Source: an uncultured bacterium (GTDB taxonomy: Bacteria > Omnitrophota > Omnitrophia > Omnitrophales > Aquincolibacteriaceae). From it: 64,000 nt of DNA. The notes under the pieces were generated by a model. The model made no database searches, had not been told where the DNA came from, and saw only the letters and a program-made list of their open reading frames with translations. Positions within the stretch are counted from its first letter, which is position 1. Each line of letters starts with the position of its first letter. This document shows positions 1 through 64,000 of this stretch, one piece after another. The translations under genes and the position numbers were made by a program. The DNA lies in contig CAYLPP010000007.1 of assembly GCA_964385615.1 (NCBI GenBank), positions 44,426 to 108,425 of the forward strand. The letters are read 5' to 3'.

Positions 1-890
1 GCGTCAAAAAATTCTTCAAGCGCGGCCACGGAAACCCCGCCCACAATGCCGAATATCAGCCCAAGCAATAAGTTTAGGAGCTTCTTGGGTTTCACGGGTT
101 TCAGAGGAATATGCGCCGGAGTTTGAATCCAAATATTGTTGGGCCTCAAACTTTCACGGCTAACTTGCGGACTTCCTTCTGAAGAGGAAACCAGGTCGGT
201 CCGTGAAGTATTTTGATCCCGAATCGCGATTGCAAGCTGTTCCATCTGCTCCCGCACACGAGCCCGAGCCGGAAACTTAGGCTTGTACCGCTTGGACAGC
301 TCCACTTCCTTAGACTGAAGGGACAAGTACTCATTCTTCATCAAATTCAGCGTTTCTGAACGCGTTGTCCGGGCCAGGTTTTCAGCGACAAAGACACGCG
401 CGATCTCATTAGCGAGAATCGCGGACATCTTGGGGCTCGGATCTTCAACCCGTAAAAGAACGAGGCGGGTCTGCTTCACGGGTTCAACGGACATAAGATC
501 CATCAAATTCTTAACCGGATCGTCACCCGAATTGTATTTTGGATCTTTCGCCAAATTAAGGTTTGAATAAACCAGTTCAGCGACCCGGCGGCTTTTGAGA
601 ACTTCCATCTGAGTCCTGTAATAATCCGCGTAAGTCATATAGCTGGTCTGCGCGACGGTCGCATCATCACGGCTGTTATAAATGGCCAGCAGTGTTGGAG
701 TTTCCATATCCACCGCGATTGAGACGGTTGCACGGTAAATCGGCTTTTGCAAAAATGTGCCGAAAGCCACCGCTAAAAAAATCAAAACAGCGACCGTAAT
801 GACACTTAACTTACGGCGCACGAGGAGCCGGTAAAAAGTCTGCAGCTCCTGCGAAAGGTCCAGGTTAACAGTAGGTGTAGGATTCGACAT
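1..890 (-). CDS. Polysaccharide co-polymerase / chain-length determinant (Wzz/GumC/PCP family); start ATG at 890, C-terminal part continues beyond window left edge
   Basis: Translated manually from ATG at 890 with no stop down to nt 1 (~296 aa in window). Motifs: MSNPTPTVNLDLSQELQTFYRLLVRRKLSVITVAVLIFLAVAFGTFLQKPIYRATVSIAVD (typical PCP N-terminal TM1 plus periplasmic domain), then a coiled-coil-like middle. A proline-rich segment TPAHIPLKPVKPKK is followed by a second TM helix LLNLLLGLIFGIVGGVSVAAL at the window edge, the hallmark arrangement of PCP proteins. Start lies 2 nt past the stop of the upstream Wza-like gene. Not in the ORF track because no stop is in the window. Confidence 0.7.
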   Translation of the reverse strand, partial: MSNPTPTVNLDLSQELQTFYRLLVRRKLSVITVAVLIFLAVAFGTFLQKPIYRATVSIAVDMETPTLLAIYNSRDDATVAQTSYMTYADYYRTQMEVLKSRRVAELVYSNLNLAKDPKYNSGDDPVKNLMDLMSVEPVKQTRLVLLRVEDPSPKMSAILANEIARVFVAENLARTTRSETLNLMKNEYLSLQSKEVELSKRYKPKFPARARVREQMEQLAIAIRDQNTSRTDLVSSSEGSPQVSRESLRPNNIWIQTPAHIPLKPVKPKKLLNLLLGLIFGIVGGVSVAALEEFFD

Positions 891-891
891 T

Positions 892-1518
892 TTATAACCA
901 GCTTTCCGGAACAAAAATGACATCGGCAGGCTGAACCTCGACGTCTTTGCTTTTGTTCCCTTTTTGAACGATATCCTTAGCGTTAACTTCAATCGTACGG
1001 GCACCGCCGGCTTCCGAGCGGATAATACGGACTTTATTAACCGCGGCGACTTTAGAAAACCCGCCGGCCATAGCAATGACTTCCATCATGGTTGTCGGCT
1101 TGCCGGGAGGAATTTGATAAGACCCCGGCTTATTGACAGCCCCCGTCACGGAAACCGTGCGGTTATGGTAAGACTGAATGTAAACCTGAACCTGCGGGTT
1201 GACCAGATAGTCGGCCTCAAGAAGACGGGTCAATTCCGACTGCAGTTTTGAAACACTCCATCCGCCGATGCTTAAACGCCCCAGTAGAGGAAAATCGATT
1301 TCCCCCTGAGAAGAAACCCGGACGGAAGTCGTTAATTCCGGTTCTTCATAAACGCTGATTTGAAGGACGTCATCCGGCTGAATCAGATAATCCGCGGACG
1401 GCGCCAAAACGCTGACGGCATCCATCGAAGAAGGAATCACAGGAACATCTTCAGCCGCAAGCAGCGGAAGGAACGCCATTAGCAGTAAAAACAAAATGGA
1501 AAACGTTTTCTTTTTCAT
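892..1518 (-). CDS. Wza-like polysaccharide export protein (short, ~208 aa, signal peptide)
   Basis: ORF track 892..1704. The likely true start is the internal MKKKTFSILFLLLMAFLPLLAAED signal peptide at 1518, which does not overlap the upstream gene whose stop is at 1526. The body resembles the poly_export/SLBB fold (…VSVTGAVNKPGSYQIPPGKPTTMMEVIAMAGGF…IIRSE…). Confidence 0.65.
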   Translation of the reverse strand: MKKKTFSILFLLLMAFLPLLAAEDVPVIPSSMDAVSVLAPSADYLIQPDDVLQISVYEEPELTTSVRVSSQGEIDFPLLGRLSIGGWSVSKLQSELTRLLEADYLVNPQVQVYIQSYHNRTVSVTGAVNKPGSYQIPPGKPTTMMEVIAMAGGFSKVAAVNKVRIIRSEAGGARTIEVNAKDIVQKGNKSKDVEVQPADVIFVPESWL

Positions 1519-1525
1519 ATTCACC

Positions 1526-2881
1526 TCAATAAGCCAGACTAATGTCAAAAATAAAACGGTTTTGATCATATTCGAAATCATTAAAGGTTGAAGACCGGTC
1601 GCGAAAGCGGTACCCGATACCCGTTGAAAGCCATTCCTTTGCCTGGTAGCGCAAATCAATTCCAGCGCCCCATAAATTGTCAGTACGCTCTCCCCGGACA
1701 CCATTCACAACCGCGGTTTGAGGATAGCGGTTATGCTGCCATGAAAAATGGGGCGTAAGGACCCACCGGCTGAAAAATCGCCGGCTGTAGCTGAGAACAA
1801 CACGGTCCGCTCCGTACCAAGAATTGTTCTGAAACGTAGACTGTTCCACGTCGCGCACGTAATCCACTTGAACCGCGTCACGGGGGCTGATTTTATAAGC
1901 AAGATTCGCGTCCACAACAAAACCATTATAATCCTGCTGTTCATCCTGGCCTGAAAACTCATCCAGACGGCGGGCTTGAAAACCGCCTTTAATTTCCGTG
2001 ACAAGATCTTCGGCGTATTCCCCTCGGATACCCGCCAGAATTTGCCAGAAAGCCTGGTCAGAATTCGCAACTTTGCGGTCGTAGTATGACAACCCCGCGT
2101 CATTTTGAATGATCAGGGATGTTTTCTCCCAGAAGCGGTAACCTAAAAGAACCGACATGATATCTTCTTCATAGTCATAGGGTTTGAGTCCCGGAGCGGA
2201 GTGCTCAACGGTATGATGCGTGTACCCGGGTTCGAAAATAAAACGGGCCCCTTTATATTTCGCGATAGCCTGCACGGAATTAGCGAGTAAATCATCACGG
2301 GTCGACGAAGCGTTCGTCTGGCGGGACTGCTCATTTTTAAAGGTATCTTCCAGAATCAACCGCCAATCATTGTTCGCGTAAAACTCCGCCAGTCCGTGAG
2401 CGAAGTGATTAATGGAGTTTTCTTCAGTCTGGTCGGCGAAATTGACGATTTCCATGCCGTATCCGCCTGAAATTCTAAACTTGTCATCTTTTTGAATTTC
2501 CGCGCTGAGAGCTGGAAGCTCACGGAAAATAACATCGGCTTCGCGGTCATGACGCGATAAACGGACGTTATCATCCACCTCAAATATCTGTGAAAACGCG
2601 GGATGGAGCCGCAAAATCCCAAGAGCGATTCCGGTCGCGGTATCCCCTTTGCGCACGCGAGGCAGGTTGGTGCGCCTGTCGAAATTCGTCATTCCAATCG
2701 GCGACTGCCCCCGGCGGAACTGCACGCTTTTATCATCATCATAATAATCCTCGAGGACTTTATCGTAAGTCCACCCGCGGGCGTCATCGCTGACGAACTC
2801 CGCCAGAAGACGGCCCGGCACAAGAAGCATGAATAAATAAAAGAGAGTTCCGGCAGTTTTAACTTTTGAAGTCATCATCAC
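1526..2881 (-). CDS. Outer-membrane beta-barrel protein of the EPS-locus-associated type (BBP2-like), with signal peptide
   Basis: 451 aa. N-terminal signal peptide MMMTSKVKTAGTLFYLFMLLVPGRLLAEF. Alternating amphipathic beta-strand pattern with many Y/W/F/R/D residues, and a C-terminal aromatic-ending strand …FIFDISLAY. Start overlaps the sulfotransferase stop (ATGA). Sits between the sulfotransferase and wza. Confidence 0.5.
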   Translation of the reverse strand: MMMTSKVKTAGTLFYLFMLLVPGRLLAEFVSDDARGWTYDKVLEDYYDDDKSVQFRRGQSPIGMTNFDRRTNLPRVRKGDTATGIALGILRLHPAFSQIFEVDDNVRLSRHDREADVIFRELPALSAEIQKDDKFRISGGYGMEIVNFADQTEENSINHFAHGLAEFYANNDWRLILEDTFKNEQSRQTNASSTRDDLLANSVQAIAKYKGARFIFEPGYTHHTVEHSAPGLKPYDYEEDIMSVLLGYRFWEKTSLIIQNDAGLSYYDRKVANSDQAFWQILAGIRGEYAEDLVTEIKGGFQARRLDEFSGQDEQQDYNGFVVDANLAYKISPRDAVQVDYVRDVEQSTFQNNSWYGADRVVLSYSRRFFSRWVLTPHFSWQHNRYPQTAVVNGVRGERTDNLWGAGIDLRYQAKEWLSTGIGYRFRDRSSTFNDFEYDQNRFIFDISLAY

Positions 2882-4581
2882 TTTTGCACTCCCGCGTGCT
2901 CCGGTAAATACCCAAACTGACGCAGGGAATCTCCGGAAAGTTGAACAATCAGGCTTTTCTGCTGATCCGTCAAACGCCTGATCTGGTTTTCATTAGAATC
3001 CATTCTGAAATGTTTTTGAAACTCATCAATTCCAAGCCAAACGACTTCTTTCCACTTCCGGTCGTCAACATTCTGGTGCGAACCGTCTTTATTCAGCACT
3101 TTTTTCACCTGCAGACGGACTTTGCCTTTCAAATCCGCAATATCAAGATCGGCAAGCTTGTAGATATGCTCCAACATTTCCTGCGGACGCTCCAGAATAT
3201 CTTCGTAACGGAGAATGTGATAGCGGGGAATCAAACGCGCGTCTTCTACCATGCGCTTAACCCCCATATCATAGTGACGCACAAAAGCCTCGAAATCGTA
3301 CCCGCGCCGAAGGTGCCCTTCAGCGACAGCAAAACCGTTGCGGATCAGACCAAAAAAAACGGCATCGGGGTATATCCGCGCGAGTTCCCTGGAAACAAAA
3401 ATCAAGCCGTCCAGGTTCTTACTCAGAAGCCTGGATTTACGGATATCATCATCCGTGCTTAGAACATTCTCGAATTTATAAAGGTTCTGAGTTTCATCGC
3501 GGGCACACAATTTCTCGTTATAAAAAATCCGGTCGATCCTATCCTGAGTGCTGGGACTGAAAGACTTGCGGTCGGTCCAGTCATTAAACCTGAAAATATC
3601 TGCCGCCTCCGTCAAAACAATCGGCAGATAGCGGAGATTTTTGGCGATCCTTGTCCAGATTGACTCATCCAGTTTTCCCTTAAAAACCTCATTCAATTCG
3701 CCTCTTGGAGAGCAAACCGAAGGATGAGACCTCAGCAGGTTTAGCAGGATATTAGACCCGCCATAAGCGAAAGCGGCGATGAAAATCGGTCTTTTATTGA
3801 GACGCTCGGTAGGGGCGGGCGCGGCACTGTGGGTTTTATAAAGCGCAAGTTCATGGTAAAGCGACATAACATCGCCGTCTTTCGGATAACATAGACGGTG
3901 AAGCTTCAGAATGATTTTAAAAAAAATACCTGAGACTTCCTTGCTTCGGTAAAGCTTATTATTACGGGAATCTTTCAGCGGAACGCCCATGAATTCCGAA
4001 AGACGCTGAATCATGTCCCCACCCGACATAAAATCCCGATACTGCGTGAAAAATACCGGCTGATTCGTAGTCTTTAGGATTTTCAGAATCTCAGCATTAT
4101 AGACATACCAGGCGTGAAGCGATTTCAACCCAAGTTTGATCTTGCGGATAATTTTCCACTTGCCCGGCTGATTATTGTAGTGAGACCAAAGTTCCGCGGG
4201 ATGACGGTAAATGGCTACGATCTTATGGTCAGGCAGTACTTTTCGCCAAAGATTGTAAGTCAGGCAGGTTCGAGGATCTTTAAATCCCCAATCTTTATTC
4301 AGCGCGCTCGTTTTCTCAACAAAACCGCGCAGCTTTCCCATTACCTCCGGATCCACAAGGGTATCTGATTCCATGACACGGTTGATATCAAGGCTATGCG
4401 CCTTGTAATCACAGCCGAGCACTTCAATATTCAGATCGTGGGTCTCAAGACGCTCAAACTTATTTCCCTGGTCATACCCCTTCGATTCATCAAAAGTGCC
4501 CATGGGAATATTTGATTCATGCAAAATCCGGGAAAGAAGCGTTGTGCCCGATTTATGCATACCCAACAAAATATAGATCAT
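2878..4581 (-). CDS. Tandem (two-domain) sulfotransferase family protein
   Basis: 567 aa. N-terminal domain begins MIYILLGMHKSGTTLLSRIL (PAPS 5'-phosphosulfate-binding K-S-G-T-T loop). The second half begins PIFIAAFAYGGSNILLNLLRSHP, a degenerate second 5'-PSB-like loop. Each half is about 270 aa, the size of one sulfotransferase fold. Confidence 0.6.
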   Translation of the reverse strand: MIYILLGMHKSGTTLLSRILHESNIPMGTFDESKGYDQGNKFERLETHDLNIEVLGCDYKAHSLDINRVMESDTLVDPEVMGKLRGFVEKTSALNKDWGFKDPRTCLTYNLWRKVLPDHKIVAIYRHPAELWSHYNNQPGKWKIIRKIKLGLKSLHAWYVYNAEILKILKTTNQPVFFTQYRDFMSGGDMIQRLSEFMGVPLKDSRNNKLYRSKEVSGIFFKIILKLHRLCYPKDGDVMSLYHELALYKTHSAAPAPTERLNKRPIFIAAFAYGGSNILLNLLRSHPSVCSPRGELNEVFKGKLDESIWTRIAKNLRYLPIVLTEAADIFRFNDWTDRKSFSPSTQDRIDRIFYNEKLCARDETQNLYKFENVLSTDDDIRKSRLLSKNLDGLIFVSRELARIYPDAVFFGLIRNGFAVAEGHLRRGYDFEAFVRHYDMGVKRMVEDARLIPRYHILRYEDILERPQEMLEHIYKLADLDIADLKGKVRLQVKKVLNKDGSHQNVDDRKWKEVVWLGIDEFQKHFRMDSNENQIRRLTDQQKSLIVQLSGDSLRQFGYLPEHAGVQK

Positions 4582-4835
4582 CGCGGATTTAAATGAAGGG
4601 TTCCAAGAGCCGACTTTTTAAGCGGCGTCGTCGAATACCCAAGACTCCTTATTATGGTTTTCCCGCAGTTATAGCTCCCCCAGCCCGCAGGATAATCGGA
4701 AGGCCTTTAAGATAGCTGATGGATGGCAGGCGGTCAAGTTATTCGGGAACTTTTTTTATTATCGGACTTTATTTTGTAAATGAGCGCCGTAAAAGAAGTT
4801 AAGGCTTTTTAATATAAACCGGAAAAACTTTCAAC
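4582..4835. promoter_or_regulatory. 254-bp AT-richer intergenic region: likely promoter/5' leader of the sulfotransferase–beta-barrel–wza–wzz operon (and 3' end of nnr)
   Basis: This is the largest non-coding gap in the window. It contains T-runs (ctttttttattatcggactttattttgtaaatg) and is visibly lower in GC than the flanking CDS. No specific promoter elements are called. Confidence 0.3.
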
Positions 4836-5483
4836 TTATAGCAGGAGCTGTCTTGGAAGTCCAATATCAACATTCACGATTTGCCCGGCCAAAATGGGGC
4901 CTGCACCCCTAAAAACGCCAATCTTAGGTGCCCCTAAAGAGGCCGTCACCACCGCCTTCACCGCATCGCCCAAAATCTCCCCTGTGTCACTTTGCAGTCC
5001 GGAAGGAATATCTACTGAAAGCACCGGAATCCCGGAAGTTTTCACGATGCTTATCCAGGACAAAACCTCTCCTTCAACTGGACGGCTGAGACCGGTGCCA
5101 AAGAGAGCATCAATAATCAAATCATGTTTCATAATATCGCTTAAGCACAGCGAAGAAAAGACGGGAACATTCAACTCCCTGAGCCTGGTAAAATTGGTAA
5201 GACTCTCCCCTTTCAGGGCGGAAGAATCCGCGAAAAGGCTGACGCGAACCCGCGATCCTAATTGAGTCAAATAACGGGCGCAGACAAAACCATCCCCCCC
5301 ATTATTTCCTTTTCCGCAAAGGACTAGAACCCGCGAAGGAGAGAATTTTTTCATAGCCAGCTCAGCCACACCCCGGCCGGCATTTTCCATCAGAGTAAGG
5401 GGAGAAATTGAAAAACGCTCAAACGCGAGACGTTCGAGCTCCCGCATCCGCTGGGCGGAAACGGGTTCAGGCAGGTTCGCCAA
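4836..5483 (-). CDS. NAD(P)H-hydrate epimerase (stand-alone YjeF-N domain)
   Basis: 215 aa; conserved YjeF-N motif VLVLCGKGNNGGDGFVCARYL. Start overlaps the miaB stop. Confidence 0.75.
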   Translation of the reverse strand: MANLPEPVSAQRMRELERLAFERFSISPLTLMENAGRGVAELAMKKFSPSRVLVLCGKGNNGGDGFVCARYLTQLGSRVRVSLFADSSALKGESLTNFTRLRELNVPVFSSLCLSDIMKHDLIIDALFGTGLSRPVEGEVLSWISIVKTSGIPVLSVDIPSGLQSDTGEILGDAVKAVVTASLGAPKIGVFRGAGPILAGQIVNVDIGLPRQLLL

Positions 5484-6891
5484 GAAAAGTTTCCCGGCGT
5501 AACTCCGTAAGCTTCAAACGGATGCTCCGGCCGATTTGGGAAGGCTCTCCTTTAAAGAGAACCGTTTTCTCCTGATTCAGGCGGGCTTTCATCTCTCCGG
5601 GATTTCGGGAACTTTCCGCGTCCACAAAAACCTCAAACGTGCGTCCAATCATCCGAAGATTATTTTCATCCCGAATTTTTTCTTGAATCTTTAAAAGTTC
5701 CGCCAAACGCGATTCCTTAACTTCGGAAGTCACATTATCTTTAAGTTTCGCGGCAGGAGTGCCGGGTCGGACCGAATACTTATAAACATAGGCGTCGTCA
5801 AACCGCAAACGCTCCATAGCTTTAACGGTCTCCCGGTAATCTTCTTCCGTCTCCCCCGAAAAGCCCACAATAATGTCCGTGGTCACGGAAATATCAGGAA
5901 TCAACTCGCGCATCCGGGCGATCTTCCCCGCGAACTCCTCAAAAGTGTGCAAACGCTTCATCCGCTTCAGCATCCGGTCTGAACCCGACTGAAGAGGCAG
6001 ATGAAACCGCCTGGAGATTTTCGGATTGCGGGCAATGACCTGAAAAAGTTCTTCCGTGGCATCATGCGGGTGTGAAGTGGTGAAAGAAATCTTTTCCAAC
6101 CCTTCGATACCGCAAAGACTCTCGAGAAGCTCAGCGAAATTAGAGCCTTTTCGGGCTTGCGCGCTTGGGCTTTGCGGTTCAAGTACGATTCGGGGAGCTT
6201 TCGCTGAAATCGCCTCCGAATCGTAACTGTTCACATTCTGCCCCAAAAGCGTAATCCACTTTACGCCCTCCTGAACCAGCCGGCTGGCTTCACGGTAAAC
6301 ATCCCGCGCGGGCATGGAAACTTCCTTCCCCCGGGTCGTGGGAACAATACAATAAGTGCAGGCTTTGTTACAGCCAGTCATAATCGGAAGCCACGCGTGA
6401 TGCTTGCCCCGGCGCCGGATTTGCTCCGAGTACTCGATTGAAATTCCTTCCTGGCGGATCCTGGAAACCTGCTCCCGGGACTCCAGTACTTGGTTCACAA
6501 GCGCCGGCAGTTCTTTGATATTGCGGGTTCCAACCATTAAATCGAGCGCGGGATATTTCTGGAAAAGTTTTTCACGGTGTTCTTCCACCATACAGCCCAT
6601 TAAACCAACTACCAGATTCGGATTTTTCTTCTTGGCGGCGGCAAGCATTGAAAGACGGCCAAAAACCCGCTCTTCCGCGTTTTCACGCACTGAGCAGGTA
6701 TTCATCAAAACAACATCCGCCCGGACTTCACCGCCGGCAGACGCCGGAAGCTTCATCTCTTCACCGTCCGGTTCATGAATCATTTCAAAACCGGCTTCAG
6801 ACAGGAATCCTTCCGCGACCTCCGTGTCATAGAGGTTCATCTGGCATCCGAAGGTTTTAATCGCGACTTTTAACTTTTTAGGGGAGTTCAT
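5467..6891 (-). CDS. miaB: tRNA-i6A37 methylthiotransferase MiaB (radical SAM MTTase)
   Basis: 474 aa. N-terminal MTTase motif KVAIKTFGCQMNLYDTE, radical-SAM CxxxCxxC box PIMTGCNKACTYCIVPTTRGKE, and a C-terminal TRAM-like region. Confidence 0.8.
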   Translation of the reverse strand: MNSPKKLKVAIKTFGCQMNLYDTEVAEGFLSEAGFEMIHEPDGEEMKLPASAGGEVRADVVLMNTCSVRENAEERVFGRLSMLAAAKKKNPNLVVGLMGCMVEEHREKLFQKYPALDLMVGTRNIKELPALVNQVLESREQVSRIRQEGISIEYSEQIRRRGKHHAWLPIMTGCNKACTYCIVPTTRGKEVSMPARDVYREASRLVQEGVKWITLLGQNVNSYDSEAISAKAPRIVLEPQSPSAQARKGSNFAELLESLCGIEGLEKISFTTSHPHDATEELFQVIARNPKISRRFHLPLQSGSDRMLKRMKRLHTFEEFAGKIARMRELIPDISVTTDIIVGFSGETEEDYRETVKAMERLRFDDAYVYKYSVRPGTPAAKLKDNVTSEVKESRLAELLKIQEKIRDENNLRMIGRTFEVFVDAESSRNPGEMKARLNQEKTVLFKGEPSQIGRSIRLKLTELRRETFLGEPA

Positions 6892-6935
6892 GGGGGTGAA
6901 TTATAGCAAAAAAGCGGGGGCCGGCCTACCCTTAA

Positions 6936-9900
6936 TCAGGCCGCTTTCCTCAGCCCCGGCAGGTATCCTTCCAGGACACGGATCAAGTCTTCCTTGCGCA
7001 CCGGTTTTGCCAGATAAGCGTCACAGCCCGCGGCAAAACATTCGTCCCGGTGTTCCTTCATAGCATCAGCAGTCAGGGCGACAATCACCCGGTGAAGCGG
7101 ACTCCCAGTCTCTTTAGAACGGATCAACCGCACGGCGGAATAGCCGTCCATTTCCGGCATCTGCATATCCATCAATACCAGACTGAAACTGGATTCGAGC
7201 ATTTTTTCAACGGCCTCATTTCCGTTCCGCGCCTCAGCAATTTCAACCGGGAGTTTTTTAAGAAAAGCCTGGATCAAAAGGCGGTTGTCTTCAGAATCAT
7301 CGGCCAGAAGAATTTTATAACTTCCGTTTAAATTTTGATTTTCCACGGGCGAAAACGCGGGTTTTGATTCGCCTGGAAAATCCTTCTCGGCACGCCTCTC
7401 TTCCCCGGGAAGCATCGGCAGCGTAAAAGAAAATACGGACCCCTGATGTTCATGGCTAGTCACGGCAATTTGCCCGCCCATTAACTCCACCAGACGCTTG
7501 CAGATGCTGAGGCCAAGCCCGGTGCCTCCATACTTGCGGGTCGTCGCGGAATCCGCCTGTGAAAAAGGTTTGAATAGTTTATGAAGTTTCCCAGCCGGGA
7601 TTCCAACTCCGGTATCTTCCACGGAAAACGTGACGGGAATTCTCCCGCTTCGATCGGCAGCTCCTGCCTCTAAAGAAACTTTGATTTCTCCTTTTTCCGT
7701 AAATTTCACGGCATTGTTGATCAAATTGATCAAAATCTGCTGAACCCGCGTGGAATCACCCATGACACGCTCGGGTAAATTAGGGCGGATATCGGCATGA
7801 AGGTTTATGCGCTTTTTAGCCGTTCTCTCCGTGAACATTTCAACTGTGCGCGACACCAGGTCTTGAAGCCTAAAAGGAAGACTTTCAATTTCCATGGATC
7901 CGGCTTCGATTTTTGACAAATCCAGAATATCGTTAATCAAATTCATCAAAGCGTCTCCGCCCGTCCTCAGTTTGGAAATATATTCACGCTGAGTTTCATC
8001 CAAATCCGTTTCGCCAAGCAGTTCGGCCATTCCTAAAATAATATTCATGGGAGTCCGGATTTCGTGGCTCATCGTCGCTAAAAATTCTGACTTCAACCTT
8101 GAAGCTTCCAAAGCTTCATCACGGGAACGCTGAAGGTTGATCTGAATCTGACGCTGAGCCGTCATATCGCGCGCCGTAACGGAAGCGCCTAAGAGATTCC
8201 CCTTTGAATCATGCAGCGGTGAAATCGTTAATGAAACGGGAACTTGAGTCCCGTCTTTACGCAAGCGCACCGACTCATATTGCTGAATGGAGATATCGTT
8301 TCGGATCCGGCGCATTAACTCCTCGAATTCGGCCTCCCGTCCCTCAGGGATCAAAATCGAAACCTTCTGTCCGATAATTTCATCCGCAGTATAGCCGAAG
8401 AGCTTTTCCGATCCATGGTTCCAACTCTGGATAATCCCATCCAAATCTTTACTAAAAATGGCATCCTCGGAAGACTCCACAATTGCCGCGAGTTTCGCAG
8501 TACTCTCTTCCGCCTTTTTGCGTTCTGTTAAATCCGCGGCAACTCCCAGGTACCCAGTGATTTGATTTTGACTGCCTCGAATAACCGTGACGACAAGGTT
8601 GACCGGAATTTTTGAACCGTCTTTACGCACATACGTCCATTCATGCTCATCAAATCCCTTTTGGCGGGCCTCCGCGATAAAAGTTTCAAAGCCCTGAACG
8701 GTACGGCCATACTTCACGGAAAGTTCCCGGCTGTAAGCCTCGACCTCGGAAGCCAAGTGAAATTTTGAAGGCGTCTCGATCCCGATCATTTCACGCCTGC
8801 TATACCCCAGCATTTTTTCAGCACCGGTATTGAAGAACGTAATCAGACCCTCAGGGTTTGTAGAAATCACTGAAACCTGATGCGCCGCCTGGAGCACGCT
8901 CTCCAAATCTCTCTGCGCTAAGAGAGCTTTTTCTTTCTCGCTCTTCAATTCCCCGGAAGATTCGATCAATCTTGAAACCAGCCCGGAAGCAACGATTGCC
9001 CCCAGCATCAAAAGAATCAGAAAAATCCAGAGTCCCGTTTCCTGGTGCTCCTTCATGTACCGCTCAGACGGAACCATCACGAGCGCGTAATTCCGCTCCC
9101 CGACATCAAAATAAAGCTTCTTATAAAATCCGCTGCTCTCAAGTTCGCGAACACGTTCCGCTCGGGGAAAATTAGAACTGTCAAACAGGCTCACTCCCGT
9201 CCCCTCCGAATTAGTCACGTCCAAAATCTGGAACGCGTAATAATTCAGGCTATCTCCATCAAAAACGCTTTGCAGAAAAAACGCCATTTGAATTTCCGCG
9301 GCAACATACCCCATAGGTGAAGCTCCGGGACCGGATGTATTCGTTCCTCCCTGATTGTTAAAGACCGGATAAACAAGAAGCAAAGACCACCGGTTTGATG
9401 AAAGAACGTCGGATCGGCGGACCCGTTCAGTGGCCACAATCGAGTCTTTCTTTGCCGATAATTTCAAAGCTTTTAAAACGAGCGGGTCTTCACCTCGGTC
9501 TATACCCATAAGATTCAAATTCGCGGATTGCGGTTCCACAAAAGTCACCGGATAATAAAATCCGGAATTCCCTCCCGCGTTTCCATCTGAAAACCTGATC
9601 TTGAATCCTGGGAAATTATCCGCCTCAGCAGACTGCTCAAAGATTTCTTTATTCTCCGCAGGAACTGCCGAAATCCATTCTAGATTCCGGAAGCTTTTCC
9701 CGCCGGCCAGAAGCATCTTTGTGAAGGATCGAAACTCCTCACGCTCTATCGATTTTGACCCTTCGTAAAAAGCCCTCAGCGACTTCAGGACAAGCACCGT
9801 TTGATTAAATTCACGCTTTAAAGCCGCCATTTTCTCGTGCGCGGTCGCGTTGAATTCCATCCCGGATTTTCTATATTGAACCTGACTCAGGATTTGAAGA

Positions 9901-10604
9901 ACCAAAAATGAAAGAACCACACCGATAAAAAAGACAAAAATGGCGCTCGGAAGGCTCTTTTTGTGCCGTTGAACCGCGGCCAGGAGCCCGGTACCGATTA
10001 ATAAAAAAGCGGCGGAAGTATGCAGAGCCATCCGCGTCAGAGATCCCCAGCCGTAAGTCGCTTCCGAATGGAAAAAATATCCGAGCATCGCGGCGCCGGC
10101 ATTGGCAATAATCAGTAAAGCGAGGTAATGAATGATCCCGTATTTAAAACCGCTCTTCCAAACACGGTCTGAACAAAGCGCCATTCCCGCCAGCAAGAAG
10201 CAAAGCGCGGTATTTGGCGCCGGGCGCCCCGCGTGGGAGGTTTTCGTCAATACATAAGCCTTCATGAAGAACTCATCAATTCCAAAATTGGAATTGAATA
10301 GATACTCAAGCAAAACTGCCAATGCCAGAGCCATCACCGAACTTCCAAAAATAAAAGCGAGAGAGGCGCGCTGAAAACTTAATGAAGCTAACCCTAAACC
10401 GATAAAAACCAATCCTAATGCGGTATTGAACTGCATGGGAGCAAATCCTGGAAAGACCTGAATCAGCACGGTATTATGAGTCAGCCATCCAAAAATCACT
10501 AAAACACCCAGGAAAGTAATCAGGAAAGATAAGAAGAGGGCCGTCCAAACTCCTCTGCCCCACGAACCAGAATCAAGCCGCGCGGTCATAAATAACCTCG
10601 ACAC
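6936..10604 (-). CDS. Hybrid sensor histidine kinase: multi-TM N-terminus, CHASE-like sensor, PAS domains, HisKA, HATPase, C-terminal receiver
   Basis: 1222 aa. About 7 hydrophobic helices at the N-terminus; an extracytoplasmic CHASE-like block; PAS-like repeats. H-box [12 protein letters not shown], HATPase G-boxes ([16 protein letters not shown]), and a C-terminal REC ([13 protein letters not shown]…[12 protein letters not shown]). Confidence 0.85.
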
Positions 10605-10902
10605 GGCTTAGATAATCCGATAAAGCCTTACGCGTAGATTCCACTTCAGAAGCACGTCGGTCCCGAGCGCTTTGTTCAAGCCTTAATCCGATCCGGCTTA
10701 GCTCCTCAAAGCCGTACCCCGCGCCGGCACCTTTGAGTTGATGCCCTAGGGTCTGGATCTTGCTAAATTCTTCCGCTTCCAGCCACTGCGCGATTAACGG
10801 GACCTCGTTTTTTCGTTTTTCAAGAAAAGACGGAATAAGATCCGCGAGGTCCTTGTCCGCTTTAACCAGAATTTTTCCCCCTCGAAGTTCTTCGTTCATC
10901 AC
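10573..10902 (-). CDS. Stand-alone Hpt (histidine phosphotransfer) protein
   Basis: 109 aa. CheA-P1/Hpt-type phospho-His motif GHQLKGAGAGYGF. Start overlaps the RR stop (ATGA); the 3' end overlaps the HK start, consistent with translational coupling. Confidence 0.6.
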   Translation of the reverse strand: MMNEELRGGKILVKADKDLADLIPSFLEKRKNEVPLIAQWLEAEEFSKIQTLGHQLKGAGAGYGFEELSRIGLRLEQSARDRRASEVESTRKALSDYLSRVEVIYDRAA

Positions 10903-11507
10903 GCGGCCTTTTTTATCATTTCGCTCAGACGGGCTTCAAAACGCCTGATAAAATCAATGAGTTGAGAATCCTTATAATCTTTTTCAAAGCAAGTATCCGC
11001 CCCCGCCGCCAGCATTCGCTCCACAGTCTCGCGCCCATACGCGGTCATTCCGATAATGGCAGTCGATTTAAATTTAGGATTAGACCGGATTTTCCGGCAA
11101 ATCTCTTCCCCGCTGATCCCCGGAAGACGCACATCCAGAAAAATAATATGAGGATTAAATTCATCGATTAAAAAACCAGCTGAGAAACCATCTCCGGCTT
11201 CGCGAATCTGAGATTGAGGGAAATGGCGCTGAAGTGTTACAAGCAGGATTTGACGCAGGTCAAAATCATCTTCCACGATCAGGATTTTTAAAAACGGGGC
11301 GGACGGCGCTGAGCTTTCTGTAAGTTCCGCGGATACCGGCATTCCCATTTTTTCCAACGCGAGTTTCAAATCTGAAACCGCGACACGGCTGTGCCCGCCC
11401 ATAGTCGCTGAAGCCTTAATCAGGCCGTCACGGATCCACCGCAAAATCGTTCCTCTGGAAACCTGGCAAATAACAGCCGCCTCTGAGGTCGTTAGGTAGT
11501 TTTTCAT
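10899..11507 (-). CDS. Response regulator with N-terminal excisionase/MerR-type HTH and C-terminal receiver domain
   Basis: 202 aa. N-terminus LTTSEAAVICQVSRGTILRWIRDGLIKA… (HTH_17-like). Receiver KILIVEDDFDLRQ…IIFLDVRLPGISGEEI…GMTAYG with conserved Asp. Confidence 0.7.
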   Translation of the reverse strand: MKNYLTTSEAAVICQVSRGTILRWIRDGLIKASATMGGHSRVAVSDLKLALEKMGMPVSAELTESSAPSAPFLKILIVEDDFDLRQILLVTLQRHFPQSQIREAGDGFSAGFLIDEFNPHIIFLDVRLPGISGEEICRKIRSNPKFKSTAIIGMTAYGRETVERMLAAGADTCFEKDYKDSQLIDFIRRFEARLSEMIKKAA

Positions 11508-11635
11508 CTATTTAAAAGTTAACACATTCAGTTCAATTTACAAATTTGGTGCAATTGGGGCATTTGGAGCGCTTTTAAAGAAAAGAAAACGGGCAGAGTA
11601 CGGGCGCGGAATGAAACTGAAATTGAAAGCGAAGA
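11508..11635. promoter_or_regulatory. 128-bp spacer between the 2,650-aa gene stop and the response-regulator start (candidate promoter of the phosphorelay operon)
   Basis: AT-rich stretch (tttaaaagttaacacattcagttcaatttacaaatttggtgcaattgg). No convincing intrinsic terminator hairpin. Confidence 0.25.
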
Positions 11636-14600
11636 TTAAGCGGACTGAGCCGCGCGGATTTCGGAGCGGTATTCTGTCGTCAGTTTTTTGACCAGATTCA
11701 GGAAGATAGCCAGATGTTTTTCGTCAAGAACCACGATCCGGCTTCCGTCCTGACGCACTTCAGGAAGCTGATTAACAAGACTGGTCGCCAGAAAACGAAC
11801 CATAAGAGGAAGGAATTGCGATTCCCCAACCACATTCACAAAATTTTCCTGAGCCTGAACAACGGTGTCCCCTTGTTCCCCGCCATTCTTAACGGCCAAG
11901 CGGGTTCCAACCAGAGTTTTCCGCGCATCGGGAGAAAAATTAACTTTAGACAATCGGTTTAAATCCACAGGCTGATCATTACGTGAACCTAAAGTAGCAA
12001 AAATCATCCGCATCAGCCCCGGAAGTTCTTTCGCGAAACCCATGGTTGTCTTTTCGCCCGGAGTCCCCACCGCGTAAGCTACCGCAATCGGATGCTCAGC
12101 CTCAAGGAGAACCTTCATGTAGTCCTCGTTGGCAAATGAAGCGTCAAGAACGTAACTGGTTTTACTATCCGGAGTAGCGCTCGCGAATAAATTCGCGGGC
12201 ATTTGAACGCCGTCAATCACAAGAGTACCTTTATTGGCCGTAAGAAGAGCCTGGTAACGGGTTTCAAGCTCCTTCTGATCAAGCGCGATAAATTGGGTCT
12301 GAGCTTCGGAATCGATCTGGATATTCTGCGCGGCCTGAGCCTGCTGAAGATTATAGCCAAGAATCACAGAGTTAATCACATACCGCTGAAGCTGGGCGGA
12401 AAATTTCTCCTGAAGACTTGAAGCAAAAGCCTGGCGAACTTGTTCATCGCTAAAAACCTGTTCCGCGAATGCGGATGTTAACCGGCCGATTTCCGCTTCA
12501 AATTCAGGGCTTAAAATAACCGCCGAAAGATTCTGCCCTTTTTCAACAGCCGTCCGAAGATAAGCAGAAATTCCATTTCGAATCTGTTCCTGCGCGGGTT
12601 TAATAACCGAGTCACGGCGCTGGGCTGAAATCGCGTCAAAAACCTGGCTGATTTGATTAAGGTCAGCATCACCGGAGAATTGACTCAACACCTGATTCGC
12701 GATATCCGCGATGGGGGCCAACGCGTCAATTCCCGTCGGCTGTTGAGCTGTTTCAAGAGGCGCAGTCACCGCGGCTTCCCTTTCCTGCGCCGTCGTCACA
12801 CTGATAACCGGAGCGACCGCGATAGGGGCTTCGGCAAGACGGACTTCAGACCGCGCGGGATACGCGGCGTTAAGTTTATCCAGATACTGCTGGCTTCTAT
12901 CTTTAAGATTGTTCTCTCCTAAAAATCCTGCCGGCGCGGAAGTTTCGATCCGCGCGTAAACCCGAACCGCTTCCTCGAAAAGTTTACGCGCTAAATCAAT
13001 AGTCGAAGCACTGCGTCCGGAAAGAACCGGCTTCAGATTATTTCCGTCACGCTCCACACCCGGTTGATTATTCAGAACCATCTGACTCGCCCAATCATAC
13101 AATTGATCCGCGATTTTCAGCTGAGCGTCCCAAGTGCCGGCCAAATTACTGTTGGGAGAAGTCAAACTTTGGAGAACAGGTTCTAAAGAACCCGCCGCGG
13201 TCCGGTTGAGCGATGGATTGTCCGATAGCGTAACCAGCCCTCCGGCAACATTTAAAACGGAATCTAAATTTAAAATCCCTACATCCCCGGTATTCCCAAC
13301 GCTGATCAGAGGAGCCGTAACCCGTTTCGCGGGCATTTGCAGCGGATCACTCGGCGTTATAGTGCGGACCACACCTTTAAACAGCTGATCACGCACCGAA
13401 ATCACAGGGGCGTATTGAGTCCCCACTTTAGCCAGGTACTGCTCACTGCGGGCCTGCAAATTATTATCGCCCAGGAAACCCGGTGAAATCGAGTTAATAA
13501 TCCCATAAGCCTGGACCGCGTTTGAAAAAAGGGTAAGCCCTAAATTTAGAATTTCGGATGGAAGATTTGGCTGAACCGCTTTCAGCCCGGAAGAATCGCG
13601 CGGAGCGTTATCATTAAGGAGCAGTGAGCCGGCTAAATCGTAAAGTCCATCCGCGGCTTTTAAAATGGCGGGCAATCCGCCGGCATAAGAACTGTTCGCG
13701 TCCAAAAGATCACTCACGATCACCGAAATATAACCTAAAGCCGAGCTCCTCACTTTCGCCACCCTTGCGGCATCGCCTTCAATATTGCCGGATTCCGCCG
13801 CGCGGGCAATAACAGCAAAATCCTTGAGCGCGAGAAGAATGACGTCAACATCTCCTATTTGAGTGGGAGCGCGCAAAGTCTTGGTGCCCGTTTTTCTAAC
13901 CGCGTGGTCGCGGGATGGATCAATCTGGCCAATCACCCCGCCATAAGAATTTTTTTCATAAACACGTTTAACGGCACTCGAAAGGAGTGATTCGGCGTTT
14001 TGAATTGAAACGCGTGTCTCTGAACGCGCGGCAACCGCGGTCAAATCCGCGCGAGTCTGAATGTTCTCTTGAGATTCAGGCTCGATTCTGATTTCCGCGC
14101 GGGCAGAGGCGGGATAGGCCGTTCGAATGGCAGCCGCGTATCCTTTAGCCTTTTCGAAAGCGCCGTAACCGGGCTGTCCCCGCTGCAGTTCAGCTCCGAG
14201 AGTAAAATCAAGACGGGCGATCTGATCAAAAAGATCCAAGGCAAAATCAACTCGATCCGCGGGTAGATTCGCCAAAACAACCCGGTTTTGATTCGCGTCG
14301 CGCGCTGTCGCGTCAAACATAAGCCGCAGAGCAAGATTATAGGAAGCCAGCACCGCTATTCCCTGACGCGGTACATTCGCAGGGTCCGTTAAAAGAAGTT
14401 CTTGAACTCCGCCAAAAAGATTCGTAAACGCATTACGCACCTGCGCCAACAGAGCGTCGGGAGAAAACCCGCGGGCCCGCAAATTTTCAAGCGCGACAAT
14501 CTGATTGATTAAATCGATGGATAAAATTCTTATTTCATCTGCTGAGAGAGCGCTGTATGAACCTCTCGCTCTACCGGCCTCAAGTGCCGTAAGGCGAGGA

Positions 14601-17600
14601 AGAATCCGCTGAAACCCATCATGAGCCGTAAGGAATTCTGCCGGAATAGCCAGAAAATCTCCCGCGGCATCTTCTCTTCCCGTTCTCACTTCAGACCGAG
14701 CAGCAGCCGCGGCGGCTGTATCCGACAGCTGAACAACGGAGATTTGTTTAACTTTCGCGCGCTTAAGCTCATTAAGAATCCGGGCAACATCCTTAATCAC
14801 CGCGAATCCGCGTTTATCTTTTTTAGGGTAATAAACCCGGCCATTCGCAACGATCGCGACTGTCTTTTTAAGCTCAGCCTCACTCTTCTTACTCATTGCC
14901 GGCAATTTAACATCCGTTTCATTCTCGACAACAGCGTTTAAGGCATTCAGCCTGATCTTCCCCCAGAGCACATACGTGACCCAGTCATCAAATGTAATAC
15001 CCGTTCCTTTTAATACCCCCCAACGAAGAACAGCGGCTGAGACCCCGATACCCGTCAAAAATGCCCCCAGCAAAACTAGAGCTGGTTTCAACAGAACGGT
15101 GGCACCCAACAAGCCAATAACCGTCAGGGTCAAACCCACCGCTAAAAGCACTAGTGAAAACAGCGAAACATATTTCACTAACACCGCGTAACCTGTATCC
15201 AGACTTTCCATGTAATCGTTCGCCGCCCGCAAAGAAACTCGGGCAAGCTTACGGTAAGTCGTTTCTTTCGCCGCTAAATCCTTCAATTGACGCGTGTCTC
15301 TCAGGATCGTTCCCTTCTGATCGGCTTTAAGATCAAGCGTGGTTTTCTCCGCGGACTCCAGCACACTCTTACGGAACGGAAGAGTCGCGAAGAACAGTTC
15401 AGAAAATGAATAAGGTGAATCCCCTTTGCGGAATTCAAAAACAATCATCATCGCCGGAACAGGCAAAAGAACCGCGGCGATAAGCAGTGCGACCGGAAAA
15501 ACCAGAGTCCAACCAAATAAAAACGCAGCGGCCAGATAAAGCGCGGAAAGCGCGAGAATCGCCAATGAAAGCCCCCGGGCGATCCAAACACCGGTTTTCT
15601 CATCCAGCTCAGTAAGATTCGCAAGGGTCGTTTTCTTTACCAGAGCGTCTTCCGCTTCGCTGGTTTCGTGATCCAGAATATGCCGGCCCCGATTCGCGAG
15701 TGCCCGTCCATTCACTCCGCCAAACTCGTCAGCGTCGCGGGTGTCCCGGCTAAAGCGGGCAGCGTCGGCGTTCGCTTTCGCGCGGTTAGTCTTTATCATG
15801 TCCTGGAGATAATTCGCCCAAATACCAAGTTTTGTTAATTTTTCAACATCCTCCGCATGCGAAGCCGGTAAATCGGCCCGATCAACCCCGGCGGCAGCTC
15901 TTTGAAGATGATGCCGCAGCGCTTCAACCGCGAACTGAAGACGCTCAACCCGGTCAAGCGTAATCTGGAGCGACCACTGAGCGTCATTCACATCCATCCC
16001 TTCACCATCCGCTCCGTAATCAATAAAAATATCCTGAACGTCGCTTTTCAGAGTTTCGTAATGAGTGGTCAGCACCGCCATAAGCGCGTCAAAGTTTCCA
16101 TTTTTTATGGCAGTATAAATTTCAAGCGGAGAAATCGGCTTTACGCTGGTTTTGGTTTTCTTGGTACGGGCTTCGGCGATCGCGGCTTTATTAGCCGCCG
16201 CCTGTTTCTCTTTAGCTTTAAGCGCCTTAATCAGGGCTTGGGTCGCGGCAGCAACATCACGGTCCCTTCCTTCACTTTCATTGGGAAACCTTGTGTCCGG
16301 TGAGGAAAAAGCCGGAAAAACGCCTTCCTGATAGGATTGAGCCGTGAAATGATCGTTCCCATATCCGGTACCGTCAACGCCGTCTAATTCTTCGGGAGTA
16401 TAAACCATTCCATCAACTTGAACGGGCGGCGCCGGCGCCGGCTCCCCAAACCCCGCTGATGAACGGGTTAATTCCCGATGGCGGAGGCGAAGCGCGTCAG
16501 TATTCATGGGCCTTGAAACCCCCGCGCGTATAATTTTCCGGGCTTGCGGATCTTGAAATAAAAGTTTGGCTTTTTCCGATCTTGAGCTCGTATCTCCAAT
16601 CGCCTTAGCGGCCTCAGTGACCAAGGTCAATAACTCAACCTGAAGATCATCCAGTTTGTCTTCGATACGCCCCAATTCTTTTTCCAGAGCTTTCTGCGAC
16701 TTTGGATTCGTAAAAAGGGCCGTGAGGTGCTCTTCCAGCGGAATCCGCTCCGGTCTGCCTTTCACGGGGATCCACGCGATCTTTCGATACTCCGGTGAAA
16801 CGTCGAGCAAATTATTATAAATCCCGAGAATTCTGCGGAGCTTGGATTTTAACGGCAAAGGGGTCGATTTCGCATCGAGCAACTCCTGAAGTTTTTGCTG
16901 AATCGCGTTCCCTTTAGGTTTCGCGGGCGCTTTTTTAGGAACTTTCGTCCCTCCGGCAGCGCTGGTTCCGCTCAATGGCGGAGGAGCGCCTCGAAAAGGA
17001 GGGGGCAAAACAGGTTCCGGCAGGTCCGGTAAATCGGACGGTGTGTCTCCCATTGAGCTTCCAACCGGCGTTTCCGCTCCGGTTAAATCCGGTTCAATAA
17101 CCGGCGCGGCTGTTAATTTCGCGGCACCTGTTTTAATTTTAGAAATAGCTGCTTTTAATTTTTTCGCTACGTCCGCAAAATGGTTGATTTTCCCAGTATC
17201 GGTTTTCCTACTAGCCCATCCCGAAATCACTTCATCCTCTTTAACATCAACAGCCCTAATGTTTGATAAATACTCGATATTCCCCTGAATCGCAGTCAAA
17301 GCGCCTATAAATCCAGACAGCGTTCCTTGGGTATTTAGACTATCTAAGGTTAATGCTGCGGGATCTATTTTTGAGAACTCGCGGTTCCCTTTTCCCAAAA
17401 TCCGGTCAAGAAAATTTGTAATAACAGCACTTGGCCCCCGAACAGCAACCACATCGCTGTTGTTCTTCGTTTTATCACCTGTCGTATACGCTTTTAGCAG
17501 TTTTTCGAGCGCGATAATCTCAACCATCACCTCACGGATGGCCATATCCCCGGCAACGATATCAAGACCCGGACGGGGAGCCGTGATCGCCCGGACTTCA

Positions 17601-19591
17601 GAACGGCTGGGGGTGAAAAGAGCCACGGTTCCGTCAGGACTTAATGAAGGAGGGATAGCGACCGCGGACGGCTGACCGGAAGAAACCCGCGCGTAGAGAT
17701 CTTTAATCTGAGGGAGATTCAGCTTTCCTCCGCTGGCCAATTCTTTAAAACCGCTCAAAAAAGCCTGGGATTTAATCTGAAATTTTTCAACCAGATCCGC
17801 GAGGGTTTCCTGGTTGAGTTTCTCGACTTCGTCATTGACCCCTTTAAGAATTTCGTCGTCATTTTTAACCGCGGCGTTAAAACCAAACCGGTCGGCGTAG
17901 TACCGGAAAAGCTGATCAATATACTTGGTATATTCTCCGCTCTTCTCGATCCTCCCCTGATTTGAAAGCTCGCGGATGACATCATCGCGCCAGGTCTTGA
18001 TATTCCGGCGGAAATCCGGCTCGCTCATTTCGCTGACCATTTTCAGCGAAGCGTCCTTCACGAAAGCGTCATAAAGGGTCGTTTTAAGGAACCGTTTGTA
18101 GGACAAATCCCCTTTCATCACGGGCGCGTAATTTTCGTGGCCTTCCAGGGAGTTCATTTTCGGCATGATCACCGCGTAGGAATAATGGCGCTCTCTCAAA
18201 CGCTGTTCAAAACCTTCCGCGTGAAAACCGCCGGTCAGCACGATCACACCCTTGGTTTTTTCCCGGTCCATAACCTTTTCGATCCGATCAAGGAAAACCG
18301 AGTCACGCTCCATCGCCAGTTTGTAAAACTTAAGAGCCGGCGCTAAATCCGGAAAGACACTTCCCGCGAGACTCTGAAAAGACGCTTCGTCGGCGCTGTA
18401 TTCATTAAACTGTTCACGAGTCCATTCGAGGCGCGTCAGGTCGGTTAAAACCCTCAACCGGTGATAGCGGACTGAAAGGTCTTTTTGTTCCGGGGTTTTG
18501 GCAAATTCATTTTCATAATCCGTCAAAAGCGTTTCAAGTTCTTCAAAAAGCTTGGTGCCTTTTATCATGCCGAGAGTTTCCGTCTGGCCAAGCAGTTCGC
18601 GAAGCCTGGGGGTAAGCTTGGGAGTGATATTAATTTTCTTTCCGGAATCGACCAGGTATTTCAGGAAAGTTCCCGCGTCAATCTGCCCGGTCACAAAGGT
18701 CTGATATTTCTCGTTAAATTCTTTCATATCACCGGAGGTCAGTTTGCCTTCGATCTTGGTCTTCAGGTGGTCAGCCATCCGGCGGAGCGTGACTTCAATA
18801 TTTTCATCCTGGAGCCGGTCTTCGGAAACCGCCGCTTTAAACACCGGGAAGAGATGAGGGAAACGGTTTTCAGTCAGCCGGGAACCTTGGGGGTCAAGAG
18901 TCTGAAGGAACTTCATTAGTTTAAAGAGATCCAGCTTCTCATCACGGAAAGCGGTGACTTTTTCATGAAAAGCATTAAATTCCGGCGAATAGACCGACTT
19001 CCGCTCGCGGTCAAAACCATCGCTCATTCCCTGAAAAGCCTTCAGAAGTTTTTCTTCCAAAGCGTCCGCCTGAAGGTAAGCGTCGTGATTTTCCTGATAC
19101 AGCCCCCACTGCTCCAGGCCGACATAGGTGGCCGGCATGGGGCTGAAAATCGCGGCCATTTCAGAACCGCTCAACTCCCCTTTCGCGGCGTATTCCGCGA
19201 GCACTTTCTTTTTAACGAATTCATCCGGGAAAGTTTTAAAAAGAAGCGGATCAAGATTGCTTTGCGTGCCTTCCACAGCGACAAAGCGGATGTTGAACTG
19301 CTGTTGAAAAAACTCGATCAGGGCCTGCATATTTTTCTGAGCGTCAACAATGGCGTGCGCGTCCTGAATATAAATGACAAAACGGTCGGAAGAATCCGAA
19401 TGAGAAAATTCCTGAAGGGTTCCGAGTTCCGCGGGAAAAGTCATCTTGTCGGGAATTCGGACTTCGGTGGACGTTAAATTAGAAGGACGGGCAACAGTAA
19501 CGGCGGGCTCAGCGGACACCGTTGATCCGGAAAAGCAGACCAACGTCGCCAGCGCGATTGACTTGAAATATAAGTTTTTTTTGATCTCCAT
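11636..19591 (-). CDS. Giant secreted/membrane protein of unknown function (~2,650 aa): signal peptide, TraB/GumN-like N-domain, Pro-rich linker, 4 TM helices, duplicated C-terminal module
   Basis: ORF track 11636..19606 uses a GTG start. The ATG at 19591 gives a classic Sec signal peptide MEIKKNLYFKSIALATLVCFSGSTVSA|EP. No in-frame stop for about 8 kb. Protein-like features are listed in separate entries below. Confidence 0.8.
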   Translation of the reverse strand: MEIKKNLYFKSIALATLVCFSGSTVSAEPAVTVARPSNLTSTEVRIPDKMTFPAELGTLQEFSHSDSSDRFVIYIQDAHAIVDAQKNMQALIEFFQQQFNIRFVAVEGTQSNLDPLLFKTFPDEFVKKKVLAEYAAKGELSGSEMAAIFSPMPATYVGLEQWGLYQENHDAYLQADALEEKLLKAFQGMSDGFDRERKSVYSPEFNAFHEKVTAFRDEKLDLFKLMKFLQTLDPQGSRLTENRFPHLFPVFKAAVSEDRLQDENIEVTLRRMADHLKTKIEGKLTSGDMKEFNEKYQTFVTGQIDAGTFLKYLVDSGKKINITPKLTPRLRELLGQTETLGMIKGTKLFEELETLLTDYENEFAKTPEQKDLSVRYHRLRVLTDLTRLEWTREQFNEYSADEASFQSLAGSVFPDLAPALKFYKLAMERDSVFLDRIEKVMDREKTKGVIVLTGGFHAEGFEQRLRERHYSYAVIMPKMNSLEGHENYAPVMKGDLSYKRFLKTTLYDAFVKDASLKMVSEMSEPDFRRNIKTWRDDVIRELSNQGRIEKSGEYTKYIDQLFRYYADRFGFNAAVKNDDEILKGVNDEVEKLNQETLADLVEKFQIKSQAFLSGFKELASGGKLNLPQIKDLYARVSSGQPSAVAIPPSLSPDGTVALFTPSRSEVRAITAPRPGLDIVAGDMAIREVMVEIIALEKLLKAYTTGDKTKNNSDVVAVRGPSAVITNFLDRILGKGNREFSKIDPAALTLDSLNTQGTLSGFIGALTAIQGNIEYLSNIRAVDVKEDEVISGWASRKTDTGKINHFADVAKKLKAAISKIKTGAAKLTAAPVIEPDLTGAETPVGSSMGDTPSDLPDLPEPVLPPPFRGAPPPLSGTSAAGGTKVPKKAPAKPKGNAIQQKLQELLDAKSTPLPLKSKLRRILGIYNNLLDVSPEYRKIAWIPVKGRPERIPLEEHLTALFTNPKSQKALEKELGRIEDKLDDLQVELLTLVTEAAKAIGDTSSRSEKAKLLFQDPQARKIIRAGVSRPMNTDALRLRHRELTRSSAGFGEPAPAPPVQVDGMVYTPEELDGVDGTGYGNDHFTAQSYQEGVFPAFSSPDTRFPNESEGRDRDVAAATQALIKALKAKEKQAAANKAAIAEARTKKTKTSVKPISPLEIYTAIKNGNFDALMAVLTTHYETLKSDVQDIFIDYGADGEGMDVNDAQWSLQITLDRVERLQFAVEALRHHLQRAAAGVDRADLPASHAEDVEKLTKLGIWANYLQDMIKTNRAKANADAARFSRDTRDADEFGGVNGRALANRGRHILDHETSEAEDALVKKTTLANLTELDEKTGVWIARGLSLAILALSALYLAAAFLFGWTLVFPVALLIAAVLLPVPAMMIVFEFRKGDSPYSFSELFFATLPFRKSVLESAEKTTLDLKADQKGTILRDTRQLKDLAAKETTYRKLARVSLRAANDYMESLDTGYAVLVKYVSLFSLVLLAVGLTLTVIGLLGATVLLKPALVLLGAFLTGIGVSAAVLRWGVLKGTGITFDDWVTYVLWGKIRLNALNAVVENETDVKLPAMSKKSEAELKKTVAIVANGRVYYPKKDKRGFAVIKDVARILNELKRAKVKQISVVQLSDTAAAAAARSEVRTGREDAAGDFLAIPAEFLTAHDGFQRILPRLTALEAGRARGSYSALSADEIRILSIDLINQIVALENLRARGFSPDALLAQVRNAFTNLFGGVQELLLTDPANVPRQGIAVLASYNLALRLMFDATARDANQNRVVLANLPADRVDFALDLFDQIARLDFTLGAELQRGQPGYGAFEKAKGYAAAIRTAYPASARAEIRIEPESQENIQTRADLTAVAARSETRVSIQNAESLLSSAVKRVYEKNSYGGVIGQIDPSRDHAVRKTGTKTLRAPTQIGDVDVILLALKDFAVIARAAESGNIEGDAARVAKVRSSALGYISVIVSDLLDANSSYAGGLPAILKAADGLYDLAGSLLLNDNAPRDSSGLKAVQPNLPSEILNLGLTLFSNAVQAYGIINSISPGFLGDNNLQARSEQYLAKVGTQYAPVISVRDQLFKGVVRTITPSDPLQMPAKRVTAPLISVGNTGDVGILNLDSVLNVAGGLVTLSDNPSLNRTAAGSLEPVLQSLTSPNSNLAGTWDAQLKIADQLYDWASQMVLNNQPGVERDGNNLKPVLSGRSASTIDLARKLFEEAVRVYARIETSAPAGFLGENNLKDRSQQYLDKLNAAYPARSEVRLAEAPIAVAPVISVTTAQEREAAVTAPLETAQQPTGIDALAPIADIANQVLSQFSGDADLNQISQVFDAISAQRRDSVIKPAQEQIRNGISAYLRTAVEKGQNLSAVILSPEFEAEIGRLTSAFAEQVFSDEQVRQAFASSLQEKFSAQLQRYVINSVILGYNLQQAQAAQNIQIDSEAQTQFIALDQKELETRYQALLTANKGTLVIDGVQMPANLFASATPDSKTSYVLDASFANEDYMKVLLEAEHPIAVAYAVGTPGEKTTMGFAKELPGLMRMIFATLGSRNDQPVDLNRLSKVNFSPDARKTLVGTRLAVKNGGEQGDTVVQAQENFVNVVGESQFLPLMVRFLATSLVNQLPEVRQDGSRIVVLDEKHLAIFLNLVKKLTTEYRSEIRAAQSA
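12780..13710 (-). repeat. Internal tandem duplication (~185-aa module x2) in the C-terminal part of the 2,650-aa protein
   Basis: Copy 1 …SSYAGGLPAILKAADGLYDLAGSLLLNDNAPRDSSGLKAVQPNLPSEILNLGLTLFSNAVQAYGIINSISPGFLGDNNLQARSEQYLAKVGTQYAP…. Copy 2 …NSNLAGTWDAQLKIADQLYDWASQMVLNNQPGVERDGNNLKPVLSGRSASTIDLARKLFEEAVRVYARIETSAPAGFLGENNLKDRSQQYLDKLNAAYP…. Confidence 0.75.
15000..15600 (-). other. Two TM hairpins (4 helices) in the middle of the 2,650-aa protein
   Basis: GVWIARGLSLAILALSALYLAAAFLFGWTLVFPVALLIAAVLLPVPAMMIVFEF (15430-15600) and VSLFSLVLLAVGLTLTVIGLLGATVLLKPALVLLGAFLTGIGVSAAVL (15010-15180). Confidence 0.7.
18150..19400 (-). other. TraB/GumN/Tiki-like domain candidate at the N-terminus of the 2,650-aa protein
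   Basis: After the signal peptide: …RFVIYIQDAHAIVDAQKNMQALIEFFQQQFNIRFVAVEGTQ…. About 380 aa later: …KGVIVLTGGFHAEGF…. This gives an early (D/E)…H / VEG block and a late G-G-x-H block, which is the general layout of TraB/PrgY/GumN-family domains. Confidence 0.3.
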
Positions 19592-19749
19592 AGAATCGCC
19601 GTCCACAGCCCTTTATTAAAGGCTTTTATAAAGGTGACTCTAGAAGTATAGCACCCTCTATAGGAATTTTCTAATGACAGGTAGGGCTGTGGAAGGAATG
19701 CTAGTTCTTACTAGAGAATGCTACTTTCCCCTAGGGAGCAATACCAGGC
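19592..19749. promoter_or_regulatory. Palindrome-rich, AT-richer spacer between the two giant genes (candidate promoter/RNA structure)
   Basis: An 11-bp perfect inverted repeat, tccacagccct (19602-19612) / agggctgtgga (19683-19693). Smaller palindromes tatag-N6-ctata (19647-19663), ctagt-N4-actag (19701-19714) and ccctaggg (19729-19736). On the coding strand, TAGAAA-N17-TATACT precedes the RBS region. No U-tract after the giant-gene stop. Confidence 0.3.
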
Positions 19750-22700
19750 TTAGGCGGAAATCTTGGCTTTTTGCTCAGCCAGAGCGGTCATAAGGGCTTT
19801 GACGATATTGTTTTTCAGGAACAGGTCATCCGCGTCATAACCTTCGGAAGTCATCCGAACCTCAACGAATTTTTCAAACTGCTCACGGCCTAAGACCGCC
19901 GCTAACAGACCCACCTCACCCAGTTTTTCTGTGTTGGAAACTGGGCGGTTTTCAGGCGTCTGGATTTCAGCTTTCCCGTAAACAAAGACCGTCGCCCCGC
20001 GGGAAGCCAGGAATTCCGTCAGACTCTGAGCTTTAGAATCTCCGGCGCGGATATAGAAAACCAGATGGCCGGCGGCTTTGCCAACCTGACGATGCAGAAG
20101 GTCAAAGGTTTGCGTTTCAAAATTTTCCAGATTCTCGATTGACTGAATGCCCGGAGCGTTCTGGAAATCCTTCGAAGCTTCAGAACCCAGAGCCACGCGG
20201 CGGAACTGGCCGACCATCGTGCGAATCTCAAGCAACGCCGAGCCGGACTGGAATCCCTCAAGAATATCGATGGATTTCAGTTTCAAGAATCGGGCAACGT
20301 CATACGGCTTACCGACGGTTCCGACAAGCTGTTGGGCAAGCTCGCGTTCGTTAACCGCCGTGAATTGCAGGAGCATACGGCCGATAGCAATCCGATCCGC
20401 GTAAGTTTTATTCACATCATGGGCATCGAGAATTTCCTGGATGCGGACGGTTTCTTCCCAGGCTTCCGTTTCGTTGCTCAGGCGGAGGCTGTCTTTCAGC
20501 CGGCCTTTCTCGTTCTGTTCAATATGAATACGTTCATGCCCCACGGTCACGATCAGATCGTTGAGCATACGGGCGAAGTACACAAGCTCTTCAGGCTGGA
20601 CATCTTCAATCGCCGGGCTGAATCCCGCGGCAAAGCCGTTGAGAAGTTTCTGTTTGTTAACCACGATGCTTCCGGTCTGCGGATCCGCGTAACCGAAATG
20701 ATTCTGCAGCGCGGCGTCAGAGGCCTCATCTCCCAAGAGCAAGGCGCCTTTTTCTTTGTAGGCCGCAAGCATATCGTAGTTCTGAAGAAGCCCGAACGCC
20801 TGAGCCCGGCGGGTCGCGGCCTGGAGCATCACTTCAATCGAGTTACCGCCTGAGCGCCATGACAGAACGCTTTCGGCCAGAATTCTCAAGCTTTCATCCG
20901 TTTCAAGACTGAAATCAGGAATGGCTTTCAGTTTCGCGATCAGGGATTTCAATTCAGCGCTCTCAACTCTTGATTCAGAACGCGCGGAAACTTCCACGGC
21001 CGGTTCTTCGGCGGTATTACGCGCGAATTCCGCGTCACGCTCAATGCGTTCAATCATCGCGCGGAGGTCTTCAACCGAAATACTGCGGGCGGAAAGTCCG
21101 GCTTCGAGCTGCGCCGTGAATGAATCCTGAACAGGGCTGTCAAGAGCCGCGACAACCTGATTCAGGAAAGCCAGCGCGGTCGCGATGTTTTTGAAGTCTT
21201 CTTTGGTTTTCGCTCCGGCAATTTCCCAACGGCGGGTCGCGTCCAGAATCTTTTTGACGAACTGATAGAAAATCCAGACCTTATCGACCACGTCGGAGTC
21301 CACTTCCTTCACTTTCGGAGCCAGATCCGCGAGCGGGCCCATATCCCGCAGGATTTTGCATTGAACCAGGAAGCATGAGCTGCAAGAATTCAGCAGGCCT
21401 TTGAAAACTTTATTATTGAGCTGAATGCCCGACTGATTCAGAGCATCCAGAAGTTCGGCACGGCCTTCGTTATAATCGGCTCCTTTGACCACGCCCTGAC
21501 CTTGACCATCTTCCACGAACAGCGTGCTGAGAACCTGCTCAAGTTCACTCCGGCGAGGAGGCGTCGTGGAGCGGATCAGGCGGGCAAGCCCGCTGACGTA
21601 ATTGCGTTTCACATCGCTGGAATCGCCGGCGGACGGCACTTCAGGAATCCGGATTTCAGAGCGAGCGGAACCATCTTCGCCCTGCTGAGCGCGGGCTTCC
21701 ATCATTTTCCGCAATTCCTTAAACTGATTAGCCTCCTCTTCAGCGGGATTCGCCGGAGGTTTCGGGCTCGTCAGCGCTTTGCGAAGTTCTTTCTCCGGAA
21801 GGTTACTCTTCGCGCTCTTCTTCATGAGATTCTGCGCGGCGGATTCCGGAGCGTATTCAAGAATGGTATAGGTGTCATCACTTTCGTTATAAAGAACAAC
21901 CTGCATACGCACCTTACCGCCCAAACGGTCGTAGTAAGGTCCAAGCACCTGGCCCAGCTGTTCCGGGAACGACTTATACGGATCAATTTCCGTGTGCGCG
22001 AACGCGAGAATTTCCGCTTCGTCCGGTGTGATCGGCGCGGCCGGATTTCCCGCCGCGTCAAATTTCACGGGATTTCCATCCGCGTCCAGGAAACGGACCA
22101 TCTGAGCATTGCGCTTCACATCCGCGGAAGCTCCGGCGGGAAGGCCCAGGGCTTCAAAATCACGGGCTTTCACGACCGACGCGCGGGTCACAGAACCATT
22201 TTCCGCCACCGTATAAGCCACGGCTCCCTGCCCGGCTTTCCAGGAAACCGCCGGCATACCGTCGGTGAACGACGACGGCGTAGGATCATTTTCAGGGTGG
22301 AAATGCAAACCCCGGTAAGTGTTGGAACCGACAAACTCAACACGGTCTTTGGTCGAACCCTGGAAGGAAATGAAAATCTTGCCTCCCTTTTTAATCTGAG
22401 TAATGGCCGTTTCATAACCGACAACCTGCAGGCGTTTAAGAAGCTTCTGGCCTTTCTCAGATTTAAGAAGCTCATCAAAAGCATATCCGGCCGTGACATC
22501 AGCGGCCAGATCAATACCCGTTTCCGCCAAGTCCAGTTCAAGGAAAACTTTTCCGTCTTTACGCGCCTGATCCAGGAATTCCGCCGTCACGTCATCAACC
22601 TTCACGGAAGTTTTTCCGTACCGTCCGTTAGCCTTAAGTTTAGCCAGAATGTACTCGCTTCCGGCGCGGTAACCGGCCGGCATCTCCAAATTCTCGCCGT

Positions 22701-25700
22701 CATCCACACGCTCAAGGAAGGCGGCTAATACCGAGGCCCGCTGAAGGTACATATCGGTTGAAAGAAGTTCCGTGAGACCGTCCAAATCTTTTTGGGCTTT
22801 TGCCTTCACGTCAGTATCCGCAGAACTTAAATCATTTCCAGCCAGTTCCATCAAACGGCGGACCAGATCCTTAATCAAGCGTTCACCCGCGTAGAAGTCC
22901 TTAGAGAACGCCGTGGATTCCGTCATGGGATAAGCCATCTGCAGACGTTCCAGGTAACGTTTAAGCGCGTCAGGATTCCCGCGGAATTTTTCAACATTCA
23001 GCTGCGCCCAGTCAAAGCGCGCTTCGCCATCAGCATCTTTCTTTTCTTCCTCGATTTCCAATTTCCGCTGAATAGTCAAATCATTACGCGCGCCGAATTT
23101 AGCCTTAAGCTGATCCTGAGCGGCTTTCTTTTCAGCTTCGACTCTGGCTTTCTCTTCGTCAGATCCGGTAAAAAGCGGTTTTGCGAGAGTCTGCAGAAGA
23201 CCTTCCAGTTCCACTCGCTCATCCGCGGTCAGTTTCGCTTCATCAAAACCATATTGGAGCGAAGCGCCAAGCACGAGCGAGCGGATATTCAACGCCGTTA
23301 TTTCAGCCTGCAGGGCGTCAATGGCCGGCATAATCTGTTCATTGATTTCCTTCGCCTTCTCAGCGCGCGCTTCGCGGTTCTTTTGAATCAGTCCAGGCGC
23401 GACCACGGAAGGATCATCCGTTTCCGGTCCGTTTAATTCGATCCTTCTCAGTAAAATCGCCGCCGTGAGATCTTCACGGTTCATCGTTACCATCTTTTGA
23501 AGGCGGGCAATTTCAGCATTCAGCTTGGCGAGCATTACCGGGTCTTTTATTGCCCCAACTTGCGCAGTCAACTGTGTCAAATAAGCGCTAATGGCGCCTT
23601 TGATTGTATCCACAATTTCCGGCCGGTTGATGGTACTAAGCGCCGTGGCAACATTGTTCAGCCACTCCAATTCACCTTTTAACTGTTCATGTTCCGCGTC
23701 CAGGTCTTCAGCAGAAGCCGCCGCTTCTCTCAAACGCGTCCGAAGAGGCTTCATCTTATCTTTTAGCTCTTTTTCTTTCGCGGTGATAGTTTCGGGACGG
23801 CCTTCCACAATAGCTTTCCCTTTCAAAGCGGTCTGCATTCTCTTGAAAACTTCAGCGCGCTTTTTAGCAATGCTGAGTGTTTCATCATTTTGAGCGATCT
23901 GGCTCTTAATCAATTTCGCGCGGTTCGCTTTTTGAGCCGCAGTCAACTCCAGGTTAGAATCAAGATTTCTTAACGCTGCCTCCAACTGCTGTTTGCGCTT
24001 TTGCAGCCGGTCAATCGTTCCCGCGCTGGAAGCCCCGTGAGTCTGGAACACAGACGCGCCCAGGAACCGCATCGCGCGGTAAACAACCGCGTGGGCGTAA
24101 GCCGCGGGATTTGTTTTGCGCAATTCTTCAAGCTCGTCTTTAACGTCTTCCGGCAGGAAGTTCACTAAAGTTCCCGCGATCTGATCAAACGGAGCCAGCA
24201 GTTCCTGCGTGCGGGCTTCAGAACGGGCGGAAGGGCTCATAGCCTCAAGCTCATCCAGGCCGTCAAGCGCGGATTCAAGCGCGTCAGCAATCTGATCGGC
24301 CATCTTGTCACCGTCATTCTTGCCGGTTTGAGTACGGTTAAGAACCGCCCGTCCGGCGCCGTTCAAAACTCTCTCTTCAAGGGTCACGCGGTTTCCAAGA
24401 AGTTCATCTTCCGTATCCGTCCAGGAAGTAAACTGCCACAGAACGCCCATCATGTAATTTTCCACGTAGTTCAGAACATTTTCCTGAGCTTGAGCGACTT
24501 CGTCCAAGGTCGGCCGGGTATGAGCGACTTCCAGGAGATCCAGAAGTTCCGCGGCGGCTCCGTCAGAAAGAGCCGGTTCATCCTTGGGCTTCCCGGTCTT
24601 TTCATCCAGATTTTCTTTCTGCTTGTTCTTGACCACATTGCGCGCGGCTTCGATATTGCCGTCTTCAACCGCGCGGAGGAAATCGAAGTACCAGGTAAAC
24701 ACGTTCACCTTCGAGAAATAATCATTCAGGATATGAAGCACATCTCCCATCAAGCGGAACCGCTGTTTCTGAAGGACCATAATTTCATTCAGCAGGTTTT
24801 TCTTCTCCGCTTCCGTCATCTCTTCTCCTTCAGCCAGCTTCCGATAAACTTCGATCCTGGCCCGCAGATCCGCCAGTTTATCCTGGGCTTTGGCCGCATC
24901 GGAAGGCGTCAGGAGACCGGAATCGATACCACGCTGAACGTTTTCAGCTTCCGCCGTCAGGTCGAGCTGTTTCTGCCTCATGTCGGCTTTATCTTCATCC
25001 GTGAGCTTGCCTTTGGCCGCGCGGCGAAGCACTCCGAGGCGGGCATTATTTTCCTCGAGAGCGGCACGGTTCTGGAGCCATTTCTGAACCGGGTTTTCAC
25101 GGACAATATCCATGTTGGCCGTATTGCGGTAGAACCGGATCTTTTCGCGGAAGGTTTCACCCAGCTGAACCGCGCCCCAGCGGTAACCTTCGAACGTCGC
25201 CTGAAGCTCGCTGTCATTAAGAGTCTGCATATACGCTGAAGCCACGAACTCAGCAAAGAAGTCACGGAAAATCTGGCCCTGGTAATCCGAACCCTTCGCG
25301 CCTTCCCCGTTACGGCTTCCGCCCAGATCGTTCCAATTCATGATCTGTTCCAGACGTTCCGCTTCAGCCTTCAATTTTTCAATTTTTTCTTTATCCTTAA
25401 CCGGGTCAAGCCCGTTGATTTCCTGACGGATTTTCTGGACCATGGTCTGAGTGAATTCCTTGTCATGATCGTCAATAATACTTTCCGTCGCTTCGTGCAG
25501 GAAGAACTGGCGGATCACGGCCTTGGCGGATTCGGCCGGATTGGTCCACTTGCCCGACCGGCGCAGGTGGTTCATCGTAACGAACAGGCTCTTGCTGAAG
25601 AACATCTTCTGTTTGCCCTCATTCCAGTACGCGTGCGTGTCGGCTTCCGGATCAATTCCAAATTCCATTTCACCGATGCGGCGGCCGATCTTGGCCATAA

Positions 25701-28700
25701 TGTCCGCCGGATAACCCGCGTCTTTCATCTCCTGCGGAAGATTTTCATAGCTGAGTTTGTCCACGATATCCGAGCGGACTTCCTCAATTGTTTCAGTGCT
25801 GACGCCAAGCCCGTACACAAATTCCATATCCGCGATGAACCGGCCCAGGCTGGGAGCGGCTTCAAAAGCCTTATCAAGATACCGATTCGCGGCTTCAAGC
25901 GCGTTCGCGTTCGCGCGGCGGACGCTTTCAGCCGTCAGATCCGCCTGAAGAATCCAGAATTCTTTGCCATTTTCATCGATCGCCGGCAGGCTTCCGTCAC
26001 CCCATGAGGTCGACGAATCTTGAATCATGATCGCCAGAGTTTCATCATCCATCCCGGCCAGATGCGCGTCAACCTTGGGCGAGGAAAACGAGGGAACCGG
26101 TCTACGGCTATTGAGCGCGTCCATAGCCTTATGAATGAAGACACGGCCTAAGGCGAGTTTCAGCGAGCGGACAAGGTCCGCTTTATCTTCCGAATGAGCC
26201 CGAACTCCCATCGCTTTTCTAATCAGGACGTCATAGGCGTCTTCCGGGTTATCCTGCATCCCGTCAATACCTTCCGTTTTCATGAACTGATAAAGCTCAG
26301 CGGCGTTGTTTAAACCATAAATAGGCATCAATCCCCCAAAGTTGATCAGGAGACGGGCCTGCGTAAAATCAATATCCGTTGTCCGGCCGAATTGACCGGC
26401 GAAGAACACCAGCATCTGTTCATTGATCCACGGGAATTCCTCAGCAAGTTTCGCGAGCTCCAGATCCGAAACCGTTCTGAAAGAACCGTCCGGATTGCGG
26501 AGCTTATCACGCAGATACGACGCGGCTTTACCGGCCGTTTTCATCTGTTCCAGATTCATGCCCGCGAAAGTCTCGGCGGGAATCTGCGACAGCATCGGTT
26601 CATCCGGAATTCCCGGATCCAGCATTTTGGCGATTTCGAGTTCCTTACCCGTAAAGCCGTGATCCGCGGCCAGCTTTTGAAGATTCCGTCCGGTCAGCTC
26701 ACCCAATTTCAAGCCGTCGGTCAATTTTTCAGTTTCACGCGCCAAAGCGTAATATCTCTTCAGCTTATCTCCAAGATCAGCACCGAAGAATTCAACAAAA
26801 AGACCATCCATAAAACCTTCGCCGACGCGGTCGAGATCTTCCTTCAGCTTTTTGGCTTTTGCCTGAATTTCAGCTTTCTTTTTCGGATTCTGATTCTCAG
26901 GCTTCTTGAACTCTTCATTGAGATCCGCGATGTCTTTCTTGTATTTTTCATAGGCATCCGTGCGCATTTTGACAAAGGCCGCGCCATCCGCTTTTTCGGT
27001 GAAGCCGGCAAGCTTGATCAGCATCTCATCGCTCATACCCGGAATCGCGGCCTGGAGCGCGCCGAGAACCTTCGCAAGGGCTTTATCCCCGCGGCCCGCG
27101 TTGGTCTTGGCCAACTGAGCCACACGGGCTTCAAGAGCCGCGCGGAGAAGGCTATTCGGAACAAACCCGCGGAAGAACGTATTCTGCTGGAGACCGATCA
27201 GCCAGCGTCCGACCGTAGCCGGCGTTTGAGCCAGACGAACCTTTTCACGAAGCTTTTCAAGCTCCGCTTTCTTAGCCGGAAGTTCCGGGCTCTTCTGCTT
27301 TTCAAGATCCGCGACTTCTTTCTGGAGATCTTCCGTGCGCAGTGCGTCAATCTTCGCCCGGAGTTCTTTAGCCGCCGGCGTATCTTCCTGTTTCTTTTCA
27401 ACAAACTCTGTCTGATAACGTTCACTCAGATGCTTCTGATGCTCCTTATAATCGTAAGCACCATCACTGTTGATCAGTTTCTTCAAACCGAAAATACCCA
27501 CCCCGATAGCGAGACCTAATAGGGCCCAGCCGGAGAGAACCCCCGCGAATGCCAACCCAATTCCAAGAACCGGCAGAGCCACGGCGGCCGCGAAACCTAA
27601 TTTCCGATTCACGGACCAAAGCTTTTCAATTCCCAGCCCGATTACCGCCCCAAGCGCGCCATAGGTCATTCCGACAAAAGTCATGGTAATCATACCGGCG
27701 ATACTAAAAACAGACGTCTTCTGGAAGAAGGCCTTGGTTGTCTCCCAGGTGCTCGCGCTCTTTTTAAGCGGTTTCGCGTGTTCATCTCCGAGCACGAAGC
27801 GCAGGAGTTTCGCGGCACCCGTAATGAGGCCCCAGCCGGTCGGAAGATTGATAATCATCATCGCTATTTTCTGGGTTAAGGGAACTCTTCCGACGGCAGC
27901 GTTATAAGCCTTCCAAACCAAGTTTTTGTCAGCAGGTTTCAATTCATCAATAATCACCGGCTGCTGAAGTTTTTTGAGTTCTTCGGCGGTTTTGAAGAGC
28001 TCTTCAACCGTCATGCGGCTGAAAACTCTTTCACCGAGCCCCTGGCGAATCACCTGCAGACTGTCCATCATTTTCTGAATCTGCTGAAGACCGGCCTGCG
28101 GGTGGAAGGCCATCAGACGTTCCACAAAAACCTGCCGGTGAACTTCGTTAGTGAACGGATCAAAAGCAGGATTGTCAGCCCTGAAAGTATCCAAAATATT
28201 CTCAACGGAATCCGCGCGGCGCGCGACGAAAAGGTTCAGCACCGTTCCAATAACCGGCATGGCGTAAATCGCTCCGCCGCGGATCTTCTCAACCATCGCG
28301 GGAATTCCCTGAGTGACCATCGGCATCCAGCGGGACCGGGCAACCACCGCCGCGACCACACCCACCGCCGGAAGCGCGACTAAAAGAGCCGCGGTGAAAC
28401 TAACCGCGACGACCGCGGCCGCAACCGCCGCTGCAGCGGCGGAAAGCCCCACAATAGCACCCGCAATGGTCCAGCCGTCAGTCTGCGTCATCGGTTTGGT
28501 TTCATCAAAAGTGCCCCAGGCAAACGCGTGGAACTGATATTTCAGATAGGAATAACTGGTCACGCGCACCCAAAGTGCGTTGAAGGTCTGCTTGAAATTA
28601 GTCAGATTCTGCCAGACCCCCTGCATGAAACCTGAGAATCCCCGGCCAAGCACGGGATATTTGAAGAAGCCTTTCTTGAATTCAAGGACTTCATTCTTGT

Positions 28701-31700
28701 GCAATTCCATCTCATTGAGCTGGCGGGCACGGGCAGACTGCACTTTGGCCATCTCGCGCTGAGCCGCCGCGTCCTTCCAATGTTTCTGGAAGGTTGTAGT
28801 CACGCTGTTGTAAAAAACGCGATCCCGATGATCATCTGAAAGCAGGTAAGCCCGATTCTGGCGGGCGAAATAAGCGCCCAAGTCAGCCTGGAAGCTGTTG
28901 GAATTCAGGAGCAATGAAAGATCCGTCTGATCAAACCGGGGAGGAAGCCCGATAGAAGTCTGAGTTCCCTGGAAGCTCTGCGCGCGGGACAGCAGGCCGT
29001 TCATCGCGCTCACGGCCGGTGAAGCCAAACCATAACGGCCGGCCGCCGAACAGGACTCGCAGCCTTTTCCATAAAGGGCTTCCACCGCGCGGCGGAGCCG
29101 GTAGCTCATCTGCTGAGACTGTCCGACAGCTTTCATCACTTCGGCCGCTCTGCGGGAATTGGCGGCATGCGTTTCCGCGGTTTCAGTGCCGAGGCGCTGA
29201 TCGCGCTGAGCCGCCGCGAGGTTATAGCTGAGCACGTTAAGCACCGCGTTGTAAGCGGACTGTTCATCCGTGATCGTAAATCCGGTCAGCTGAGTTGAAG
29301 GCGGAAGTCTTCTTCCCCCGCCGAGTGCAACCTGAATATCTTCCATATCTCTTCTCTGATCAAAACCACGGCTCATCTGGGTCACTTCGCCGATCGAAAG
29401 AAGACGCTGAGCAAGATCTCCGGCGCCGTCACCGTCAAAATGGCCTTGTCTTTCAAGATGCAGGGCCGCGGCGATGACCGCTTTACGGATATCATCCTGA
29501 GTCGAAGACGCCGCGTTCACGTTAAAGGCGGAATTGCCGGTAGCCTCATAAAGGGCCTGCAGACCGCTCATCAGATTGGCGGAATAAATGCTTCCTGAAA
29601 GCATGGCCGTAACGAAGCGGTACATGTTGTAGCCCTTCTGGGTCGCGTAGCGGTCGCCGATCACGCCGATCCGCTTGAGCTGGCCCACAAAACCTTCCGC
29701 CTGGGCGCCCAGATTGGAGCTATTGCTCAAATCATCCGCGATCTTTTCAGGATTATTCAAAAGGTTAGCCAGACTCGCGCTGCTCTGCTCTCTCTTTTCC
29801 GTGGAGAGACGGCGGGTTTCACGCGTCGTCAAAATATATTCGCCAAACAGAACCGCCGTCTGCACAAACTGAATCAACAGAGGATTGCGGGTCTGATTGC
29901 CGGAAGTGCGGGCATAAGAGAACGCGCCGTCTTCATAGCCTTCGGATTTCTTGATATTTTCAAGACGGAAAAGACCGTTTCCGGATTCCAGCGCGGATTC
30001 AACGCTAAACACTTCTTCCGCGTTGAACGCTTCAAAAATATCCGCTTTTGAAATCCCCGCCTGCTCCAGTTTGGCCTGCAGAGTCAAAGTGGTCGTACGG
30101 CTTCCGTCGCCCATCTTACTTCCAAAAATCTCATTGATGATATTGCGCACTTCACCGCGGACGAATTCATCCCCCGTCACGCCCTTCTTTCCGCGGGTGA
30201 TTTCGGTATCATTAATTTTGCCTTCTTCCATGTCCGCGATAATTTTGCGGAGCGCGTCAGCCTTGGGCCCATTCTTGGCGTTCTTCTCAAGCAATTTCAC
30301 CAGATTCTTGGTAATCATTTCGTCACGCAGAAGCGTGGTCACGGCAAAGCGCGCGGCATTGGACTGCAGGCTGGCTTCCCGGAATTCAAAGTTCAAAGTC
30401 ATGAGGTCGAGAAGGTTCGGCGCGTTATCCGTCAGGATGGTTTCCTTGCCGGCGATCGCCGTTTCATAGATCTGATTGAATTCTTCGTCAAATCCCTTAT
30501 TGCGGTCCGCTTTGAACAGACGCTCAACCAATTTAATCATATTCTTGATATCCACAACCCGCTGACGGTACAGACTCACGATATTCTGCTGTTCGGGAAC
30601 CGTGGACTGGCCATAAATCTTTTCCGCGGTCGCGGCCTGCGCTTCCGCGTCTTCAAGACGGCGTTCCAGGGTCGTTTTAAAGCTGTCATAGCCGACATCT
30701 CCCGCGGCTTCGCGCAGGCTTTCACGAAGTTTTACCTTATCGGCAAAGAGACGGATCTGACCGCTGTTACTACGGTCACGGCCGAGGGTCTGAGCGATCA
30801 GGCTGGATTCAAACAATGAAATTCCGATACCGATGACATGAGTCGCCACGTCTATTTTTCCGCCGTCCGCGGTATTATCCAGTACGTTCAAACGTTTCAA
30901 GTCGAAGGCTTGGGCGATACGCCGGCTTCCAATCACGATCTGACGTTTACCGCTTCCTGACTTAGCAATCGTGGTGACTTCTTCCGCGCTGCTTCCCAGC
31001 TGGACTTTATTCAGATTAAAGGTTTCGCTCTGACCAGCTTCATCCAAAGCCAATTCTTCGCGAACCGCGCGCTCCACTAATTCCTGCTGTTTCACGCTGT
31101 CCGTGATGAAAACAAAGTTACCGTCACCCTTTTCTCCGCGCAGGATTTCACGAACCGCTTTGCGCATGGTCGTCACAAAGCTTCTTTCACCCGCCGCCGT
31201 TGAGGTATCCATCAGCGTATCGACCTGGAGACGGCCCTTGGAGCGCAGGTAGCGCAAATCCGCCTGACTCTGACCTAACTCAACACGCTCATTGCCGGTG
31301 AAAAGCTTGATGAAATCAGGAAGGGTCGCGGAAACCGCCACAACCCCCTGCATAAACATACGCTGAATCGGAGACCCAATCTTGGTTTCAAGACGTCCGA
31401 TCGTGTCCAGATCGTACCAGGTACGGATTTTGGCCATATCCAGAGAGTTCATCTCCATTTTGCCTTCCGCGGTGAACTTGACACCTTCCATCAGGGTGCC
31501 CGCGTCCACCTGAACACCATCCACGTCCGAGGGTTTGTTGCTCCGATGCGTCCGGCCTTTTTCAGATTCATAGAAGCGGAGCTTGGCAGCCAGATCCGCG
31601 TTGTCACCCACCCGGCGGCCGCCCTTTTCGCCGACCATACGGCGCAAGAAGCTGAAGGTAAAAGCGATTTGAAGCGCGATATCTCCGGACTGCTGATCTT

Positions 31701-34700
31701 CATGGATCGCGTTGCTGTCGGCAGGCTTGAGAACCACTTTGCCGTCCAGCACGGTTTCCTTCATCCGAATGCCTTCCGTGTAGTAGAGACCCGTCAGGAA
31801 TGACTCAAATTCACGGAAAAACTTGAAGCCGAAAGTCGCACCCTCAGCCTTCAACAGCTCAATAGCTTTCTTATTAAAGAGAACCTTACCGTCTTGCGTA
31901 ATATGGAACGCCGCTTGGGAATTCAGGTTTTTGTCATCTTTGAAATCAGCAAATTTCTCGTCGAATTCCTTACCGTCTTCCACTTTCGTCAGCCGTTTTT
32001 CTTCGCCGACCAGTTCCAGAATGCGGTTCATGAATTCAAAACCGTTGCGGATGGTCGCGTCACCGGCAAACTGCGGGCGGGCGCCGTTGGCGATAATGGC
32101 TTTAATCTGCTGATAAGCGGAAATCTGGGCTTCGTCGACGATGGTCCGTGAAAATTTTGAGGCGATCGTTTCCAACAGTTCACGGGCAGCCACATTATCC
32201 CGGTTATTTTCAAGATGCGTCCGGCTGAACACGTCACTGACCAGCACCGCGTTAGGCTTGCTGTTAATCGCGTTTAAGAGGCCCGTAAAATCACTCTTAC
32301 CGTCTTTCAGGAAGGTATTCGCGTCAATGAAATCCACGCCCGCCGCACGGCCAACGACCTGGAAGCTGGCATTCATGTCGCCTTCTTTATGGGTTACATC
32401 TACATACTTAATCGAGCTATCCGGGCTTTCCAAGAGAAGCTGAACGCGTTTGCCCGGGTGATTCGCTTGATAGAAGATAGCGCCCAGAACCTGACCGCGG
32501 GACTTACCGATACCGGTACCGGCGGAAACGTCAAACCCATAATCCACGGCCAGGCCGATCATAAAGTTAGAATCACCGCGGCCGAACAAGTCTGAAGGCG
32601 GACGGTCCGTGCGGTCGCCCCGGCCTTCGCCAAAAACGTTACGCTTAGCTTCAGAACGGTTCAGAGATAATTCATAAATCGTGCCGAGCAGAACATAATT
32701 GAGCAGACGCTTGCTCGCGGACTTAAACCCTTCTGAGTTTTCATGAACTTCCATGGTTCTCTGCAATTCAGCCAGAGCCGGTTTAGCGCCTGAAGCCGCG
32801 GGATCGATCAAATCATTAATCACCGTTTCATTTCCGTCACGCACGGCTTTAGCCAAACGTTCAGCCTGTTCACCGGTCAACTTACCGAAAATATTGAACT
32901 TCGCCGCCAGGTGGAAACCCAGGCTGGCATCCGAAAGATTACCGCGGGCTCCCATCAGAGAATTGAAAATTTCAGTCGCCGCGCGGTTAAATTCAGCCGC
33001 GGCTTCCATTTTTTCGGCGTGAGTCGCGCTTTTGTTATCCAGAACGCTTCTAAACGCTTCAAGCGCGCCGTCGCTTTCCGTCAAACGGGAAACAAACGCG
33101 TCATAAAGTTCGCGGATCTGCTTACCAACCCCTTCCTTCCCTGTCTGCTCAAGAAGGTAGCTGTGCAGGAGGTCGGTCATCAGTTTTTTGGACGGATCCA
33201 CTTTTCCGACCAGCTGGGCCAGATCCGAATAAAGCTCCTTACGGCCCGATTGCCCGTTGGTCAATTCCGATTTGCGCAGACCGATTTCATTCTGCAAATT
33301 CAGCAGCTGTTCACGCAGAATCTGAACCTGCTTCTGTTTCGCTGAGCGTTCAGCATTGTATTCCGCGCGCTGATGGTCGAACCTGAAAACAAACCGCAGG
33401 AGATTCCAAAACCGGTCCGGATTCTTGGATTCGGTTCTCTGCAATTCCGCTTCCGCCTGCTTAACTTCGTTCAGCTTCGCGGCCGCCTGTTCATTCAAAC
33501 GGGCCAGATCCTCATTGGTGCTTTCCCGCGCGTCAAGAGACGCATCTTCGACTTTTTCACTCTTGGCAAGATCAAGCGTATTGATCAGGTTCTCAGCCGC
33601 GGGCTGGAGGCTCTTGTATTCCGCCTCTGAAAGCTTAATCACTACGCGCTCGCCGTTAATCGTGACGCCGAAATAATGATCTCCCTTCCCCGTCTTCGCC
33701 GCTTCAATAATCTGTTCGGCAAACGCGCGGGCCCGGGCTCTTTGTTCCATCTTCTCCTGGGCTTTTTTGTACGCTTGAGATTCTTGTCTGTAGGAAAGCT
33801 TCCCGTCTTTATTTCCGGCTTCAGCCTTAATTTCAGCCAAAACTTCACGCTCAATCTGAGCGTCACTCTTGTAGGCTTCTTTGAAAAGGGCTTCGAGGTA
33901 TTTCGCGCCGGCAGCACCCTGCTTGACCATTGCCGGATCCCCCATCGAGAAGTGTTCCACGCCCGCGCCGGAGTGAAGGGTGAAATGACCGGCTCTTCCG
34001 CCAAGTTCAGGCACAATACCCAGACGCGCGAATTCCGCGTTCAAGGCTTCAAGAGCTTCCACCCCGCGCGCCGCGCCCGTGCATCCCGCCGCGCAAACGA
34101 AGTGATTCGCTTCTTCCCAAAGAAGGAGGGTGTTTGAATCCAAACGCTCAATGCCTCTGAAAACTTCAACCGCGGACTCAATAAAAGCGTCCGCGTTATC
34201 CCGGCCGGCCTCGGTTCTCTCAAAAATCTCGCTTAATTTTTCAAACTGCACCTGGGCTTTGCTTTTCCCCGCAGGCACAGTCACGTCTTTGCCGTAGATC
34301 ACGTCAGCGATATCGATAATGTCTTCCATGCCCAGATTGGCTGAATCCAGCTTCTGAGACAATTTCACGATAATGTCCTGGCTGATATCCGATTCACCGC
34401 CGATTCTCCGGCGGGTTTCTAAATGAATTTCAGCCGTCCGAAGATGGTTCATGGCCGTTTCCATGTGACTGCCGTAAAATTCCGCCATCGTCCGAAGAGC
34501 CCCGCCGTCCGCGGTTGAAATTTCAGACAAGGCGCGCTTGCCCGCGCGGATGGATGAGGCCCAATCCATGGCCGTCTGAATGAATTCCGCCTTAAAGGTC
34601 TCGATATCGGATCCTTTCGCGATCGGCTTACCATTGAAAGAGCCGGATTCCCAGGCTTGTGTCGCGGAAATATCCGCGTAGCGCCCGGCGGCTTCAGTCC

Positions 34701-37700
34701 AGATATCGTTGAAATCGAGAATCAAACCGTCATTATTCCAAAGCTCACTGCGCTTACCGTTTTCACGAATACCCAGAATGTCCGCCAGCGCCTGTTTTTC
34801 AGCGACCTTGCCTCCGCCGAATTTCTGATTGGTGAACGCGCCCAGGTAAATCGCGATAATATCTCCCTTTTCAATTCCCCAGACTTCTTTCACTCCATCC
34901 AGAACATTCTGATTGCGGAAACGGATCTTTTCGCCCGTCTTCGGATTAGTTTTTTCAATCACCAGATTCAAACGTCCCTTGGCCGGGGCTTTTTGCCAGG
35001 TGATCCAGCTCTTCAGAGTTCCGGCAAGGCCCGGACCCGGAAGGTCGACTTCCATCGAATCCTGACGATTACGGAGCGCTGAGATGAAAGCGCCTTCATG
35101 AGAACGGGTGGTCAAAATATGACGGATCAGGTAACTGCGTAAGCGTGATCCGGCGCTGCCCATATCGGAGAAGAAATCTTTCGGACCGGCGGCGGCCTCA
35201 GTGCTTTCAGGAGCTTTTTCCTTACCCGTTGAAGCCTCCGCTTTCGCCGGAGCCTGCTTCGCGGGAGCATTCGCGGCCTGACGAAATACCGGTTCACCTT
35301 CAACAGGTGACGTCGAAGCGGGTTCTTTTCCGCTCATCACGGCATCCACGGCATCTTTAAGTTCACTGCGCCGGCGCGCGATATCCGCTTTCGAACCCGC
35401 GAATTCGGCCCCGCGTCCGACAAACGGCAGACCGCCGGAAAGCCCAGCTTTCGCCGCCGCCTCTTCCTTCGCCGCGAGGCTTTCTTTCGCGTTTGAAAGT
35501 TCACGGGATTTGGCCAGAAGGGCTTCCACTTTTTCCTGAGACAATCCGGCAAGTTTCGCCAGAACATTGATCAGATTCTCACGGGCCTGCTCAATGCGTT
35601 CCGCGCGTTCCTGGCGGGTGCCCGTAGTATCGGCAAGCGCGCGCCGGTAAGCATCCCGAGCCTGGACCGCTATTTCATATTGAGCATCAACACGATTCGT
35701 TCCACCGGCCACATCTGTGGTAGTAGATTCCGTTTCCAGCTGTTTCCAAGCCGCGTCACTCGCGGGAACGTCCTCACCCAGAATTTCTTCTTCAATGACT
35801 TTTCTGGCGGTTTGACCCTGACTGCTCTCCGATTGCTCTTTAACCGCCTGCGGGCTATCCTCTTTCAGCAGAGTCTCAGCACTGCCGGTTTCTCTCAATT
35901 GTTTTGCGATCAGACGGGCCCGCGCGGCTCCCGCGAAATCACCCTGCTGATAACGCTCCGCGGCTTTCGCGTCATACTCATCCGCTAAAATCTTCGCTTC
36001 CGTCCGGCGCTGAAGTTCCTTTGCCTCATTAATCTTTTTCTTCAAGGCGCCTGAAGTCGATTCCGCGGTGTTAGAACTCCAAACCTGGGTATCTTTACCT
36101 TCTTCACGGAAAGGAGCCACGAGACCTTCCGCGACTTCAAGAAGCCGGAGCGCGCCCTCAAGATCTCCGCGGCTGAACGCGTCCCGAGCGGCCTCAAGTT
36201 TTTTCTTGCCGGCGGCTTCCGCTTCAGCGGCAAACTGCTTGCGGAACTGCTTCACACCCATTGAATTTGAAATCGTCATTTCAACGCCGTCAAGACCTGT
36301 CACCTTAATACTGCCCATCTCGCCGATTTCGGCCAGAAGCGCTTCGGCGCTGGTCAGAAGATCCAGGAATTCCTGAAGTCCTTCCTCTTTCCCATTGCCG
36401 GACTTCCACAGTTCCACCGCGCGCTGAAGCTTGGTCTGCGCGTATTCTCTCTTGACGATATCTCCCGATTTCGCCAAATCAACTTCGTAACCCTGAACCT
36501 TGACGCGAGGCTGGCCGTTCTTGGTGCTGACGGCTTCATTCATTAAATCCTGTGCTTCCTTATAGAACTTGAGTTTATCAGCGGAGGTCGTCGCGCTGCG
36601 GGCCTTGGCCAATGCGGCCTGCGCCTGTTCATACTTGGTGACCTGGGTATGCGCGGCTTCATTCTGCTGAACCTTTTCAGACTGGGCCCGGCGGTAAGCG
36701 CCCAAATCGACCGCGTCTTTACCCGGAACTTCGACAGAGTCAAATTTTCCGCCCTGCGCGGCTTCGCCCGCGAGCCTTTCAGCTTCCGCGTATTTCTGCG
36801 CGGCCGTCTGATAGTCACCGGCTTCTTCGGCCTGTTCGGCTTCCTGGCGGAGCTGTTCAGCACGTTTGAAGGAGCTCTCGCTTTTCTGCCGGGCAATTCC
36901 AAGTTCTTTCTGACGGGTCACTTCAGCAACGATCGCTTCACGAGTCACTAAAATTCTTACACCGTTTACCGTTATTTCCACGACTCCGGTCCGGGAAGCC
37001 GCAGATTCAAGGGCTTGAAGCTCAGCCGAAGACTGCTTCTTCAGGTGCTCCGTCGCAAGATCATTGCGCCGGGCGACTTCAGCATCCACCGCTTCTTTGG
37101 AAATAACGACTTCTTCCCCGTTAACCACCCGGCGCGTTTCATTTTTGAATCCGTTGTGAGTGCCAGCGGTTTCCGCTTCATAAGCGGCCATTTCAAGTTC
37201 TTCCGGCGTCATATCCCGAAGAATTTCAGATTCACGGGTCACGACAGGCGCCTTCGCGGATTTCGGAGCCGGCGCGGTTGCCGTTGAAGGCGTTCCTTCC
37301 GGACCATCCACAACCTCGGAACGTTCACCTGAAATCCGGTCACCCTTCGCGGGCTCAACATTGTTCAGTTTGTCGAGAATTTCCTGAGTGGTCATACCGG
37401 TTTCAGCCAGGAATTCAAAAACACCGGACTCATTAAATTTATAAGCCGCCAGGTCGCCGAATTTCTCAATATTGATACCGGCCAATTCCGCGGCCTGCGC
37501 GAAAGTCAGCTGTCCCATTTCACGGACCAGCGCGGCCGCGCTTTTTCCGGGATTTGAAGCGCGATGAATCCGGAAGACAAGAACCATTTCCGCGCCGATC
37601 TGAATGGTTCCGCCGTTTTTAAGTTTGATGGTCAGCGGTCCACGGGTGCCGTTCTGCAGTTCGCGGGCCAAAATCTCAAGTTCCGCATGGGTCATTTTCG

Positions 37701-40700
37701 CAAGCGCTTCAAAACCTTCCCGCACGCCCGCGCCCGCGCGCAGTAATTTAAAAATGTCGTCAGCCTTCACGCCCTGAGCTTCCAGCGTGAAGCGCACTTT
37801 CATGGCGGCTAAACGTTCGGCGGCGTTCAGGTATAAGGCGGCAGGCGTATCTCCGTGAGCGCCAAGAACATCCATGAGGAAGAAAATATCGTAATTCTCA
37901 GCCAAATATTTGGCGACCTGCTCCTGATGATCCAAAGTAGCCGTTTTACGCCGGCCATACTCTGTTTTAACCAGTGAAGAAGGAATCAATTCAAAAACGC
38001 CGGGCTTCGTTTCGACCCAGATCATTTCATGGCCGTCCACGTTTTCACGCGTTCCTTCCGTCAAAGCCTCCTCTAAGGTTTCCGTTGAGCTCTCTAAGAC
38101 AGCCGTTTCTTCCGCGGCCCGGTTCGAACGTGATCTCCAGGACTGGAGTTCAGAAAGAGCCGAAGCTTCATGTCCGGTGGGCGGAGGCAGATTCGCGAGA
38201 TCCGCTTCGCTCATGGAATTCAGACGGTCCAGAGCCGCGCGGTAACGGGCGGCGAACTTTTCATTTTCAGCCCGTGTTTTCTCAGGATTCTGCTGACGGC
38301 GGGCCCGTTCACGGCTGATATCTTCCTTACGGACCTCAATATTTTCTCCGAAATATTTACGGTTAACACCGTCCCGGTCTTTCTGAGAACGCGATTCTTT
38401 TTCCAGGCGGTCCAATTTCCCTTCACTCTGAGTCTCAAGGAAACGGCGGACGCGTTCACGGCGGATCGCTTCACGCGACACCAGCATTCTCTCACCCCGT
38501 GAATTACGCACCCAGACATAACCGTTCGGACCGTCGTGAGCGGGATGAGAATCGATCCGGGTCAGCTCTCCGTGCGACAACTCACCAAGGAATTCTCCCT
38601 GAAGCCGTTCCAATTCCGCTCTCGCGGCTTCTGGAGAAATTTCATAACCTTCAGAAGTCACGTTCTTAGGCCCATCCTTAGTACCGTCGGCAGGTTTCTC
38701 GTTGGCAATCCGGTGAAGTTCAACAAGCCCCGCGTCGCCCCGTTCGGAGGTCCGCCGGGCGGCATCCGCTTCTTTGGCTTTGCGCGCTTCTCTCGCAAGA
38801 TCCTTGGACACGTCAGGATGCTTTCCGCCCTGTTCAATTTCTGAAAGTTCCCGATGCGTCAGGTCCAGAGCGCTCCGGCCTTCGGGACGGCGGGCAATTT
38901 CATCACGGATAGCCTGACGCTGTGCCGGATCCGTCGTTTTATTCAGCAGTTCGAAAAGTTCCGTGGTGTTACGTCCGGCCAGCGCGGCATGCTCATCCGA
39001 AACTTCCGGCGATTCCTTAAATTCCTTGCCGGGCTCAACATTCGCTTCCGCTTCACTGACCGCTTTCTTGGCCATTTGCTTCGGATTCATGTGCTGAGGA
39101 AGCATCATGAAAAGTAAATCCTGCGCGAGCATATGCATCTGCTCTTCACTCAGGTGGGTCCAGCCGATCATGTTCGTAAAGCGCAGAATCGGCATCGTCA
39201 GATTTTCACTCAGTATCGGCATCAATTCCATCACCGCCCATGAAGAGCTCAGGAAATAAGCGGGATTCGTCAGCGGGTTAAGCGCGTGGGCGAGAATATG
39301 GTTATTTCTCATGAACCGGGCAACCGTTGACGGCCGGAGACCGAAGATGCTGAGGAAACTGGTAATACCCACCTCAGAAAAGACCTGAGCGCGTCTCTGC
39401 GTCGCGCCGGCAACGATATTTTCAATCCACTTGGCCGGACCCGCAAGCAGATCCTTAATCAAGCTTTCACCCGTGCTCCCCACTTTTTGCATTCCCGTGT
39501 TTCCGAAGACCGCGAGCGCCGGGCCCATGCGCACGCCCATCCAGAAAGCGCCGACTACGCCTTCACCGGCTTCTTCATCCAATTTTTCATCGCCGTGTTC
39601 AGCCCGCTGTTCACGCATGGACAAATGCGATTTGGAGCCGAACCAGAATGAGCGTTTGAAAGGACTTTCGCCTTTGATCAGGATGCGCATCGCGATATCA
39701 AACTGCGCCCACTGAAGACCGGTAACAATCCCCTTCTCTCCAAAAACCAGCGTGATGTTCCAAAGCTTGGCAAAAAATCCTTTGTACTGACTGCCGAACA
39801 TAAACCGGTGAACCCACAATTCCGCGTCTTTCGCCGCTTCGCGGGACACGAACACCTGAGCGTTTTTAGCGATATTCGAAAAATCCATCCATTTTCCGAA
39901 TCCCTTGGATGGATCCTTGTTAATCAGCGCGAATGCCTTGGTCAGGAAAAGCCTCATCACACCGACACCGAGGATAATCAGACCGAAATAGAAGAACATA
40001 CTGGCCATCGTGCCTTCTTTACTGCTCTTGTATCCGCCCAACAGGTACCCGGTAAGAGTCGCGCCCGCGCCGACACCCAAAATGATGGAGGTCAAAGTAA
40101 CTGAGGCGATCTGGCTCTGAACTTCAGCCTGAAGAGCTCCTTCAATCGGTTTGGGGAACGCGCGGGCCAGAGCCGTATGTATCAAAACCATAATCGCAGC
40201 GGCAATCAGCACGCCAAGCACTGTCGCCGCGATATCACGCATCGCGTCATTGCCTGTGTAACCCGCGTAAAGATAAACACCGAACGCAGTGCCGAGCGCG
40301 AAACTCGATCCAAGAATCTTCACAGCTTGCCCCGTGCGAAGCATGATACCGCCCGCCATGAAACGAAGGGCGATGCTCAGGCCAAAAGCCAGCATCAACC
40401 CAGCGCCCGCGGCTTTTAAGAATTCATTGCCCGTCTTATCGCCATACCAGTAAAGAGCGGTAGAAACCGCGAACCCGCCGGTCAAATACATCATCAGGCG
40501 GAAATTTTGGAGCATGAATTTCTTCGCGCTTTCACGCACGGTTGATAAAACATAGTTCTTAAAGAACGATGACGCGAGACGGCTAAAGATAACCACGCCG
40601 ATAATAACCCCAATCACGACCGCCGTAGCTTCAAGAACACCCCGGACCTGCTCAAAGACCTCCGCGGTAATTCCAAACACATCCAGGATGACACTTTTCA

Positions 40701-43700
40701 CGGCGGCTCCGACAACGCTTGCAATCGATGAAACCAGGGTTATAAAATTCGAAACCGCGGTCACGACTGTCTGCACAATCGGCGCGATAAAGGCCTTATA
40801 CACCTCAACCACGACCCGGCCAACGATATAAGCGGCGACCGCCACTACAGTCACTGCGGCAAGCGCGTAACCCGCCAGTGAAACCAGTGAAACGATTTTG
40901 CTGATCAAAGTCTTAGCATGCCAATTGGCGAAACCAAGACCGGTCAAAAAGTTGGAAGAAGCCGCGAGACGGTTCATCAAATTTCCGAAAGAACCTTTCA
41001 GGAAATTCCGGTATTGAATGCGCCAGAAAGCGGCGGTATGCAGAAGCGAGCGCTGAACCGCTTTCGGCAGGAAAACCCAGACGCCGGCCAGCGGTGAAAG
41101 CACAACCTGGCCTACCCCATAAACCAGCTGAACCGCGCCGAGCGCGATCGAACGCGCCACCCCGGCAAACCCTGTCCCCAGGCCGACTACAATGTTCCGG
41201 ATGCCGGTCGCGAAAATTTGAGCGCCGGTCGCATTGGCGCCCGCGTGGAAAAGAAGTTTACCGACGGCGGAAGTTCCAACCCCCCTGACCATAACTCCTG
41301 TGAAAGCCGCTCTCAGAATAAACGCGGACCCGATAATCAGGAACGCGGCCAGCCCGATGCCTTTAAGGATGTCACTATCCAGGAGATGACCGATAACGGC
41401 CACCGCGAGCGCGGCCGTAAGACTCGCCGCCCAGGCGTTTCGGACAAGGAAAGCTCCAACGTGGTAAACCGCGAAAACAGGCGCCGTCACCAGCACAGCG
41501 AAAACGCGTCCAATCACGCTCTTGGGCACCCATCCGCCGAACAGGAGTTTCATAAAACCATTTTGAGCGGCGAATTTTTGAAGCGGCAAAATAACATTTT
41601 TGAAAATCCAGGTGCCAATAACTTTCAAGACCGCCAGGGCGCGGGTACCGAGGGCGACCATGGCCGGAATGATTCTGGGGCCCAGGATCACCAACGCGAC
41701 CGTGATAAAAATCTGAGTTAACCCGACAAGCAGGGGCGGTACCAAAACCGCGGTCATGGCAATAAAGGAGCTGATCCGGAAAACACTGCCGAGAATCGAA
41801 GTAAACGCGGCGGTCGGCGCCCATCCTGTGAAAAAGATGGCCATATAGCTCTTCAGCAGGTCCTTAACTCCCACTGGGAACGTCGTGGTAAACACTTCAA
41901 CCGCGAACGCGGCAATCACGCGCGCCGCCCCAACAATCGCCCGGATAACAAAAGGCGCCGCGACAACCAAAAGGACGGCAACCGCGACCGCGGCTAAAAC
42001 GGCAACCGCGACCCCCACGGTTCCGGCAATCGCGAAGAAGACACCGACCGAGACTGCCGTGATTACACTTATCGTCGCGACAAAGGCGGTCACGATTAAA
42101 ATCTGTGTCACCAAACCGTGCGCCGCGAAACCCGTAAAGAACGTGTTAAAGAACTTAAGTGCCGTATTTTTAAAGAACGTGGCAATTTTCGTTACGGCAA
42201 AAATAGCGGCGTTCAGCAGCTGCATTCCGCCGTTAGCCGCCATAAGAGCAAGACCGGCGATCACCTGCCCGAAACCGTAGAAAATTTGCACAAGAGCCAT
42301 TCCGACACTCTTGACGCTGCCCCAGATCGCCGTTTGGAAGACAGCCTTGAAAACCGTAACGACTCCCCTTACCGCCATCGCCGCCATGGCAGTGATGGCC
42401 GCGGGAATTTTAACGAAAATAAACCGGAGAGCCGCGCCGACGTTAAACATGACAATCGACGTGGCTGAAAGCATGGCCAGGAAGAGGCCGTCCACAAACG
42501 CCGAGGCTTTATCCTTTTCATTTCCAGTCGCCAGACTGAACCCGCTTCCAAAAATCTCAAAAGGCACCAGAAGAATTCCACCGACCATCTGAACGCCCAT
42601 GACCACGTATTTACCAATGGAGGTTTCCGCGATGCTCGAGAGAAGGCCTTTCAGGCCTGTCACTTCGAGAACCACGATAAGCGCCGCTACAAACAACCTG
42701 GCGATCCCTGACACAAGATTTTTAACGAAACGGCCGAAGGCATTATCGAGGACCGATTCATAAAGCATGCCGGTCACAAAACCCGCGGTATAAAGAATCG
42801 TTCCTATAATGGCCGCCTTGGCCACAAAAGTCAGCTGAGCCACAATAATCGCGCTGGCCAACTGCGCCGCGGTCAAACTCGCCACAGCACCCGTCGCGCC
42901 GGAAGCCGCGCCCGCGGCAGCAGCACTGCCGCCGCCGCCCAAACCACCGCCCGCCGTTAACTGCGCCGCCGCCGCAATAATACCGATCGCCATGACGGCA
43001 ACACCAATCGCCTTGATCGTATCGCTGCCCACCGCGTAACCAATTCCGACAATCGCCAAACCCACCAGGACAAAAAACGCGGCGCCGGCTAACACAGCGG
43101 CCGTCACGCTAGTCGTCGCGATTCCCAACCCCGCGAGAATCGCCGTTCCGACACCCGCGGTGAAAACCGTAATCGCGATCACAAGCGCGATCACTAAAAC
43201 AACCGCCGCGACCTTCGCGATCACCGGCAAACTGCTCCACCATGTTTTGAAGTCGGTCACGATAATCTGAGCGACGCTCGTCTTGGAGTATTGGCTCATC
43301 TGCATGACACCGCGCGCATCCGCCGTGAAACCTTTCGACTCCAGCTCCGTACTGGCGCCAAAAATCCACTTAGAAACAAAACGGTCTTCCGACTTGCTCT
43401 TGACGGTACCGTCGGCTTTGTAAGTCCAGGTCATACGGGTTTCGTCGCTGGGCTTGCCGATGCGGATATCAATCAGGCGGCCGAATTTATCCACCTGAAT
43501 ATAGGTGCGGTCCGTTTCATCCTGCTTGTACTGATTGATTTTCATGGCATCAACCAGATTTCCGTCTTTATCAAACGTAAACGAGTGCGTCTGGCCCGGC
43601 ATCCGTTTAACGTCAGCCATGTCAATTTCCCCATGACCGCGGACCGTGAATCTCCTGACCGTGCCGGGCCGGTTCAAATAAAATTCAATACTGCTGAAAC

Positions 43701-46700
43701 GCTTGCCGATCTGAGAATCAGAATTAAACAGAGCCACATACGACATAACAGGCACATGATCACCATTCGGCAGACGGTCATACTGACTCTGAAACTTCAC
43801 AAGCATGGTGGCGCCCATTTTCCGCTCTTCTTCATTGGCCGGAGTGTGCAAAGGCACCATTTCAACCGCGTCTTGTTCAGAAAAGCTGACTTTGGCTTTG
43901 GATCCGTCAAACACATACTGTTCACCCAGATGGTTGTTGAACAGAACCGGCTTTTCGACCTTATGCATCTGGTCGTCTTTGGCCAGCCAGTATTCAAAGT
44001 GAATCAATTTATTATTTTTATCGCGGATGGTGTTCCTCATGGTTTTTTCATCCCAGCTGACACCGATAAACGAGGTGTGATAAGTTTCTCTAGATGAAAC
44101 GGAACCATCCACATGGTAGACATTTTCTTTGTAAATCTTGGACGTTTCGTCGCGCGCTCCACGGGTGTAGGTAAGATCACCCTTGCCGGTCATGGCGAAA
44201 TACTGATCACCAACCTTATAGAAGACGGAATTTTCAATATCTACTTTGTTGTGAGCGTCTTGAGCCGACTCCATATAACTGCGCGCTCTCGAAAAACCAA
44301 CCGTGTCGTCACCAAAGGCGAAATAGGCCGTGGGAGAAATGACAGCCAGCAGAATATTTTTAGCGGTCGAATTCGTTCTTTCTTTATCGATATCCTTAAG
44401 CTTCGTGCCTTCGATTACTTTTCCGTCTTTATCCACAACCTTCTGGACGCCGCCGCCGTGCATACTGACATAAATCGCGCCATCCTTATTTCCGCCTTCA
44501 GGAAGCCTGCGGATGACTCTTCCCTTGTCATAATCACGTGTGTCGGCCGTGTAAACTCGTTTATCCCCATCACCCGTATACCGGGTGATGACCCGGCCTG
44601 AAGAATCGAGCGCGATCGTTTCGCCGTTTACTTTAATTTTCTGGGAGGTAAAGACCCCATTATCGCCGGCTTCGATTTTCGCGTTGCTGTCCGTCAAAGC
44701 CGTCCAGAAAGTCATGTCTTTAGGACCGCCTCTGTTAAAGTGCGACTCCCCATCGTCTTCCGGTTTTTCAATTTTGGCGCAGAAGCCCGTGCACCGGCCG
44801 ATCACAAAGTTTCCGCTCAAATCGCTGACAATATATTCACCTGAGGTCGAAGGAATCCCCTGATTTTCACCCGCCCAGATCATGCGGTTGTTTGCATAAT
44901 CCCTGATATGGGTGGCCCAACCGCCGGCAAGAGGCTGACGGAAATTTCCATTGAAGAAACTCTGCATATTCGCTTCCGTGAACCGCGGGTTTACGGCTTG
45001 GCGCCAGGCAGCGACAAACCGGCCATTGTGGAAATACCCGGTCAGTACAGATCCGTCTGACATCACGCTTGCGAAATTTGTAATCTGATTCGAGGCGCCG
45101 CCCAGGAAATTTTTATTCGCCGCGTCGAAGTAAACAATGTTCCCATTATTTCCCAACTGGCCCAAGTACTTCCCGCTGATCATGGATTTCACATAAAACC
45201 CGCTGACCATGATGGAACTTCCGCCATCCGTGCGGTCCTGACCTGTCTGATAAATCCGGGAATTCGCGTGATCATTAACATCCATGGAATACTGCACTCT
45301 GCCGTTCTTATCGGTAAACCAGGAAGTGATCAGGTCGTAGCCTTCTTTTGAATTCCCATTAAGCTTAATGCTGTGCTTAACCCCTTTTTCATCCGTCAAT
45401 TCAATGAAAGCATTGCCTTTTACCCATAAGGAGTTACTCTCACCCGCGGACGGCAGTTTAAAGACTCCATCTTCACGGTATCCCGTAATCTTGTGCGTAT
45501 CCTGATCTTCGATCAGGTATTTGTTTCCCGCAACCTGGGAACCGCCTTGATCATTTCGAAAACTATCCATGACCCGGTAAATCTGGCGAGTCTCATGGTT
45601 AACAACATTCAAGGCGTACCTGGTCCCAAGCCCTTGCTCAGGAGATTCAAAAATGCGGGCCGTCACGATAAATCCGGCTTCGTTGACCATCACATCCACG
45701 GCCTGACCGCTTCCGGTGTGGGTATAGGCCGCGTAAGGATGACTGACTCCTTCACTTGAAGCATGACGTCCGCCGACGTGCTGGAGCGGAGCAATCGGTT
45801 TACCCCACCCCTGATTAACACCAATCACCCGGCCGCCGTTCAATTCCGCGACCAAAGCTTCCCGCAGTTTGCCGCTGCCGACCCCAGAAGCTGAAAGGTA
45901 AACACGGCCGGAAGAATAATCCGTCAGGTTGGTCAGCATCACACCGTCGCGGGAATACCCCATCAAATCTCCGCTGGAGGTCAGGTACATTTTGTACTTG
46001 CCCTTATCGGTTTCATCCGTGCTGGTGAACTCGATAGTATGCCCAATCATTAACAGTTCGGGCAGACCGTCAAGCTCTGAATACCCCCCGCGGAATTTGT
46101 CACTATTCAATGAAGTGTAAGTCTCATCGCCCGGAAGACGGATTCCCGTAATTTTTCCCGTGTAAAGATCGCGGACAACCACTTGTTTCGCGAACCTCGC
46201 GACTCCGCCGTTATTTTGATGCGCGGGAAGTTTCTGATGGATATCGTAAATAACCCCATTCGTGTAGTCCGTCGCGCCCATAATGGGCACCACACCTCTA
46301 TCATTCTTATCTTCTTTTCCGTAAGCACCGACCAAACGGTTATCATCGTCAAAGTAGAAAATGGCCGTTCCCGCGGCAGAAGCGCCTTTAACCGTCATGC
46401 CGGTTACAGCCTTATCGGTCCCAATGGCACCCGGGACTTGATTCCCCTGAGCATCCAGTAAGTACCGCATGGTGAAGTTCGAGATCGGGTTCTTCGGATC
46501 CGAATTACTGGCGCTGAAGGAATAAAAGACACCGTCTTTAATCACACCTTCGTACTGGAAGCTGTCGCCGATACGTACCGGGCGGATCCCTTCAATCTGC
46601 TTGCCGTCCGGGGTAATCATCATGTAGACCCGGCCGGTTTTATAGTCGGTCATGTTTGAGAGGAATGTGGTTGAGCGGTCACGGCCCTGGAGCATTTCAC

Positions 46701-49700
46701 CCATGACATAGCCGTTTTCATCCAGATACGTCGTCACATACCGTCCGCTGTCGCCGTCTCTTCCGCGTTCCCGACTGACATAAAAGGAACTTGCCGTCAG
46801 ACCATTCGCGCCGGGAATCTGCGCGTACTGCGCGTTGGTGCCGGTAAACAGCCGAAGCGCCGCGAAGCCGTCCGTTTGATTCCAGGTACCGATCATCCGG
46901 CCAGGATCCGTCATATCGGCAACACCGACATTCCAGCCGGTCATCCCTCCGCGCTGACCGAACATCAGAATTCTTTGGTTCGCGTTGTCATAGACATTGC
47001 CCAGAATTACTTTATTTTCCGTCTGAGCGTCACGGGTCATGACAAACCGGCCCGCTTCATCAAAGTAAAGAAGGCGGTCATTGACTTTGTCTCCGAAAGG
47101 CTTGTCCGTCTGGTAATAACTCATGGCGCTCATTTCATATTCGGTGCTCACACCGCCGGCGTCAGGATGGGGCGTTGGACCGGTATGACGGGCGCCATCC
47201 ATATAGAACCTCCCGCGTTCATCTAATTTTTCCCGCAGAGGGTTAAGCAATCTCTGGCCGGCAGGATCCACGTAGTTAAAAACCGTGTTTGTATCGTAGC
47301 TGAAAATTTTCCGGACACTGTCATTACGCTTATAGTCGCCTTCACCGACAACCAAAAGCCGGTTTTGATTGTCTAAAATCAAATACTCAGAGCCGGGAGT
47401 TCCCCCAATGCCGTCGTGAACCAGTTCCAGGAAAGTAACACCCGTATAGCCGTGGCGCCCGCGAAGCATAGGCTGAAGCATGTCATTAATGACTGGGCAA
47501 AGTTTGTCGTCACCGAAACGCTTGTCAAGAGCCAGAGGAACACGGGCTCCGTAAATATCATCACGGTAAACTCCCTCACTGCGGCGAACTCTGACGCCGG
47601 CCTGAAGCGCGATTCCGGTAATCTCACCAGTCACCATACTCTTCACCTGGATCGCGAAACCGTTGGTATCTCCATAAGGCTGATACAAGGTCTTGGTCGT
47701 ATAGTTGGCACCGTAGGTAATCTTGGCGTTTTTAATGACTGCGGCGAGAGCCTTGGCATCACCCTTCGCGGCGGTAAACCCGGCCGTAAACGCTTTCCCG
47801 GCCAGAGAGACCCGGTTCTGCTTATCAAGCGTGATGAACTCCGTCTCACCCTTGCCGCCCGGAATCACACGGCGGAACGATCTCACGCTTTCAACAACGA
47901 CGGCAGGATGGTTCTTATCTTTTGATTTGCGTTCGGCCTCCTTCGAATCCACTTTCTCTTCAACCAGTTTCGCGCCGGTATACGCGTCAACCGCCGTCAC
48001 AAAATCACCGGAAGACAATTCGAATTGAAGCAAAATGCCCTGCGAACCCTGCGCCAGCGACCACTGCTTATTCGCGCTGATATTCAGGGCCCAAGTAATC
48101 TTGTTGTTTGGTTTGGCCGCGAAGAAATTCTGACTCGTCCCGGCCAGCACCTGGCGGTTGAGCGCGTCCAGACCGATAAATTGGCCTTCATATTCATAAA
48201 TGGTGGCCGGACCCACGAAAACTTCCCCTGAAGACGGATTGGCGGAAAAGCGTCCGGTCACTTTTTTACCGAGTTCGTTATAAACATCCGTAAAAGAACC
48301 GGTGGAAATCTTGGAAGAAATGAACAGTTTGTCAGCGTTTTGGGCCGCGGACCACTGCTGATCCGTCTTGTAATTGGCCGCGTAAGAGACTCTCAAAGAG
48401 GTTTTAAAATCACCGGTACCCCGAAGCACGACACGGTCTTCGGCATCCAGCGCGATGAATTCATTTTCCAGAGTCGACGGATTTTTACGGATGAAAACAA
48501 TCCGGCTTTCCGTTTTAATATCTCCGCGTTTGATATCTTTCGCGGTATCATCCGTTACGGTTCTATCGGGCGCTTTGCCGGTATGCGCGTCGAGCATATT
48601 CACGCGCAGACCCGAGTCCATGTTCGTTATCTTCATAAATCCGCCGATCGCGGACCCGGAAATTCTCTTTTCATAATCCGCGAAATACGTCAGGCTGAAA
48701 GCCGGTAATTCCTGCTTCTTCAAATCACCGTTACCAATCGCGAGCACCCGGAACTTTGTATCCAGGACCAAAAACTCTCCGGTCTCAATATCATCGCCGA
48801 CCGGGATTCTCCGGACGGTCTGAACCGTTTCATCTTTTTTACCCAGCTCCATGTCGCCGACCTTCAGATTCTGATCGGTTCCAATAGTCAGGCTCGTTCC
48901 GCGCTGAGCATCGTAGACGCCGAAGCGCAAGCCGGTGTCCATATGACTCATCATCAGGAAACCGCTGCTCTGAATCCGGTTCCATTCGACACCCGTTTCG
49001 AAATTGGCGGCAAAATCAATAAAGAAGTTCTTCGTTCCGGGCCGGAGATAATCCCCCTGACCTGACAGCACGGTGCGGTTCTGCGCGTCCAGGGCCACGA
49101 ACTCGCTGGTTCCGTCAAGACCGACACGGGCGTAAACCGCGGTGCTCTTGGTTGAAATCCCGTTGGTTCCGAAAGAAATATTCTGTTCAGCCTTGTCCGT
49201 CTTGGGCTTAATTTCCGTTCCGCGCTGAGCGTCATACATACCCTTGAATTCCCCGGTCGAATTCGTCACCGCGCGCAGAATTCCGCGTTTGTCACGTGAC
49301 CACATCATGTTAACCATCGGGTCAAAGTTGACCGCGAAGGTGATCATCGCGTTGACATCCGTGCCCAGCTTCGTCCAATCCCCGTTACCGCTCATGACGA
49401 CTTCATTATTCGCGTCCAGCGCGATGAAGGTCTGAGACCCGTCATGACCTTTAGTCACATACACAACGGAGGATTTGGTTTTAATGTCTCCCTTGCTGAC
49501 ATTTTTAGTCGAAGCATTATCAATCTTTTCAAGTTCACTGCCGGTGCGGGAGCTGAAGATTCCTTTAAATTCACCGGTCTGCATGGAAACGGCTTTCAGG
49601 AAACCATCCGCCGCCGCGCTCCAGGTCATTTTCGTCGCGTAGTTGGCCGCGTAAGTAATATTAAACATGGGAGCCGTGGGCTTCGTAAAATCACCCGTTC

Positions 49701-52700
49701 CCGTCAGGCTTACGCGAAGTTCACCGTCAAGCATCAGGAATTCAGAAGGCGAAGCGTCTTTACCGGAGGTTTTAACGTACACGCGCCGGCTTTCAGTCGT
49801 CACCGTGCTTGCCGCTTTGGGATCACGCTTTTTATTCAGCGCGTCAATTTCAGCCTTTGTCATATCCCGGCCGGCGATGACATTTCCAGTATTGGAATCA
49901 CGGACTTCATCCAGACGTTCACCTGAAGAAATAACGCTGGTTACCAGGAAGCTGGCGGATCCGGCGGCCCGGGACCAGACACGGTCACGTTCATAGTCCG
50001 CGGCGAAGCTGATAAGGAGGCTTGACCCCTGGACATTCGAGCTCCCCCAAAGATCACGGTAATTGCCCGTTCCCAGCAGGACGACGCGATTCTCAAGATC
50101 AAGAGCCAGGAACTGGGAACGTCCACCCGACAGAGGGGTACGGGAGTAAAAATTCTCAGCGGCAATTTCATTATCTTTCCCGGTGCCCAGCTTGATTTTT
50201 CCCGCAGTCGGAGATCTTTGAGGCTTGATTTCATCGCCCGTTTGACCGTCAAAAACACCCACAAACGCGTTGGCCGAAATTTTCTGCCCCAGCATGAAGC
50301 CTTCTCCAGCGTTGGACCACCGCATATCAACCGCGGCATTGTAGTTGGCAACCAGACTCAGCTGGCGGAGCAGAGGTTCTTTAAAGTTTCCGTTACCGGC
50401 CAGGACCAGACGGTTTTCCGCGTCAAACGCGATAAATTCCATCTTGTGGCCTTCAGGAGAAAGCCGGGTGTAAACAGCCACGCTCTCCGTTTTCATCTGG
50501 CCAATCTTGATATTTTTCGCGGCGTCAGTTGTATCCGCTTTGAGTTCAGCCCCGGAATGAGCGTCATAAACGCCGAATTTCTCGCCCGTCGCGGTACTGC
50601 TCATCCGCATAAACCCGCGGCTGACCAGTGTCAGCTGGCGCTCAAGCGTATAGTTCGCGGCAAAAGTTAATTCAAACATGGCGGAGCTCGGATGGAGGAA
50701 ATCACCGCGCCCGGCGAGAACAATGCGGTCTTCCCCGTCAAGGGCCACAAAGTTGGTCTGCTTTGAATCAGGATGCTCGATCACATAAAACTTCTTGGAT
50801 TCCGTTTGAAAATCGCCGACCTTCATATTATTGACACCGCCGGCGTGCGCCGCGACTTCCTTACCGGTATAAGGATTAAAAACACCTTTAAACGCGCCGG
50901 TGTCCATATGAGTTGAATAAAGCGCGCCGTTACGGTTCACCCATATCTGACGAACCGCCGGGTCATAATTCGCGGCATACATAATCTGGAGGACGGTGCC
51001 CTTACGGCCGTTCTTGCTCATATCGCCCAGAACATAAAGAGACTCACGGCCTTCAGAATCAAAGAAAACGTTTTCCAGTTTCCCTTCACGGTTCTTAACG
51101 GTCCAGCCTGATTTTGACTGAGTCTTCACGCCTTCAATATTGGCGTAAGCGGTCACGTCAGCATCCGTCAGTTTCTTTCCGGTGATTCCCTTCTGGTTCA
51201 ATACGGCAACCAGTGTATTGTCGGAAAGTTTGCGCACAATCAGGGCTTCACCCGTGCGGCTGGCGGTCCAGCTTCGGTCCTGCTCAAAATTAACCGCGTG
51301 CATAATCGTAATGTCAGCAGGATGGCTGATAATATCGCCGGAAGCGACCAGCGTAATCCGGCCTTGGTCGTCATACAGATAGCTTTCACTCGGTCCGTCA
51401 TGAGAGCTGACCACGGCCGCGTGAGTCGCGTTGACGGTAACCGCCCCGCGGTTATAACCGCGGATATCCTGAACTTTGATACGGACATTTTTGGAGGGAC
51501 TGACAAACCCAAGCAGGTCGCCGGTAAAAATACTGCGTTTAATCAGCGCTTCTCCGCCCTCACGCTGATAAATAAAGCCGTTCGCGCTATCCATCGCGTA
51601 GAAGACCTTCTCCATTTTCCCGGAGCTGGTGACCGCGCAAAGTTTCAGGTTGGCGTCAAAATGAACCACAACCTCACCTTCTATTTTTCCGTCCACAAGC
51701 GTTTTGACTTTCCGGCTGTAAACAGACTTAATCGTATCCGTTCCCTGATTGCTGTTAAATTTAATGGCCTGATTGTTCGCGGCCAATGCTTCGAGATCGC
51801 CGGCACCGTCCCAGAAGCCGATCAAATCACCGCCCATGGTCATAACCGGGAAATGGCCGTCCACAATTTGACCGCCGCCTTGGACAAGAACACCAAAAAC
51901 CACATTGTTCTTGCGGTCAATAATGTTGGAGTAATACTTCAGGGTCGGACCCATTTTTTCTTTGGATGAAGTCGTGACATGCTGGCCGTCATCCGTCAGG
52001 TGGATAATCCGGGGACCATCCGGCATTTCGAGCTGAATGTAGGCGCTGGTGCTGACTCCGGTTGACTCATGCACCGTGGGAACAGCTGAAATTGAAACAC
52101 CGGTCTTAACACCCTTCGAACTGATACTTCCAAGCATACGCCCGGTGTCCATGCTGGAATAAGCCGCCGGTCCTTTCAAATCTTTGAAAGAAACCCCCTG
52201 CAGGGTCGTGTGAATAATCGTCCGGTCTCTGAAATTAAAAATATCCAATGAATAAGCTTTCGCGGGATCGGACATATTTCTGGCCGTCGCGACACGGCAG
52301 CCGAATGAGCAGTCCAGGAAAACGGTGTGGTTCTGTCCTCCGTCGGTCTGAACCCCTTCAAGAATCGCGTCCGTTTTGACGCCGCCGAAATGCGTGGCAG
52401 AAAACGTGGTGACGCTCTGAAGACCTTCAAAAGCATTCCATTTCCCAATGATGACACCGCGTTCCGTATCCTCAACCAGGACATTGTTCGAAACCCCGCC
52501 GAACATGGTCATCATGTAACGGCGATGATTGGTATGATCCATCAGATCAATCACGTGGTGAAGAACCGGCTGACCGTCCTTGCGGACCTGCCCCGTATTA
52601 AAGGTGCCGCCGACCAAACGGCCCATGCTATCAAGATAAATCGTGATCGGTTTTCCCGCGCCTTCCTTGCCGATAACGCCCTCAATGACCATCGCGCTTG

Positions 52701-55700
52701 AGAACGCGCTTCCGGTTCCCGAAAGCCACTGCACCTGTTTAACCTTGGCGGCAACAATCTTACTGCCGTCCCACGAACCGAGAATACGCTGTGTCCGGAT
52801 ATCCATCACCGGAACATTGGCTTCCAAACCGCCGGCCAGTGTCACCATGTAGCTGATGCCCTTCGTGTGATCCGTAATATCCGTGATGAATTGAACGTTT
52901 TTAGTGCCGTCGGCTTTAAACTGGAATTTTTCTCCAAAAACCAGTTCCGCTCCGACAAAACGGCTCATGGAATCAAAATGCATGGTCACCGCTCCGCGGT
53001 TGCGGTCAACAACCTGCAGTTCTCCGGCAGCAGCCACGGAAATATCGTTCATCTTCACGGTGTGAAGGGTTTTCTGGATCGCCACCATCTTCCCGTTCTG
53101 CATCACTCCAAGCATATTTCCGGAAGCGATTGAACGGATAAAATAAGAGCCCGCCGCAAGACTGACTCCTTCCGACTGGGTGTGGAAAGACATCATCCGC
53201 GCGTGATCAAAAATAGTGGAGTCCCGGCCAATATGGGTGCTGACCAGCGGGTGATTGCTTCCCATATTCAGGTAGATCGCGACTTCCTTGCCCCCTTCAG
53301 GACCGGAACCGACGCTGGTGCCGGAAAGAACCGTATTATAGGAAAGAGTGGATCCTCCGTCCGGAGTCGTTTCGGTACCGGTTCCGCTCATGAACTGGAA
53401 ATTTTCACCGATCCGGATATCAAAAATGTGCGTGAATCCAGCCGTCAGCATTTGGGTGCCGTTCATCTTCGTCACGTCAGTATTTTGACGGGCATGGCCC
53501 ACGGCGGCAGCGTAACTGTTAACCGTTAATTCCAAACCTTCGGAGTCGGTAAATTTAAAAACCGGCGGACGGCCTTGCCCATAAATCGCCGTGGCTTTCG
53601 ACGTAATGGGGATTTCGGTCATCTTCCCGTTAAGCATTCCCTTTATCGAACCTTGATAGTAAACACGCTCCACGGTTTTCGTTTTGGTTTTTTCATTGTA
53701 AGAAATAAAGCTCGTGCTCTTGTCTCTGTGAGTGATCGCGACACGCAAAACTTTTCCGGCGGCATTCAAATACACCACACGGTTACGGCGGTTTGTATCC
53801 ACACGAACGACCGTCGGAGAGAGGTTGTGCTCAACGGAAAGCGTCTGATAGTTCACATTCGCGAGACTGACTGTCGTACGCCGGCTGAAATACTGGGTAT
53901 ACATGGAAGTGGAGATATAAACGCCGGTACCGACGATACCTTCCGTTGACAGGCTGACAACCCCCCACTTATCAAAGAAGGTCCAGGAAACACGTACGGC
54001 CGATTCCGGGAAAAGCTGCCCTATCTGACCGACGACACCGCCGAAAGCAAACCCTTTAACATCAAGCTTCGGATTCGCGGGAAGCTTCAGCCCCGTACTC
54101 AATGTGCCTAACCCGATAATTTTTCCAACCAATTTCATCAGAGTGGTGGAGATAAGACCAAAGTTCACACCGCCCATCAACGCGTTATAAAGCTTGGAAA
54201 CAATTGTTCCGGTTCCGGGCCCTCCGCCGGTAAGCGGATTCATGTTTTTTGAAGCCAGGTACTGCTGGACACCATAAATCAGCTGAACGGCGGAATGCTT
54301 TCCTCCGGTAGTCAGATCCGCGAAAAATCCGCGCATCAGCCCTGTCAGCGCGGCCGCGTCATTAATGGTCAGAGAATCCTGGCCCATGAACATCACCGCG
54401 CCGATCACGGAGGCCGAAATCGCTTCGCTGTTTCCGGTTTTGAAAATATCAAGCAGAGGCGCGAACAATTCAGGACGGCTTTCAACCTGCTTGCCAAAAG
54501 CCTCGACACGGTTAATAAGAACCCCGAAATCGAGCTGGGAGAATTTAAAAATCTGAACCCGGACATTGTGCGGAGTCGCGAAGAAATTACGGATAAAATT
54601 AACCGTCGTGGCTGAGACTGTCGGATTCAGGCTGTTGAGTTTCGGTGAAGATCCGGCGAGATCTACAGCTTCCAGAAACAGCTGTCTTACATCATTAAGA
54701 TTCAGATCCAGGCCTTCGGCCAGAGTCTTGGGAAGGTTCGGGTTTTTCTGGATCAGGATCGGATAAATGAAAGCGATCGTCGCTCCGCGCAAACGCTGGG
54801 TCGCCGCCGCGTCCAAACCGCCCGACTTAGTCGCTACTTCTAAAAGCGAGCCGAGAATCGCGGCCTGATCCGCTGAGGTCAATTTGTCAAATTTATCAGG
54901 ATTTTCAAAAATAGCGTTAATAACATTCGTCGCGAGCTCGGCATTGCCCACCAGATTCAGATTTTTGAGTATCTGAGGCGCGACCGCGAACCGGTCTTCC
55001 ACACCCAGCGCGAGAAACGCGTTCTTCGCTTCCCGAGAAAGCGAGCGGACAGCAGCCGCGACAACAAAAGCCGGTAAAGTGGGGTCATTCGCCTTCACTT
55101 TTCCAAGGAATTCAAGCAATTGCCCCGCCTGCTGAACCGCGACCTTGTTATCCCCCGCTTTGACCAGGTCTTCAACGACCGTCACACCTTTGCTTACGAG
55201 GTCTCTGCGCACATCCTGAGTCAGATTCGGAAGCTGAAGGTAGGCCGTAATCAAGTTCCCGTGCGTTTCAAGCGTGAGACCCGCCGGACGGACGGGCGCC
55301 AGCACGATATCCGTAATAATTTTGTGAAGTTTTTCAGTCTGAGCCGCGGCTCCGCCTCCCGCGCGCAGAACAAGAATCGCCGTCGCGGCTTTATCTCCGA
55401 GATCCGTAATACTGTCCACTGCCGCGGTCAGTTTTTCAATGATGGCTCTTTTAGCAACCGGATCGGTGAACTTCAAAAGCGCCAAACCGTTTTGCACAAA
55501 GGTTCTTCTTTCACCGTCATTGGCGAACGCGGGAGGATTAAGAATCTGCGCGGAAAGGAACTGAACCGCTTCAATACGCTGAGCGCCCGTAAGGAGATAA
55601 ACGGCGTCAATATTCTGGAAAAGTTCAGGAATCGTCAGCGTGCCTTCCCCCTTGAAAACAATCGCCAACCGGGCGGTCAGGGCCTGCTGCTGATCCTCGT

Positions 55701-58700
55701 TAAGATTCCGGACCAGCAATCGGGCGTTTTGAGCGATCGCTTTATCCACAAATCCAGTCTCGATCGCTTGTACAACCCGGTTCCCGATAAATTCCGTAAG
55801 ATCTTTGTCAATCGTTCCTCCGCCCGCGTTGAAAAACGCGATCGCGGCGTCAACCCGAAGCTGGGCTGTGGCGGCTTCAGGATTGGGTCCGCCGATCACA
55901 ATCAGGTTTGAAAACGCTTCTTTAATATCCGCGACCACGGCCGCCTTTAAATCGAGCAGATTAAAACGATTCGCGTAACGGGCGACCTGAGCTCCAATTT
56001 GAAAGTCCGTAGGCGTCACATTTCCCGTCGACAGGACTTTTGCCTGAACCAGCTTGCTAATTAAATTCCGGACAAAATCAGTATCATTTTTAGTATTTAA
56101 ACCTCCCAGCCCGACCGTAACGGCCACTTGAAGCTGGGTTTTCTTATCCAGGAAAGTCGAAAGGCCCTGATCCGCCGCCTTAAGGATATTGACAAGCAGG
56201 TTGTTGGCCTGTTTCTTGAGGTCTGAGTTGGTAAACGGACTTTGAACTTTTTGCGCCAGCAGAACCGTCAACGCCGCGCGCTGCTGGTCAAGCGTTCCGC
56301 CCGCTTCAAAAATCTTCTGAATATCTTTGTTATTTTCCGCCGCTTTCTTGATCAGATCCTGAAGTTCAGCCGCGGTAGGAGCTTTGATGCCCAAAGCTTT
56401 CAAAAGAGCCTGAATCGCGGGGTTGGCCGCGAAATCCCCCATGTTCAGCAGAGCGACCAATTCCAGCAGCTGCTTGGTTTCTTTATTGTGTTTCTCTTTC
56501 TCAATCGCGGCCTTGCGGGCTTCTTCCAGTTTCTTTTTATCTACCGGCTTGGCGTCCCGGCGCTTGATGCCGGATTTGTTCAGAGCCGCTTCTTCAGCCG
56601 CTTTCTTATCCGCCAACGCTTTCTGCTCGCGCTGAACTTCTTCAAACGTCCTGACCGTCCAGCGGGGCTTCTTGCCCATCATTTCATAAACCTGTTCCTG
56701 GCCGTAACGGGCGACATCAAAGAGAATCGACATCAGGTAAATCACGATCGCGGAATTACTTTCACCGGACGCCGGATCCACACTGCCAAGCTTGACTTTC
56801 AGCTGGGCCAGTTTAGTTTGATAACGCTGTTTCGCGTCTTTTAGACGGGTATCCCGGATATTGACCAGGTTGTTGGGGTCGTCAGGCGCCGGGCCTTCTT
56901 CCGGAGTAGGCGAAGCATTCGGGTTATTTTTGTCGTAATCGGTGTCAAGCGGGAACGAGTCCTTGTCTTCAGCCCAGCCGTCAGCCAATTCTTCAAGATC
57001 ATCACTAAGCGCTTCAGACAGATCGTGAACCCCTTCATGATAGGTGCGCCAAATGACATGCCAGTGTCCTTCGATCCAAACTTGACCTTCCGCGTCCCAG
57101 TGCCCATACATGTATTCAAAGTAAGCATTGTAATCGTCATTGCGCTGAGTGCAGGAACCGTCCAGAGGCTCATAGCACCCGCCTGAACCAATGAGAATAT
57201 ATTTTCCAAGAAGGGTGCTTTCATCCGCCCAGGCATCGGTACGGGCCGTGTGGTATATCTCAAGAATGTCATAGTAGAACTGAACTTTCGCGTCTACATA
57301 GGCGTTGGTATAGGTTTCCATCCGGCTGCGCAATTCTTTCGCGTTGAAGAGCGCGTTTTCGTAAATCCCAATGCGCATATCAAACTCAGCCGCGTGTTCA
57401 AAAAACATCCGGGACATCCGGGCCATGAATTCAGGAACATTGAAAGAAAGCATCGCGATATTGGCGAAAAACATCCGCTGAGCCTGAATATACCAACGGC
57501 CGGCAACTTTGGAAGCCGTGCGGAGCTTTTTATAAACATAGAGATCTTCACGGATATTGCCGATCCCGGGAACCGTGATCGACATAAAGTCGTCAAACAT
57601 GGCCTGCGCGCCGTTCGCGGTTGTACCGCCGAGAATATCGTCACGGATGTGCTTGTACTTCTCCATCCGGTCTTCATCAATCTTGTCGAGCATCTCGTAG
57701 AAGCCGTCACCGCCGTTCAAACTGGTGTTGAGGGCTTCAAAAACAGCGCTCACATGATCTCTGAAAAAGGTGATCTGGGATTCATAATAATCTTCGCGCC
57801 GAAGGTCAGTATCATCTTCAAGCTTGTGCGCAAGATCCGCTTCTTTCTTGGTGTGATAGTTCTCACGAGTCGGACGCGGACCAATCAGCGAGAAGCCGTT
57901 TGGCCAGACCCCAGCCCAAACCGAATGCCAGTTCAGCGTAATGCTGTGATTTTCACCCTGATCAACCACAACCCCATCCCTGGTATGAACCCAGCTGGTT
58001 CTCCAGGCATTTCCAATTTCCGCATTCCACCACTCATTGGTCCAGGTTTCAACATGGTGCGCGCCAGGATGATAAATAAATTGTCCGCCCGCGCCACCTT
58101 CCACGACCACAGGCCCCTCTGGTCCCGGCGGCATGGGGCCAGGATTGTCCGGAACCCATTCCCAGGTACCTTCTTCATCCCATTCGTTAGTCCAAGTATC
58201 CGTGTTATAAGTCGCAGCAGCACTGGGAATCGCGTCAATTTGCTGCTGATAAGAGTTATCGATCTGCTCATTAAGATTCTGTTCAATGTCATCAATATCT
58301 TCGGTAATCTTGGCTTTCATCAATTCATAATCACTGCCCTCGCCGACCTTACGTTCGTCTCCTTCCCAAAAAATCAGTTTAGAAACGTAGTCGTCACGGA
58401 TTGCTTTGAGTTCCATAATCAGATCATCTTTAATCCCGGGAATCACATTCTGGAAAAGATCATCAACCTCACTCACAATATCATCGTGATAACCCTGGAA
58501 ATTGCTTTCCGGGCCAAACTCAGCTCCCTCCCACGCCGCGCGGGAGGCATTGATAGCGTTATTGGCATCATTTTCGGCGTTCATAATATCCGTCGAAAAT
58601 TTGTTGTAAGCGTTGTTGATCCGTTCCCAATAACTATTCTGAAGCTCTAAATTGGTTTGATAGTCTTCCTGCTCCTGCTTGTAACGGTCCCATTCTTTTC

Positions 58701-61700
58701 CCCGGTCTGAAGAATAGGTCTTGGCAAGATCATGCGTGCTAAGAAGGTAGTCTTTGCGGGCTTTCACCAAATTGAAACGCTCTTCCGCGCCCAGATAATC
58801 GAGATTATTCGAGCCATTCGAGGCCATGCCGTCAACCCCTCGCTGCTCCGGCTGAATCACCGCGTATTCAGGAGGAACTCCCAGATACGGAGGGGTCATT
58901 CCCGCTTCACCATAACAGCCAGGTTCGTAGTAGGTGTAGCACCCGTAACCGCCGTAGGTGTTGTACCAATATCTCCAAGGCATCCAGGGAACTTCTCCGG
59001 GGCCGGGATTATTGTGTTCATAGGGGTAGTAGCCATAACCGTAAACATCAAACGGGTTATAGTAATAATAGTAGTTGTAACAGTAATAACCGCAATAACC
59101 GTAGTTGTAATACGGATCAGAAACACTGGCCGGCGTAATCTGGAAAACACCTTTGGCTCCGCCCCGGATATTCAAAATGTTTTTCATTTTGGTGGAAGCG
59201 GCATCCGTTGCGGTTTTCAGCTGTTTCTCGAGGTCAATTTTATTCGCGGCAAACGCCTGCGCTTTACGCTGAATCACGGAAGTCCAGACACCGTAGCAGC
59301 CGAATTCGTTCTGAGGACAATCCGTAGTGCCCGGGTCAAGAAGAGTCGCCATCAAATCGTCAAGTTCAGCCCGGTAATCATAAAGCCCATAGCTTTCAAT
59401 TCCGTCCGCGTTCACGTACCCGCCGCCGTCCATCATATTTTCAAACTCAGTCATTTGAGCTTCCATGAAATCGCCGATCCAAACTCCATAGGTGCCGTAA
59501 AAATCATCGTAGGGGCCGTAGATTTGCTTAATCCCTTTAAGATTGTGAGCTCCGATGGCGGCGGCAATATCAGCCTCCGCGGTAACATCCCCGTCGGTCG
59601 TGTCAAAAAGCATCGCCTGAATCGCGGCCCAGCGTTTGACCCGCTTTTCATAGTTGGCGTCAAGACCGCTTTCTTCCTGAACATTGACGCCGTATTCAAT
59701 CGTATTATTTTGAAGGTCGGTCAAAAGAGCCGATTGATACGTATAGAGTTTTTGTTTATCAAAACCAGCCTTAAGATCAGCGTGATTGCAGGCATAACCG
59801 CTGTTAGCCAGGCACGCGTTGAAAAGGATATACAACGCGCTGTTCCCGCCGAACAACCACCACCAATTTTGATAGCCGTCCGGGATCGCACGGTCATTTG
59901 TGTTTATAATTTTTACGGCCGCGTCAAGAATCTTGCGGGAGTAATCGATGCTGTTTTGATATTTACGGTCAATGACCGTCAACTTCAAAGCGATCAGACT
60001 GAAGCCGTGGGTGTAGTAAGCCTGGACTTCCTTCTCAATATCTTCCTGGTATTCATCATATTGAGTTCCCAAGGCGTCGATATAATCCTGGTGAATCTTT
60101 TCCAGGGTTTTGGTCACTTCCGCCGTATAGTTCCCCATGGTCGCCAGAGGAAGCGATAATCTCTTGTCCAGCAAGGTCGTCTGCGTTGCCACAGTATCCG
60201 CATAGACACTGTCATTTCGATTGATCCGGTCGGCTGAAAAGATATCATTCATCGCGGCCCCGAGACTGCTAAAACGGATCGCCATGTCCCATTCCTGCAC
60301 GTACACATACCCGCCGGCCGTCATGACAAGACCTTCCGCATTTTTCTGGTAATCGCAAATCTGGGCGGGGCCGCAGTTTCTATTGAACGGAGCTACGTTA
60401 AAAATCGGCTTATCAACATAATTAAGGAAAATATTACCGACAGATGATTTATAGTCGGAGAACGCAAAATCAAACCGGAACCAGAAATCATCGCTGGAGG
60501 ATTCCATATCAGACCGGTAATTAGGCATAAAACCGTCGATATCCCCCTTCAGCGCGGTCTCTGCCGCGGTCGCTGACGCGTTGTAAGCCGCTTCCGCCGC
60601 GACATAGTCGTTCCAGACGCCATCCATCCGGGCGAGAACATCATCCGGCGTATCCCCGACAGCCGGATCCGCGGGCGGATATTTCACGGTCGCGTCATAG
60701 TCCAGCGCTTCTGAGAAAACAAATTTCGCTTTTCCGATCCTGGAGTCAAAATCTGCGAAAGCAATCGTCTGAGACGCGAGATAAATCCGCCGCTCAACGC
60801 TCTTGTCTGTTTTGAGCGGGAAAGAGTGGTTTCTGTAAAAGTCATAATCGGAACGCGATCCCCGGTCATTGGCAATGATCGCCATCTGAGCGGCATACCC
60901 CTGGGTCATCGTCGCGGTATTCAGTTCAGCCGCGATTTTAGCGTAGTCGGTAATATGAGAAATCAGAGTCTTGAGATTTTTCTCCATCCGGTTGAAATAA
61001 TTGGCCGTGGATTCTTTTTTAACTTGACCGGCATTGTCAGGGTCCCAGTAGGCGACAACATTTCCACCTTGAATTTTAGGCTTGGGAATCTGCATGCTCT
61101 GCTGATTGATGTAAACCGCCGCGCCGTTGACTGATGTGAATTCCGGCACCAGCTTGTCCTTATCGACATATTCATAAAGTTTTGATTTAAGCTGCTGTCC
61201 AAGCGCGTTATTCTCGTCACCCTTACCGTAAGCCTCAAAAAGCTCTTCGAGCTTATCCTTCACGCTCAAAGCGCCGAAGGCGTTCGGCTTCGAAATATCA
61301 ACGTCCTTGTTGTACTGATCAACCGCGTCTTTAACGTCCTGCTTGTAGGTTGTATACGCCTGATCTTCGGCATTACCCGCGTTCAGAGCATTTTTATACT
61401 TGTCAGCCGCGGCTTTGACCGCGTTCACTAAGGTCGTCTTCGCCTGATTGATGGTGTTCGTATAAGCCGTCAGAACCGGATTCAAAGCGGCTAGAAGCGC
61501 GGCTTCAGAAATGCCCAGCTGATTGGTCAGGTTGGTGTAATTCGCATTGTCAGGCCAATAACCGCCGTTAAAGAGCGCGTCATCCACTTTATCCGCAGCC
61601 ATGTTCATAAAAGTCTTGTATCCGGTCAGCAGCTTGGGGCGAAGAGACAAACCCGGGGTTTCGTATTTATCCGTACCCGCGTCATCCCAGGTGAAATCAG

Positions 61701-64000: not shown

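Follow-up and report, generated by a model that had tools for sequence, protein, structure and literature searches.

The hairpin-rich region at positions 43300-47650 of the DNA analysed here, a stretch of 64,000 nucleotides from an uncultured bacterium (GCA_964385615.1 CAYLPP010000007.1:44426-108425; the window), probably represents the membrane-proximal third of an array of about 26 copies of an undescribed all-beta module, a probable scaffold within a giant membrane protein of the Omnitrophota. An initial annotation had described repeated beta-hairpins that lead directly into a transmembrane block, and a repetitive, hairpin-built, all-beta structure immediately before a large block of this kind is supported. 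The kinship with RHS/YD, teneurin and Tc shells that it suggested is not, the family models being silent and the period being ~110 aa rather than ~21 aa.

The repeat module and its arrays

The five hairpin peptides quoted in the initial annotation are all found in the minus-strand translation of the giant open reading frame (Table 1). Scanning the region with a loose hairpin pattern gave 12 matches, whereas residue shuffles gave 0.95 +/- 0.98, none of 2000 reaching 12. The enrichment is thus about 12-fold over shuffles, and the remainder of the giant protein contains 1.5 occurrences per 1451 aa. The hairpin signal is not due to chance.

Table 1. Features of the giant open reading frame and the quoted hairpin peptides
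Feature	Window position	Strand	Protein position and remarks
Giant ORF	19750..63987	-	14,745 aa; open at right window edge
Transmembrane block	39943..43212	-	aa 6926-8015; Kyte-Doolittle hydropathy
Juxtamembrane segment	43213..44367	-	aa 6541-6925; no detectable module copy
m-array	44368..47211	-	aa 5593-6540; eight tandem modules of 107-135 aa; motif anchors, HMM
Module m3	45775..46128	-	aa 5954-6071; modelled with AlphaFold2
Degenerate or partial module joining c-array and m-array	47212..47547	-	aa 5481-5592
c-array	47548..51399	-	aa 4197-5480; twelve ~107-aa modules, better conserved
d-array	51400..53214	-	aa ~3592-4196; about six modules, more diverged
FTFDKDGNLVDA	43546-43581	-	aa 6803-6814; quoted hairpin peptide
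YIQVDKFGRLIDI	43465-43503	-	aa 6829-6841; quoted hairpin peptide
TWTYKADGTVKS	43396-43431	-	aa 6853-6864; quoted hairpin peptide
YFDEAGRFVMTRD	47029-47067	-	aa 5641-5653; quoted hairpin peptide
TDYKTGRVYMMITPDG	46603-46650	-	aa 5780-5795; quoted hairpin peptide

The repeat unit is a module of 105-125 aa that consists of a variable linker of ~25-35 aa followed by three conserved hairpins in the order (Y/F)x(D)xxG(R)x(V), xxTDYxxGR(V/I)Y and GG...VxDxxxGxxxG. Only the turn of the first hairpin looks YD-like, and successive copies of this hairpin (aromatic-x-D-x-x-G/N-R-hydrophobic) lie 105-125 aa apart. The spacing of 20-30 aa that had been claimed for it therefore does not apply to the YD-like hairpin of the modules; a spacing of 20-35 aa is limited to the three unlike hairpins within a module and to three or four isolated hairpins at aa 6769-6864. 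The limits 43300-47650 originally given are much too narrow, as the upstream end of the repeat lies near aa 3592 (window ~53214).

In the m-array, which was aligned in alignments A1, A5 and A7, motif anchors lie at aa 5661, 5781, 5907, 6023, 6130, 6239, 6363 and 6485 (spacing 107-126 aa), and the module HMM matches with independent E-values (iE) of 1e-11 to 1e-30. The N-terminal part of the originally noted region falls in the bridging module and the last module of the c-array. The bridging module was matched by the combined HMM, which had not been trained on it, at aa 5520-5573 (iE 8e-4) and by jackhmmer at aa 5533-5568 (3.6e-9), and phmmer pairs aa 4951-5009 of the c-array with aa 5523-5577 of the bridging module. 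Windowed phmmer self-searches of the c-array gave values of up to 1e-27, jackhmmer counted 12-13 copies, and in alignment A8 the mean column identity is 35%, with the consensus EFxALDxENRVVLxGxGD...ITxAANY...WS...GFL...STGxFxGVxDxxTG...TES. When the c-array was compared with A7, the m/d profile, hhalign aligned 77 columns at E 0.001 with the three hairpins in matching order; the c-array and the m-array belong to one module family. An HMM made from m-modules only recovered copies of the d-array on which it had not been trained, ~1,900 aa upstream, at aa 3776-3853 (iE 5e-9) and aa 3665-3741 (1e-5), and later HMM rounds added aa 3592-3631, 3880-3955, 3955-4061 and 4100-4164.

With the combined HMM, 26 copies are found back to back, whereas the rest of the giant protein and the next ORF yield none. 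Together, the m-, c- and d-arrays form one contiguous run of ~26 modules (aa ~3592-6540, roughly 2,950 aa) that has many G/D/N/T/Y and few A/L/E residues and stops ~385 aa ahead of the hydrophobic block of 27 segments. The copies share 15-35% protein identity, and Tandem Repeats Finder detected no DNA tandem repeat in the noted region. The modules are old duplications that have retained no DNA repeat signal.

The giant protein and its host

In the transmembrane block, 27 non-overlapping windows of 19 aa reach a mean Kyte-Doolittle value of at least 1.6; the loops are very short and acidic residues are nearly absent. The first strongly hydrophobic segment, at aa 6926, begins 30 aa past the end of the noted region, which confirms that the region adjoins the membrane block. 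The juxtamembrane segment between the array and the block contains the isolated YD-like hairpins (window 43396-43683), which are 23-34 aa apart. On this segment the module HMM yielded nothing better than iE 0.3, and Pfam and NCBIfam no family above noise.

With 14,745 stop-free codons, the reading frame lies above the size limit for giant proteins (at least 10,000 codons in one ORF). The in-frame codons at 63999-63988 read ANGY without a stop, which places the N-terminus outside the window. A scan of all 15 chunks identified a single Pfam domain, a PDZ domain at aa 236-290, and PDB sequence searches with all three thirds of the giant ORF gave no match. Pfam found no SecA_DEAD, C39 or S8 peptidase, dockerin/TSP3 or enzyme domains in the 14,745 aa within the window, a result that covers the window part of the ORF, whose N-terminus beyond the edge could carry a domain of the SecA_DEAD, C39 or dockerin type. 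Hydrophobic 19-aa windows number 27 + 5 in the whole ORF (Kyte-Doolittle). The N-terminal half is rich in G/D/N/T/Y/S, the C-terminal half in A/L/E/K.

A neighbouring gene, which is MiaB-like, shares 59-66% identity with genes of Omnitrophota MAGs and at most 38% with those of other phyla; the best 60+ matches of its product (52-66% identity) are from Omnitrophota or unnamed MAGs. The host phylum was therefore assigned as Candidatus Omnitrophota, to which the window presumably belongs on the evidence of this one gene. Giant membrane proteins, for the most part without annotation, are a known feature of this phylum (West-Roberts et al. 2023; Nielsen & Lui 2026). These giants are rich in transmembrane segments, 15% of them lack any Pfam or other InterProScan match, and tandem-repeat scaffolds are among them.

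The region and the module profiles A2 and A8 matched nothing in a collection of 5.8 billion proteins, and scans of genome and metagenome contigs were likewise negative. Among 1.84 billion representative proteins one real relative was found (P0001, E 1e-29), a 445-aa marine-metagenome fragment from the Global Ocean Sampling (GOS) that contains four modules and is nearest to those of the d-array. The ~110-residue module thus represents a new, previously undescribed repeat family, within a type of protein that is already known.

Fold and ancestry of the module

AlphaFold2 modelled m3 with a mean pLDDT of 72.7 (~84 over residues 31-118; pTM 0.56) as eight beta-strands, long in the first half and short in the second, the first 20-25 residues being of low confidence. 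A two-module model was also all-beta, but its pLDDT of 46, falling to ~24 at the module junction, makes it too poor to reveal how modules pack, so that the single-module model alone is usable. The module is predicted to be all-beta, with about eight strands around the three conserved hairpin turns. In the PDB the best fold match of m3 has a TM-score of 0.27, in BFVD one of 0.37. The model may cover just part of a larger fold, since an autonomous beta domain of ~90 aa that is modelled with confidence would normally find PDB analogues with a TM-score >0.4.

It is very improbable that the array is a diverged RHS/YD shell whose degenerate YD repeats form a cocoon or cage homologous to those of Rhs, teneurin and TcB/TcC. 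One hairpin per module and the isolated hairpins of the juxtamembrane segment fit aromatic-x-D-x-x-G-R-L, and one c-module matched TEN_YD-shell at E 0.22. That match lies outside the noted region and is one of 16 unrelated sub-threshold matches obtained when 28 modules were scanned singly; it appears to be at noise level. The RHS BC component 4igl_B was ranked sixth by Foldseek for the low-confidence two-module model (pLDDT 45.9), with E 4.5e-3 and a TM-score of 0.21, among dozens of propellers. At E<=10, neither PF05593 and TIGR01643, the HMMs named in the initial annotation, nor any other RHS/YD model of Pfam and NCBIfam matched the region, whether it was searched whole or as ten short sub-segments. 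Run without filters, a YD HMM derived from E. coli RhsD scored 202 bits on RhsD versus 2.5 bits on the region, where it aligned only the 7-residue turns DKFGRLI and DEAGRFV; shuffles match the best-domain score of the region 20% of the time, and another part of the giant protein scores higher. The repeat period, ~110 aa, and the three unlike hairpins of each module set the array apart from YD units of ~20-22 aa, and a C-terminal toxin is lacking, the 27-segment membrane block standing in its place. The DPxGL/DPxGW core motif, which the initial annotation had not seen after the hairpins, is absent from all of the 14,745 aa. In the absence of an RHS core, the region must serve otherwise than as a toxin shell, which bears out the earlier suggestion that it is used differently. 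Family membership, for which HMM match, period and core all fail, is largely refuted at the sequence level; the array appears not to be an RHS/YD shell, and the likeness probably reflects convergence on the common Asp-x-x-Gly-Arg beta-turn.

Two other architectures, both unlikely, have to be weighed. The modules might be successive turns of a long hollow spiral sheet, a continuous antiparallel beta-helix or tubule that would form a protrusion or conduit on the membrane block and resemble RHS proteins in its architecture without sharing their ancestry. AlphaFold2 predicted a 'tubule' of ~1,500 aa in other Omnitrophota giants, in both giant-protein subtypes studied and in one variant with regular 'external paired antiparallel beta sheets', and its authors note features shared with RHS repeat proteins (West-Roberts et al. 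2023). The all-beta, strictly periodic array, the long and then short strands of m3 and its want of a compact-domain analogue agree with such a structure, as do 4igl_B and OspA-type single-layer sheets among the weak matches of the two-module model and MORN and YwqK hairpin sheets among the best BFVD matches. However, the confidence of the multi-module model is poor, the junctions vary in length and sequence and are the least confident parts, and the search of 5.8 billion proteins disclosed no similarity to other giant proteins. Alternatively, each module might be a pair of four-stranded blades and the array a chain of beta-propellers that acts as a protein- or glycan-binding platform, the eight modules of the region providing 16 blades, for example two 8-bladed propellers. 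The 4+4 strands of m3 would suit this arrangement, and nearly all of the best 50 Foldseek PDB matches of both models are propellers (tetrathionate hydrolase, TolB, BamB, PQQ and amine dehydrogenases, WD40). The best PDB sequence-profile matches, 5muk and 4irt (E 0.03-0.05), have propeller folds, and when the module profile was run against the 1.84-billion library, three of its five non-family matches proved to be propeller repeats (two WD40, one Kelch). Yet statistically these matches are weak throughout (Foldseek E >= 1.6e-3, TM-score 0.17-0.27, rmsd 8-20 A); the PDB is full of propellers, which a generic beta-meander matches by default, and the summed scores of the library matches are inflated by many near-identical repeats. 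Moreover, no Pfam propeller family recurs over the 28 modules scanned singly, the halves of the module are not detectably alike (hhalign E 0.1), and there is no obvious break every 3-4 modules.

Proposed role and membrane side

Most likely, the array would serve as an extended scaffold of repeats by which the N-terminal ~3,600 residues are kept at a distance from the 27-segment membrane block or displayed relative to it, and the array may itself provide a repeated binding surface. Giant proteins of the Omnitrophota have been proposed to mediate contact with host or prey, and we infer for the array a scaffold or stalk role and, tentatively, exposure at the cell surface. A less probable arrangement has the N-terminal ~6,900 aa, including the array, inside the cell as an intracellular scaffold tethered by the membrane block. 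Within the window there is neither a hydrophobic segment before aa 6926 nor a visible signal peptide, the N-terminus lying beyond the edge, and a topology with transmembrane segments only, facing the cytoplasm and with most of the protein lying there, is predicted for ~46% of catalogued Omnitrophota giants. Arguing against the cytoplasmic location, the ORF is cut at the window edge and may possess an upstream signal peptide or transmembrane helix; the split between the two halves in composition fits an outside/inside arrangement; and the ORF has a PDZ domain, which in bacteria is mostly periplasmic. A crude positive-inside tally across the block (20 versus 13 K+R) is indecisive.

Comparison with known systems

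With RHS/YD proteins (PF05593, TIGR01643, PF25023, TcB/TcC) the array shares a long, repetitive, all-beta structure built of hairpins within a very large protein and, in one hairpin turn per module, the Asp-x-x-Gly-Arg-hydrophobic signature. It differs in the lack of a match to their HMMs over the noted region, in its ~110-aa period of three unlike hairpins as opposed to ~21-aa units, and in being followed by a polytopic membrane block in place of a DPxGL/DPxGW core and toxin cargo. Beta-propeller repeats (WD40, PQQ/BamB-like, Kelch, NHL, PD40) resemble it in their four-stranded meanders and Asp/Gly turns and account for the most consistent of its sequence and fold matches, weak as these are, whereas the array matches no family model, its TM-scores are <= 0.27 and its unit measures ~110 aa rather than 40-50 aa.

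The stalks of giant bacterial adhesins, such as the Ig-like repeats of SiiE, LapA and MpIBP, offer a purely functional analogy in that tens of tandem beta modules of ~100 aa could hold a distal region off a membrane anchor. These adhesins are secreted by type I systems and kept at the outer membrane, and they are built of repeats that can be recognised as Ig-like or cadherin-like domains and are usually near-identical, whereas the modules described here are only 15-35% identical.

The published tubule (West-Roberts et al. 2023, Fig. 5), compared by description only, has in common with the array the host phylum, the protein class and an unannotated, all-beta, periodic region of kilo-residue length, and its authors too call it RHS-like; the array described here has roughly double the length and has variable linkers of low confidence between its modules. 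In the tandem-repeat scaffolds of the Omnitrophota (class 2 of Nielsen & Lui 2026; West-Roberts et al. 2023) the described units are TSP3, NHL, WD40, HEAT, lectin and similar domains, whereas the array unit belongs to no Pfam family. The giant ORF also differs in that none of the SecA_DEAD, C39, dockerin or enzyme domains occurs in its 14.7 kaa within the window, the domain content of the Archaeovorin and Dockerin subtypes being absent by Pfam from its window part, and ~19 kb downstream of it contain no secretion or pilus genes. What it shares with these scaffolds is the phylum, as judged from the neighbouring gene, an ORF of >10 kaa with many transmembrane helices and mostly unannotated sequence, and one domain repeated tens of times in copies too diverged for a nucleotide repeat. 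If the proposed role is correct, the array would exemplify the 'tandem-repeat scaffold' class of Omnitrophota giant proteins.

Layout of the giant protein

No long ORF is present on the plus strand within window 43300-47650, and the interval falls entirely inside one giant minus-strand ORF (Table), whose listed translation is numbered such that residue a falls at window base 63987-3(a-1). No stop closes the frame before the right edge of the window, where codons 63999-63988 read ANGY. The protein therefore comprises at least 14,749 aa, its true N-terminus lies outside the window, and the GTG at 63987, the listed start, is probably not the real one. Except for a PDZ domain close to the listed start, no Pfam family was found in the 14.7 kaa, nor did the interval or the three thirds of the giant protein have relatives by sequence in the PDB. 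Residues 1-6900, with the exception of aa ~2400-3000, are rich in G, D, N, T, Y and S, a beta-like composition, whereas aa 8100-14745 are rich in A, L, E, K, Q and R, a helix-like composition. This sharp split suggests that the two halves of the protein reside on opposite sides of a membrane. A run of eleven glycines follows the PDZ domain, and the helix-like half contains a weak internal repeat pair that is unrelated to the module family described below.

Features of the giant protein and of its surroundings (aa, residues of the listed translation of the giant ORF)
Feature	Window position	Strand	aa	Remarks
Giant ORF	19750-63987	-		14,745 codons
PDZ domain	63118-63282	-	236-290	PDZ_6, E 3.9e-6, at its gathering score
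Eleven-glycine run	~62779-62811	-	~393-403	GGGGGGGGGGG
Diverged module block		-	~3592-4196	about six modules
Twelve-module block	47548-51399	-	4197-5480	units of ~107 aa
Interval first annotated	43300-47650	-	5446-6896	
Eight-module block		-	5593-6540	
Transmembrane block	39943-43212	-	6926-8015	27 hydrophobic segments in ~1,090 aa
Weak internal repeat pair	~36910-38780	-	8403-8524 / 8892-9026	phmmer E 3e-4 to 1e-3
Second hydrophobic cluster	~27534-28428	-	11854-12151	five segments, within the A/L/E/K-rich half
Second large ORF	11636-19606	-		2,656 aa; begins 143 nt beyond the giant gene; no Pfam family
Two-component set	6936-11507	-		REC+HTH_17 regulator, Hpt protein, CHASE-PAS-HisKA-HATPase-REC hybrid kinase; directly downstream
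MiaB-like gene	5467-6891			52-66% identical to many Candidatus Omnitrophota MAG genes, at most 38% to other phyla
Wza-like polysaccharide exporter, BBP2-type porin, double sulfotransferase	892-4581	-		left end of the window

A three-hairpin module repeated in one long array

The initial annotation described YD/RHS-like beta-hairpins spaced 20-30 aa apart and quoted five peptides, all of which were recovered in the frame of the giant ORF; two, at aa 5641 and 5780, fall within the array, and three, at aa 6803, 6829 and 6853, are clustered near the end of the interval. For a loose hairpin pattern, hydrophobic-x-hydrophobic-[DNT]-x-x-[GN]-x-hydrophobic, 12 matches were counted in the interval, compared with 0.95 +/- 0.98 in residue shuffles, none of which reached 12 (0/2000), and with 1.5 per 1451 aa elsewhere in the giant protein. 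Based on these counts, it was concluded that the hairpins are a real feature. Their period, however, is not that first proposed. The motif (T/N)D(Y/H)xxx(R)(V/I)Y, which is nearly absent from the remaining giant protein, recurs at aa 5781, 5907, 6023, 6130, 6239, 6363 and 6485, at a spacing of 107-126 aa, and alignment of the stretches between these sites revealed a repeating unit of 105-125 aa. Each module begins with a poorly conserved leader of ~25-35 aa, followed by the YD-like hairpin 1, (Y/F)x(D)xxG(R)x(V), by hairpin 2, xxTDYxxGR(V/I)Y, and by a GG turn leading to hairpin 3, VxDxxxGxxxG.

The extent of the repeat likewise exceeds the initial estimate. An HMM constructed from the eight copies in the interval matched copies on which it had not been trained, ~1,900 aa upstream, at aa 3776-3853 (iE 5e-9) and aa 3665-3741 (iE 1e-5), and iteration of the module HMM added further ones. 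The intervening twelve-module block, in which windowed phmmer yielded pairwise E values down to 1e-27, is better conserved than the other blocks and provides the strongest internal repeat signal of the whole giant protein. Its consensus, EFxALDxENRVVLxGxGD...ITxAANY...WS...GFL...STGxFxGVxDxxTG, aligns with the profile of the eight-module and diverged blocks over 77 columns (hhalign, E 0.001), the order of the three hairpins being preserved. With an HMM trained on all 24 defined modules, 26 back-to-back copies were recovered at aa 3623-6540, among them two bridging copies that were not part of the training set (aa 4100-4164 and aa 5520-5573), and none elsewhere in the giant protein or in the ORF that follows it. 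The interval first annotated is thus the last third of a single array of ~2,950 aa, and its first ~35 residues are part of the last unit of the twelve-module block. The final 385 aa ahead of the membrane block (aa 6541-6925) lack any module copy; the hairpins there are isolated, number 3-4 and are confined to aa 6769-6864.

At the nucleotide level, no tandem repeat was detected in the interval. The module copies share 15-35% protein identity, which indicates that the duplications are old. A blastp self-comparison at 1e-5 missed all of the repeats, such that windowed phmmer was required for their detection.

Relationship to the RHS and YD repeats

The likeness to YD repeats suggested by hairpin 1 was not borne out at the sequence level. 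Neither the whole interval nor ten sub-segments of 117-254 aa matched an RHS, YD or teneurin-shell family of Pfam or NCBIfam, including the TIGR01643 YD-repeat model, at E<=10. As HMMER filters can mask weak matches, a YD-repeat HMM was derived from the RhsD repeats of E. coli K-12 and run with all filters off. It scored RhsD itself at 202 bits over 19 domains and the interval at 2.5 bits. The best domains in the interval, at about -2 bits each, amounted to no more than the turns DKFGRLI and DEAGRFV; this best domain score was equaled by shuffled sequence in 20% of cases, and another stretch of the giant protein scored higher than the interval. In one-by-one scans of 28 modules, a single unit of the twelve-module block, outside the interval, matched TEN_YD-shell at E 0.22; this was among 16 unrelated sub-threshold matches, and no family was matched by more than one module. 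The RHS core motif DPxG[LW], whose absence had been remarked upon initially, does not occur anywhere in the giant ORF. Since the RHS/YD models are silent and the core motif is missing, membership in these families, every sequence-level test of which failed, was rejected. The array shares with YD repeats only a common beta-turn motif, and a lone Asp-x-x-Gly-Arg hairpin is insufficient for calling a YD repeat. A tempting mis-annotation is thereby removed: judged by its sequence, the array is neither RHS nor a toxin shell.

Relatives and predicted structure of the module

No homologues were found in a word-indexed collection of 5.8 billion proteins, either with the interval, with the profile of the eight-module and diverged blocks supplemented by the modules of the marine fragment P0001, or with the profile of the twelve-module block. 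When 1.84 billion representatives were searched exhaustively by HMM, six proteins were returned at E<=1e-3, of which P0001, a 445-aa Global Ocean Sampling (GOS) fragment with four modules (E 1e-29), is the only true relative. Of the other five, two are WD40 proteins and one each is a Kelch and a choline-binding repeat protein, whereas the fifth is a repeat protein that carries a secretion-system sorting tail. All five were rejected as homologues because many near-identical repeats multiply one weak match into inflated sums. Contig scans revealed no relatives of the interval in genomes and metagenomes and none of P0001 in metagenomes. In the third module of P0001, residues ~229-356 form an insertion with a sub-threshold match to NAGPA (phosphodiester glycosidase; E 1.5e-4 to 5.7e-4).

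The module is predicted to be all-beta and built from hairpins. A single-module model (aa 5954-6071, 16 alignment rows) reached a mean pLDDT of 72.7, with ~84 over residues 31-118, and a pTM of 0.56; its eight strands are long in the first half, which has three of them, and short in the second. A two-module model, from an alignment of eight rows of non-overlapping module pairs, was poor (pLDDT 45.9, ~24 at the junction) and likewise all-beta, with ~7-8 strands per module. An internal duplication within the module, one putative blade against the other, was unsupported (hhalign E 0.1).

How successive modules pack may be envisaged as beads, as a propeller or as a continuous spiral. The closest resemblances of the module, though weak, are to propeller blades. 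Foldseek found no PDB match to the single-module model at E<=1e-3, and the top 50 were almost all beta-propellers, among them tetrathionate hydrolase (E 7.7e-3), TolB, BamB, PQQ dehydrogenases and WD40 proteins, at TM-scores of only 0.2-0.27 and rmsd values of 8-10 A. The fold matches in BFVD were of the MORN, YwqK, WD and PQQ types (TM-score <=0.37). Against PDB sequences, all module profiles yielded only matches at E >= 0.03, the best being 5muk and 4irt (E 0.03-0.05), both propeller folds. With the poor two-module model the same propeller pattern was obtained, together with OspA and one RHS chain, 4igl_B, the latter a weak match (E 4.5e-3, TM-score 0.21). According to a bolder and rather improbable scenario, the ~26 modules, an orphan family unrelated to RHS, would coil into a single uninterrupted antiparallel beta-helix, hollow and ~3,000 residues long, seated directly on the 27-helix membrane block. 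Such a structure would be a self-contained protrusion or conduit joining the Omnitrophota cell to a host, and an RHS-like spiral sheet would have been invented independently.

Membrane block and genomic neighborhood

The array is N-terminal of the membrane block, from which it is separated by ~385 aa. The block is unusual in that several predicted loops comprise 2-9 residues, the loops are nearly devoid of Asp and Glu, and some stretches are rich in Ala and Gly, e.g. GGGLGGGGSAAAAGAASGATGA. A positive-inside count was indecisive with respect to topology; a probable location of the array on the non-cytoplasmic side is supported, if weakly, by the PDZ domain and by the split in composition.

Over its first ~250-480 aa, the 2,656-aa ORF resembles sequence in two Omnitrophota loci, with 33% identity (E 5e-23) to one, L015, and 23% (E 2e-19) to the other, L040. 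When the giant protein and this ORF were compared by tblastn with 74 Omnitrophota loci, the only matches were two short ones, both to the ORF. The other neighbors are ordinary diderm genes, including a YjeF_N protein in addition to the exporter, porin, sulfotransferase and hybrid kinase genes listed in the Table. The two-component set possibly regulates the giant locus, and the genes at the left end of the window are suggestive of a locus for a sulfated surface polysaccharide.

Place among the giant proteins of Omnitrophota

These findings identify a contiguous array of ~26 copies of an orphan all-beta module, distinct from RHS/YD repeats, in a giant protein of the Omnitrophota type. About 3,000 residues, or one fifth, of a dark giant protein are now assigned to a defined module, whose boundaries are clear and for which a consensus, a usable model of the single module and an HMM are available. 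The HMM can be applied to the published catalogues of giant proteins, the 916 of Nielsen & Lui and the 46 of West-Roberts et al. The array probably acts as a repeat scaffold or stalk, or as a repeated binding surface.

Giant proteins rich in transmembrane segments are a described hallmark of Omnitrophota; they are among the largest proteins known. In the catalogue of Nielsen & Lui, 15% of proteins of at least 10 kaa have no Pfam or other InterProScan match, and 'tandem-repeat scaffolds' with diverged copies are one of three architectural classes. The array is a new repeat family within an already known kind of protein. AlphaFold2 models of other giants show an antiparallel beta-helix 'tubule' of ~1,500 aa, which the authors likened to RHS repeats (West-Roberts et al. 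2023), such that the structural intuition behind the initial annotation has a published parallel. Should the array prove to be the RHS-like tubule proposed for these other giants, the tubule would gain a sequence family and a defined position beside the membrane block.

What the first reader, a model, noticed from the sequence alone, without database searches (positions are those of the whole stretch)
58880..59125. Extreme Tyr/Gly/Cys low-complexity island (YYNYGYCGYYCYNYYYYYNPFDVYGYGYYPYE…)
About 80 residues are more than 40% tyrosine with interspersed Gly, Cys, Pro and Trp. Such composition is characteristic of adhesive, cross-linking or phase-separating sequences (mussel-foot-like, dityrosine cross-linked cuticle/spore-coat proteins, amyloid-like zippers). 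It is striking inside a bacterial surface megaprotein, where it could mediate covalent or pi-stacking attachment to prey, a substrate or a matrix.
Basis: seen in the sequence. Interest (0 to 1): 0.55.

Follow-up and report, generated by a model that had tools for sequence, protein, structure and literature searches.

The report
Aromatic sticky patch in giant protein
A real, extremely tyrosine-rich stretch sits in the probably cell-external part of a 14,700+ residue membrane protein from an uncultured Omnitrophota bacterium, and because its only detectable relative has a tryptophan-rich stretch at the same spot, it is most likely a general aromatic contact patch and not a tyrosine cross-linking site.

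Summary
The tract is real. On the minus strand, window 58880-59125 encodes aa ~1620-1702 of a 14,745-aa ORF (19750-63987) that runs off the window. Tyr is 31% over the 83 quoted residues (not >40%), 17/40 in the best window and 17/31 in the core, against a 3.1% background (chance ~1e-11). It is not a DNA repeat and it keeps the 44-kb frame intact.

An exhaustive search of 1.84 billion proteins found one informative relative, on metagenome scaffold L001 (~27% identity, five collinear blocks). Between the same two flanking anchors L001 carries 'SSCQYFPWGGGFGGYWDTGWWWFWGGFYYGG'. That island is also the strongest aromatic peak of its protein, but it is Trp/Gly/Phe-rich with only four Tyr. What is conserved is therefore an uncharged aromatic/Gly/Pro island, not tyrosine. 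The poly-Tyr half is specific to this lineage.

The window holds no tyrosinase, peroxidase or laccase, and published genomes of this phylum lack an aerobic terminal oxidase. Closely paired cysteines, including two pairs in the tract, suggest an extracytoplasmic location.

Best reading (about 0.45): a non-covalent aromatic patch that contacts a membrane surface, glycan or protein. The main rival is a weakly constrained low-complexity insertion. The comparison rests on one homolog. Interest is moderate to low.

The parts
19750..63987 (-). Giant ORF, 14,745 aa as listed. The frame stays open to window position 64000, so the gene continues off the window, and collinearity with L001 suggests about 1,800 more N-terminal residues.
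58819..59112 (-). Whole aromatic/Gly/Pro island between the two conserved anchors, aa 1626-1723 (98 aa: Y 28%, G 15%, P 12%, aromatics 32%, K 0, R 2, D 2, E 6).
59020..59112 (-). Poly-Tyr core YYNYGYCGYYCYNYYYYYNPFDVYGYGYYPY, aa 1626-1656 (17 Tyr in 31). Mostly specific to this lineage: residues 1638-1652 fall in an alignment gap against L001. Ranks first of the protein on the Wimley-White interfacial scale (-10.5 kcal/mol per 19 aa).
58909..58992 (-). Trp/Tyr/Gly half VPWMPWRYWYNTYGGYGCYTYYEPGCYG, aa 1666-1693. It holds the island columns shared with L001 (W..W..W, Y.G). Ranks third on the interfacial scale (-9.7).
59080..59094 (-). Cys pair C1632-x3-C1636 (GYCGYYCY), a putative short disulfide loop. 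C1636 aligns with the single Cys of the L001 island.
58915..58941 (-). Cys pair C1683-x7-C1691 (GCYTYYEPGCYG), a putative short disulfide loop of the same G-C-Y type as C1557/1564 and C2271/2279.
59254..59379 (-). Upstream conserved anchor, aa 1537-1578 (…DCPQNEFGCYGVWTSVIQRKAQAF…). On its own it hits L001 aa 3200-3242 uniquely (E = 2.5e-4).
58639..58818 (-). Downstream conserved anchor, aa 1724-1783 (NGSNNLDYLGAEERFNLVKARKDYL…). On its own it hits L001 aa 3346-3403 uniquely (E = 2.5e-4).
39943..43212 (-). Block of about 25 hydrophobic TM-like segments, aa 6926-8015: the membrane anchor, about 5,300 residues C-terminal of the tract.

Best explanation
The tract is the Tyr-expanded, lineage-specific form of a positionally conserved island that is aromatic, Gly/Pro-rich and almost uncharged, and that here contains two short Cys-loops. 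The island interrupts the otherwise helical N-terminal region of a giant, membrane-anchored, Pfam-dark protein from an Omnitrophota bacterium. That region is most likely outside the cytoplasm. The island most likely acts as a non-enzymatic aromatic contact patch. Its exposed Tyr/Trp/Phe side chains, held on flexible Gly/Pro turns and stapled by short disulfides, would partition into a membrane interface or stack on sugars or on other aromatic-rich protein. That partner could be a host or prey surface, the cell's own envelope, or other copies of the protein. Tyr, Trp and Phe would be interchangeable for this role. Shown: the tract exists and is very unlikely by chance; it has a positional counterpart of the same compositional class in a ~27%-identical homolog; cysteines occur in close pairs. 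Inferred: the extracytoplasmic location, disulfide formation, and the binding function with its target.
For: (1) In both homologs this anchored site is the single strongest aromatic peak of the protein: 17/30 against a mean of 8.6% here, and 14/30 against 9.9% in L001. (2) Each flanking anchor, tested alone, maps uniquely to the corresponding L001 flank (E = 2.5e-4 each, next best E > 2). These sit within five collinear phmmer blocks (overall E = 5e-19 with Z = 1). (3) The compositional class is conserved while residue identity is not. Here: Y 28%, G 15%, P 12%, K 0. L001: G 25%, W 10%, P 9%, F 7%, Y 6%, K 1. (4) On the Wimley-White interfacial scale the two halves rank first and third of 14,745 residues (-10.5 and -9.7, against -7.8 for the best true TM helix) while Kyte-Doolittle hydropathy is negative. 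The L001 island scores -14.0 against -4.9 for the next segment (mean +4.7, SD 3.5). This follows from composition and is not independent evidence. (5) Mixed Tyr codons and no DNA tandem repeat argue against recent slippage. (6) Of the 31 Cys, 29 lie in 13 spaced pairs plus one triplet: 15 gaps of <=12 residues against a simulated mean of 0.76 and a maximum of 5 in 20,000 trials. Two pairs lie in the tract, in the same G-C-Y context as neighbouring loops. (7) The lineage and protein class fit. The MiaB neighbour's named relatives are almost all Omnitrophota MAGs, and giant TM-anchored proteins of that phylum are proposed to mediate attachment to and degradation of host or prey surfaces.
Against: Only one homolog covers the site, so 'conserved' rests on n = 2. 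The exhaustive search found nothing else, and both hit clusters are singletons. Inside the island only a few columns align (C, Y.P, W..W..W, Y.G); lengths differ (98 vs 69 aa); and the poly-Tyr half has no counterpart. The true N-terminus is off the window, so no signal peptide or first TM segment fixes the topology. AlphaFold without an alignment gave no confident structure (mean pLDDT 37.6). No binding partner is identified.
Confidence: 0.45

Rival explanations
1. Weakly constrained low-complexity insertion. The site is an indel-tolerant surface loop between helical modules of a fast-evolving orphan protein, and the Tyr run expanded there without a specific function.
For: The poly-Tyr half is absent from L001 and falls in an alignment gap, and island length differs (98 vs 69 aa). 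Other aromatic islands of this protein, such as the Trp-rich island at aa ~1985-2036, are also missing from L001. Nothing detectable in 1.84 billion representatives covers the tract. In the published catalogue, 80% of Omnitrophota >=10-kaa protein clusters are singletons. A weak 9-nt x 2.9 repeat underlies GYCGYYCY.
Against: Both homologs have their single top aromatic peak at this same anchored site despite ~27% identity. If the peaks were placed independently, the chance of coincidence would be roughly 1 in 100 windows. Typical neutral linkers are rich in P/T/S/A/E/K, not in costly aromatics with paired Cys. Tyr codons are well mixed.
Confidence: 0.3
2. Self-association element. The Y/G/N-rich segment behaves like a prion-like, FUS-like or high-Gly/Tyr keratin-associated sequence. 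It would drive amyloid-like zippers or condensate or matrix formation between copies of the giant protein, possibly locked by intermolecular disulfides.
For: The composition (Y, G, N, no Lys, few charges) and motifs such as NYYYYYN, GYGYY and GYGC resemble such sequences (high-Gly/Tyr KAPs are described in PMC3269608 and PMC4180150; the resemblance itself is from my own knowledge). The L001 island has a single unpaired Cys.
Against: No aggregation predictor or experiment was available. The two Cys pairs in the tract have the same close spacing as the loops elsewhere, which favours intramolecular loops. There is only a single copy per 14,745 aa. The L001 island is Trp/Gly-rich, which is not typical of steric zippers.
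Confidence: 0.12
3. Substrate for Tyr-specific covalent chemistry (dityrosine or DOPA/quinone cross-linking, or Tyr sulfation), as in spore coats, oocyst walls, resilin or mussel foot proteins.
For: Very high local Tyr density. A sulfotransferase gene lies in the window at 2878-4581.
Against: Tyr is not conserved: the L001 island has 4 Tyr in 69 residues. No tyrosinase, peroxidase, laccase or Cu-oxidase domain is found in the giant protein or any neighbouring ORF. The island has no Lys and few acidic residues next to Tyr. In the relative L002 the sulfotransferase sits inside a Wza/Wzz/Wzy/flippase/glycosyltransferase cluster, so it belongs to exopolysaccharide synthesis, and L002 has that cluster without any giant gene. 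Published complete Omnitrophota genomes lack an aerobic terminal oxidase.
Confidence: 0.06
4. Assembly or sequencing artefact.
For: Low-complexity regions are error-prone. The homolog L001 has an apparent frameshift in G-runs just upstream of its island.
Against: The tract is in frame within a 44-kb ORF. Both flanks are collinear with an independent homolog. Codons are heterogeneous and there is no long tandem repeat.
Confidence: 0.03

Closest known systems
Giant membrane-anchored proteins of Omnitrophota (West-Roberts et al. 2023, bioRxiv 10.1101/2023.11.21.568195; Nielsen & Lui 2026, bioRxiv 10.64898/2026.06.07.730766)
   Same: A single ORF of >10,000 aa. A long N-terminal part without TM segments, then a dense TM block, then a large C-terminal part with Walker A and DEAQ motifs. 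The lineage is inferred to be Omnitrophota. The protein is essentially Pfam-dark and a sequence singleton, like 15% and 80% respectively of the published catalogue.
   Different: No SecA_DEAD, dockerin, TSP3 or C39 domain is detectable. Neither paper mentions tyrosine-rich or low-complexity islands. No T2SS/T4P or glycoside hydrolase genes flank it in the window; the neighbours are a phosphorelay and an EPS cluster.
Membrane-inserting aromatic loops: the Trp-rich undecapeptide ECTGLAWEWWR of cholesterol-dependent cytolysins, and the Gly/aromatic/Cys fusion loops of class II viral fusion proteins (from my own knowledge, not tested)
   Same: Short, uncharged, Gly-rich stretches with clustered Trp/Tyr/Phe and a Cys or disulfide staple. 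Very favourable interfacial partitioning energy.
   Different: Those loops are 10-15 residues at the tip of a defined beta-domain. This island is 70-100 residues with no confident fold and no sequence homology. Membrane binding is untested.
High-glycine/tyrosine keratin-associated proteins (PMC3269608, PMC4180150)
   Same: Tyr + Gly + Cys composition with GYG/GYGC-type motifs. These are matrix proteins thought to act through aromatic contacts and disulfides.
   Different: They are small stand-alone mammalian proteins with no homology to this one (no Pfam match at E <= 10). Here the sequence is one island within a giant bacterial protein.
Tyr-rich, oxidatively cross-linked wall proteins: Bacillus spore-coat proteins (PMC7944565) and Eimeria oocyst-wall GAM56/82 (PMC2726925)
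   Same: Locally very Tyr-rich extracellular structural sequence.
   Different: Those systems depend on Tyr and on oxidases or peroxidases. Here Tyr is replaced by Trp/Phe in the homolog, no oxidase is nearby, and the lineage is probably anaerobic.

Membership tests
Omnitrophota giant TM-anchored proteins (West-Roberts 2023 class) | Single ORF of >10,000 aa | tested here: met
   14,745 aa without a stop, open to the window edge.
Omnitrophota giant TM-anchored proteins (West-Roberts 2023 class) | Numerous transmembrane helices | tested here: met
   29 Kyte-Doolittle peaks above 1.6: about 25 in aa 6926-8015 and 4 in aa 11854-12151. This is a hydropathy scan only; no dedicated TM predictor was used.
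Omnitrophota giant TM-anchored proteins (West-Roberts 2023 class) | Divergent SecA DEAD helicase domain after the TM block (present in most members) | tested here: inconclusive
   GTGIGKS at aa 10490 and DEAQ at aa 10618 are present. However, there is no Pfam hit at E <= 10, no PDB sequence hit at E <= 10, and the AF2 single-sequence model has pLDDT 39, too poor for a fold search.
Omnitrophota giant TM-anchored proteins (West-Roberts 2023 class) | Encoded in an Omnitrophota genome | tested here: met
   The neighbouring MiaB has a 100% identical NCBI protein on a 114-kb contig, and its named homologs at 61-64% identity are almost all Omnitrophota/Omnitrophica MAGs, with one labelled Verrucomicrobiae. 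This is an inference from a single marker, not a phylogeny.
Dockerin-type / Archaeovorin subtypes | Dockerin, TSP3, discoidin or C39 peptidase domains | tested here: not met
   Pfam finds none across the whole protein.
Dityrosine/DOPA cross-linked structural proteins | Tyr retained in homologs as the reactive residue | tested here: not met
   The L001 island has 4 Tyr in 69 residues, with Trp/Phe/Gly instead.
Dityrosine/DOPA cross-linked structural proteins | Cognate oxidase (peroxidase, tyrosinase or laccase) encoded nearby | tested here: not met
   No such Pfam domain is found in any ORF of >=100 aa in the window or in the giant protein. The rest of the genome was not available.
Dityrosine/DOPA cross-linked structural proteins | Cross-links or modified Tyr actually present | not testable with these tools
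   This needs proteomics or chemistry.
Mussel-foot-like adhesive sequences | Tyr/DOPA paired with abundant Lys/Arg | tested here: not met
   The island has 0 Lys and 2 Arg in 98 residues.
High-Gly/Tyr keratin-associated proteins | Homology to KRTAP families | tested here: not met
   No Pfam family matches aa 1101-2300 at E <= 10 apart from two irrelevant weak hits. The resemblance is in composition only.
Membrane-inserting aromatic loops (CDC undecapeptide, class II fusion loops) | Clustered Trp/Tyr/Phe with Gly and Cys, and strongly negative interfacial free energy | tested here: met
   Wimley-White ranks first and third here and first in L001. Cys pairs lie in the tract.
Membrane-inserting aromatic loops (CDC undecapeptide, class II fusion loops) | Loop displayed at the tip of a folded domain and shown to bind membranes | not testable with these tools
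   AF2 single-sequence pLDDT is below 35 over the tract. No alignment deep enough for structure prediction could be built, and binding needs an experiment.
Tandem-repeat / microsatellite-derived low complexity | Underlying nucleotide tandem repeat with uniform codons | tested here: not met
   TRF reports only a 9-nt x 2.9 repeat (score 38). Tyr codons are TAC 15 and TAT 11.

The most novel reading that the evidence does not exclude
The island is a dedicated membrane-interface 'grappling' element of a host-dependent or predatory Omnitrophota cell. It would be a disulfide-stapled, Gly-hinged cluster of Tyr/Trp side chains at the far end of a giant surface protein that inserts into the outer leaflet or envelope of the host cell. 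Its function would be analogous to viral fusion loops or the cytolysin Trp-rich loop, but it would have evolved independently, be about ten times larger, and use Tyr and Trp interchangeably between lineages.
Probability: 0.1. Interest if true: 0.7.

Novelty: new variant of a known kind. Interest (0 to 1): 0.35.

Why it matters
Giant Omnitrophota proteins are among the largest proteins known and are almost wholly uncharacterised. Nearly every residue of this one has no detectable family. A compositionally extreme island that is positionally conserved, in a region with no other detectable features, is a short and experimentally tractable handle. Peptides of 30-70 residues could be tested for binding to membranes, glycans or themselves. 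If the island does make contact, it would point to the part of the molecule that touches the host or prey. If it proves to be neutral low complexity, it would show how tolerant these giant ORFs are of costly insertions.

Tried and rejected
(1) Word-indexed homolog searches, with the tract segment and with the two-sequence alignment A1, returned nothing. The second did not even recover P0002, which is in that collection. Candidate lists held 7,365 and 8,000 entries, the latter equal to the scoring cap stated. I therefore treat both as weak negatives.

(2) Scans of genome contigs, metagenome contigs and viral contigs, with the single sequence and with A1, gave pattern matches only and no confirmed relatives.

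(3) Exact look-ups of window proteins, of P0003 and of P0001 found no record. The source contig could not be retrieved, so the missing N-terminus and the read-level evidence are unavailable.

(4) Pfam on the whole giant protein gave only a sub-threshold PDZ match. PDB sequence searches of the tract region and of the P-loop region found nothing.

(5) The two AlphaFold single-sequence models (tract region and P-loop region) had mean pLDDT 37.6 and 39.3. I ran no fold search because it would have been meaningless.

(6) I tested for internal duplication. The mini-island at aa 98-130 (YYPYGYYGPDWQY…C-x4-C) looks similar by eye, but BLAST gives E of about 1-2, which is not significant, and L001 shows no aromatic island at the corresponding place.

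(7) I considered and rejected Tyr sulfation by the nearby sulfotransferase, because synteny in L002 places that gene in an EPS cluster that occurs without any giant gene.

(8) The literature search for the L001 sample name gave only irrelevant hits. Rfam found no RNA families in the window.

(9) My first chance estimate used the wrong tail (>=22 Tyr). It is corrected.
Full report
OBSERVATION. The finding lies on the minus strand, inside an ORF listed as 19750..63987 (14,745 aa). The reading frame is still open at window position 64000, so the gene runs off the window. With aa = (63987 - coordinate)/3, the stated span 58880-59125 is aa 1620-1702.

It is 17/40 in the best window and 17/31 (55%) in the core aa 1626-1656. 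Background Tyr in the protein is 3.08%. The probability of >=17/40, multiplied by all windows, is 1.3e-11, and 300 shuffles never exceeded 10.

The tract is not a nucleotide repeat. Tyr codons are TAC 15 and TAT 11, and TRF finds only a 9-nt x 2.9 repeat of score 38. No other frame is plausible, and the tract keeps a 44-kb ORF in frame. Local GC dips to 0.43-0.47, as expected for TAY and AAY codons.

THE HOST PROTEIN. Pfam finds only a sub-threshold PDZ match at aa 236-290 in all 14,745 residues, even at E <= 10 on selected segments. A hydropathy scan gives about 25 TM-like segments in aa 6926-8015 and four more in aa 11854-12151. Walker A (GTGIGKS, aa 10490), DEAQ (aa 10618) and HERIH (aa 14484) motifs follow the TM block. 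No family could be assigned to them by Pfam, by PDB sequence search or by single-sequence AlphaFold.

Cysteine is rare (31 residues), and 29 of them lie in 13 spaced pairs plus one CxxCx4C triplet. There are 15 gaps of <=12 residues, against a simulated mean of 0.76 and a maximum of 5 in 20,000 trials. In the N-terminal 6,400 residues the pairs are C-x3..10-C, often in a Gly/aromatic context (DCPQNEFGCYG, GYCGYYCY, GCYTYYEPGCYG, GGCYEPLDGSC). Two of them are in the tract. This pattern, the weak PDZ match, and the position upstream of the TM block suggest that the N-terminal region, including the tract, is extracytoplasmic. That is an inference, because the true N-terminus is outside the window.

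LINEAGE AND NEIGHBOURHOOD. Downstream on the same strand lie, in order:
- a 2,656-aa ORF with no Pfam match;
- an HTH-REC regulator, an Hpt protein and a CHASE-PAS hybrid kinase;
- MiaB and YjeF_N;
- a two-domain sulfotransferase;
- a BBP2 porin and a Wza-like exporter.

MiaB has a 100%-identical NCBI protein on a 114,228-bp contig. Its named relatives at 61-64% identity are almost all Candidatus Omnitrophota/Omnitrophica MAGs. The source contig could not be retrieved.

In the closest retrievable relative (L002, MiaB 79% identical), the order MiaB, YjeF_N, sulfotransferase, porin, Wza continues into Wzz/BY-kinase, Wzy, flippase and glycosyltransferase genes. The sulfotransferase therefore belongs to an exopolysaccharide cluster. 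Upstream of MiaB, L002 has neither the giant gene, nor the 2,656-aa ORF, nor the phosphorelay. No tyrosinase, peroxidase or laccase domain occurs anywhere in the window.

The overall architecture is a long N-terminal part without TM segments, then a TM block, then a part bearing NTPase motifs. This matches published descriptions of giant Omnitrophota proteins, which are mostly sequence singletons and about 15% Pfam-dark. Those papers do not mention tyrosine-rich or low-complexity islands.

HOMOLOGS. An exhaustive phmmer search of aa 1101-2300 against 1.84 billion cluster representatives gave only two weak hits. Both lie downstream of the tract (query 983-1189), and neither covers it. One of them, P0002, lies on a 44,962-bp metagenome scaffold (L001). 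There it directly follows, and overlaps, a 3,420-aa gene.

Translating L001 showed that the two called genes are one homologous region, split by an apparent frameshift in G-runs at about L001 9760-9790. The stitched L001 protein (4,061 aa) aligns with our aa 136-2606 in five collinear blocks (overall E = 5e-19 with Z = 1) at about 27% identity. It also has paired cysteines.

Each flank of our tract, tested without the island, maps uniquely to L001. Our aa 1537-1578 hits L001 3200-3242, and our aa 1724-1783 hits L001 3346-3403. Both have E = 2.5e-4, and the next best hits have E > 2.

Between those anchors L001 reads NGNPTGPPAGGGGSSCQYFPWGGGFGGYWDTGWWWFWGGFYYGGSQPPSNLRVDHWKFVDLDSRDGHNQ. This 69-aa island is the top aromatic peak of that protein (14/30). 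Its composition is G 25%, W 10%, P 9%, F 7% and Y only 6%. Our island between the same anchors is 98 aa: Y 28%, G 15%, P 12%, with no Lys.

The aligned columns inside the islands are few: one Cys, Y.P, W..W..W and Y.G. Most of the poly-Tyr half falls in a gap. No further homologs could be found in the genome, metagenome or viral collections or through cluster membership. The word-indexed protein searches were uninformative because the candidate list was at or near the scoring cap.

INTERPRETATION. What is shared at this position is a compositional class, not tyrosine: clustered aromatics on a Gly/Pro-rich, nearly uncharged background, with Cys. On the Wimley-White interfacial scale the two halves of our tract rank first and third of the whole protein (-10.5 and -9.7 kcal/mol per 19 residues). 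They exceed every real TM helix (best -7.8) while having negative Kyte-Doolittle hydropathy. The L001 island scores -14.0 against -4.9 for the next segment. This quantifies the composition and is not independent proof.

I therefore favour a non-covalent aromatic contact patch (membrane interface, glycan stacking or protein-protein cohesion) in the probably external part of the protein, at about 0.45. The main rival, at about 0.3, is a weakly constrained insertion in an indel-tolerant loop. The lineage-specific poly-Tyr half and the other unshared aromatic islands support that rival. The coincidence of the two proteins' top aromatic peaks at one anchored site argues against it.

Self-association (amyloid, condensate or KAP-like matrix) remains possible, at about 0.12. 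Tyr-specific oxidative cross-linking or sulfation is unlikely, at about 0.06. Tyr is not conserved, there is no Lys, no oxidase is nearby, and the sulfotransferase belongs to an EPS cluster. Published complete genomes of the phylum also lack an aerobic terminal oxidase. An assembly artefact is unlikely, at about 0.03, but read data were not available.

LIMITS. The comparison rests on a single homolog. Topology is inferred without the N-terminus. Both structure predictions were low confidence. The taxonomic assignment rests on one marker gene's neighbours in sequence space.

VERDICT. This is a new variant of known kinds (aromatic/Gly low-complexity contact elements, and giant Omnitrophota proteins). 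Interest is moderate to low (0.35).

Noticed in passing
window 19750-64000 (-): A 14,745-aa ORF with essentially no Pfam match (only a sub-threshold PDZ at aa 236-290, window 63118-63282). The frame stays open to the window edge, and collinearity with L001 implies about 1,800 further N-terminal residues off the window.
   Followed up: partly
whole giant ORF; e.g. window 59080-59094, 58915-58941, 59296-59319, 57151-57177: Of the 31 cysteines, 29 lie in 13 spaced pairs plus one triplet (15 gaps of <=12 residues against 0.76 expected). The N-terminal pairs are C-x3..10-C in Gly/aromatic contexts and are probably disulfide loops. The C-terminal ones are CxxxC (aa 9965), CxxC (aa 11643) and CxxCx4C (aa 14202) and may be metal sites. 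The homolog L001 shows the same pairing.
   Followed up: partly
window 59809-59865 and 57880-58035 (-): There are two further aromatic islands. WWWLFGGNSALYILFNACL (aa 1375) ranks second on the interfacial scale and is partly conserved in L001. A Trp-rich island (aa ~1985-2036, TWTNEWDEEGTWEW…) lies in a segment (aa ~1960-2040) that falls mostly in alignment gaps against L001.
   Followed up: partly
window 62779-62811 (-): A run of 11 consecutive glycines (aa 393-403) in the N-terminal region.
   Followed up: no
window 47590-51516 (-) vs L001 18003-20963: Beta-rich repeats of about 105 aa (aa ~4100-5500, motif F[IL]ALD..NR[VL]VL.G.GDF) match a separate 986-aa gene in L001. What is one fused ORF here is split in L001 into at least three genes, with six small opposite-strand genes in between.
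   Followed up: partly
L001 9760-9790: An apparent frameshift within G-runs splits the L001 homolog into two overlapping gene calls just upstream of its aromatic island. It could be a sequencing indel or a real disruption; this could not be decided.
   Followed up: partly
window 11636-19606 (-): A 2,656-aa ORF directly downstream of the giant gene has no Pfam match, a single Cys, and no counterpart in L001 or L002.
   Followed up: partly
window 6936-11507 (-) vs L002: An HTH-REC regulator, an Hpt protein and a CHASE-PAS-HisKA-HATPase-REC hybrid kinase sit between the giant-gene block and MiaB. The closest relative (L002, MiaB 79% identical) lacks the giant gene, the 2,656-aa ORF and this phosphorelay at that position, so the whole block looks like a variable or inserted region.
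   Followed up: partly
window 892-4581 (-): A two-domain sulfotransferase (Sulfotransfer_1 + Sulfotransfer_3), a BBP2-type porin and a Wza-like exporter. Synteny in L002 continues into Wzz/BY-kinase, Wzy, flippase and glycosyltransferase genes, which suggests a sulfated exopolysaccharide cluster.
   Followed up: partly
window 32500-32520, 32125-32136, 20524-20538 (-): Walker A (GTGIGKS), DEAQ and HERIH motifs lie in the C-terminal half. None could be assigned to a family by Pfam, by PDB sequence search or by single-sequence AlphaFold. They might be a very divergent SecA-like motor and a metalloprotease.
   Followed up: partly
method note: The word-indexed protein search failed to return P0002 even when the query alignment contained its sequence, apparently because the candidate list reached the 8,000 scoring cap. 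Negative results from that tool for low-complexity or very long queries should not be trusted.
   Followed up: yes
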